A DNA stretch of 44,458 bases from Coriobacteriales bacterium. Its GTDB lineage: Bacteria > Actinomycetota > Coriobacteriia > Coriobacteriales > UBA8131. Location of the stretch: NCBI GenBank assembly GCA_031279835.1, contig JAITHV010000011.1, positions 1 through 44,458 of the forward strand, in the 5' to 3' direction. A program made the translations under genes and the position numbers. The notes under the pieces were generated by a model. That model was not told where the DNA came from. It did no database searches and saw nothing but the letters and a program-made list of their open reading frames with translations. Each line of letters opens with the position of its first letter. The first letter of the stretch is position 1. Positions 1 to 44,458 of the stretch are shown here, one piece after another.

Positions 1-971
1 ACCACCGTGTCGGCAGGGCGCTCGCGCACCGGGCGATACGTCATGCCTGCCTGGCAAAAGCGACAGCCCCGCGCGCAGCCGCGCAAGATCTCCACTGCGA
101 GGCGGTCATGGACGACTTCCATGTAGGGCACCAGTGGCAGCGTCGGCGGCGCGCTGCGCGAAAAATCGCGCATGAGGCGTTTGTCCACGCAAGCGGGCAC
201 GTCCGGTGCGGTCGGCAGGGGCGTCCCTCCGGGCACTGCCGCCTCGTAGTGCGACGGCACATACATGCCGCTGACAGCGCCGAGAAGGCCGAGTGTCTCT
301 GCGCGCGACGCGCCTTTGACCCGTGCCGCGCGCAGGGCGTCGACGATGTCTGCGACGGCGTCTTCTCCTTCGCCCAGGAGCAGCGCGTCAAAAAACGGCG
401 CGAGCGGCTCAGGGTTGAAGGCGCACGGGCCGCCGCCTATGACGAGGGGGTCGCCCTCGGCGCGCTCGGAGCTGCGCAAAGAAACCCCTGCAAGGTCGAG
501 CAACTCTAGTATGTTTGTGTATGAGAGTTCATGAGGAATCGTAATAGCTATGACGTCAAACGACGCGAGCGGCAAAAAGCTCTCGAGCGTGAACATCGGG
601 ATATCATGCTCGCGCATCAGCTTGATCATGTCGTACCAAGGGAGGCACGCGCGCTCGGCGCGCACTCCGGGCAGGGCACGCGCCTTGTCGTAAAGGATGG
701 CAATGGCCTGGTTTGACGCGCCTACCTCATAGGCGTCGGGATACACAAAGGCAACGGACACCGGCGCCACGTCATCGCCGCCGATCGCGCCTGGCACCGA
801 AGATGCCGCGTTGAGCTCTGAGCCGATGTAGCGGGCTGGCTTTTCGACCTGCAGGAGCAGCGGCTCAACGCGCTGCCAAAGCGACTCCTGAAGGGCCGGG
901 GCGCTCGGCCTTGGCTCGACACGCGCCCTTGCCCCCTGCTGGCCGCTGGCGTTTGCTGCGAAACCACTCAT
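1..971 (-). CDS. TIGR03960-family B12-binding radical SAM protein (5' part; runs off the left edge)
   Basis: Not in the ORF track because it is truncated. Manual translation from ATG 971 (ATGA overlap with the upstream stop) gives ...LLLQVEKPARYIGSELNA...FVYPDAYEVGASNQAIAILY...AERACLPWYDM...MFTLES...FDVIAITIPHELSYTNILELLDLAG, the typical N-terminus of this family, which commonly follows rodA. Confidence 0.88.
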   Translation of the reverse strand, partial: MSGFAANASGQQGARARVEPRPSAPALQESLWQRVEPLLLQVEKPARYIGSELNAASSVPGAIGGDDVAPVSVAFVYPDAYEVGASNQAIAILYDKARALPGVRAERACLPWYDMIKLMREHDIPMFTLESFLPLASFDVIAITIPHELSYTNILELLDLAGVSLRSSERAEGDPLVIGGGPCAFNPEPLAPFFDALLLGEGEDAVADIVDALRAARVKGASRAETLGLLGAVSGMYVPSHYEAAVPGGTPLPTAPDVPACVDKRLMRDFSRSAPPTLPLVPYMEVVHDRLAVEILRGCARGCRFCQAGMTYRPVRERPADTV

Positions 972-1912
972 GCGGCGCCGCCGTGGGGCACGATGCTGCA
1001 GCCAGCCTCGTCTGGCGCATCGTCTGTGCGCTGCTCGTAGTAGCGCAGCGCCAAGGCGCCGATGGCCGTCGTCGCGCCGAAGGCGACCACGACGCTCAAA
1101 GGCACGGTCACAACCGGCACGCGCGAGGTCACAAGGCGCACAAGCGCCCTGCATCCTAGTCCGCCGAGCACCACCGCGAAGGCCTCAGGCAGCCGGGCCG
1201 TCTTGAGCGGAAGGTCAAACAGCGCCGCTATCTGCACCACAAGTCGAATCTGGTTGAAGGTGAGCGGCGCAAGGTCGCTGCCCGGCAGGATGAAGGCAGC
1301 TGAGACCAGCGCGTTGGCAAGCGCGGCCTGGCGCGTGCACTCGTTAGCGACTGCCCTGCGCATGAACGGGTAGGCCTGGGCAAGCGGCGCGCGCAGGTCC
1401 GCGCTTTGGGCGGCGACCCAAACGGCAAGCTCCTCAAAGCACGCAGCGTAGACATCCTCGGCATCTGCCCCGCCTGCCTCAAGCTCGGGCACCGGGATGA
1501 CGTCTGACAACGACTGTGCCACCGAGTCCTCGTCGAGCTGCCGCGCCAAGGCAGCAGGCACTGTGGCAAACAGCGCAAGCGGTGTCTCGGCCTGGCGCAA
1601 TGCCGCCAGCAGCTCCCCCGTGCAGCTGCTCCGCGCGGCGATGACGATCGCAAGCGAGGGCCTGGCAGCTTTGTCATGCACGTTGAGCGTCACTGGCCCG
1701 TCGCCATACTGCGCGACCTCGACGTCTACTTTGTCGCTCACGGGGAAGAGCACCCGGCGCGCGTGGCGCACAAAGCCCGCGTCGGCGCCCTTGTCCACAC
1801 ACACGAGCAACCGCACCGTCGCTTTACGCTTGCCGGAATATCGAGAAGAGGCCGCGTTGAGCGCGCGCAGCCCGCTTTTTGCACGGGGTATGATCTCCAT
1901 CATGTTCGGCAT
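968..1912 (-). CDS. DUF697/YcjF-like membrane-associated hypothetical protein
   Basis: 314-aa ORF tightly coupled to rodA and the radical SAM gene. C-terminal ILPGSDLAPLTFNQIRLVVQIAALF...ATTAIG segment resembles DUF697. Confidence 0.7.
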   Translation of the reverse strand: MPNMMEIIPRAKSGLRALNAASSRYSGKRKATVRLLVCVDKGADAGFVRHARRVLFPVSDKVDVEVAQYGDGPVTLNVHDKAARPSLAIVIAARSSCTGELLAALRQAETPLALFATVPAALARQLDEDSVAQSLSDVIPVPELEAGGADAEDVYAACFEELAVWVAAQSADLRAPLAQAYPFMRRAVANECTRQAALANALVSAAFILPGSDLAPLTFNQIRLVVQIAALFDLPLKTARLPEAFAVVLGGLGCRALVRLVTSRVPVVTVPLSVVVAFGATTAIGALALRYYEQRTDDAPDEAGCSIVPHGGAA

Positions 1913-1915
1913 TGC

Positions 1916-3118
1916 TTAACCTCGCTTCTTGTTGGTGTCGCGGTGTGCCCAGACAGAGCATAGCAGGCCAACGACGGCAAAATTGACGATGAGAAATGAC
2001 GAGCCGTAGCTCACGAAGGGCAGGGGGATGCCGGTGATCGGCATGAGCCCACAGGTCATGCCGATGTTCTCGAACACTTGGAACACCCACATGCCCATGG
2101 CGCCAGAGACGATGAGGGTCCCGTAGAGGTTGTTTGCGGTGAACGCGATATGCAGCGCGACCGTCAGCAGGGCGACGTACATCCCGATCAGTGTGAGGCT
2201 GCCGAGAAAACCGAACTGCTCGGCGAGCGCGCAGAAAATGAAGTCGGTGGGCGCCTCCGGCAAAAAGCCCAGCCCCGACTGGGTGGCGTTGCCAAGCCCC
2301 TTGCCGAGCAGGCCACCCGACCCGATGGCTATCTTGGACTGGCGCAGGTTGTAGCTTATCCCCTGCGGATCGATGTTCTCGTTGAGAAAGACGAGAAGCC
2401 GGTTTTTTTGATAGTCCTTGATAAAGACGTCCCTGCCGATCCCCGCGTCCAAAACGCCGTCAAACCACAGGCAAAAAACGACGGCGACGATCACGACGAC
2501 GGCCGTGACGGCCAGCCAGCGCCGGTTTGCGCCGCCGGTGAACAAAACGACCATGCCGATAATGAAGAGCACCATGCCGGTTCCAAGATCGGGCTGGGCC
2601 ATTATGCATACTGTCGGAACAAGGAGGAGCCCGAGGACCTTCAGGTAGGCGCTTCCTGAGCGAATGGAGCCCCGATAACGTGCCACGAGTGCGGCGGCGT
2701 AGAGGATGAAGGCCACCTTGGCGAACTCAGCTGGCTGGAACTGCTGGCCGAAGACCGTGATCCAGCTGCGCGCGCCGTTGACGTCTGTGCCTATGACCGG
2801 CGCGAGCGGCGAGAGCGTGAGCACGACAATGACGACAAGCAGCGGGAACACGAGGTTGGACATCTTTCGGTAATCGACGCGCCACAGCACACACATGACC
2901 ACAAGCCCGGCGGCAGCGCCGCTGAGCTGTCGTGAGAAGCTGTACTTTGGCAGGCCAACGACCACCGAGTAGACGACGACCAGGCCGAAGGCCACGAGTA
3001 GGGCCGTGACCAGCAGAAGGGGCACATTGGTGACAGCCAATGCCCTCGAGGCAAGCGAGCGCGGGTTGACTCGGCGCTGCATGCGCGGGTCGTGCTTGAC
3101 TTTGGGCGCTACCGGCAC
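1916..3118 (-). CDS. rodA: Rod shape-determining SEDS peptidoglycan glycosyltransferase RodA
   Basis: Multi-TM protein with GARSWI, FQPAEFAK, QPDLGT, LPEAPTDFIF, GIPLPFVSYGSS motifs; directly downstream of pbp2. Confidence 0.93.
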   Translation of the reverse strand: MPVAPKVKHDPRMQRRVNPRSLASRALAVTNVPLLLVTALLVAFGLVVVYSVVVGLPKYSFSRQLSGAAAGLVVMCVLWRVDYRKMSNLVFPLLVVIVVLTLSPLAPVIGTDVNGARSWITVFGQQFQPAEFAKVAFILYAAALVARYRGSIRSGSAYLKVLGLLLVPTVCIMAQPDLGTGMVLFIIGMVVLFTGGANRRWLAVTAVVVIVAVVFCLWFDGVLDAGIGRDVFIKDYQKNRLLVFLNENIDPQGISYNLRQSKIAIGSGGLLGKGLGNATQSGLGFLPEAPTDFIFCALAEQFGFLGSLTLIGMYVALLTVALHIAFTANNLYGTLIVSGAMGMWVFQVFENIGMTCGLMPITGIPLPFVSYGSSFLIVNFAVVGLLCSVWAHRDTNKKRG

Positions 3119-3146
3119 GTCTTCCTCCCGTCAGTTGCTGCTAGCG

Positions 3147-5225
3147 TCATCGTTCTCCCGTGGCCTCGTAGGTCAAGATCTCTCCCACGTCAACGCCGTA
3201 GATGGCCGCAAAGGTGTGGAGCACGCCCGTGATGGCAGTAGACGAGCCGCCGCCGCCCTGCTCGACGATACAGGCGACGCTGTAGTGCGGGTCTGTCATC
3301 GGGCCGTAGGCGACGAACCAAGAGTACTCGCCTTTTCCGGCCACCTCGGCAGTGCCAGACTTCCCGGCGAGCTCGACCGGTATTGGCGCGAAGACGCCCT
3401 CGCGCATGATGACACGCCTGAGACCGTCGATGACGCGCTCGCGATGATGCGGCTCGTATACGGGCTGGATTGGCCCGGTTGCGGGAGCGTGCGCACGGAC
3501 GGTGTTGCCGTCCTTGTCAACCACCTTGTGAAACACATGGGGGACGAGCGCATGGCCGCGCGCAAGAGTAGCATAGGCGTTTGCTATCTGAAGGGGCGTC
3601 ACGAGCAGGTCGCCCTGCCCGATCACCATGTTCGCCATGTCGCCCGCCAGCCATCGGGCATCCTCGGGCGTGTCGGGAAAAGCGGCCTTCTTCCATGCGG
3701 CATCAGGGACCACGCCGGCAAACTCCCCCACGAGGTCGATGCCGCTTTGAGACCCAAAGCCCCATCCTCTGAGATACTCTTGGAACACGTCTTTTCTCTC
3801 GCTTGAAGGGGTGGCGTTCCAGATCTCCCAGAAGTCAGTGCCGGTGTTGTAGAAGAACACGTCGCAGCTGTGGTTTATGGCCTCCTCAAGGCCAAGCGTC
3901 CCATGCCCGTTGGGAAATATCCAGCAGCGCTTGCCCCACTCGTCTCCGTAACGGTTCCACCAGCCGTTGCAGTGGTGGCTCGTGTCGGGGCCGATGATGC
4001 CGTGGTGCAGCCCTGCCAGGCTGGTGAACGCCTTGAACGTGGACGCGGCAGGATACGCCCCCGAAATGACGCGGTTGTACAGCGGCCTGTTGGCGTCCTC
4101 GCTGTTGAGCTGGTCCCAGATGCCCTGCGTGATGCTCCCCGAGAGGTCGGCAGGATTGAACGTGGGATAACTCGACGATGCAAGAATGCCACCATCGGTT
4201 ATGTCTATGCAGACAAGCGCCCCTGCGTTCGCTTCCGGGTAGTCGCCCTCCTTCGCAGCGGCAATGGTCTGCGCGAGGATGCGGTCCGTCTCGCGCTGAA
4301 GCGGCATGTCGATGGTAAGGCAGACGTCAGAGCCGGTGGCGGACTCGCGCTCGCCCAAAAGCGCGAGGGGGTTTCCCGAGGAGTCCACCTGATAGCTGCG
4401 CGTCCCGCGTGTCCCCTGCAAGGCTCGCTCGAAGGCCAGCTCGGCGCCCATCTGCCCTTTGCTGTCGCCGTTCTCGTACTGGATCGCGCTCGGGTCCATC
4501 ATGGCCGCGTCCATGTCGGCCTGGCTGACGGAGCCGGTGTATCCGAGCACATGCGCCCCGAGCGAGCCATAGGGATAATGGCGCATCGTGCGCGTCTCCA
4601 CGTTAATGCCCCGGAACAACAGGGGGTGCTCGGTGATGTAGGCGACCACTCGGTAGGGGACGTCGGCCGCAATCACATGGTCGGACTGCGCCCCCGTCGT
4701 GTCGTCCAGCAGGTTGCGCCTCACGATGCCCTTGGGGATGCCGCAGGCAAGAGAGAGCCGGTGCACGAGCCCACGGTCCTCTGCGAGCGCACGCTTGCCC
4801 GAGAGCACAGAGGTCGGCCGGTTGGTAACGAGCACCACGCCGTTGCGGTCGAGGATGCGCCCGCGCATGGCAGGCACAGAGACCTCGGTGGTCATGTTGT
4901 CGGTGGCGCGGGCGGTGTACTCTTCGCCAGAGAGCACCTGAAGCGCCCAGAGCCTCACGGCAAGCGTGCCGAACACAGCTGCGACTAGAACGCCGAAAGC
5001 GTAGAACCGCCCTTTTGTCTCGAGCCCCTTTTGCTTGCCTGACAGCTCGCGGCGCGTGAAGCGCTCCTCGTCTTTGACGAGCTGTGCGTCGGCGCGCTCG
5101 AAGCTCGGCGTAACCGCCTGTTCTTTTGAGCGGCGCTGTGAGCGCCAGTACACGACGGCCAGTATGCCGGCGACAATCAGCGCCGCGCCGATCCCGGCGG
5201 CCAGGGCAAACCCATACCCGCCCAT
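3147..5225 (-). CDS. mrdA: Penicillin-binding protein 2 (class B transpeptidase)
   Basis: RGRILDRNG dimerisation-domain motif; SxxK (STFK), SxD (SCD) and KSG motifs. Start moved to ATG 5225, just after the mreD stop. Confidence 0.93.
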   Translation of the reverse strand: MGGYGFALAAGIGAALIVAGILAVVYWRSQRRSKEQAVTPSFERADAQLVKDEERFTRRELSGKQKGLETKGRFYAFGVLVAAVFGTLAVRLWALQVLSGEEYTARATDNMTTEVSVPAMRGRILDRNGVVLVTNRPTSVLSGKRALAEDRGLVHRLSLACGIPKGIVRRNLLDDTTGAQSDHVIAADVPYRVVAYITEHPLLFRGINVETRTMRHYPYGSLGAHVLGYTGSVSQADMDAAMMDPSAIQYENGDSKGQMGAELAFERALQGTRGTRSYQVDSSGNPLALLGERESATGSDVCLTIDMPLQRETDRILAQTIAAAKEGDYPEANAGALVCIDITDGGILASSSYPTFNPADLSGSITQGIWDQLNSEDANRPLYNRVISGAYPAASTFKAFTSLAGLHHGIIGPDTSHHCNGWWNRYGDEWGKRCWIFPNGHGTLGLEEAINHSCDVFFYNTGTDFWEIWNATPSSERKDVFQEYLRGWGFGSQSGIDLVGEFAGVVPDAAWKKAAFPDTPEDARWLAGDMANMVIGQGDLLVTPLQIANAYATLARGHALVPHVFHKVVDKDGNTVRAHAPATGPIQPVYEPHHRERVIDGLRRVIMREGVFAPIPVELAGKSGTAEVAGKGEYSWFVAYGPMTDPHYSVACIVEQGGGGSSTAITGVLHTFAAIYGVDVGEILTYEATGER

Positions 5226-5226
5226 G

Positions 5227-5880
5227 TCAGTCAAACTTCCTTTTGCGCAGGCGCCTGCTCGACGCGCGCGGCATTCGGCGGCTGCTGGGTCCCGTTGTGC
5301 TGAGGCGTCGGTGCGATCCCATGCGCAGCCGTGGGCCAGCCGGCGCACCAGACCGGTAGTCCATCTGAAGGCCCGACCTGCCTGATCCCTTGCGGGAGCC
5401 CAAGGCATTGAGCACGAGAAGCGCCACGAGCCCGATCAACGCATCAAAGGCCACGCCAGGAAGCGCCACAAAAACAAGCGAGTGGAGCACGTCGGCGCTG
5501 TAGCCAATGATGCCAAGGACCAGCGCATGGAGCATTTCGCCAAACAAGGCGGCCAGCACAACGGCTGCCATCTTCGCGAGCAGGCTTTCAGAGAAGCTGC
5601 CTTTGGTGACGGTACTCAAGGCATAGCCGATGATGCACGAGACGAGCGCCATGACGCCGAGCGGCCCGCCGGAGGCTAGGTCATAGAGCATTCCGACGAC
5701 GAAGCCAAACACGCACGCACGCAGCGCGCTGTGGCTGAGCGCCGTCAGGGCAGTCGCGACAATCATGAGGTTAGGCACCACGCCTGCGATGGCGCAATTG
5801 GGGGCAAGGGCTACTTGGGCCACAAAGGCAGCGAGCCCGCCCAGGAACACATAACGCACCGATGGCGAGGCAGTCTCCAT
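5227..5880 (-). CDS. mreD: Rod shape-determining protein MreD
   Basis: Hydrophobic ~5-TM protein (PNL...GFVVGMLYDL...PLG) between mreC and pbp2, with a basic C-terminal tail. Confidence 0.88.
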   Translation of the reverse strand: METASPSVRYVFLGGLAAFVAQVALAPNCAIAGVVPNLMIVATALTALSHSALRACVFGFVVGMLYDLASGGPLGVMALVSCIIGYALSTVTKGSFSESLLAKMAAVVLAALFGEMLHALVLGIIGYSADVLHSLVFVALPGVAFDALIGLVALLVLNALGSRKGSGRSGLQMDYRSGAPAGPRLRMGSHRRLSTTGPSSRRMPRASSRRLRKRKFD

Positions 5881-6870
5881 CTAGCCAGCCTGCCCCTCTA
5901 AAGGCTCCTGCCCTGGCTCCTGCCCTGGCTCTTGGCCGGTCTCGTGCCCCGCCGCCTGTTCCTGCGCCTGTGCGCCGGCGCCAGATCCGCCCCCCACTCC
6001 GGCCGCTCCCTGGTCTTGAGGGTTCCAGACCACTTCGCTGGCTCGACCGACAATCACCAAAACCTCCTCGTAGGCATCCACCTGCCGCACAGGTTTCACC
6101 ACTATGTCTAAATACACGTCTGCAGGGTTCTCGGTCACGCTTATTACTTCTCCGAGAATAATTCCCTTGGGATACACGCCGCCCGCGCCCGACGTTATCA
6201 CTACGTCGCCTGCCACGACGCCGGACGACTGTGGAACGCGCTCAAGATACAGCAGCCCGTCGGGCGAGCCGACCAGAATGCCTTCGGACCGATTGGCCTG
6301 AAGAAACACGGCGACCCCAGAGCGAGGGTCGGTGACAAGCCGCACGACCGAGGAGAACAGCCCTACTGCCTCGATCTGCCCCACGAGCCCGTTAGCGCTC
6401 ATAACCGGCATGCCGACGGACAATCCGTCAACGGTCCCACGATCTATCGTGATAGTCCGGTTGTATGAGTCTGAGGTGCGGCTGATAATGCGCGCGCCAA
6501 GGCCGGGGAGCGCGTAGGCGTCAGCGATGCGCAACAGCTTCGAGAGCCGCTCGTTTTCGAGCCGGTACTCTTCAAGCCGCATGACGAGCCCAGCCAGATC
6601 CTCGTTTTGTGCGCGCAACGACGCCACGGTGTCGGGGCTTGTCGTCAGGTCCTCCACTGCCGCGTCCGCCGCGCGCAGGGGCGAAAAGGCAACTGCCCCA
6701 GCTTGCTGGAGAGGGGCGGTGAGCAGCATCGAGGCGGACCTGACCGCATGCAGCGGCCCTGTAGCGCCTTCACGCAGCCATACCGTCATCAAAGCGACAG
6801 AGAGCAGGCACAGGAAAACCGTAACCACCCCCGCCGAAACCTGTCTCGGTCTTTGGGGCAACAGCGCCAT
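5881..6870 (-). CDS. mreC: Rod shape-determining protein MreC
   Basis: N-terminal TM, coiled coil (ENERLSKLL), IDRG..DG...GMPV...GLVG and GDVVITSG.GGVYPKG motifs. Confidence 0.93.
   Translation of the reverse strand: MALLPQRPRQVSAGVVTVFLCLLSVALMTVWLREGATGPLHAVRSASMLLTAPLQQAGAVAFSPLRAADAAVEDLTTSPDTVASLRAQNEDLAGLVMRLEEYRLENERLSKLLRIADAYALPGLGARIISRTSDSYNRTITIDRGTVDGLSVGMPVMSANGLVGQIEAVGLFSSVVRLVTDPRSGVAVFLQANRSEGILVGSPDGLLYLERVPQSSGVVAGDVVITSGAGGVYPKGIILGEVISVTENPADVYLDIVVKPVRQVDAYEEVLVIVGRASEVVWNPQDQGAAGVGGGSGAGAQAQEQAAGHETGQEPGQEPGQEPLEGQAG
5903..5938. repeat. 12-bp tandem repeat x3 (QEPG) in the MreC C-terminal tail
   Basis: ggctcctgccct x2 followed by the degenerate copy ggctcttggccg. Confidence 0.7.
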
Positions 6871-6892
6871 GTTTTAGAGGCGACCTTTCTTT

Positions 6893-7933
6893 CTATCGCT
6901 GCGTATAGGAGCGCTGGAGGGCGTTGGGGTTTTCGAGCGCCATCGCACACCCGATGACGACGTTGGTGAACGCGGTCTCAGAGACATAGACGGGCACCTC
7001 AAGCTCGCGCGTCAAGAACACGTCGAGCATCTTGAGCAGCCCGCCGCCGCCGGTCAACAGGATGCCGTTGGTGATGATGTCGGCGGCCAGGTCAGGGTCA
7101 GTCTCGAGGAACGTCTCCTTGATTGCGATAAGGATGTCTTGAAGCGGGGCCTTTATCCCCTCGCGCACGTCTTCGGACTGGATGAGCTCGCTGCGCGGCA
7201 AATTGGTGGCCAGGTCGCGCCCCGAGATCTCCATGTCCAGCTCGCCCGAGCTGATGGGCATAGCAGAGCCGATCGCTATCTTGATGTCCTCTGCCGTGCG
7301 CACGCCGATGTTGAGCCCATAGACCTCGCGCACGTGACGCGCCACTGCCTCGTCGAACTCGTTGCCGGCAATGCGCAGCGAGCGCGAGGTGACGATGCCG
7401 CCGAGCGATATTACCGCGATCTCAGTCGTGCCGCCGCCGATGTCAACGACCATGGAGCCGGTCGGCTCCTCTACGGGCAGCCCGGCGCCGATGGCTGCCG
7501 CCATGGGCTCCTCGATCAGGAAGGCCTGGCGGGCGCCGGCTTGTATAGTCGCCTCAAAGACAGCCCGCTTTTCGACCGAGGTCACACCGCACGGAATACA
7601 GATGACAATACGCGGCTTTGGCTGCCAGAGGCGGGTCTTGGGGTTAGCCTTGTTGATAAAATACGACAGCATCGCCTCAGTAACGTCGTAGTCTGCGATC
7701 ACGCCGTCTGCCAACGGGCGCTCGACCGATATGTTCCCGGGGTTGCGCCCGATCATCTCGCGCGCCTCAGTGCCAACGGAGATGACGCGGTTGACCTCGT
7801 TGTCGATGGCGACGACAGACGGCTCGTTTAAGACGATGCCCTCGCCGGCAATGGCGACAAGGGTATTGGCGGTCCCCAGGTCGATCGCCATGTCACAGCT
7901 CCATTGGCTGAATAGATTGTCGAGGATCGACAT
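6893..7933 (-). CDS. mreB: Actin-like rod shape-determining protein MreB
   Basis: IDLGTANT, EEPMAAAIGAG, VDIGGGTTE, LTGGGGLL motifs. Start set at ATG 7933 (MSILDNLF). Confidence 0.96.
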   Translation of the reverse strand: MSILDNLFSQWSCDMAIDLGTANTLVAIAGEGIVLNEPSVVAIDNEVNRVISVGTEAREMIGRNPGNISVERPLADGVIADYDVTEAMLSYFINKANPKTRLWQPKPRIVICIPCGVTSVEKRAVFEATIQAGARQAFLIEEPMAAAIGAGLPVEEPTGSMVVDIGGGTTEIAVISLGGIVTSRSLRIAGNEFDEAVARHVREVYGLNIGVRTAEDIKIAIGSAMPISSGELDMEISGRDLATNLPRSELIQSEDVREGIKAPLQDILIAIKETFLETDPDLAADIITNGILLTGGGGLLKMLDVFLTRELEVPVYVSETAFTNVVIGCAMALENPNALQRSYTQR

Positions 7934-8107
7934 TGTCGCGCAAACTCCTTTGTCCTTTGTCAGTATAGTGCTCTCGCCCGCAGCAGCGGCGCACCATCGT
8001 GCGCCCAAGCGTGCTGTCGCGAATTAGCCAAACGATAATTCTACCATAGAGCCGCATTTTGCCTGCGCAGGCTGCCAGCACGCATGGCGTTGCTGCTCGC
8101 CTCAGCC

Positions 8108-8512
8108 TTACGCAGGGAAGAAGACCTTGATCTCGCGCTCTGCCGAGGCCAAGGAGTCAGACCCGTGGATGACGTTTCGGTCGAGGGTCAGGCTGAAGTC
8201 TCCCCGTATGGTGCCTGGCGCTGCCTCCAGGGGGTCGGTCGCGCCCATGAGCTTGCGGGTGACTGCGACGGCACCCTCCCCGCCGAGCACCATCTTGACC
8301 ACCGGCCCCGAGGTAATGTGTGCGACAAGTTCCTCGTAAAACGGCTTTTCAGCATGCTCGACATAGTTTTCCCTTGCCTGCTCTTTGGTCACGCAGGCAA
8401 GCTCAAGCCGTTCGATCACGAGGCCAACACGCTCCAGGCGCGCAAGTATCTCGCCGACAAGTCCGCCGGCCACCGCCTCTGGCTTAAGCATGCAATAGGT
8501 TCTTTCGTACAT
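8108..8512 (-). CDS. ndk: Nucleoside diphosphate kinase
   Basis: ERTYCMLKPEAV...PGTIRGDF...NVIHGSDS. ATG 8512 is preceded by GAAAGG. Confidence 0.96.
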   Translation of the reverse strand: MYERTYCMLKPEAVAGGLVGEILARLERVGLVIERLELACVTKEQARENYVEHAEKPFYEELVAHITSGPVVKMVLGGEGAVAVTRKLMGATDPLEAAPGTIRGDFSLTLDRNVIHGSDSLASAEREIKVFFPA

Positions 8513-8575
8513 AGATGTTGCCTTTCTTGCTCGTAACACTGACGCGCCTTGATGGGCAGAAAACGTCCAATGAGG

Positions 8576-9937
8576 TCATGTCACCTGTTGAGAGGCGAAT
8601 ATCATCTCTAGGCCGCTGATCTTCCAGCCAATGAACGAGCGCTCGAGGGATATCCGGTAGTTGAGGCTCCCGCCTCCGGAGAGATGGGCGACCACCTGCG
8701 CCTCAGACTTGTTCATCTGAGCGTCGAGATAGCTTATCTCTATCGTGTCAGTCGGGGCCACCAGGTCCATGATGTGGTCCACGGCGGCCTTCTCTTCGTC
8801 AGTCTGCGCGGTCCAGTACTGCGAGACGTCCTTGCCCGCTGCATGGTCGGCGAACAGGCTGCCGATGACGGCCTGTTGCGAAGGGAAGCCAAATCCCTGA
8901 GTGTAGGCGAACACGCCGGTGCCGAGCAGGAGCACGAGGATCACGACCACAGCGAGCAGCACCTTGAGCCCCACATGGCGCAGCTTGCGCTCGCGCCGGA
9001 TCTGGGACTTGCTCATGGCGATAAGGTCTGCGTCAGTGACCGAGAAGAAGTCGGTGTTGTTGGCAAGCGGGACGTTGCCCGCTCCGTAGCCCTCCTCGCT
9101 CTCGGCCAAGGCGGCGATGGGGTCGTCGGGGTCAAAGGGGGCAGCCCGGCGCTGGCCTGTCAAGGCCTCTGGGGCAACTGCGTCCATGCCTTCTACTGCC
9201 TTGGCCGACGAGGTGTCGTCGCTCAGAGCGTCCATGGAGCGCTGATAGTCGGCAAGCGCCTCGTCAGAGAGCGCGTAGCGGCCTTCAGAGACCGCAGCGG
9301 TGAAGGCGTCAAGCGCTTCTTGATACCTGCCTACAGCGGCAAGCGACTGCCCGAGGCTCTCATACGCCTTTGAGCGCGTCACGCCCGTGGGCTCGAACTC
9401 GAAGACCGCCTGGTACGCCTCGATGGCGTCCTGTGGCCGCCCAAGCGCGACAAAGCACACGCCGAGCTGCATGAGCGCCTTGACGGGGTTCGGGTTGCCC
9501 TCGTCGAGAGCGGCGTTGCGATAGGCCGTGCCGGCATCGATGATCATCCCAAGGCGTGAATAAGCCGTGCCGAGTCCCATCTGGGCCTGGTATGGCTTGG
9601 AGTAGCTAGGGTCGGCGAGCGCGGAGTTGAAACTCGTGATCGCGCGCTCGTACTCGCCCAGGCCGATGAGCGACTTGCCAAGGTTCACATGGACCGCGGC
9701 CTTTTCGAGGTGGTCCGGGTCGTCCAATGCCTTGGCGTAGGTAGCGCTCGCCTCCTGGAAGTTGCGCATCTTCAACAGGCAGTTGCCGAGGCGGTAGTAC
9801 AACAAGCCGGCGTCTCCTGGCTCAAAGCTGTCGCTGTCTTCCTTTAAGCAGGCGTAAAACCCCTTGAGCGCCTCTACGTAGTCACCCTTCTCATACGACT
9901 GGCGCGCCCGCTCGAAATGTGTGCTGTTCAAGCCCAA
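8576..9937 (-). CDS. Tetratricopeptide-repeat membrane protein
   Basis: About six TPR-like repeats (e.g. YYRLGNCLLKMRNFQEA, HVNLGKSLIGLGEYERA), then one TM helix and a small C-terminal domain ending GWKI. Confidence 0.85.
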   Translation of the reverse strand: MGLNSTHFERARQSYEKGDYVEALKGFYACLKEDSDSFEPGDAGLLYYRLGNCLLKMRNFQEASATYAKALDDPDHLEKAAVHVNLGKSLIGLGEYERAITSFNSALADPSYSKPYQAQMGLGTAYSRLGMIIDAGTAYRNAALDEGNPNPVKALMQLGVCFVALGRPQDAIEAYQAVFEFEPTGVTRSKAYESLGQSLAAVGRYQEALDAFTAAVSEGRYALSDEALADYQRSMDALSDDTSSAKAVEGMDAVAPEALTGQRRAAPFDPDDPIAALAESEEGYGAGNVPLANNTDFFSVTDADLIAMSKSQIRRERKLRHVGLKVLLAVVVILVLLLGTGVFAYTQGFGFPSQQAVIGSLFADHAAGKDVSQYWTAQTDEEKAAVDHIMDLVAPTDTIEISYLDAQMNKSEAQVVAHLSGGGSLNYRISLERSFIGWKISGLEMIFASQQVT

Positions 9938-9954
9938 CCTCTTCTCATGAACTG

Positions 9955-10479
9955 TTATCCGGCATTGAGCACGGAGACAGACAAGATCTCATCGCCTTTT
10001 TCTAGCGTGTGGACAACCGCGAGCGAGTCTGCGTCCACCGGGTCGCCGAACACTGTGTAGTTAGAGTCCAGGAACGGCTGCGCGCCCAGGCAGAAGTAGA
10101 ACTGAGAGCCAGCCGAGTCAGGCATCGACGAGCGCGCCATGGCCAGCGTGCCGTCCTTGTGCACATTGTCTGGGTTGACCGTCCACTCGCCCTTGATGGT
10201 GTAGCCCGGACCGCCCGTCCCAAGCGTCGGGTTGCCTCTGCGCACCTCGTCTGCTGTGAGGTCGCGGGTGTTGGGACATCCGCCTTGAATGACAAAGCCC
10301 GGCTCATGGCGATGGAACTTTATCCCGTTATAAAACCCACTCTGGGCAAGCTCGACGAAATTCGCGACGTGCACAGGCGCGCCTGAGCTGTTGAGACGGA
10401 CAGAAATGTCGCCTTTAGTCGTATGGAAAACAGCAACCTCGCTGCCGTTCGGCTGGTATTCCGGGGTGTACAAAGCCAT
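9955..10479 (-). CDS. Cyclophilin-type peptidyl-prolyl cis-trans isomerase
   Basis: FYNGIKFHR..PGFVIQGG, GTLAMAR...DSAGSQFY, LD..YTVFG motifs; AGGAGG RBS. Confidence 0.95.
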   Translation of the reverse strand: MALYTPEYQPNGSEVAVFHTTKGDISVRLNSSGAPVHVANFVELAQSGFYNGIKFHRHEPGFVIQGGCPNTRDLTADEVRRGNPTLGTGGPGYTIKGEWTVNPDNVHKDGTLAMARSSMPDSAGSQFYFCLGAQPFLDSNYTVFGDPVDADSLAVVHTLEKGDEILSVSVLNAG

Positions 10480-10582
10480 GAAACCTCCTTGAAGCTAGTG
10501 CTTTCGTGTAAGGCTCAATAGTACCATAGTGCATGATTGTCGATGGCTGAAGAGAAAAGGCCTCGTCCTGGCCAGCAGTTCG

Positions 10583-11233
10583 TCACGAGGACCCGTCAGC
10601 GCGCGGCATGTTGCCGCTGAGGATCCGGCGCTCCATCTCGAGCAGCTCGTCAGGGGTGTTCACATTGATAAAGGCGCCGCCGCGCGGGTCGGCCGCAAGC
10701 GTCATGTCGTGGTCGAACTCGACGACGCGCACGCTGCCATACCAGGAAGTGGCGCGGGTCTGGCCCTGCCTGAGGGCGGCATGCACGATGGGCAGGCAGG
10801 TCTCGCGGCGGTACACCGCATGAAACGGCTCGTAGCCGTGGCTGGTCACGGGCACAGCGATATCGGCACCGCTTTCTGCCAGGGCGTCACGTTCTGCCAA
10901 GAGCAACGGGGCAGAGGGAAACACCATGTCGCAGGCGACAACGCCCACATAGGGGCACGAGGCGTACAGCAGCGCGGTGTACAGGCCGTTCAGGGCGCTG
11001 CGCTTGTCATAGACGTCGCTGAACATCTGGAGCTTGTCATAGGTGACTTGTGCGCACAAGAACGCCAGGCTGCGCTTGTCGTTGGTGGTGACGATAAGCT
11101 CGTCCGCAATGCCCCCCAGGCGCTTTAAGCCACGGCACAGCATGGGAGAGCCAATAAACGGCACCAGCGCCTTCGGCTTTCCCATTCGCTTTGACTCTCC
11201 GCCTGCCTGGATCACTACGGCCAACTCGTTCAT
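10583..11233 (-). CDS. mobA: Molybdenum cofactor guanylyltransferase MobA-like
   Basis: IQAGGESKRMGKPKA, VACDMVF, EPFHAVY, FINVNTPDEL motifs. Start is ATG 11233 or 11242. Confidence 0.85.
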   Translation of the reverse strand: MNELAVVIQAGGESKRMGKPKALVPFIGSPMLCRGLKRLGGIADELIVTTNDKRSLAFLCAQVTYDKLQMFSDVYDKRSALNGLYTALLYASCPYVGVVACDMVFPSAPLLLAERDALAESGADIAVPVTSHGYEPFHAVYRRETCLPIVHAALRQGQTRATSWYGSVRVVEFDHDMTLAADPRGGAFINVNTPDELLEMERRILSGNMPRADGSS

Positions 11234-11488
11234 AAAGAACATTATAGCATTTTGAGCAACGTTTTGTGAGCTTGAATGCAGGTTCTCTACTGCATGTGAC
11301 CGACATCTGGCCGAGGAGCGGAACGGGGCAGCCATGCCACGACAAGGGGTGTGCGCGCGACAAAAAGGTCACTGCCACACGATGGCGACTCACGTGCCGC
11401 TCAGCAGCGAGCCCATGGCGCACCGCATGTGCGCCGCACACCGAGCGCTCTGGCCAGATGGGAGGTTGTTTTAGCATGTCATCAACTC

Positions 11489-11518
11489 TTCACATGCAAG
11501 CGGATATCCTGTTACAAT
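11489..11518 (+). promoter_or_regulatory. Putative sigma70 promoter of the PFOR gene
   Basis: TTCACA (11489-94), 18-nt spacer, TACAAT (11513-18) with extended -10 TG. Confidence 0.55.
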
Positions 11519-11668
11519 TGTTGAAGGGAGTGATGATTGGTAGCTTGTTTCCCAAATCCCACACTGATCCTACGCCGACAAGACGGGGTTGCGCTGTTTC
11601 GCCTGCGAAGCACTGGTGCTGCACGGCATCAGGCGAGACAAACGGCCTTGACGCGGCATGCCCCGTAA

Positions 11669-15283
<3,615 letters not shown>

Positions 15284-15308
15284 GACCAAGCGCGTGTTTT
15301 TTTCTCCG

Positions 15309-15350
15309 GAGGGGCCCGTCGGCAACGGCGGGCCCCTCTTGTGTGCTTTT
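15309..15350 (+). terminator. Intrinsic terminator after nifJ
   Basis: gaggggcccgtcg-GCAA-cggcgggcccctc 13-bp stem followed by ttgtgtgctttt. Confidence 0.75.
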
Positions 15351-15358
15351 CAGGCGCC

Positions 15359-16651
15359 TCAGACGTAGCGCAGGCCGTTGACGATCTGCTCGAGGAGCCA
15401 CAGTGCGCCTTCCGGCCCATACAGCTGCTTGCGCGTGATGTCAAGGTAGCTGAGAGACGGAAACCCGATCTCGATCCCGCAGGTCGCATGGCCTTCCATG
15501 CGGCAGGCAGCGATGGTGTCGCCGTCTGCCAAGACGAGCTGAGAGGGCGTGCTCACGATACGGCGCCCCAGCGCTCCTTCGCTGCATATAGCCTCAAGAT
15601 AACGTCGCAACGCGTCACCATGACCAGAATCCTCGCCCGGCAAGAGCTCTATCGCCTGCGGCACCATGCCGAGGTACCCGCTCAGCCATCGCACGAACGG
15701 GTAAGCCATCGAAGGTGTCGCGCGCAGCGAGTAGTAGGCGCCTTTGGGCAGGCCAAGGCGTGAGGAAAAGCGCGCCAGGTGCAGATAGGCGCAGGCACGG
15801 GCCTTCTCCATCTGCAGGGCTGCCGCAGACGGGTCTGCGCCCAGGGCAGCGCAGACGTGCTGGACAAACGACTCGGTCGCCTCAAAGCCGATGGGCTGCC
15901 CCTCCTCTACGCACAGCCACGGCGTCCCCCACTCGACTGCAAGCTTGCGTGCCGTCAGCAGGCCGGTCTCGGGGCACACCACGACATTGAGCTCTGCCTC
16001 GCGAGCGCGACAGACCGTCTTGAGGCCGTCCCCAGCCCCCAGTGCGCTGATCACTTCGATGCCGCAGAGCATGAGCAGCTCGCGCAGCGTCGCGTAGTTG
16101 TGCTCGTAATGCTTCTGGCTCAGGTTCAGGCCGAGAAGGTTGACCGAGCAAGGAGTCTTGGGGACCTCGGGCAGGGCAAGCGTGTCGAGCATGCTGTTGA
16201 CCGCCAGCTGGAACCCGTCGCCATAGGCGCCTGACGAGCCGGTGTTCTCGATCGCGAGGTGCAAGACGTCGTCCAAGGCGCCGGCGAGCAGTCGTTCAAG
16301 GTCGTCGCCGATCAGGGCGGCGCCTGGCGAGTTGACCACTGCGATGAGCGAGAAGCCCTTTGAGGCCACCACGCGCAGCGTCTCGTCGAGCTTCTGTGCG
16401 CTGCCGAAGACGTAGTCGTCGCCGTCTAGGTACGTTGACGGCACGCGTGGCTGTCCGAAGTAACAGCGGTCGGCGTACGAGAGTGGGTCGTAGTCTGCCG
16501 AGCGCGGGAACTGCGCGTCAGACACGGCGCTGTGAAAAAACTTGCAGCCAGTCGGCCCGTTGAGCACCACGGCTGCGTCGGCCACGCCCTCGAAGGCGAA
16601 GATCGCGCCCGTCAGGCTGTCAGGAAAGGTGCTTGCGATATAGGTCGCCAT
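15359..16651 (-). CDS. Nitrogenase component 1-like oxidoreductase subunit (NifK/BchB/BchZ-like)
   Basis: LNGPTGC, STYLDGDDYVFGSAQKL, LIGDDL, SVNLLG, PIGFEATESF motifs of the nitrogenase component 1 fold. Overlaps the upstream fusion gene by 32 nt; GGAGG RBS. Confidence 0.88.
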   Translation of the reverse strand: MATYIASTFPDSLTGAIFAFEGVADAAVVLNGPTGCKFFHSAVSDAQFPRSADYDPLSYADRCYFGQPRVPSTYLDGDDYVFGSAQKLDETLRVVASKGFSLIAVVNSPGAALIGDDLERLLAGALDDVLHLAIENTGSSGAYGDGFQLAVNSMLDTLALPEVPKTPCSVNLLGLNLSQKHYEHNYATLRELLMLCGIEVISALGAGDGLKTVCRAREAELNVVVCPETGLLTARKLAVEWGTPWLCVEEGQPIGFEATESFVQHVCAALGADPSAAALQMEKARACAYLHLARFSSRLGLPKGAYYSLRATPSMAYPFVRWLSGYLGMVPQAIELLPGEDSGHGDALRRYLEAICSEGALGRRIVSTPSQLVLADGDTIAACRMEGHATCGIEIGFPSLSYLDITRKQLYGPEGALWLLEQIVNGLRYV

Positions 16652-18920
16652 CACGCCTCCATCCTTCCTCGATGTCTATGCGCATCATGTCTGCCCAACG
16701 AGACGCCCGGTAAATCCCTGAGAGAAAGCCCGCGTCGGGGCACAGCGGTATCGTGTCCATAACCACCCCGGTCAAGTCGTCAGAGAACAGGTAGTTGCTG
16801 ATAAGGACGTCGGGGTCGATGTCGCGCACCTCTGCGGTGCGCTCCAGGGCGTCGAACTCCAGTTCAGTCTGCAGCACTTGGATCTGATCGATGAAGCGGC
16901 TCACAAAGCGGTTTTCTTGTGAATATGCGAGTATGCCCACATAGGCAATTTGCATGCCGAGGTCCAAGGCGGTGGACAAGATCCAGTCGATGTTGTGGTT
17001 GAAGGTCACTATCATGAGCCTGCGGCCTTCGAGGATGGGCCGCAGCTGCTCGACCAGCGCGTCATAGCGCCTTTGAAACGTCTCCACGATGCCCGACACG
17101 GCGTCCTCGCGGCCATAGCGCGCGGCAAGCTCGGCAACCCAGGCCTGGCTCTCGGCAAAGCCGATCGGCATGGCCTTGTCGAAGAAGACCGCGCCGAACT
17201 CCTCTTGCAAGTAGTCTCGCAGGCCGCGCCCCATGTAGTCCTCGTTCGCAAGGAGGTTGAGCGGCGCCTTCATGAAGCCGCGCAGCTGCTCGTAGCTGGT
17301 CTCACAGATAAAGCGGCAGTTGACCCGAAGGCCGAGCTGGACAAGCACCTCGGTCACGAAGTCGAGATTGCCTTCGGTCGCGTTCGCGATGGTCTTCTCG
17401 GCAACGATGTTCACGAGGTCGGGCTCGGTGCTGACGCCGCGCTCGATCAGTTCCTCGGCGATGTGCTGGTAGGCGAGAAAGATGCCTTGGAGATGATCGC
17501 CCGTCAGGTTTCCGTCGGCAGCAAGGGGTATGACGCGCGTCTGGTCGTTGCCGAGGGCGCGCGTTGCCTCAATGTCTTCGCCGATGATGCCACTCGGGCA
17601 GGTGGAGACCACAAAAACGGCGGGCGGACGACACGCCACAGCCTGCTCCACGCGCGCGCGCAGCTTGTCGCTGCCTCCAAACACCATGACGGCCTCGCTC
17701 ATATCGGTACTGAAGATGGGAGGCGCCGTCAGCATCGGCAAGACCGTGCCGCGCTCAAGGAGGTGGCGGCGCGAGAGCGACGTGATCGTCTGAAAGGCGA
17801 TATGCGCGCAGCTCTGTGGCCCGTGCGCGACGCTCAGGCAGTCGGCGAGCTGTGTGGTGATGGAGAGAACCCCGTTGAAGGCACAGCCGTGCAGCGGCTC
17901 CTTGGCTGCGACGCTCTTAGAGACGAGCGGGCTGGAAGCAGGCGGCGCGGGCGCGGCGCGGAACACGTCGCCTCCGGAGGCGCCGTTGCTGTTGTCAGCG
18001 TAGGCATCGCTGCTGTCGGTGTGGGCAGGCACTTCGCAGGTTGGCGCAGGCACTTCGCAGGTTGGCGCAGGCGCGGCTCTCTTTGGTGCGGGCGTGAAGG
18101 ACGTCGGCGGCCTTCTCCCCTCCAAAACGCACTCTTCCAGCGCCCGGTCGCCAAGCGGGCGCGCATGGCACATGGCCGAGTCGTCGCACATCCTCTCGGC
18201 GAGCGCGCGCAGCGTCTCGGCCAGCGCAGAGCCTGGCGTGTGCTCAACAATGCAGCGCATGGCGCGCTCGCTGGCTGCGAAGGTCTCGTCTCGCGGCAGT
18301 GCGGCGACGATCGGCAGGCCTGCCGCTTCGGCGAATCGCTCAACCCGCTCAAGCTCGCCGGATCCTCCTCGCGCGTTGAAGACCAGGCCGCCGACGCGGC
18401 CGGCCTCTGCCTCGTAGTTCTGCATGCCGCGCAGGATGTTGTTTGCCGCGTATATGCTCATAAACTCGCCGGAGGTGACGATGTAGACGCGGTCGGCGTA
18501 CTCGTTGCGTATGGGGACTGCGAAGCCGCCACAGACCACGTCGCCGAGCACGTCGTAGAGAATGACGTCCCAGTCGCGCCCGAACACCCCTAGGCGCTCC
18601 AAGAGCTCGAAGGTGGTGAGAATGCCGCGCCCTGCACAGCCGACGCCGGGCTCTGGGCCGCCCGCCTCAACGCAATGCACGCCGAAGGCGCCCACGCGCA
18701 CGATGTCGTCGGCCGCGTGCTCTCCCGGCGGCGCGTCGCGTATATAGTCGAGCACCGTCGGAGGAGAGGCGCCGTGGAGCAGCAGGCGCGTCGAGTCGTG
18801 CTTGGGGTCGCAGCCGACTTGCAGCACGCGCTTGCCGAGCGCGCCCATCGCCGCAGCCACATTGGCCGCAATAGTGGACTTCCCTATCCCACCCTTACCA
18901 TAGAGCGCAATTTGTGACAT
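16620..18920 (-). CDS. Fusion of a NifH-like Fe protein and a nitrogenase component 1 (NifD/BchN-like) domain
   Basis: N-terminal IALYGKGGIGKST, GCDPKHDST, EAGGPEPGVGCAGRG, DVLGDVVCGGF; Pro/Ala linker; then GCAF, HGPQSC, STDMSEAVMVFGG, STCPSGIIGED. ATG 18920 has an AAGGAG RBS. Confidence 0.92.
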   Translation of the reverse strand: MSQIALYGKGGIGKSTIAANVAAAMGALGKRVLQVGCDPKHDSTRLLLHGASPPTVLDYIRDAPPGEHAADDIVRVGAFGVHCVEAGGPEPGVGCAGRGILTTFELLERLGVFGRDWDVILYDVLGDVVCGGFAVPIRNEYADRVYIVTSGEFMSIYAANNILRGMQNYEAEAGRVGGLVFNARGGSGELERVERFAEAAGLPIVAALPRDETFAASERAMRCIVEHTPGSALAETLRALAERMCDDSAMCHARPLGDRALEECVLEGRRPPTSFTPAPKRAAPAPTCEVPAPTCEVPAHTDSSDAYADNSNGASGGDVFRAAPAPPASSPLVSKSVAAKEPLHGCAFNGVLSITTQLADCLSVAHGPQSCAHIAFQTITSLSRRHLLERGTVLPMLTAPPIFSTDMSEAVMVFGGSDKLRARVEQAVACRPPAVFVVSTCPSGIIGEDIEATRALGNDQTRVIPLAADGNLTGDHLQGIFLAYQHIAEELIERGVSTEPDLVNIVAEKTIANATEGNLDFVTEVLVQLGLRVNCRFICETSYEQLRGFMKAPLNLLANEDYMGRGLRDYLQEEFGAVFFDKAMPIGFAESQAWVAELAARYGREDAVSGIVETFQRRYDALVEQLRPILEGRRLMIVTFNHNIDWILSTALDLGMQIAYVGILAYSQENRFVSRFIDQIQVLQTELEFDALERTAEVRDIDPDVLISNYLFSDDLTGVVMDTIPLCPDAGFLSGIYRASRWADMMRIDIEEGWRRDGDLYRKHLS
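18025..18072. repeat. 21-bp tandem repeat x2.3 in the NifH-NifD linker (PAPTCEV)
   Basis: gcaggcacttcgcaggttggc at 18025-18045 and 18046-18066, plus gcaggc. Confidence 0.9.
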
Positions 18921-19112
18921 GTGTCTCCTTAAATTCGTCAATACGGCAGCATAAAACAAAGGAAGATGCCCTTGTGACAAAACACGCGCGTTGGTGTGTA
19001 AAGCCCTGTGGTGCCAAATGCAGCGCCCGAGAGGCGCTTCTCAGTGCCCGCTTACATCGTAACGCATCCGTTGCGGTGCTGCTCCTGGCGCGCCCTGACA
19101 AACGGCAGCAGG

Positions 19113-21221
19113 TCAGTGCTCGAGAACATAGGCGACAAAAGCGTCTGGCTCCAACGGCCTGCTGAAGTAGTATCCCTGGAAGTACCGGCACCCGATTGCC
19201 GTGAGCGCCTCGACCTGCGCGGCCGTCTCAACGCCTTCTACAATGATCTTGAGGTCGAGCTGGCCGGCAAGCTGGACGATGGATCGCACGATCTCCTGCT
19301 GGCGTACGTCGTCTGCGATGTCACTCACGAGCGAAGTGTCTATCTTCACCGAGGACACGCCGTAATCCGTGATATAGGTCAGCGACGAATAGCCCATGCC
19401 CATGTCGTCAATGGACAGGCTCACGCCCTGTGCGCGCAGGTCTTTGAACAGGTGCTGCATCGTAGTGCCCGACCGCACCGCCACGTGCTCGGTTATCTCG
19501 AGCTCGAGCTCGCCCTCGGCGATCCCGTGCTTGTTAAGCAGGCTGCCGATGAAGGCCGGGAACTCAGGGTCTTGAGCCAGGTGGCGCGGGTTGAGGTTCA
19601 CCGACAACACCGGCGGCGCAATGCCGAGCGCCTTCCAGCGCGCAAGCTCGGCGATGCCGACGCCTGCCACCCAACGCCCGAGCTCGACCGAGAGGCCTGC
19701 CTCATCGGTCATTTCGACAAGCACGACGGGCGACACGGCGCCGTGCTCAGGGTGCGTCCAACGCAAAAGGGCCTCGGCGCCGACGACGCGCCCCGCCGCG
19801 TCGGTCTTTGGCTGATAGACGAGGCGGAAGGGCAGTTGTCCCGAGTCGAAGTACTCATGGAGCTCGACGGCAAACTCGCGGGCGGTGTCGCCCAGCGCGT
19901 CGCGCCGCATGAGCAGCGAGGACTGCTCGTTTTCTGCCGCGTCGAGCGCTACAGCCTTGAACCGGTCGAAGCGCGCGCGGTCGATCGCCTGGTTGCGACG
20001 CTTGACCCAGCGCACGAAGGGCAGGTAGACAAGCACCGACACCGCGAGACACACGCCTTGCAGCAGCGCGCCCGCCACTGAGCCGGTTGCCAGGTAGCCG
20101 GATGCGACAACCGGTGTCGTCCAGCCTGGGCTTGCCGTTATCGGCGGCACGATCCCTGAGCCGAAGGCAACAAGGCACAGCGCGGCGTTGAGGAGCGGCA
20201 CGCCGACGAAGGGCACGAGAACAAACGGGTTGAAGACGAGTGGCAGCCCGTAAAGCAAGGTCTCGTTGACGTTGAGCAGCGAGGGGAACACCGAGGCCTT
20301 GGCAATGCGCCGCCCATGCTGGCGCGAGCCGACGATGAGCAGCGCGGCCAACAGCCCGAGCGTGGCGCCACAACCGCCCAGGTTGATGAAGCTGAGGTAG
20401 AACTCCTTGCTGGCGAACAGCGTCTCGCCCGGCAGCGCCCCCGCGCCGGCCGCAAGCGACGGGAAGGTCGATATCACCGTGTCGGTGCCGTGCACGCCAA
20501 AGAACCACAAAAGCTGCGACAAGAACACGGTGCCAAGCACCGAGAGCGGGTTGTCTGAGATGAGAAACTCTTGGGCAAATGCCCCGAACGCCTTGCTCGC
20601 CGCGTCGATCTCAAAGACCTCGACGTACAGCACCCGCGCGACGGCAAAGGCAGCGAGGGTCGCCGCGAGGGGAAATATGGAAGCGAAAGCCGAGCGCACC
20701 TGAAGGTTGGCGAAGCGCCATGCCATGCGATTGGTCACCAGGCGCCGCCACAGGCGAGCGCTCGCAAAAAACAGGGAGGTTGCGGCCAACGCGGTAGCCA
20801 GCGCATAGAAGACGCCCGTCCTGCCGGGATGCGGAAAGTCAAGGACGGTGTCGCCGGGAGCGTCCCACACGAAGGCCGCGACATAGCAGGCAAATGCCGT
20901 GAACATCACGACGAAGCGGTTTGTCTCCCCCTTCTTGACAAGCTGGTCCTCACCAGCGAGCTCAAGGCTGACCGAAAGCAGCGCGGCAAGCCCCACGACC
21001 TCAAGCGTAGCGAACTTGACGGCAGCAGTAGCCGACATCCAGTAGCCGTTGGTCATGGCGTTGAGGAAGTCATGGAACGGCGGCACCGGCAGGCCGGCGA
21101 GCGCGGTCGCGAAGGCACCGATAAGGACCACGGGTATGATGTTGACAAGCCCGTTGCTGATCGAGCGGACGTAGCGGTTGTCCGCAAAAGCTGATGCGAC
21201 TGTCTCAGGCACCCTGGGCAT
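19113..21221 (-). CDS. PTS EIIC (cellobiose/chitobiose type) - EAL phosphodiesterase fusion
   Basis: N-terminal multi-TM EIIC with WFFGVHG, GGCGATLGL, NVNE..LYGLPLVFNP. C-terminal YQPK, EALLRW, SVNL, ELEITE, IDDMGMGYSSL, VKID, EGVET, QGYYFSRP. Start is uncertain (ATG 21221 chosen). Confidence 0.9.
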   Translation of the reverse strand: MPRVPETVASAFADNRYVRSISNGLVNIIPVVLIGAFATALAGLPVPPFHDFLNAMTNGYWMSATAAVKFATLEVVGLAALLSVSLELAGEDQLVKKGETNRFVVMFTAFACYVAAFVWDAPGDTVLDFPHPGRTGVFYALATALAATSLFFASARLWRRLVTNRMAWRFANLQVRSAFASIFPLAATLAAFAVARVLYVEVFEIDAASKAFGAFAQEFLISDNPLSVLGTVFLSQLLWFFGVHGTDTVISTFPSLAAGAGALPGETLFASKEFYLSFINLGGCGATLGLLAALLIVGSRQHGRRIAKASVFPSLLNVNETLLYGLPLVFNPFVLVPFVGVPLLNAALCLVAFGSGIVPPITASPGWTTPVVASGYLATGSVAGALLQGVCLAVSVLVYLPFVRWVKRRNQAIDRARFDRFKAVALDAAENEQSSLLMRRDALGDTAREFAVELHEYFDSGQLPFRLVYQPKTDAAGRVVGAEALLRWTHPEHGAVSPVVLVEMTDEAGLSVELGRWVAGVGIAELARWKALGIAPPVLSVNLNPRHLAQDPEFPAFIGSLLNKHGIAEGELELEITEHVAVRSGTTMQHLFKDLRAQGVSLSIDDMGMGYSSLTYITDYGVSSVKIDTSLVSDIADDVRQQEIVRSIVQLAGQLDLKIIVEGVETAAQVEALTAIGCRYFQGYYFSRPLEPDAFVAYVLEH

Positions 21222-21325
21222 GATGCAACATAATAGCGCATGAAAAGGTCGCGGGCGGGCGCGGCACTGACAGGGTTGACAGGTGGCCAACGTCAGAATG
21301 AACGAACCATCATTAAGCGGATCTA

Positions 21326-21334
21326 TGCTATAGT
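21326..21334 (+). promoter_or_regulatory. Extended -10 promoter element for HD-GYP gene 1
   Basis: TGcTATAGT about 70 nt upstream of the ATG. A near-identical context (ctatgctacactg) precedes the paralogue. Confidence 0.5.
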
Positions 21335-21403
21335 GAAAAAAGCACGGCCTGGGGGCAGCCCCGCATGACGCGGCGGCTCACACACGAAAGGGGCACACTG
21401 CCT

Positions 21404-22498
21404 ATGGACAGCTTGCGACACACCGTGATGATGGTGGACGACAATGTGACCAACCTGACGCTTGGCAAAAACCTGCTCAAGGAAGTCTACGACGTGTACA
21501 CGGTCCCCTCGGCAAAAAAAATGCTCGACCTTCTCGACAAGCTTCAGCCTGACCTCATTTTGCTCGACATCGAGATGCCCGAGATGAACGGGTACGAGGC
21601 CATCAAAAAGCTCAAGTCAGACCCGCGCTTCGCAGACATCCCGGTCGTCTTTTTGACCGCGCGCGCAGACGAGGGCTCCGAGATGGAGGGCCTGAGCCTT
21701 GGCGCCGTCGACTACATCTACAAGCCGTTCTCAGGGCCCCTGCTGATTCAGCGCATCAGAAACCATCTGATCACCGTCGAGCAGCGCAGGGACCTCGAGC
21801 GCTACAACCACGACCTCGAGAGCCTGGTCGAGCAGAAGGCAGCGCAGGTCAACGAGCTCAAGAACACCGTGATCGCCTCCATCGCGGAGCTGGTCGAAAG
21901 CCGCGACAACGTGACGGGAAACCACATCATGCGCACCCAGGCCTACCTGAAGCTATTGCTCGACGAGCTCACCGGGCAAGGAATCTACACAGACCTGACA
22001 CGCGAGTGGAACTTTGACTTCCTGTTCACGGCGGCCCAGCTGCATGACGTAGGAAAAATAGCGATAAGCGACACCATCCTCAACAAGCCGGACCGACTCA
22101 CGGCTGAGGAGTTCGAGATAATGAAGACGCATGCGCCGCTCGGTGTCAAGATAATCAACACCATTGAGGGCAAGACCAAGGAGCATGCCTTTCTCCACCA
22201 TGCCAAGACCATTGCAGGCACCCATCATGAGAAGTGGGACGGCACGGGCTATCCGAGCGGCCTGAAAGGCAAGAACATACCGCTCGAAGGGCGGCTCATG
22301 GCCATCGCCGACGTCTACGACGCGCTCATCTCGGTGCGCCCCTACAAGAAGGCGCTTCCCATCCCCGAGGCAGAGCACATCATCGTGGAAGGCGCCGGCA
22401 CCCACTTTGACCCGGTGCTCGTTGGCGTGTTCCAGACCATCGCCGACCGCTTTGCGAACATCGCCCAAGCGCATCGAGACAGCCCGGCCTGCAGCTGA
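21404..22498 (+). CDS. Response regulator REC + HD-GYP cyclic dinucleotide phosphodiesterase (RpfG/COG3437 type), copy 1
   Basis: VDD...LILLDIEMP...FLTA...KP receiver domain; LHDVGK, HHEKWDGTGYP, IADVYDAL..RPYK. ATG 21404 follows GAAAGGGG. Confidence 0.94.
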   Translation: MDSLRHTVMMVDDNVTNLTLGKNLLKEVYDVYTVPSAKKMLDLLDKLQPDLILLDIEMPEMNGYEAIKKLKSDPRFADIPVVFLTARADEGSEMEGLSLGAVDYIYKPFSGPLLIQRIRNHLITVEQRRDLERYNHDLESLVEQKAAQVNELKNTVIASIAELVESRDNVTGNHIMRTQAYLKLLLDELTGQGIYTDLTREWNFDFLFTAAQLHDVGKIAISDTILNKPDRLTAEEFEIMKTHAPLGVKIINTIEGKTKEHAFLHHAKTIAGTHHEKWDGTGYPSGLKGKNIPLEGRLMAIADVYDALISVRPYKKALPIPEAEHIIVEGAGTHFDPVLVGVFQTIADRFANIAQAHRDSPACS

Positions 22499-22517
22499 GC
22501 GACACGCGCTGCCCGAT

Positions 22518-22546
22518 CTGGCGCACGTGTGCTTCGCCAGCCTTTT
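22518..22546 (+). terminator. Putative intrinsic terminator after HD-GYP gene 1
   Basis: ctggcg...cgccag hairpin followed by cctttt. Confidence 0.5.
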
Positions 22547-22614
22547 AGCGCGACAGAAGGCCTTTGCTCTAGGACGCCTGCGGAGGCTTCATACCGGCCT
22601 TCGCCACCACGCTA

Positions 22615-22623
22615 TGCTACACT
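22615..22623 (+). promoter_or_regulatory. Extended -10 promoter element for HD-GYP gene 2
   Basis: TGcTACACT, in the same ctatgcta context as copy 1. Confidence 0.45.
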
Positions 22624-22763
22624 GTATGTGGTCGTTAATCGTGCGGCAGAGGGGGCAGTTTGGGGACTGCGTCTGCTAGGATGTGCGACCTGTTCCGCAG
22701 CTATCAGTGCTTCAGCGCCCGGGGGCCAGCTTCTCGTCTCAGGGTCGAAAGGGGTTGTTAACC

Positions 22764-23897
22764 ATGAGTGACATCCGCAACAAGGTCTTGTTGGTAGACG
22801 ACAATTTGACCAACCTCTCCATGGGAAAGAACATACTCAAAAACATCTACGAAGTCTACACGGTGTCGTCTGCGCAGCGCATGTTCTCGCTCCTCGAGAA
22901 GATACAGCCGGACCTTATCCTCCTCGACATCGAGATGCCCGAGATGAACGGGTACGAGGCCATAAAGAAGCTCAAGTCCGACTCGCACTTCGCCGACATT
23001 CCCGTCATTTTTGTGACGGCGCGCTCAGACGAAGGCTCGGAGATGGAGGGGCTGAGCCTCGGCGCCATCGACTACATTTACAAGCCGTTTTCGGGCGCAC
23101 TGATCATACAGCGCATCAAGAACCACCTCATCACCGTCGAGCAGCGAAAGACGCTCGAGCGCTACAACCACAACCTCGAGAGCGCGGTGCGGGAGAAGAG
23201 CGAACAGGTCCACGAGCTCAAGAACACCGTCATCACCTCCATCGCAGAGATGGTCGAGAGCCGCGACAACGTGACGGGAAACCACATCATGCGCACCCAG
23301 GCCTACCTGAAGCTATTGCTCGACGAGCTCGTTGAACAGGGCATTTACTCCGACGTGACGAGAGGCTGGAACTTCGACTTCCTGTTCACAGCGGCCCAGC
23401 TGCACGACGTGGGAAAGATATCGATAAGCGACACCATCCTCAACAAGCCGGATCGCCTCACGGCTGAGGAGTTCGAGATAATGAAGACGCACGCGTTGCT
23501 CGGCGTCAAGATAATCAACTCCATTGAGGGCAACACGCGCGAGCACGAGTTCCTGCGCCATGCGAAGACTATTGCAGGCACCCATCATGAGAAGTGGGAC
23601 GGCACAGGCTACCCGTACGGCCTCAAGGGCAGGGAGATACCGCTCGAGGGGCGTCTCATGGCAATCGCCGACGTCTACGACGCGCTCATCTCGGTGCGCC
23701 CCTACAAAGAGGCCCTGCCCATCCCCGAGGCCGAGCGCATCATAGTCGAGGGCGCCGGCTCCCACTTTGACCCGGTTCTCGTCGGCGTGTTCCAGACGGT
23801 TGCGAGTCGTTTTGCGCACATTGCCCAAAACTACCGCGACAGCTCCCCAGAAGGCGAGACGCCGCACACGCCCCTGGAGCGCGCGCGCGTGGCATAG
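22764..23897 (+). CDS. Response regulator REC + HD-GYP phosphodiesterase, copy 2 (tandem paralogue)
   Basis: Same motifs as copy 1 and highly similar to it. ATG 22764 follows GAAAGGGG. Confidence 0.94.
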   Translation: MSDIRNKVLLVDDNLTNLSMGKNILKNIYEVYTVSSAQRMFSLLEKIQPDLILLDIEMPEMNGYEAIKKLKSDSHFADIPVIFVTARSDEGSEMEGLSLGAIDYIYKPFSGALIIQRIKNHLITVEQRKTLERYNHNLESAVREKSEQVHELKNTVITSIAEMVESRDNVTGNHIMRTQAYLKLLLDELVEQGIYSDVTRGWNFDFLFTAAQLHDVGKISISDTILNKPDRLTAEEFEIMKTHALLGVKIINSIEGNTREHEFLRHAKTIAGTHHEKWDGTGYPYGLKGREIPLEGRLMAIADVYDALISVRPYKEALPIPEAERIIVEGAGSHFDPVLVGVFQTVASRFAHIAQNYRDSSPEGETPHTPLERARVA

Positions 23898-23943
23898 CCT
23901 GCCTGTCGTTGTCAACGTGACCTGACTGCGCGACGCGGTCAGG

Positions 23944-24357
23944 TCACGCTTTGCTTGTGTCTAGATAGGTTTGGAGCACAACGGTCGCCGCCAGCGCGTC
24001 GAGTTTTCCGCGCTGCGCGCGCCCGTTGGCGCCCGCCTCACGGGCGACTCGCCGCGCCTCATGGGTGCTCAGGCGCTCGTCGGCGAACGCCACGTCTATG
24101 CCAGAGGCCGCGCTGACTTGCTCGGCGCAAGCGCGCACGCGGGCAGCCTGTGGGCCCTCCTCGCCCGCAAGCGTCAAAGGAAGACCGCACAGCAGCAAGG
24201 CTGGCTCATAGTCTTCTAGCATGCGACGAAACGGAGGGGCGCTTTTGAGCACGTCGCACGTTGCCACCACGCCGAGCGGGCTTGCCACCGTACCGGTCGC
24301 GTCTGAGACGGCCACGCCGCAGCGTTTTTCTCCTATGTCGAGGCACATGACTCTCAT
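23944..24357 (-). CDS. ruvX: Holliday junction resolvase-like / pre-16S rRNA nuclease RuvX (YqgF)
   Basis: MRVMCLDIGEKRCGVAVSD, GLP, DERLST, D..AA..LQ.YLD motifs; follows alaS. Confidence 0.93.
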   Translation of the reverse strand: MRVMCLDIGEKRCGVAVSDATGTVASPLGVVATCDVLKSAPPFRRMLEDYEPALLLCGLPLTLAGEEGPQAARVRACAEQVSAASGIDVAFADERLSTHEARRVAREAGANGRAQRGKLDALAATVVLQTYLDTSKA

Positions 24358-24429
24358 GCCATTGCCCGGCATGACTGCGACTGTGCCTGCAGCTCAAGAA
24401 TTTGGCGCAAGCCCATGGCCAGTGACCGC

Positions 24430-27171
24430 CTACGAGGGCTCATCGGGGGCTTCGAGCAGCGCGCGCGCGGCTGTGAGCGCGCCGTCAAGGCCGGCAGGGT
24501 CCTTCCCGCCTGCCTGTGCCATCGAGGGCTTGCCCCCGCCGCTTCCGCCCATGCAGGAAGAGACGTGCCGAATCACCGCGCCTGCGTCAAACCCTGCCTC
24601 GACAGCGGCTGGCGTCGCCGCTGCCAAAACAAGCGGGGATCCGGTGGGGCGCAACGTGCCGAGCACCACGGCCGAGCTCGCGCCCAGCGTCGTTCGCAGC
24701 CCGTCCCACAAAGAGCGCAGGCCTTCGGCCTCAAGGCCGTCCACGCGCGCCACCACGAGCGCATATCCGACATCGTGCGCTGCCGACGCAAGCCGCTGCA
24801 CGTCGAGCGCCGCAGACGCCTTCCTGCTCGCTGCTGCGTCAGCCTCCAGCTCGCGGACCTTGGCGACCAGGGCAGCCACTTTGTCGGGCACTTCTCCCGG
24901 CGACGACTTGAGCAAGGCCGCCGACGCGTGCAGCTGTGCCTCCTGTCTGTTGACGTGCGCAAGCGCGTCAAAGCTCGTGACTGCCTCGATGCGCCGAAGA
25001 TTGGCACCAATGCTCGACTCGCCGAGGATCTTGCAAAACCCGATCTGCGCGGTGTGCTGCACATGGGTCCCCCCGCACAGTTCACGTGAGCGCGGCCCAG
25101 CCTCGAGAACACGGACCCGTTCGCCGTACTTTTCGCCAAACAGTGCCGTCACGCCTTGCTCGCGCGCCTCAGAGAGCGAGGCCTCATAGGAGGTCACCGT
25201 GCCGTCTTCCATGATGAGGGTGTTGACGAGCTGCTCGATCTCAACGATCTGCTCAGGGGCAATGTGCTCGAAGTGCGTGAAGTCGAAGCGAAGGTGGTCG
25301 AAGCTCACCAGCGAGCCCGCCTGCTTGACATGGGCGCCGAGGACCTCCTGAAGCGCATGGTGGAGAAGGTGCGTCGCGGTATGGTTGCGCTGGATGCGCT
25401 CGCGGCGCACGATGTCGATTCGCGCGCTCACCGCGTCGCCTACGCGCAAGGTCCCGTCGACGCGGCCGATGTGCGCATAGACGGACTTCTCAAAGACTTG
25501 GGTGTCCTCGACCGTGAAGACGCCGACACTGACACTCGCGACTGGCTCAGGAGCAGCGCCAGGGGCACCGAGCACGACCAGCGTGCCGGTGTCGCCCACT
25601 TGTCCTCCCATCTCGCCATAAAAGGGCGTGCGGTCCAACACTACCGTAGCCTGCTGCCCGTCGCAGACCTCAACGGCCTTCTCGCCGTTCACTATGAGCG
25701 CCAACACTTGTGCGTCCAGCTCATGGTGGTCGTAGCCTTCAAAGCTGGTCGCGCCGTGCTCGTTGAGCAGGTCGCTGTAGACACCAAGGTAAGTGCCCCA
25801 GGCATCGTCTTTGGCGTGGGTGCGCGCCCGCTCGCGCTGCTGCTCCATATGCGCCTCGAAGCCTTCGCGGTCTACGGAGACCCCCTGCTCGGCGGCAATC
25901 TCGACCGTTAGGTCGATGGGAAAGCCAAAGCGGTCGTGCAGCTCGAAGGCCACGGCGCCATCAAGACGACGAGACGAGCCGCAACGGTCGAGATGCCCGT
26001 CAGGCAGTTGTGCGAGATGCTGTTCGAGGTAGCCTTGGCCTTGGCGCAGCGTCTGGGCGAAGCGGTCCTCCTCATTGCGAACGATGCGCTCGATGAGCCG
26101 TCGGTTCTCGGCAAGCTCGGGATACACGTCGCCCATCTCGTCAATGACAGCCTCGACGAAGGCCTCAAGAAACGGCGGCTCGATGCCGAGCAGCTGGCCA
26201 TGGCGCATCGCACGGCGCAGAAGGCGGCGCAGCACGTAGCCGCGTCCCTCGTTCGCAGGCAGTATGCCGTCGGCGATCATGAAGGTGACCGCGCGTGCGT
26301 GGTCTGCGAGTATGCGCAGCGAGAGGTCGTCGCGCGCCGTGCGGGCCAAGACAGGGTCGGCACCGTCCACAGCGTCAAAGCTCCCGGTGTAGGCAAGGCC
26401 GCTCAAGCGCTCCCCCACCACTATGAGGCCACGCAGTATGTCCGCGTCATAGTTCGACTTGACTCCCTGGAGTATGGCCGCAGTGCGCTCCAAGCCCATT
26501 CCGGTGTCGATGTTCTTCTTGGGCAGCGGCACGAGCGTGCCGTCCTCCTGACGGTCGAATTGTGTAAAGACGCAGTTCCAGTACTCGAGGTACCTGTCGC
26601 AGTCACAGCCTGGACCACAGTCTGGGCTCCCGCACCCGAACTCAGCGCCCTGGTCGTAGTACAGTTCGCTGCAGGGGCCGCACGGTCCTGTGGGGCCGGC
26701 GGTCCAGAAGTTGTCCTTCTCCCCAAGTCTTCGTATGCGGTCTTCAGGCACGCCGATGGACTTCCAGATCTCGATAGTCTCGTCGTCGTCGAGGTAGACG
26801 GTATAGTAGAGACGGTCGGGGTCGAATCCAAGCACCTCTGTTGAGAACTCGTAAGCCCAGGCGCACATCTCCTTTTTGAAGTAGGCCCCGAACGAGAAGT
26901 TGCCGAGCATCTCAAAAAAGCTCAAGTGGCGCCCCGTCGTCCCGATTATGTCGATGTCAGTTGTGCGAACGCACTTTTGCACGGTAGCTGTGCCAACGTA
27001 AGGGTCTTCGAGCTGCTTTTGTTGCAGGAAGTACGGTTTGAACTGGACCATGCCCGCACTGGTGAGCAGCAGCGACGGGTCATCGGGCACAAGAGAAGAA
27101 GATGGCCAGCGCTTGCAGCCTTTCGACTCGAAGAAGGCGAGGTATTTCTCCCTCAGCTCTGAGCTTTTCAT
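24430..27171 (-). CDS. alaS: Alanine--tRNA ligase
   Basis: LLTSAGMVQFK, HLSFFEMLGNFSFG, IDTGMGLER, NHTATHLLH, ELCGGTHV, GGGKPSMAQAGG motifs. Confidence 0.98.
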   Translation of the reverse strand: MKSSELREKYLAFFESKGCKRWPSSSLVPDDPSLLLTSAGMVQFKPYFLQQKQLEDPYVGTATVQKCVRTTDIDIIGTTGRHLSFFEMLGNFSFGAYFKKEMCAWAYEFSTEVLGFDPDRLYYTVYLDDDETIEIWKSIGVPEDRIRRLGEKDNFWTAGPTGPCGPCSELYYDQGAEFGCGSPDCGPGCDCDRYLEYWNCVFTQFDRQEDGTLVPLPKKNIDTGMGLERTAAILQGVKSNYDADILRGLIVVGERLSGLAYTGSFDAVDGADPVLARTARDDLSLRILADHARAVTFMIADGILPANEGRGYVLRRLLRRAMRHGQLLGIEPPFLEAFVEAVIDEMGDVYPELAENRRLIERIVRNEEDRFAQTLRQGQGYLEQHLAQLPDGHLDRCGSSRRLDGAVAFELHDRFGFPIDLTVEIAAEQGVSVDREGFEAHMEQQRERARTHAKDDAWGTYLGVYSDLLNEHGATSFEGYDHHELDAQVLALIVNGEKAVEVCDGQQATVVLDRTPFYGEMGGQVGDTGTLVVLGAPGAAPEPVASVSVGVFTVEDTQVFEKSVYAHIGRVDGTLRVGDAVSARIDIVRRERIQRNHTATHLLHHALQEVLGAHVKQAGSLVSFDHLRFDFTHFEHIAPEQIVEIEQLVNTLIMEDGTVTSYEASLSEAREQGVTALFGEKYGERVRVLEAGPRSRELCGGTHVQHTAQIGFCKILGESSIGANLRRIEAVTSFDALAHVNRQEAQLHASAALLKSSPGEVPDKVAALVAKVRELEADAAASRKASAALDVQRLASAAHDVGYALVVARVDGLEAEGLRSLWDGLRTTLGASSAVVLGTLRPTGSPLVLAAATPAAVEAGFDAGAVIRHVSSCMGGSGGGKPSMAQAGGKDPAGLDGALTAARALLEAPDEPS

Positions 27172-27221
27172 GCGCGTCTCCTTGATGGGCGGAATAAAGA
27201 CAGTCGCATTATTATAGCGAT

Positions 27222-28439
27222 TTACTGCGTGTCGTCCGTCTCGACAGCGCTCTCGTCTTCGCCGGGCGTTGCGTCGCCTTTCTCAGCCGACGCGTCGTCA
27301 GCGTCGCTTGCATCGTCCGCCTCGTCGTCAGGCGCCCTGCTCTTGAAAAACGCGCCATTGACTGACACGAGATGTCTTCCTGTGCGCTTTTCAAAGTAAA
27401 AAACGAAGATTGACTTCAAGGCAGCTGTGAGCGGTATGGCGCAGATCATCCCAAAAATGCCGCCGATGGCACCGCCCGCGATAAGAACGACGAGTATCAT
27501 GCTGGGATGCAGCTCTACAGCCCCTGACATGACGCGCGGCGATATTAAGTTATCGGTGATCTGCTGGGGCACGATGGTGAAAACGAGGGCAAGCAGCGCG
27601 GTGAGCGGCGAGACGAACAGCCCCAGCACCGCGACGGTCGCGCCCGCTATCCATACGCCAAGAAACGGAATGAAGTTCATCAGCCCGGTGAACATCCCGA
27701 GCACCACCGGATACGGAAGCCCAATGAAGTAGTAGGCGATGCCCGCCATTGTCCCTGTGCAAAAGCTCGCGACCACCATGCCTTTAAGATAACCGCCGAT
27801 CGCGGAAGAAAACGAGTGTGCGACAAACTGGAAGTCGTTTTTATAGCGCGGACCGACGACAAGCAGTATCTCCTCGCTGATGCGCGGCAGGTCCTTGAGC
27901 ACCCAAAAGCCGACGATGAGCGAGACGCCGACGACCAAAAAGCCGTTCGCGATCCCTGAGCTCGCCCGAACGAGCCAGTTAGCCGACTCTCCCGCGAGCG
28001 ATGTGGCCCATCGCGAGAGGTCGCTGCTAAAACCGAGAAACAACTGCTGGATGTTGCTGTCTTCGAGCAGGTCTTGGTACTGCACATAAAAGGCGGTCAT
28101 CGCCTCTTGGGCGTCGTTCACATAGCCGGGAACCAATGATAGTATTCCCACAAGCTGCTCTATTAATATTGGCAGGATAATGAGGAGGACAAGGGCGATG
28201 ACAAGAAGGGCGCACAGGTACAGCAGCGCGGCCCCGAGCGCACGGGGCACTTTTCTCTGCTCAAGCCATTTGACCGGCACCCTGAGCACGAAAACGAGAA
28301 ACGCAGAGAACAGGATGACAGAAATCGAGGTCCATACCTGGCCAAGCACATACCCGCAGGCAGCGACAATGAGGACAATGCCGATGGCGGTCCATACCAG
28401 ATGGAAGGTCCGACGTGCTTTTTCTTGTCGCGTTTCCAT
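27222..28439 (-). CDS. AI-2E family transporter
   Basis: Multi-TM protein with NFIPFLG, QQITDNLISPRVM, LHP, GG.IGGIFGMI.AIP motifs. Confidence 0.9.
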   Translation of the reverse strand: METRQEKARRTFHLVWTAIGIVLIVAACGYVLGQVWTSISVILFSAFLVFVLRVPVKWLEQRKVPRALGAALLYLCALLVIALVLLIILPILIEQLVGILSLVPGYVNDAQEAMTAFYVQYQDLLEDSNIQQLFLGFSSDLSRWATSLAGESANWLVRASSGIANGFLVVGVSLIVGFWVLKDLPRISEEILLVVGPRYKNDFQFVAHSFSSAIGGYLKGMVVASFCTGTMAGIAYYFIGLPYPVVLGMFTGLMNFIPFLGVWIAGATVAVLGLFVSPLTALLALVFTIVPQQITDNLISPRVMSGAVELHPSMILVVLIAGGAIGGIFGMICAIPLTAALKSIFVFYFEKRTGRHLVSVNGAFFKSRAPDDEADDASDADDASAEKGDATPGEDESAVETDDTQ

Positions 28440-28550
28440 GCCCGCTTCGCTTATCTCCCCATGCTGCTCGACGCAGCGCGGGGAGATGCTTGGGTGGGGC
28501 AGGGAGACCCAGTCTGACCGACCGCTCGGTTGAGGGCGGCAGGAAAGTCG

Positions 28551-30332
28551 CTAGTCATCGTCGTCAGAACCGGACGTGTAGTAAAGGAAGAAGTCGTCTT
28601 GCGCGTCCGCGTCAACGGCATCAGGCAGCGCTGAGGGCTGCGACGAGCTGAGCGCGTCTGCAGGGACGCCTTCTGGTGCAGTTGAGGGAGCAGCCGGTTG
28701 AGGGGCTGGCTCTGGCTCTGTGGGGGACGTGACAAGAGGAGCCGGGACGACTACTGCCGATTGCTGAGTGAAGTACTCGTCGAGAAGGTCGTCCTCCGTG
28801 CCTTCAACGACCTCGCTGCTTGACGAGGCGAAATCAAAATAACCAGTGCCGGGAATCCCAAAGTTTCGGCGGTCGTCCACATAGGGGGCTGCCTTGAAGT
28901 AGGATGACTCGCCCATATTGACCGCTACAGTCCTAGTCTGCGCTTCTGTTTTTTGCTCGTAGCTTCCTTCGTCTGGCTCGAAGTCAGGGTCGAAACTCAT
29001 CCCGGCGTTGACCGGAGTGAAGGACACAGTTGACCCGAGATCTTCAGGCGCTGAGGAGACCGACAGCTGCGGCACGTGGGGATGCGCCTCAGGCACTTCA
29101 TCCTGCTGCAGAGTGTCCGAGGTTGCCTCCAGCATCGTCTCTTGCTCGTCGAGCGGCTTTTCGGCAACCGGCGTGTCAAATGGCTCATAGGCGATATGGC
29201 TGTCGAAGAACGCCTGGTCAGGATCGGGCTCTTGAGGCGGCATGCTTGCGTCGACTTGCTTCGCAGAGGTGTACGCCGGGCGATAAAAAGCGACTTCGGG
29301 CGCTGGCGCAGGCGCTGGCTCTGGTTGCGGATCGGGCATTGATTGCGGCTCGGGCTCGGGTTCCGGCTCGGGCGTTGGCTCGTGCACGGGCTCGGGCGCT
29401 GGCTCGGGCTCGGGCGCTGGCTCCGGCTCGGGCTCGGGCGCTGGCTCCGGTTGCTGCACCTGCTCAGGCTCTGGTTCCGGCACGGGCTCCGGCTCGGGAT
29501 CAGGCGTTGGCTCCGGTTGCTGCACTTGCTCAGGCTCCGGTTCCGGCACGGGCTCCGGCTCGCGCACGGGCGCTGGCTCGTGCACGGGCTCGGGCGCTGG
29601 CTCCGGTTGCTGCACCTGCTCAGGCTCGGGCTCGAGCATTGGCGCAGGCTCAAGTCCCGAGAACAGGTCAGGGAACGACTCAAAGAACGAGTCGTCGCCC
29701 GCCACCGTCTGTTCTGAGGCAATAAAGCTGTCGTCCTGCGTAGGACCGGCATACGACGCAAAGAACTCAGTGGGGGGTTCCCCAACTGGCTGCTCTCCCC
29801 CCCCGGGTGCATACTCAGGATACGAGGACGGAACACCCGCCTGCTCTTCCACAGGCGCATGGGTGCCATAGCCTGCTTCTGCCTCGGCAGCAGCTGCAGC
29901 CCTCAGCACCTCTTCGGCCTCGTCTGCGCGACGACCAGCACGTCGCTTGCCAAAGACGCTGCGAATCTTGTCACTCGCCGAGTTGAGCAGGTTCAAAGGC
30001 GCGTCAGTGATCTCGGCTACCTTGCCCACAGCCTCAGAGGCCACGTCGGTGATGTCGCTGATATTAGCGAGAATCTGGTCGGCGCGCATTATCTCTAAGC
30101 TCGCCGCATCGACCATCAACGACACGCGCTCAAGCAGCGGGTCGACCTTTTGGATCGCCGGCTGGAGCTCTTGTATGGTTGCGTTGACCTTCTCGATGGT
30201 AGGCCGCAGCTCGTCTATGGTTTTGTTGACCTTGCGCACTGTGGCGATCAGGTTCACAACCAAGACAATTAGTACAATCACAAACAGGGCAATGACCAAA
30301 AAGAGTATCTGAAGTATCAGCTCTGTGGTCAT
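28551..30332 (-). CDS. DUF948/YoxC-like membrane-anchored coiled-coil protein with a long acidic Pro/Glu-rich tail
   Basis: N-terminal TM, then heptad-like helical region ([25 protein letters not shown]...), then ~450 aa of low-complexity acidic sequence; AAAGGGG RBS. Confidence 0.75.
29296..29636. repeat. Coding Pro-Glu low-complexity repeat (PEPEP; three [11 protein letters not shown] units)
   Basis: Repeated ggctcg/ggctcc hexamers and three ggctccggttgctgcac(c/t)tgctcaggctc blocks. Confidence 0.85.
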
Positions 30333-30421
30333 ACAGCCCCCTTTCTCTCGGTCCGCTCGTTGTTCACATAATAGCAGAAATCTCCTGCAAAGAGACGGCT
30401 TGCCAGCAGCGCAATGCCGAT

Positions 30422-31825
30422 TTACAGTGCGCCGGGAGGAGAAGGACTGTCGTCCTCGTTGCGGTCGCGCGCCACTGACTCAGTGCGATACGCCTCCCAA
30501 CCACGCGGTCCCGGCTCATAAAAGGCTCCTCGGGCGAGGCCGTCTGGAAGGTAGCGCTGCGTGTTCCAGCCGCGTGGGTCTGTGTGCGGGTAGCGGTACT
30601 TCTCGTAGTCTTCGGCGCCCGGACGATGACGGTCGCGCAGATGGTTGGGCACTGGGCGCAGTGCGCCCGAGCGAACCTCTGCGCGCGCCGCAAAGATGGC
30701 GGAGGTAGCGCTGTTGGACTTGGGGGCAAGTGCCATATAGAGGGCGGCCTGACTGAGGTTGAGCTGACACTCAGGATATCCTATGCACTCGGCAGACTTG
30801 AACGCTGCATGTGCGACGAGCAGTGCCTGAGGGTCGGCGTTCCCTATGTCTTCGCTAGCGAATATGAGGATACGGCGGGCGATGAACTTTGGGTCTTCTC
30901 CCCCTTCGATCATGCGCGCTAGCCAGTATACTGCGGCGTCAGGGTCGCTTCCCCGCATCGACTTGATAAAGGCGCTGATGACGTCGTAGTGGGTATCGCC
31001 CTTCTTGTCGTAGGGCAACATGCTGCGCGGCGAGACTTCGCGCAACACCGCTGAGGTTATGTAACGCGGCGCGCCTGGGTCCTCATGAACCGGCGCCTCC
31101 CCGTCGGCGGCAAGCTCCTCGAGCTCCTCGCCTCCCAGGCCATGTGCCGTGCGAGCGACGTCGGCCGCGAGCTCAAGCGTCGTGAGCGCGCTACGGGCAT
31201 CTCCTGCTGCCATGCGACAGACGGCCTCACGTGCGGCGCCCGTCAGCACAAAGGCCCCGGCAAGGCCGCGCTCGTCGCTGAGTGCCCGTAAAACGAGGGC
31301 CTCGAGGTCAGCGATGGCCAAGGGAGAGAACTCAATGATGCGCGAGCGGGACAAGAGCGCGCTGTTGACCTCAAAGAAAGGGTTTTCGGTCGTGGCGCCG
31401 ACAAGTACGACGAGCCGGTCCTCAACCGCATGGAGCAAGGCGTCTTGCTGCGTGCGCGAGAAGCGGTGTATCTCGTCGATGAACAAGATGGTGCGTTCGT
31501 CTTGGAGGGTCAGGCGCCTCGTGGCCTCGTCAAACACGCGGCGAAGGTCGCCCACTCCCCCGCTGACAGCAGAGACTTCGGCGAAGTGCGCTCGGGTCTG
31601 CAGCGCAATAACGCGTGCCAGTGTGGTCTTTCCGCTGCCTGCGGGACCATACAGTATGACTGACGAGAGGCTGTCAGCCTCAATGGCGCTGCGCAGCCAG
31701 GTTCCTGGCCCGATTACGTCGTCTTGGCCGACAAGCTCGTCGAGGCTGCGCGGGCGCATCCTGACGGCCAGCGGGGCCACGCCTTTGCGCGCCGCAGCGC
31801 CAAGCTCTTCAAAGATGGTATCCAT
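30422..31825 (-). CDS. rarA: Replication-associated recombination protein A (MgsA/RarA)
   Basis: [26 protein letters not shown]...[32 protein letters not shown] motifs. Start set at ATG 31825. Confidence 0.95.
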
Positions 31826-31865
31826 GACTTGACCATGGTAGCGCAAGACGCCCCTCGAGCCAACA

Positions 31866-31893
31866 ACGCCCCCGGCGTGTGCGCCGGGGGCGT
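31866..31893 (-). terminator. Strong hairpin just downstream of 6S RNA (probable terminator or processing stem)
   Basis: acgcccccggcg-tgtg-cgccgggggcgt perfect 12-bp stem; only a weak U-tract follows on the minus strand. Confidence 0.55.
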
Positions 31894-31904
31894 CGATATC
31901 ACTC

Positions 31905-32066
31905 ACCTCATCCTTGATCCGACAGGATGAACCCACCTATCAAAAGGTGGGTAACCGCACTGCGGCTTCCAGCTTCCTCAGCTAAGGAGGATACCTGTAG
32001 ACCGCAGAATCTTGGGTCCCTATTCATTCATGTCGGTCCATCGAATAGGCCGGTCAAGAATGAGGC
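31905..32066 (-). ncRNA. ssrS: 6S RNA
   Basis: Minus strand: closing stem cctcattcttga...tcaaggatgagg; central bubble with 3' CCCACC-ttttgata-GGTGGGTTCA element; internal ctgcgg...ccgcag stem. TACACT -10 just upstream; located upstream of rarA, a known 6S neighbourhood. Confidence 0.82.
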
Positions 32067-32130
32067 GGCATAAGTGTACCTTTTCTTAATGTGCTAATTC
32101 AACCATCCCATTTTGCCAATCGGCGACAGA

Positions 32131-32712
32131 CTACATAAGCTGGCTGAGAGACTTTCGGTAGGTCCCGTACGCGTCAGGCGGACTGCCTAAGAAAATCTCG
32201 TGAACGTTGCCCTGTTTGTCGATAATGACTGTGTAGGGTATGCCGTCAGACGGGTAGGCCTGTGCTATGTCGCCTGTCTTGTCGATAGTCCACATGAAGC
32301 CATAATCATTGTTTTGGATAAACTTCTCGGCATCAGCGGGCGAATCGCCGACATTCGCCGCCAGCACCACCAAGTCGGGGAAGTCTTGTCTCAGGCGCTC
32401 GATGTCTGGCATCTCACGCACGCACGGACCACACCAGGAGGCCCACAGGTTCAGCAAGACCACCTTGCCTTGGTAGGCCGAAAGGCTCGACGTACTATTG
32501 TCGGTGGTAGTGAATCTGAAGTCCGGCGCAGGAGACCCCTTCTTTACCGTCCCGAACTTGGCCGGGGGGCTTGTTTGTGTGTCACTCGCTATGGTCGCGC
32601 CTGCTGGCAGACAGCCAGTCAGGCTGAGGACAAATGCCGCTTGAGCCACACACGCCGCCAAGACAAGCAATGCGACGCGTTGGGCCAAGCTGCGGGTCGA
32701 ATGTGATTTCAT
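32131..32712 (-). CDS. TlpA/ResA-family thiol-disulfide oxidoreductase, probable lipoprotein
   Basis: APDF, GKVVLLNLWASWCGPC, GIPYTVIID motifs; lipobox-like LTGC after a hydrophobic signal. ATG 32712 follows AAGGAG. Confidence 0.9.
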   Translation of the reverse strand: MKSHSTRSLAQRVALLVLAACVAQAAFVLSLTGCLPAGATIASDTQTSPPAKFGTVKKGSPAPDFRFTTTDNSTSSLSAYQGKVVLLNLWASWCGPCVREMPDIERLRQDFPDLVVLAANVGDSPADAEKFIQNNDYGFMWTIDKTGDIAQAYPSDGIPYTVIIDKQGNVHEIFLGSPPDAYGTYRKSLSQLM

Positions 32713-32725
32713 TAGCCTTCTCTCC

Positions 32726-33739
32726 TTAGGGCTCATTGTTTTTGTCTGCGACGTGGCCAGAAGTGTTGGCAATCGTCATGTGGCTGTCAGCTGCTGATGC
32801 GTCTTTTGTTCCCAGGCGGACAACGTGACCAGTGGTCGAGGCGGTGCCTAGCAGGCCTTTGAGGGTAAAGCGAATGGCCCCTTGCTCACAGTGTCTCGCA
32901 CAGGCCCCGCATTGGATGCACTCACGATCGCTGACTTCTCTAATGTCCATCTTGCAAGTGCCCACACAGGCACCGCATTGTGTGCAGCACGAATGGTCAA
33001 CATAGTAGCGCAGCAGGGCAAAACGGTTAAAAAACGAGTATAGCGCACCGAGCGGGCACAAAAAACGGCAAAATGGGCGGTAGACGAACAGGGCGATGGC
33101 AACAAGGCCTACGAGCATGGCTGCCTTCCAGACAAACTGCCAGCCGATGATGGCCTGCAGGCCGCTGATGGACGCTACGAGCGGAATTCCGGCCTCCAAG
33201 GTCCCAGCAGGACACAGCCATGCACAGAAAAACGGCAGGGGCGCAGGGCCAAACAACCCGAAGGACAGCGGTAGTAGCAACACGGCCAGGATCAACACAA
33301 GGTACTTGCCACAGCTGAGCCTACGGCTCCAACGACCCTTGCGCAGCTTGGGGAGAGGGACTTTGTCCAGAAGCTCCTGGATCAGCCCGAACGGGCAAAG
33401 CCAGCCGCAGACGGTGCGGGCAAAAAGGGCGCCGAAGGCCAGGATGGTGCCGACCAGGTACAGTGGCAGCTTGGCATCGGCCGCCCCGAGCGCCGACTGC
33501 AACGATCCGAGCGGGCATGCGGCAATCGCGCCAGGGCAGGAGTAGCAGTTCAGCCCGGGCACGCAGATGCTTTTTGACACGCCTCGATAGATGCTGCCCG
33601 TGGCAAAACCGGGCATGTTGAGGTTGTAGAGCAGTGCCGACAAGAGCTGGACAACACGACGCCGATGGCCAGTGAGCAGCAACACCGCCCGGCCAGGGTG
33701 CGAGCACGGGCGCTGCGGCTTGGGCGCGCTTGGCTGCAT
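32726..33739 (-). CDS. Membrane 4Fe-4S-binding protein (NapH/MauN/YccM-like)
   Basis: CVPGLNCYSCP..CP, CGWLCP, CAWLCP, CRFLCP motifs among TM helices, plus C-terminal CxxCxxCxxxC x2. ATG 33739 overlaps the upstream stop (TGATG). Confidence 0.88.
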   Translation of the reverse strand: MQPSAPKPQRPCSHPGRAVLLLTGHRRRVVQLLSALLYNLNMPGFATGSIYRGVSKSICVPGLNCYSCPGAIAACPLGSLQSALGAADAKLPLYLVGTILAFGALFARTVCGWLCPFGLIQELLDKVPLPKLRKGRWSRRLSCGKYLVLILAVLLLPLSFGLFGPAPLPFFCAWLCPAGTLEAGIPLVASISGLQAIIGWQFVWKAAMLVGLVAIALFVYRPFCRFLCPLGALYSFFNRFALLRYYVDHSCCTQCGACVGTCKMDIREVSDRECIQCGACARHCEQGAIRFTLKGLLGTASTTGHVVRLGTKDASAADSHMTIANTSGHVADKNNEP

Positions 33740-33888
33740 CACCCGATGCCTATACACTCAAAGCAGATACGCGATGCCTTCTGAAAGGTGTCAAAAACGT
33801 CACCCTGGACCACGCCGAGCACCAACAGTGCTACCGCAAGGACCAGAGCGACACCTGCAACTATTTTATTTCTCTTTTTGGGACTCAT
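33739..33888 (-). CDS. 49-aa CD1871A-family CxxC membrane microprotein
   Basis: Manual translation MSPKKRNKIVAGVALVLAVALLVLGVVQGDVFDTFQKASRICFECIGIG*. It is below the ORF-track cutoff and translationally coupled to the 4Fe-4S gene. Confidence 0.85.
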   Translation of the reverse strand: MSPKKRNKIVAGVALVLAVALLVLGVVQGDVFDTFQKASRICFECIGIG

Positions 33889-33935
33889 ACTACTATTGTT
33901 CAGATGGTGCCAAATGGTAATTAGTTCGTTGTCTT

Positions 33936-34529
33936 CTACTGGGTGTTTTTGCTGCTTTCGGCAGTAACGCGAATGCCTAAAGCAGCACGCACAGGCTGCG
34001 CGGTCAGTATCGCTGCTATGGCCTTTATCGCGTCAGGAAGCAGGAACGGGATTACACAGGCGGCAAGCGCTACCGCAATGCTGTTGCCTGTCACAAAACT
34101 GAACCACAAAGTGCCACAAGCGTAAAACACTGCCGACGCCGCAGCAGACGCGGCAATATCTTGCACCAACCGGACAACAGCGCTCCGAGAAGGCTTGGAG
34201 CGGCGCTCAAACAGGAAGCGCAACAACCCGACAACCGCCGCCGCCACAAGAAATCCCACGAGAAAGCCACCTGTCGGCCCCGCCAGCACGGCAATGCCGC
34301 CGCGCATCCCCGCAAACACCGGCAACCCGATTGCACCGAGCGCTAGGTAGCCGCCAACTGCGGCCACAGCCTCGCTCGGTCTTAGCAGCAAGACGATCAG
34401 CAACAGCATCATGGTCTGCAAGGTAAAGGGAACGGGTCCAAAGGGCACCGTCACAAACGCGCCCACGGTGAGTAAGGCTATTGACAGCCCACAGAGCGCT
34501 ATCGACCTTGTCTTGCTGTTACTTCTCAT
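33936..34529 (-). CDS. bioY: Biotin ECF transporter S component BioY
   Basis: PVPFTLQT, YLALGAIGLPVFAG, GPTGGFLVGF, PFL.PD.IK motifs. Confidence 0.93.
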   Translation of the reverse strand: MRSNSKTRSIALCGLSIALLTVGAFVTVPFGPVPFTLQTMMLLLIVLLLRPSEAVAAVGGYLALGAIGLPVFAGMRGGIAVLAGPTGGFLVGFLVAAAVVGLLRFLFERRSKPSRSAVVRLVQDIAASAAASAVFYACGTLWFSFVTGNSIAVALAACVIPFLLPDAIKAIAAILTAQPVRAALGIRVTAESSKNTQ

Positions 34530-34671
34530 GCGTTGCTCCTTGTCATTCGACTTTCGACTTGCCTTCTAATCAACACATTCAATGATACCAGCACCCCGTC
34601 CAATCCATCGATGAGGGACCATAAGGCTCAGGACTGGGGCCGCTCAGCTGACGGGACGCTGACTGTGCCCT

Positions 34672-35973
34672 TTACAGACGCCCTCGTATCACCGTCGCCG
34701 CGCTTTGAACCTCGCGAAGGGCGCGCTCCACGTCGATGGTCGGCCATATGCCGTCTTGGTACAGCACCTTCCCGTCAACCATGGTAAGCACCACGTCCGA
34801 GCCTTGTGCTGCATAGACGACGTTGTTGAGCACGTCGTGCACTGGGCACATCCAGGGCACGTCGCTTTTTAGTACGGCCAGGTCTGCGCGCGCGCCGATT
34901 TCAATGCTCCCGCAGTCGCCTCTCCCTTGTGAGCGCGCTCCATTGACCGTCGCGGCGGCAAGCGCCTGGCGTGGCGAGACGAGCGTCGGGTCTCCCTGAG
35001 CGCCCTTGTTGACAAGCGCGAGCAGGTAAAGCTCCCTGAACAGGTTGTGGCTGTTGTTGCTGGCTGCCCCGTCAGTGCCAAGCGCCACGTTGACTCCTGC
35101 GTCAAGCATCAAGGGCACAGGCGCAAAACCGCTCGCCAGCTTGAGGTTGCTCGCAGGGCAACAGGCAACAGTGACGCCGCGCCGGGCAAGCGTCTCCCAG
35201 TCTCCCGGCTCGGTGTGCACGCCATGTGCCGCAGTGCAAGGCGCTTCAAAGAAGCCGAGCGACTCGAAGTACGCGGTTGGCGTCATGCCCTTGTGGCGCT
35301 GCTTGCACTCCTCATGCTCTGAGCGCGTCTCAGAGAGATGGATATGAGTACGCACGCCCATGCGCGCCGCCGCCTGCCCCAGGGCCTCGACGACACGAGG
35401 CGTGGTGGTGTACTCGGCATGTATGTTGAGGTCGATGCGCAACCGACCGTCAAACGCGCCATGCCATTCACGGACGAGCGCTTCGTTTATGGCCTTGTTG
35501 GGCAACTCGTCATACGTGCTCTCGTCAAAACAGACAAGCCCGCTGCATAGGTTTGCCTTGATGCCGGTTTCTTCAATCGCACGGATGCGCGCCATGTCGA
35601 AGTAATACATGTCGGTAAAGCTCACCGTCCCAAAACGCAACATCTCAGCTATGGCAAGCACGGTGGCAGGATGCGCCTCGTCATCAGTCATCTTAGCCTC
35701 AAACGGCAAAACGCGCTCGTTGAGCCAGCGGTGAAGCGAGAGATTCTCGGCATACCCACGCAACAAGGTCATGGGGGCGTGCGTGTGCGCGTTGACAAGC
35801 CCAGGAACAAGGAGCCGTCCGCGTCCGTCGTACTCTTGGCCATAGGAGGGCGCATCGGGCAGCAACCGTGGGTCGCCAGGGCCGACGTAAGCGATCTGGC
35901 TGCCTTCAGTGGCGACAAAGCCCGTGCAAGGCTCGAAGTCGCTATTCAAATAGTCAATTTTGGTGAACAGCAT
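34672..35973 (-). CDS. mtaD: Amidohydrolase, 5-methylthioadenosine/S-adenosylhomocysteine deaminase-like
   Basis: PGLVNAHTHAPMTLLRG, HIHLSET..E, CPASNLKLASG, LGTDGAASNN motifs. Start set at ATG 35973; the longer ORF overlaps tyrS. Confidence 0.8.
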   Translation of the reverse strand: MLFTKIDYLNSDFEPCTGFVATEGSQIAYVGPGDPRLLPDAPSYGQEYDGRGRLLVPGLVNAHTHAPMTLLRGYAENLSLHRWLNERVLPFEAKMTDDEAHPATVLAIAEMLRFGTVSFTDMYYFDMARIRAIEETGIKANLCSGLVCFDESTYDELPNKAINEALVREWHGAFDGRLRIDLNIHAEYTTTPRVVEALGQAAARMGVRTHIHLSETRSEHEECKQRHKGMTPTAYFESLGFFEAPCTAAHGVHTEPGDWETLARRGVTVACCPASNLKLASGFAPVPLMLDAGVNVALGTDGAASNNSHNLFRELYLLALVNKGAQGDPTLVSPRQALAAATVNGARSQGRGDCGSIEIGARADLAVLKSDVPWMCPVHDVLNNVVYAAQGSDVVLTMVDGKVLYQDGIWPTIDVERALREVQSAATVIRGRL

Positions 35974-36035
35974 GAGGGGATCCTTTCTGCTAACGGCAGC
36001 TTCTCGCCACGCGCGATGACGCGCCTCGCCCTTCG

Positions 36036-37253
36036 CTACGCCTTGAACACCCGAGCGAAGCGCCGCTTGCCTACTTGAACGACCGCGCCGTCGATGACGG
36101 CAGGCTCGACGCGGTAGCCGCCCTCTGTGAGGGCAGCCCCCGCCAACTTGACGCCCCCGCCGTCGATGAGGCGGCGCGCCTCTCCTGCACTTGCTGCAAA
36201 CCCCAGCTCTACGAGCACTGCGGGCAGGTACACCAGGCCGTCCTCGCCACATGCAAGCGAAAGCCCTGCCTCCTGAATCTCTTCCGGCAACTCGCGCTGC
36301 TTGAACAGGCGGTCAAAGGCAGCCTCGGCCTCACGGGCCGCCTCCTCGCCGTGGTAGGACGTGACGATGTCGGCGGCCAACTGGCGTTTGACGAGGTTAG
36401 GATGCAGCGTGCCGGTCGTAAGCCCTGCCACGATCTGCTCGACCTCATGCGGCGGCAAGCTCGAGGCAAGGTAGAAGTATCGCTCCATAAGTGCGTCGGG
36501 GATACTCATGAGCTTCCCGAACATGTCGTCCGGCGGGTCAGTTATCCCCACGTAATTGCCGTAGCTCTTTGACATCTTCTGAACGCCGTCGATGCCTTCG
36601 AGCAGCGGCAGCGTCAGGCAGACCTGCGGCTCCATGCCCATTTTCTCCATAAGCTCACGCCCTGCGAGGAGGTTAAAGAGCTGGTCGGTGCCGCCAAGCT
36701 CGACGTCGGCGCGCACCTGCACGCTGTCGTAAGCCTGCATGAGCGGATACAGGAACTCGTGCAACGCGATCGGCTGCTGAGACTTGTAGCGTTTGGAGAA
36801 GTCGTCACGCTCAAGGATGCGCGCGACGGTGAAGTTGCTCGCGAGCCTGAGCAAGCCCGAAAGGTCAAGCGGGCGCAGCCAGTCGCCGTTGCGCACGAGC
36901 TCGGTGCGGTCGGCGTCGAGAATCTTGAAGGCCTGCTCCACATACGTCTGGGCATTGGCGTCAATCTGCTCGGGCGAAAGCGGCGGGCGCGTCGAGTTGC
37001 GTCCTGACGGGTCGCCCACAAGCGCCGTCCCGTCCCCGATAATAAGCACCACAACGTGCCCGAGGCCTTGCAGCTGCCGCAGCTTGCGCAACGGGACTGC
37101 GTGCCCGAGATGCAGGTCGGGCGCGGTGGGGTCGACCCCAAGCTTGACGCGCAAGGGGCGTCCCGAAGCGAGCTTGGACTTGAGGGCATCAAGCGGGACG
37201 ATGCTCGCATCACCGCTTTGTATGACACGCAACTGTTCTTCGATGGTGGGCAC
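36036..37253 (-). CDS. tyrS: Tyrosine--tRNA ligase
   Basis: KLGVDPTAPDLHLGH (HIGH), ELGGTDQLFN, KMSKS, C-terminal S4 domain. Confidence 0.97.
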   Translation of the reverse strand: MPTIEEQLRVIQSGDASIVPLDALKSKLASGRPLRVKLGVDPTAPDLHLGHAVPLRKLRQLQGLGHVVVLIIGDGTALVGDPSGRNSTRPPLSPEQIDANAQTYVEQAFKILDADRTELVRNGDWLRPLDLSGLLRLASNFTVARILERDDFSKRYKSQQPIALHEFLYPLMQAYDSVQVRADVELGGTDQLFNLLAGRELMEKMGMEPQVCLTLPLLEGIDGVQKMSKSYGNYVGITDPPDDMFGKLMSIPDALMERYFYLASSLPPHEVEQIVAGLTTGTLHPNLVKRQLAADIVTSYHGEEAAREAEAAFDRLFKQRELPEEIQEAGLSLACGEDGLVYLPAVLVELGFAASAGEARRLIDGGGVKLAGAALTEGGYRVEPAVIDGAVVQVGKRRFARVFKA

Positions 37254-37440
37254 GTCTTCCTCCGGACGGTCGCTTGGCCAGCCGTCTGCTGACCGTCTGT
37301 CAGTCTAATGTCGCCGCCTCACTCAAGGAAGGCAGCCACAAACGGTTATTATACAATGACCTTGAGAAGTGCCGAGCGCCTTCTCACTCGATCAGCCATT
37401 CGGCCCGTGCTGCTCGCGCAGGCCAGGAAGCGAGAAGCAC

Positions 37441-38424
37441 ATGAAGGTCCTTGTTGCCGGCGGTGCCGGCTATATCGGAAGCCACGCAGTGTATGAGCTG
37501 GTCCGCGCCGGCCATGACGTAGTCGTTCTCGACAACCTCTCAACCGGCAGGCGTAATGCCGTGCATCCTGCGGCGCGCTTTGTTGAAGGCGACATTCGCG
37601 ACAAGGCTTCGGTTGTGGCGGCTCTGGCCACAGACGCGCAGAGCGCGCCTTTCGACGTGGCCATGCACTTTGCGGCAAAGCTCATCGTGCCCGAAAGCGT
37701 CACTGAGCCACTAGCTTACTATGAGAACAACGTCGAGGGACTGCGCACGATGCTTACGGGCATGGTCGAGTGCGATGTGCGCAACATCGTGTTCTCATCG
37801 ACGGCCGCAGTGTACGGGGAGCCTTCTGGAGCCGAGTGCCATGAGGACGACCACACGGTTCCAATCAACCCGTATGGCGAGACGAAGCTTGCCGCTGAGC
37901 GCATGATCAAATGGGTCTGCGCGGCCCATGGCATGAACTACTGCATCCTGCGCTACTTCAATGTCGCCGGCGCAGACGAGACGCTTGAGATCGGCCTTGA
38001 CAAAGACCAGCTCACGCACCTGGTGCCGCTTATTATGCAGACAGCGCTTGGCCTGCGTGACAGCTTGTCGATATTCGGCGACGACTACGACACGCCTGAC
38101 GGCACCTGCATCCGCGACTACGTCCATGTGACCGACCTTGCAAAAGCACACGTGCTCGGCGCGTTGTACTTGGTGAACAATAACGCGTCGCTGCTGGCGA
38201 ACCTGGGGTCTGGCAAGGGGTTCTCGGTCAAAGAGGTCGTCGACGCCGCGCTTGGCATATGTCGCTTCGACTATGAGTACGCGCCGCGACGTGAGGGTGA
38301 CCCCGCAAAGCTCATCGCCAACATCGACCGTGCGCGCGCCTTGCTCGGCTGGGAGCCGACACGCGAGCTTTCGACCATACTCGCAAGCGACTATGCGTAT
38401 CGAAAGAAGATCAACCAGGCATAA
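37441..38424 (+). CDS. galE: UDP-glucose 4-epimerase
   Basis: MKVLVAGGAGYIGSH, FSSTAAVYG, YGETK, LRYFNVAGA, DGTCIRDYVHV motifs. Confidence 0.95.
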   Translation: MKVLVAGGAGYIGSHAVYELVRAGHDVVVLDNLSTGRRNAVHPAARFVEGDIRDKASVVAALATDAQSAPFDVAMHFAAKLIVPESVTEPLAYYENNVEGLRTMLTGMVECDVRNIVFSSTAAVYGEPSGAECHEDDHTVPINPYGETKLAAERMIKWVCAAHGMNYCILRYFNVAGADETLEIGLDKDQLTHLVPLIMQTALGLRDSLSIFGDDYDTPDGTCIRDYVHVTDLAKAHVLGALYLVNNNASLLANLGSGKGFSVKEVVDAALGICRFDYEYAPRREGDPAKLIANIDRARALLGWEPTRELSTILASDYAYRKKINQA

Positions 38425-38504
38425 CGAGGCAAGCGGCCGGGATTGTGCTGTTCGGCCGATTGCTTGACGACTGCCTCAAGGCCTGCCTGGCCGTGTGGCA
38501 GTCG

Positions 38505-40727
38505 TCAAGCGCCGCCTGCGCCTCCCGAGCCGCCACCCCCTCCTGAGCCCGTGCCTGAGCCTGACCCTGTGCCGGGGTTTGACCCTGTGCCCGGATTTGA
38601 CCCCGTTCCGGGGTTTGTTCCCGTCCCAGGGTTTGACCCAGTCCCGGGGTTCGACCCTGTGCCCGGGTTTGACCCCGTGCCGGGGTTTGTTCCCGTGCCA
38701 GGGCTGGGAGTGCTCGTGCCAGTGTTACTGGAATCGTCTTTTTTGGCGTCCTCTTCGTCCTTTTTCTTTTCGTCCTCTTCCGCCTGCTGCTGCCTTCTGG
38801 CCGCTGCGTCGGCCGCAGCTTTCTCCTCAGGAGTCACAAACGAGACAGAGGCGCCATATACGGGGTCAACGCCAGCAGGGAACTCGATGCCCCATCCGTA
38901 TGAGTCAAGAGCGACCTGCATGACGTTACGCCAGACGGGAGTGCAGTTCATCCCGCCAAGGTTGTCAGGTATGTAGCGTGGCTCGGCCACAGCGCCGATC
39001 CAGACGGCGCAAGAGAGCTGCGGGGTATAGCCGACGAACCATGAGTCCTTGAACTCATCCGATGTTCCCGTCTTGCCAGCGACCTCTTGCCCATACAAGG
39101 CCGCCCCGGTGCCCGTGCCATTCGTGACAACGCCCTTCAGTATGTTGGTCGCGGCATAGGCCACCTCGGGCGAGATGACCTGCTCGCCGTTTGGCTCCTC
39201 GCTGATGACGTTGCCGTCCTTGTCCACGATCTTCGTAATGGCAATGGGCTCGTTGTGCACGCCCCCCACTGCCAAGGTGCCGTAGGCAGACGCCATCTCA
39301 AGCGTGTTGGTGCCAATGGATCCTCCAAGGACAACCGAGTTGACAGGGACGACGTTTTTGAGGCCAAGCCGCGTGGCGACGTCGGCTATAGGCTCAGGGC
39401 CGATGGTCCGCACGACGCGCGCGTATGCGGTGTTCGACGAAAGCCACGTTGCCGAGGCGAGGTTGAGCATGCCGAAGCTCGCGTTGCCGTAGTTCTCAAC
39501 CGACCAGTCCCCTATCTTCAGCGGCCCGGAGCCCGAGACAGGAGTGTAGGGAGATATGCCTTCTTCGAGGCATGCTACCAGTGCGAACATCTTGGCCGTC
39601 GAGCCGGGCTGGCGCTCCATTTGCGTGCTCGTCGAGAACTGGTTGACGTAGAAGTCCTTGCCGCCACGCATGGCCTTGATGTGGCCGGTCCCCGGCTCGA
39701 CGGCGGTGAGGCTGACCTCTACATCGGGGTCGAGCATCTCTTCTTTCTCCGCACAGACCCGCTCGGCCTCGGCTTGGAGGTTGAGGTCGATGGTGGTATA
39801 GACCTTCAGGCCGCCCTTGAACACCATGTCGTACGAGTATTTAGTCATGAGTTCCGTACGCACGTACGAAGTGAAATACGGGACCAGGTAGATGCCGTCG
39901 TCAGGCTTGTCCTGTATGTTCAGCACCACGTCGGCGGCCTGCGCGCGCCTGCACTCGTCTTCGGTTATATAATTGTTGACCTGCATACGGTAGAGCACCT
40001 GGTTGCGACGAGCCTTGGCGTCTTCAGGATAAAACACGGGGTTGTTGAAGGTAGGCTGCTGCGGAATGCCGGCGAGCAGGGCCGCCTCTTCCAGCGACAG
40101 CTCGCTGGCGTGCTTCGAGAAGTAGTGCAGCGCCGCCGACTCGATGCCCCAGGCGCCGTCCCCATAGTTGATGGTGTTAAGGTACATCATCAGCACGGCT
40201 TCCTTGCCGTAGAGCTTCTCGACCTCGAGCGCGAGCGTTATCTCGCGAACCTTGCGCTTGGCGGACATCTCGTTTGCCTCGCCGGAGAGGACGGTCTGGC
40301 GCACAAGCTGCTGCGTGATGGTGGACGCTCCCTGCTGGCCACCGAGCATGTCTACTATCGCCGCGCGCGCGATGCCGTAAAGGTCGGCGCCGTTGTGCGA
40401 CCAGAAGCGCTCGTCCTCGATGGCAATCGTGGCGTCGAACACATGCTTTGACACCTGCCCGGCCTCGACAGGTATGCGGTCTTCCAGGTAAAACTGGCCA
40501 AGAACCGTCGTGCCGTCGCTGGCATAAACAGTGGTCTTGAGGTTGACGTTGAATGCTGACAGGTCATCGACGGGCGGCACGTCCTCAAGCCAGCTGTCTA
40601 CCAGGGCGACAGCGCTGGCCACACCGACTCCACACATCAAGACGATTGCGAAGAAGACCGAGGCGAGCACGAATGGTATTATATGTTTCTTAGGCGCTTG
40701 TTTGGCACGTTTCCTTCGTGATGACAT
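38505..40727 (-). CDS. Class A penicillin-binding protein (PBP1A; transglycosylase + transpeptidase)
   Basis: EDERFWSHNG, GASTITQQL, RKVRE transglycosylase motifs; SxxK (STAK), SSN, KTG. ATG 40727 has a TAAGGAG RBS. Confidence 0.94.
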   Translation of the reverse strand: MSSRRKRAKQAPKKHIIPFVLASVFFAIVLMCGVGVASAVALVDSWLEDVPPVDDLSAFNVNLKTTVYASDGTTVLGQFYLEDRIPVEAGQVSKHVFDATIAIEDERFWSHNGADLYGIARAAIVDMLGGQQGASTITQQLVRQTVLSGEANEMSAKRKVREITLALEVEKLYGKEAVLMMYLNTINYGDGAWGIESAALHYFSKHASELSLEEAALLAGIPQQPTFNNPVFYPEDAKARRNQVLYRMQVNNYITEDECRRAQAADVVLNIQDKPDDGIYLVPYFTSYVRTELMTKYSYDMVFKGGLKVYTTIDLNLQAEAERVCAEKEEMLDPDVEVSLTAVEPGTGHIKAMRGGKDFYVNQFSTSTQMERQPGSTAKMFALVACLEEGISPYTPVSGSGPLKIGDWSVENYGNASFGMLNLASATWLSSNTAYARVVRTIGPEPIADVATRLGLKNVVPVNSVVLGGSIGTNTLEMASAYGTLAVGGVHNEPIAITKIVDKDGNVISEEPNGEQVISPEVAYAATNILKGVVTNGTGTGAALYGQEVAGKTGTSDEFKDSWFVGYTPQLSCAVWIGAVAEPRYIPDNLGGMNCTPVWRNVMQVALDSYGWGIEFPAGVDPVYGASVSFVTPEEKAAADAAARRQQQAEEDEKKKDEEDAKKDDSSNTGTSTPSPGTGTNPGTGSNPGTGSNPGTGSNPGTGTNPGTGSNPGTGSNPGTGSGSGTGSGGGGGSGGAGGA
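38563..38706. repeat. 18-bp coding tandem repeat x8 (NPGTG[S/T]) in the PBP1A tail
   Basis: Eight units of the gaccctgtgccggggttt type with synonymous variation. Confidence 0.92.
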
Positions 40728-40792
40728 GCGCATCTCCTTACTATTGGTTAAACCCTGATTATAGCATGGGCGCGACAGAGAGACAGTTTGGC

Positions 40793-43495
40793 ATGAGAAT
40801 TGACAATGACCCACCACACAGAGCGCACAAGGTGCCTCTGTCGACCGTGCCGACTGCGCTTTCTGAGCCTTCTGCGCCTCCCGTGTCGCCGGTGATCCCT
40901 GAGCTATTGGCCCCCGCCGGCAACCGCGACGCGTTTTTTGCTGCCCTCGCCGCCGGTGCTGATGCCGTCTACCTCGGAACCGCGGACTTCAACGCGCGGC
41001 GCGGCGCCGACAACTTCAGGCTCGAAGACCTCCGGGGGCTTTGTGACCTGGCGCATCTCGCCGGCAGGAGGGTCTATCTCACGCTCAACACCGCAGTGCG
41101 CGACGAGGAGTTCCATGACGCGCTCGAGACTGCGCGCCAGGCCTGGATGGCGGGCGTAGACGCGGCCATAGTCCACGACCTTGGGCTTGTCTCTGCGCTG
41201 GCGCGCGTCCTGCCAGCGCTGCGGCTGCATGCCTCGACGCAGCTCAACACGCACAGCGCCGAAGGGGTGCTGGCCCTTGCCGCTCTGGGCGTCAAGCGGG
41301 TGACGCTCGCGCGCGAGCTGAGCCTTCAAGATGTTATGGCACTGAGCATGGTGGGTGTTGAGACAGAGGCTTTTGCCCATGGGGCGCTCTGTTTTTGCTA
41401 TTCAGGACAATGCCTCATGTCGTCCATGATCGGCCGCCGCTCGGCTAACCGAGGGCTGTGCGCCCAACCGTGCCGCCTGCCTTGGAAGCTCATAGACACC
41501 TCGACCGGCCGTGCCGTGAAGGCACCGGGAGACCACCTGCTCTCGGCTGCCGACCTGTGCTCCCTGCCTGTTCTGCCCGAGCTCGTGAAGTCAGGCGTCA
41601 GCTCGATCAAGATCGAAGGGCGCATGAAGTCGGCCAGCTACGTGCATACCGTGGTCAAGACCTACCGCGCGGCGCTTGACGCCCTTTGGGTACCTGATGG
41701 CGTCCACACGGGCACAAGCTGTCAAGTCGACGGCAAAGGCGCGGGAGAGGCGCCAGGCATTTCGGGGCTTAACGAGGTGTACTCCCGCGGGTTCACCACT
41801 GCATACCTCGAAGGAGAGCGTGGCAACGCCATGATGAGCTACGCGCGGCCCAACAACCGGGGGTCCGCAGTCGGGCGCGTCGGAGCGCTACATGGCAAGT
41901 TTGTGGGGATAGACCTGAGCGTGCCGTTGAACACTGGGGACGTCCTTGAGGTTTGGACGACCAAGGGCAATTGCACGATACCTGTCGAGCGGCTGTATGC
42001 CAGCGTCGCAGATGCACGCGACGACAAGGAGCTCGAGCACTTCGATGCGCCAGGGCGCGCTTATCTCTTGGCAAAGGGAGCAGTTGGGCTTGGCGACCGG
42101 GTGTTTCGCGTTCGCAACGCCAATGCAGAGAAGGCTCTTCAGGAAGTGGGAGAGAAGGCCTTGTTCGCCGGCAACTGCGGGCTTGTGCCTGTCCAGCTCG
42201 AGGTCACTGCCCGCCTCGGCGAACCGCTCAAGGTTGTTGCCCGCCTTGAGGAGGATGCTCCATGCCAACAGGGCAGTGGCGAGGGCCTCACAAGGCACGA
42301 TGCCGCCGCGCGAATGAAGGGCACCGGGGTTGGCCCGATAGTCGAGAAAGCGCGCACGAAGGCACTTGACGCGCCCGAGGTTGCCGAGCATGCCTCTCGC
42401 CTCGGCGGTACTCCCTTCTTTGCGCGAGGCTGTTCGGTAGACCTCGACGAGAATGTCGGCATGGGGTACTCTGCCCTGCATGCCGCCCGAGCGCGCGCGT
42501 TGGACGATCTCAGCGACAGCCTGCTCGAGCCATGGCATCGTCGGCGGCTCGCCTCTTGTCCCTCAAGCGACTCTCCCACTCCCGCCGCGCGCGGCCGGGT
42601 TGGCCTCGCTGTCCTTGTCCGTAACCTTGCTTGCGCCAAGGCAGCCATGCGCGGCGCTGGAAGCGCTCATGCTGTGACCCTCTACCAGCACGCCTTGTCG
42701 CTGGACGCCGCTGACGAGGAAGGCTGCCCGGCGCATGCCGACGGTCGCATCTTGACTCGTGTGCGCAGCGCTCAGGGCAAGGACACGCGCCTGTGGCTGC
42801 CGGCAGTCATGCATCAAGACGACCTAGCTGACCTGAGGGCGGGCATGGCCGATGAAGCCGGCACCGAAGCCGGCACCGAAGGCGCTGCCGAAGGCGTTGC
42901 CGTCGCAAACAGCCTGGCAGGGATCTCTCTGGCACAGCAGCTTGATTGGCACTGTGAGGCCGGGCCGTCGCTGCCTGTGTACAACTTCGAAGCGTTGGCA
43001 CTGCTCTCGCGACTCGGGGTGAGCCGTGCCTGGCTTGGCCCAGAGCTCTCCTTTGCCGACATCGAGCGACTTGCCCCTTCGTCGCCCCTTGCGCTCGGCA
43101 TATGCGTGAGCGGTTTCACCGAGCTTATGGTCAGCGAGCACTGTGTTCTCATGGCCCAAGGCGCCTGCAACAGGCGTTGCGCCGAGTGCTCTCGGCGCCG
43201 AGCTCCTCGCCTGTTGGAAGACCGAAAGGGCTACCGGTTTTCCGTGCGCACCGATGGCGCAGGGCGCAGCCACATCTACAACGCGGTAGCGCTCGACCTG
43301 CTTTCAGAGATACCGCGCCTCGCCAGCCTCGGGATCACGCGCTTTCTCGTTGACGCGACCCAACTCACCACGGCGCAGACTGAGGAGGAGGTGCGCCGGG
43401 CAGCGCGCGCAGTGAATCTCGCCGTCAGAGGCGCAGGCGCTTTGCCAAAGCGCGAGGGACTGACCACCGGACACCTGTATCGCGGCATGCTCTAG
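40793..43495 (+). CDS. Peptidase U32-family protein with DUF3656 domain (RlhA-like RNA hydroxylation protein)
   Basis: PELLAPAG, GADAVYLG, HASTQ, LARELS, HGALCFCYSGQC...NRGLCAQPCR, KIEGRMKS, C-terminal TTGHLYRG. Long (~900 aa) form; start uncertain. Confidence 0.85.
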   Translation: MRIDNDPPHRAHKVPLSTVPTALSEPSAPPVSPVIPELLAPAGNRDAFFAALAAGADAVYLGTADFNARRGADNFRLEDLRGLCDLAHLAGRRVYLTLNTAVRDEEFHDALETARQAWMAGVDAAIVHDLGLVSALARVLPALRLHASTQLNTHSAEGVLALAALGVKRVTLARELSLQDVMALSMVGVETEAFAHGALCFCYSGQCLMSSMIGRRSANRGLCAQPCRLPWKLIDTSTGRAVKAPGDHLLSAADLCSLPVLPELVKSGVSSIKIEGRMKSASYVHTVVKTYRAALDALWVPDGVHTGTSCQVDGKGAGEAPGISGLNEVYSRGFTTAYLEGERGNAMMSYARPNNRGSAVGRVGALHGKFVGIDLSVPLNTGDVLEVWTTKGNCTIPVERLYASVADARDDKELEHFDAPGRAYLLAKGAVGLGDRVFRVRNANAEKALQEVGEKALFAGNCGLVPVQLEVTARLGEPLKVVARLEEDAPCQQGSGEGLTRHDAAARMKGTGVGPIVEKARTKALDAPEVAEHASRLGGTPFFARGCSVDLDENVGMGYSALHAARARALDDLSDSLLEPWHRRRLASCPSSDSPTPAARGRVGLAVLVRNLACAKAAMRGAGSAHAVTLYQHALSLDAADEEGCPAHADGRILTRVRSAQGKDTRLWLPAVMHQDDLADLRAGMADEAGTEAGTEGAAEGVAVANSLAGISLAQQLDWHCEAGPSLPVYNFEALALLSRLGVSRAWLGPELSFADIERLAPSSPLALGICVSGFTELMVSEHCVLMAQGACNRRCAECSRRRAPRLLEDRKGYRFSVRTDGAGRSHIYNAVALDLLSEIPRLASLGITRFLVDATQLTTAQTEEEVRRAARAVNLAVRGAGALPKREGLTTGHLYRGML
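42854..42901. repeat. 12-bp coding tandem repeat x4 (EAGT EAGT EGAA EGVA)
   Basis: gaagccggcacc x2, gaaggcgctgcc, gaaggcgttgcc. Confidence 0.7.
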
Positions 43496-43712
43496 AGGCT
43501 GCTGCCGCGCGCGGGCGCGGTAGTGCTCTTTGTGCCCTGTGGCCACTCTGAGCCTTGTGCGTCCTTTAGAGCCCTGGCATCGCTGAGCAAACACCGAGCC
43601 AACATGCGACAAGCAAGAAACCAGGTGCTTATGGTACGATTGTCGTCAGCACTTCTGTGCCGTAGTATTACACATGCGGCGCGTCGTATGTGATACGCTA
43701 TTGTAGTTTTAT

Positions 43713-43788
43713 GCGCCGTTAGCTCAGCTGGTAGAGCAGGGGACTTTTAATCCCAAGGTCGCGGGTTCGATTCCCTCACGGCGCACCA
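43713..43788 (+). tRNA. tRNA-Lys (anticodon TTT)
   Basis: 76-nt cloverleaf: GCGCCGT/ACGGCGC acceptor stem, CTTTTAA anticodon loop, TTCGATT T-loop, encoded CCA. Confidence 0.95.
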
Positions 43789-43806
43789 TCTTCCTTTGCA
43801 ATGCGC

Positions 43807-43891
43807 GGGAGCGTGGCGGAATTGGCATACGCAGCGGACTTAAAATCCGTCGCCGCAAGGCTTGAGGGTACGATCCCCTCCGCTCCTACCA
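43807..43891 (+). tRNA. tRNA-Leu (anticodon TAA)
   Basis: 85-nt class II cloverleaf: GGGAGCG/CGCTCCT acceptor stem, CTTAAAA loop, variable arm gcc-gcaa-ggc, encoded CCA. T-loop is atypical (TACGATC). Confidence 0.9.
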
Positions 43892-43936
43892 GGTTTACCA
43901 GGCATTATGCGTTCTTGTGTGGGGAAACGCAGCCCA

Positions 43937-44458
43937 TCAAACGAGCAGCAGGACAAAACTGAACAGCAGTCTGAGTCCGTACAGTATGATGACAATGCCG
44001 CAAACGACGTTGATCCTACGCACGACTGCGGGCGTGAACTTGCTTGAGAAGACTGAGATAGCTGTAGAAAGCCCTAAAAACCACAGACAGGACGCTGCAA
44101 TAACGCCAAGCAGGAAGACCAGCCCTTCTCCTTCCCCCAGGCTAGCCTTTGAGGACCCGAGCAACATCGTAACGTCGATAATGGCCTGCGGGTTGAGCCA
44201 TGTGACGATAGCGGCCATAGAGACCAGTCGAGGGATGGGCACGCTCATGTTCGCGCGCTCTTGCGTGACCTCTTTGGCCCGAAGCAAGCTGACCCCTATG
44301 AGAACGACCAGCAGGCCTCCGACACCCAACACGACCATGCGGGCGATGTCCCACTGCTCAATGACCAGGCCGATGCCGAAGTACCCGGCAAGCGCCAGCG
44401 TGATGTCAAAAAAGATCACAAAGAGTGCTGTCAGGATTGCCCGCTTTCTGCGCGGGGT
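43937..44458 (-). CDS. LysE/ArgO-family amino acid exporter (3' part; 5' end beyond the right edge)
   Basis: Frame is open to the window edge; TWLNPQAIID, F..G...AS..WF and RRIN..CG motifs. Confidence 0.85.
   Translation of the reverse strand, partial: TPRRKRAILTALFVIFFDITLALAGYFGIGLVIEQWDIARMVVLGVGGLLVVLIGVSLLRAKEVTQERANMSVPIPRLVSMAAIVTWLNPQAIIDVTMLLGSSKASLGEGEGLVFLLGVIAASCLWFLGLSTAISVFSSKFTPAVVRRINVVCGIVIILYGLRLLFSFVLLLV

What the first reader, a model, noticed from the sequence alone, without database searches (positions are those of the whole stretch)
15359..18920. Stand-alone two-gene nitrogenase-like reductase (NifH-NifD fusion + NifK-like) with a DPOR/COR-type 3+1 Cys signature and unknown substrate
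Seen in sequence: the Fe-protein domain is intact (P-loop GKGGIGKS; both cluster Cys in GVGCAGRG and DVVCGGF). The fused D-like domain keeps three Cys at the positions of NifD C62/C88/C154 (HGCAF, HGPQSC, STCP), but its LNLLANEDY segment lacks the FeMo-co ligand Cys of NifD LNLVHC. The partner keeps only the middle Cys (NGPTGC); the other two sites read PDSLTG and NSPGA. Established knowledge: three Cys from one chain plus one ligand at the GPxG(C/D) position of the other is how BchNB (Asp) and BchYZ (Cys) bind a single [4Fe-4S] cluster, whereas a P-cluster needs 3+3. No nifB/E/N, bch, cfb or mar accessory genes are in the window. Inference: an ATP-driven low-potential reductase for an organic substrate (tetrapyrrole, C-S compound or dietary/xenobiotic molecule) in an anaerobic actinobacterium. 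H-D fusions have been noted in genome surveys, but I know of no assigned function. This is the best candidate for an undescribed system here.
Basis: partly seen in the sequence, partly recalled or inferred. Interest (0 to 1): 0.88.

Follow-up and report, generated by a model that had tools for sequence, protein, structure and literature searches.

The report
Fused nitrogenase-like reductase linked to B12
Two overlapping genes encode a nitrogenase-like, ATP-driven reductase whose electron-donor module is fused to its catalytic subunit, and whose relatives in other microbes sit inside vitamin-B12-controlled uptake and salvage operons, so it probably works on a B12-type molecule and not on nitrogen gas.

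Summary
Window 16620-18920(-) encodes a 766-aa NifH-like/NifD-like fusion. Window 15359-16651(-) encodes a 430-aa NifK-like partner, and the two genes overlap by 32 nt. The D domain keeps Cys at the NifD C62/C88/C154 columns and Asn at the C275 column. The partner keeps only the C95-column Cys. That is the 3+1 pattern I also read in a verified BchY/BchZ pair. No curated family cut-off is met. The H, D and K modules each form their own well-supported clade, outside NifDK/EN, MAR-like Group IV, CfbD and DPOR/COR.

The new result is a link to vitamin B12. In 59 family loci (863 kb) Rfam found 22 cobalamin riboswitches in 14 loci and no other riboswitch class. About 2.8 were expected, and a 140-kb control had none. 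In six loci and one reference genome the pair lies inside a riboswitch-led operon with BtuFCD-type, ECF-type or TonB-type transporters, and in places with CbiB, CobD and a CobQ-like half.

The best reading (confidence about 0.5) is an ATP-driven reductase with one [4Fe-4S] cluster that processes imported corrinoids. The window's own locus and its eight nearest relatives show no B12 context, and no biochemical or expression data exist. The same genome also carries a separate MAR-like NflHDK-NifB system.

The parts
16620..18920 (-). nflHD fusion gene, 766 aa
   Evidence: Translation. Pfam Fer4_NifH plus Oxidored_nitro. RBS and ATG. 100% match to protein P0003.
18111..18920 (-). Fe-protein (NifH-like) module, residues 1-270, with P-loop GKGGIGKS and cluster Cys95 and Cys130
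   Evidence: Pfam residues 3-265. Best NCBIfam hits CfbC 318.6 of 402 and NifH 312.6 of 394.35, both under cut-off. Invariant motifs in 26 of 26. The fused H modules form one clade, 19 of 19, SH-aLRT 99.
17922..18110 (-). variable Pro/Ala-rich linker, about residues 271-333, containing a PAPTCEV duplication
   Evidence: Poorly conserved region of varying length in alignment A1, columns about 280-370.
16620..17921 (-). NifD/E-like catalytic (alpha) module with Cys346, Cys371 and Cys441, and Asn at the FeMo-co Cys column
   Evidence: Ligand columns. Cys invariant in 40 of 40. AlphaFold2 model mean pLDDT 87.6. Best folds NifE TM 0.70-0.71, NifD 0.66, MarD 0.66, BchB 0.64.
15359..16651 (-). nflK-like partner (beta) gene, 430 aa, with single Cys36 and invariant Asp11 and Pro109
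   Evidence: Translation. Pfam. Ligand columns. Cys36 and Asp11 invariant in 40 of 40. Partner clade 23 of 23, SH-aLRT 99.
18924..18930 (-). ribosome-binding site AAGGAGA, 3 nt before the ATG
   Evidence: Sequence read.
15308..15339 (.). G+C-rich hairpin (14 pairs) between the convergent partner and PFOR genes, a likely two-way terminator
   Evidence: Pattern scan. This is a consensus match only.

Best explanation
The two genes encode a self-contained, ATP-driven nitrogenase-like reductase. The N-terminal NifH-like module, after dimerising, would hold a [4Fe-4S] cluster, take electrons from ferredoxin or flavodoxin, and pass them on with ATP hydrolysis. A flexible linker ties it to a NifD/E-like alpha module that pairs with the NifK/N-like beta subunit. 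One [4Fe-4S] cluster sits at the alpha/beta interface on three Cys from alpha and one Cys from beta. There is no P-cluster and no L/M-type cofactor, so the substrate itself binds in the cavity, as in DPOR, COR and CfbCD, whose substrates are all tetrapyrroles. The pair belongs to a distinct, widespread and uncharacterised clade. In many members that clade is part of the vitamin-B12 regulon and of corrinoid uptake or salvage operons. The most likely substrate is therefore an imported corrinoid. The enzyme most likely supplies low-potential electrons to it, by Co(II) to Co(I) reduction or by reductive removal of an upper ligand ahead of adenosylation. Reduction of the ring is less likely. What is shown: domain make-up, ligand pattern, clade membership, riboswitch and gene context in relatives. 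What is inferred: cluster type, electron path, substrate, the reaction, and that this copy shares the function of its relatives.
For: Architecture and ligands.

Predicted alpha/beta pairing: ipSAE 0.78 against a best control of 0.00. That mark was reached by 58 of 80 solved complexes and 2 of 110 mismatched pairs. The runs agree in at least 84% of contacts and the partner's pLDDT is at least 88. The interface includes alpha residues 12-16, 37-44 and 110-112 and beta residues 1-14, 33-36 and 108-110, which is all four Cys plus Asp11. Like complexes are solved, so this pass may come from likeness to them.

Distinct clade: fused alpha 23 of 23 (SH-aLRT 97) and beta 23 of 23 (SH-aLRT 99); H 19 of 19 (SH-aLRT 99).

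B12 link:
- 22 RF00174 hits in 14 of 59 sources, 863,101 nt. No other riboswitch class was seen.
- The density in five genomes that carry the fusion is 41 per 12.5 Mb. That predicts 2.8 hits, Poisson P = 5e-13. By loci, 14 of 59 against 2.8 expected, P = 4e-7.
- 0 hits in 140,413 nt of 8 other nif/nfl loci.

The pair inside riboswitch-led, same-strand gene rows:
- L011: promoter-like site, aptamer, terminator hairpin, RBS, then the fusion.
- L162: BtuC-like, corrinoid-ATPase-like, then the pair.
- L230: BtuF-like, FecCD, the pair, a CobQ N-terminal half (299.5 against a cut-off of 273), Dph6-like, CbiB (249 against 166), CobD-like.
- L170, L218 and L223.
- Reference genome G335: ECF components and DUF4430 around the pair.
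- L175, L173 and L220 have the same module without a scanned-in riboswitch hit.

Tally: 24 of 67 locus groups have a riboswitch or a corrinoid-type neighbour.

The window's pair sits in a 4-row starred clade with L161 and L162, both of which have B12 context.

The window's genome has 8 B12 riboswitches, a riboswitch-led btuFCD, CbiB plus CobD, and zf-like plus CobQ-N elsewhere.
Against: - The window has no riboswitch, at the gathering threshold or at E up to 5 in the leader region.
- Its neighbours are PFOR, MobA-like, a PTS-EIIC/EAL protein and response regulators, not cob or btu genes.
- The eight nearest relatives, L153-L160 at 56-65% D identity, show no riboswitch. None of them appears in the lists of corrinoid-type neighbours.
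- 43 of 67 locus groups show no B12 element, although 26 of 87 loci are under 7 kb.
- FecCD, TonB and FUR neighbours also fit siderophore or haem uptake. L218's receptor scores 213.8 bits for TonB-hemin and 183.9 for TonB-B12, both under cut-off.
- B12 riboswitches also control B12-independent isozymes, for example NrdD in L176.
- No DxHxxG B12-binding motif: 0 of 40 alpha and 1 of 40 beta.
- Loci are related to one another, so the statistics overstate independence.
- There is no biochemical evidence for any member. My searches found none.
Confidence: 0.5

Rival explanations
1. It is a reductase for an imported iron chelate (siderophore or haem). It would release iron or break down the ligand under anoxic, low-potential conditions.
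For: FecCD (4), ABC-3 (3), TonB receptor (2), Peripla_BP_2 (2) and FUR (2) are among 148 same-strand neighbours. Archaeal loci L019, L020, L021, L147 and L150 carry FecCD x2, an ABC ATPase and a binding protein. L218's receptor scores higher for the haem family than for B12.
Against: The only riboswitch class seen is cobalamin (22 hits). CbiB, CobD and the CobQ half in L230 and L175 are specific to cobamide synthesis. The transporter subunits' best matches are BtuC and the corrinoid ATPase.
Confidence: 0.13
2. It is a B12-independent stand-in for a B12-dependent step, switched on when B12 is scarce, as metE and nrdD are. For example, it could be a route to a methionine or sulfur precursor.
For: B12 riboswitches commonly repress such isozymes; NrdD lies behind one in L176. 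L026 has a PALP enzyme and an aminotransferase right after the pair. Group IV systems are tied to sulfur metabolism (PMC13753814 passages).
Against: In L162, L230, L220, L223 and G335 the pair is embedded between transporter subunits and cobamide-synthesis genes, not beside a metabolic pathway.
Confidence: 0.1
3. It is a carbon-sulfur bond reductase of the MAR or isethionate-reductase kind.
For: The best PDB sequence hit of the D module is R. rubrum MarD, E 2.3e-19.
Against: It lacks three of the six mar1/P-cluster Cys and the Cys270-equivalent ligand. No NifB/MarB is nearby, and the only NifB-like gene in the genome is on C99. It falls outside the MAR-like clade, SH-aLRT 99. The genome's own MAR-like NflD hits MarD at 2.5e-119. 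IsrDK has the mirror pattern of 1+3 Cys (PMC11423573 passages).
Confidence: 0.07
4. It is a NifEN-like scaffold or maturase that builds or carries a metal cluster or cofactor for another enzyme, with no small-molecule substrate of its own.
For: The fold is closest to NifE, TM 0.70-0.71. NifE is among the best sequence hits. A MinD/CooC-like P-loop gene lies just upstream in L155, L157 and L158.
Against: There is no Cys at the NifE cofactor column, no NifB partner and no constant client gene next to it.
Confidence: 0.07
5. It is a true or alternative nitrogenase.
For: Only the shared superfamily.
Against: There are four ligands in place of six at the P-cluster site, no Cys275, NCBIfam NifD at 86.4 bits against a 653.55 cut-off, and no nifEN.
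Confidence: 0.01

Closest known systems
Chlorophyllide a reductase, COR (BchX + BchYZ), Group V
   Same: An ATP-driven Fe-protein feeds an alpha/beta core whose inter-subunit site has 3 Cys on alpha and 1 Cys on beta, at the NifK C95 column. The substrate is a tetrapyrrole (established knowledge).
   Different: The H module is fused to alpha. NCBIfam BchX scores 210.6 against 331.2, and BchZ 29.8 against 529 for the partner. It is not in one clade with BchY/Z in my trees, though those rows are long-branched. There is no bch context.
Dark protochlorophyllide reductase, DPOR (BchL/ChlL + BchNB/ChlNB)
   Same: Three Cys on the alpha-type chain plus one ligand at the same beta column, and no complex cofactor.
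   Different: DPOR has Asp at that column (ChlB) where this pair has Cys. Scores are under cut-off: BchL 193.4 against 345.15, BchB 67.2 against 490.
[quoted passage not shown]
   Same: The best NCBIfam hit of the H module is CfbC, 318.6 bits. A single [4Fe-4S] core acts on a tetrapyrrole that an amidase of the CobB/CobQ family has prepared. CobQ-like genes recur next to the fused pair.
   Different: CfbD has no K partner and lacks the C62-column Cys. TIGR03282 scores 36.1 against 268.4. Methanogens that have the fusion also have a separate CfbCD (L142, L146).
Methylthio-alkane reductase, MarBHDK (Group IV-C; PDB 9D9U, 9FMG)
   Same: It is the closest solved sequence to both modules, at E 2.3e-19 and 5e-11.
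   Different: MAR uses six Cys for mar1 plus Cys270 and His429 for an L-type cluster, and needs MarB or NifB (PMC13474568 and PMC13753814 passages). None of these features is present here.
NifEN
   Same: Best structural match, TM 0.70-0.71, with similar length and domain order.
   Different: NifE has Cys at the cofactor column and NifN pairs with it in nif clusters. TIGR01283 scores 101.1 against 505.1.
ATP-dependent reductive activators of corrinoid proteins (RACE/RamA type) and CobA-linked corrinoid reduction (recalled, not tested here)
   Same: The proposed task is the same: ATP-coupled delivery of a very low-potential electron to cobalt in a corrinoid.
   Different: They belong to an unrelated protein family, and this comparison rests on recall only.

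Membership tests
Nitrogenase-like superfamily (Fe-protein + component-1 pair) | Fer4_NifH domain and two Oxidored_nitro chains encoded together | tested here: met
   Pfam scores 306, 219.7 and 158.2 bits, all over cut-off.
Nitrogenase-like superfamily (Fe-protein + component-1 pair) | Fe-protein P-loop, switch regions and two cluster Cys | tested here: met
   Invariant in 26 of 26 fused homologues.
Nitrogenase NifDK/VnfDK/AnfDK | Six P-cluster Cys (3 alpha + 3 beta) | tested here: not met
   Alpha has 3 of 3. Beta has 1 of 3, with the C70 column Asp or a gap and the C153 column Pro.
Nitrogenase NifDK/VnfDK/AnfDK | FeMo-co ligands Cys275 and His442 | tested here: not met
   Asn at the C275 column. 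The H442 column aligns with a Cys present in 33 of 40 members, and that stretch of the alignment is uncertain.
Nitrogenase NifDK/VnfDK/AnfDK | Curated NCBIfam equivalog score | tested here: not met
   nifD 86.4 against 653.55, nifK 16.5 against 427.3, nifH 312.6 against 394.35.
Methylthio-alkane reductase (Group IV-C) | Six Cys for mar1 plus Cys270/His429 for mar2, and a MarB/NifB partner | tested here: not met
   There is no NifB-like gene in the window, and the only one in the genome is on C99. The pair falls outside the MAR-like clade.
Isethionate reductase (Group IV-F) | One Cys in D (C88 column) and three in K | tested here: not met
   The opposite pattern, 3 in D and 1 in K. The feature is taken from PMC11423573 passages. 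No IsrD sequence was available to place in the tree.
CfbCD (Group IV-B) | Single D chain without a K partner; TIGR03282 and NF033200 scores | tested here: not met
   A partner gene is present. Scores are 36.1 against 268.4 and 318.6 against 402. CfbD forms a separate clade, SH-aLRT 100.
DPOR/COR (Group V) | 3 Cys on N/Y plus one Asp or Cys on B/Z at the C95 column | tested here: met
DPOR/COR (Group V) | Curated equivalog scores and clade membership | tested here: not met
   All Bch models score far under cut-off. The pair is not in one clade with ChlN/B or BchY/Z. Those rows are long-branched, so a sister relation is not excluded.
Group VI Nfl (Elusimicrobia type) | Separate H, D and K genes surrounded by many radical-SAM genes | tested here: inconclusive
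   No radical-SAM family is among the 25 commonest neighbour families, and H is fused here. No Group VI sequence was in my trees. The features come from 10.1101/765248 passages.
B12 regulon / corrinoid salvage operon member | Cobalamin riboswitch upstream on the same strand, or placement among btu/cob genes | tested here: inconclusive
   Met in relatives L011, L162, L170, L218, L223, L230 and G335. Not met at the window's own locus.

The most novel reading that the evidence does not exclude
A whole clade of nitrogenase-like enzymes, with the Fe-protein fused to the catalytic subunit, is an unrecognised component of cobamide (vitamin B12) acquisition in anaerobic bacteria and archaea. It would be an ATP-driven reductase that brings imported corrinoids to the Co(I) or ligand-free state, or reduces their ring, so that they can be adenosylated, amidated and completed. 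That would be a new function for the nitrogenase superfamily and a missing step of anaerobic B12 salvage.
Probability: 0.35. Interest if true: 0.88.

Novelty: new variant of a known kind. Interest (0 to 1): 0.78.

Why it matters
Most clades of nitrogenase-like enzymes still have no known function. A 2026 review calls this the field's main challenge and notes that gene context has helped little (PMC13474568 passages). For this fused clade, context does help. B12 riboswitches and three unrelated classes of corrinoid transporter repeatedly surround the pair, which gives a concrete substrate class that can be tested.

If this holds, it would extend nitrogenase-type ATP-coupled electron transfer to cobalt-corrinoid chemistry. 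It could explain how strict anaerobes in guts and sediments make scavenged cobamides usable. It would also give a natural one-polypeptide Fe-protein/catalytic-subunit design for studying how many Fe-protein dimers a component-1 tetramer needs. A practical consequence is that these genes should not be counted as nifH or nifD in surveys of nitrogen fixers.

Tried and rejected
- **Curated families.** None is reached by either protein, so filing under Nif, Vnf, Anf, NifEN, Bch, Chl or Cfb was rejected.
- **First locus scan.** I used those as reference sequences.
- **Class-wide genome searches.** These gave few orthologues: only the window's genome among 301 genomes of its class had a close match, and 2 of 399 in the Clostridia sample did, with 2 genomes not scored. 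Neighbourhoods therefore came from the metagenome scan.
- **Neighbour tally.** There is no universal partner: 147 families among 148 neighbours.
- **Fold search.** It could not separate NifE, NifD, MarD and BchB, TM 0.64-0.71.
- **Trees.** In both trees ChlN and BchY fell among beta-type rows on long branches. The relation of the fused clade to Group V is therefore unresolved, and I ran no AU test.
- **MobA-like gene.** The gene at 10583-11335 was checked as a possible CobY. It matches MobA models, all under cut-off, so I dropped it.
- **Unknown genes of L175.** The 170-aa and 273-aa genes have no solved relatives.
- **Window leader.** No Rfam match even at E up to 5.
- **Sequencing runs.** No RNA holder is listed. 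The one DNA holder, labelled termite gut metagenome, may be the source.
- **Complex prediction.** It passed, but alpha/beta pairs of this superfamily are solved, so it shows likeness only.
- **Papers.**
  - PMC13474568: passages.
  - PMC13753814: passages.
  - PMC3464626: passages and section 11 whole.
  - PMC11423573: passages.
  - 10.1101/765248: passages.
  - PMC4153887: passages.
  - PMC4285132: a term search only, 0 occurrences.
  - 10.1101/2024.10.19.619033: search listing only.
- **Supplements.** They are closed. The sequence lists and trees in the supplements of PMC13753814, PMC11423573, PMC3464626 and 10.1101/765248 could show whether fused sequences were placed in a lettered Group IV clade. 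I could not see them.
- **Recalled, from no call.** Co(II)/Co(I) potentials. CobA, CblC, BtuM and RamA functions. CobQ and CbiB acting on adenosylated intermediates. DUF4430's likeness to transcobalamin. Alternating Fe-protein docking in nitrogenase.

Full report
**What is there.** Window 16620-18920(-) is one open frame of 766 codons. It starts at an ATG that follows AAGGAGA by 3 nt. Pfam finds Fer4_NifH at residues 3-265 and Oxidored_nitro at 346-725. The second gene, 15359-16651(-), overlaps the first by 32 nt and encodes a 430-aa Oxidored_nitro protein. A G+C-rich hairpin at 15308-15339 separates its stop from the stop of a convergent pyruvate:ferredoxin oxidoreductase gene. Upstream on the same strand, 192 nt away, lies a PTS-EIIC/EAL gene. 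Other neighbours are a MobA-like gene, a cyclophilin, two response-regulator/HD-GYP genes, alanyl-tRNA synthetase and a cell-shape cluster.

**Ligands.** I took NifD/K/E/N (Pseudomonas kuykendallii locus L038), ChlN/ChlB (Anabaena, L144 and L143), CfbD (L142, L146) and BchY/BchZ (L246) from fetched genomes. BchY was confirmed by TIGR02015 at 709 bits against a cut-off of 425. In L-INS-i alignments the D module has Cys at the NifD C62, C88 and C154 columns and Asn at the C275 column. The partner has Cys only at the NifK C95 column, Asp or a gap at C70 and Pro at C153. BchY/BchZ show the same 3 Cys + 1 Cys pattern, and ChlB has Asp at that column. In 40 family members the four Cys are each present in 40 of 40, as is partner Asp11. 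A further Cys in the PLCP motif is present in 33 of 40. A complex prediction of the D module, the partner and a [4Fe-4S] cluster scored 0.78 against a best control of 0.00. That mark was reached by 58 of 80 solved complexes and 2 of 110 mismatched pairs. The runs agree in at least 84% of contacts and the partner's pLDDT is at least 88. All four Cys and Asp11 lie in the predicted interface. Similar complexes are solved, so this shows likeness and is not independent proof.

**Not a member of a characterised family.** Every NCBIfam equivalog is far under its cut-off. The best solved sequence relative is R. rubrum MarD, at only E 2.3e-19. PDB entries 9D9U and 9FMG are identified as MAR in PMC13474568. 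I made two trees of component-1 chains: FastTree with 247 rows, and IQ-TREE quick, LG+G4, with 101 rows. In the IQ-TREE tree the fused alpha modules form one clade (23 of 23, SH-aLRT 97) and their partners another (23 of 23, SH-aLRT 99). Both lie outside NifD/NifE (100), the MAR-like Group IV clade (99) and CfbD (100). The nearest rows are uncharacterised pairs from Dialister and methanogens, with weak support. The H modules also form one clade (19 of 19, SH-aLRT 99). The three modules have therefore evolved as a unit. ChlN and BchY sit on long branches, so their relation to the fused clade is unresolved.

**Spread of the family.**
- A protein search returned 2698 hits among 8000 scored candidates. 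All 120 listed hits carry both Pfam domains and are 721-795 aa long. Their sources name Coriobacteriia, Treponema, Eubacterium, Oxobacter, Dehalobacterium, Syntrophomonadaceae and others.
- Methanomassiliicoccales and Methanosarcina carry it too, and one genome has four such pairs.
- It is sparse among reference species. Only the window's genome among 301 genomes of its class had a close match, and 2 of 399 in the Clostridia sample did.
- Of 81 further loci, 73 have H and D in one frame, 2 have them as separate genes and 6 are cut by contig ends. A partner gene follows directly in 70 of 81.
- In print I found the fusion only as a remark ('data not shown', left out of the tree) in Dos Santos 2012 and as a landmark in Borrel 2014. 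Searches found no assigned function.

**The B12 link.** I looked for riboswitches upstream of the operons.
- Rfam at gathering thresholds over the window and 58 family loci (863,101 nt) gave 22 cobalamin riboswitches in 14 loci. No other riboswitch class appeared.
- Five genomes that carry the fusion have 41 such riboswitches in 12.5 Mb. From that, 2.8 hits were expected (Poisson P = 5e-13; by loci 14 of 59 against 2.8 expected, P = 4e-7). Related loci make these P values optimistic.
- Eight other nif/nfl loci (140,413 nt) had none.

The arrangements are more telling than the counts.
- L011: a promoter-like site, the aptamer, a terminator hairpin with a T run, an RBS and then the fusion gene follow one another.
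- L162: riboswitch, BtuC-like permease, corrinoid-type ATPase, then the pair.
- L230: riboswitch, BtuF-like protein, FecCD, the pair, a CobQ N-terminal half, a Dph6-like PP-loop protein, CbiB, CobD-like.
- L175, L173, L220: the same module.
- L223 and reference genome G335: riboswitch, ECF components, DUF4430, the pair, an S component.
- L218: a TonB-dependent receptor lies between riboswitch and pair.
- L161: a BtuB-like receptor follows a riboswitch directly after the pair.
- In all, 24 of 67 locus groups show a riboswitch or a corrinoid-type neighbour, although 26 of 87 loci are shorter than 7 kb.
- Searches found no paper that joins nitrogenase-like enzymes with cobalamin riboswitches or cobamides.

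**How it most likely works.** The following is shown: a complete Fe-protein module, a 3+1 Cys site at the predicted alpha/beta interface, no ligand for an L- or M-type cofactor, no NifB partner, and membership of many relatives in riboswitch-led corrinoid operons. The rest is inferred.
- The H modules dimerise around a [4Fe-4S] cluster and are reduced by ferredoxin or flavodoxin. The PFOR gene next door could supply this, which is a weak hint only.
- With ATP hydrolysis they pass single electrons to one inter-subunit [4Fe-4S] cluster and on to a substrate bound in the alpha/beta cavity.
- By analogy with the three characterised single-cluster members (DPOR, COR, CfbCD), and from the gene context, that substrate is a tetrapyrrole, here a corrinoid.
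- The pair travels with importers and with CbiB, CobD and CobQ-like genes, not with the early cbi genes. I therefore favour reductive processing of scavenged corrinoids, by Co(II) to Co(I) reduction or upper-ligand removal before adenosylation, over ring reduction.
- The fusion fixes one H per alpha, so an (HD)2K2 core could form only one H dimer. The variable 60-110-residue linker could let that dimer serve the two halves in turn. This last point is speculation.

**Limits.**
- The window's own operon has no riboswitch and no cob or btu neighbours.
- The same is true of its eight closest relatives, L153-L160. Three of them instead have a MinD/CooC-like P-loop gene just upstream.
- The window's pair does sit in a starred four-row clade with L161 and L162, both of which have B12 context.
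- Its genome is clearly a corrinoid salvager: it has 8 riboswitches, a riboswitch-led btuFCD, CbiB plus CobD, and zf-like plus CobQ-N elsewhere.
- Haem or siderophore substrates, a B12-independent replacement enzyme and a scaffold role remain open.

**Verdict.** The pair belongs to a distinct, uncharacterised, fused clade of nitrogenase-like reductases. The new and testable lead is that this clade belongs to B12 acquisition.

Noticed in passing
own genome contig C99 (locus L009) 3354-9913: A second nitrogenase-like system lies in the same 2-Mb genome. It comprises an aminotransferase, NifH (TIGR01287 399.6 against a cut-off of 394.35), NflD (E 2.5e-119 to R. rubrum MarD, with Cys at the C62, C88, C154 and C275 columns), NflK and a NifB-like radical-SAM gene. 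It looks like a methylthio-alkane-reductase-type system.
   Followed up: partly
window 19113-21290 (-): A single 725-aa frame joins a PTS EIIC membrane domain (residues 45-362) to an EAL c-di-GMP phosphodiesterase domain (488-712), which is an unusual pairing. It lies just upstream of the fusion gene.
   Followed up: no
window 21365-22498 (+) and 22683-23897 (+): Two tandem genes each combine a response-regulator receiver with an HD-GYP-type (HD_5) domain.
   Followed up: no
loci L175, L173, L220, L230; own genome contig C21 3455-4445: A recurrent trio travels with the fused pair and with btu genes: a CobQ N-terminal half without the glutaminase part, a Dph6-like PP-loop ATP pyrophosphatase, and a small Cys-rich zf-like protein (PF04071). 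It may be a split corrinoid amidase. The window's genome has zf-like plus CobQ-N elsewhere.
   Followed up: partly
L155:144-965, L157:1193-2008, L158:2-337; own genome contig C84 about 6941-7612: A MinD/CooC-like P-loop protein (GHYGVGKTN) is encoded directly upstream of the fusion gene in the window's nearest relatives. The window's genome has a homologue on another contig.
   Followed up: partly
genome G305 (loci L147-L150): One Methanomassiliicoccales genome carries four paralogous fused H-D plus K pairs. Several lie beside FecCD x2, an ABC ATPase and a binding-protein gene. A separate CfbCD is also present.
   Followed up: partly
L016:2627-5884: The Myxococcota fused frame is 1085 aa, and the H-type match spans residues 11-599, so it may hold two H-like modules.
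   Followed up: no
L187 and L222: These are two family loci where H and D are separate adjacent genes: 328 + 410 aa and 245 + 468 aa. They are either natural unfused forms or frameshifts.
   Followed up: no
L176 (21 kb): Five cobalamin riboswitches lie within 21 kb around the fused pair. One precedes an NrdD-like gene.
   Followed up: partly
window 17990-18050 region (linker of the fusion): The linker contains a direct duplication, PAPTCEV PAPTCEV, and the linker differs in length and sequence in every homologue.
   Followed up: no
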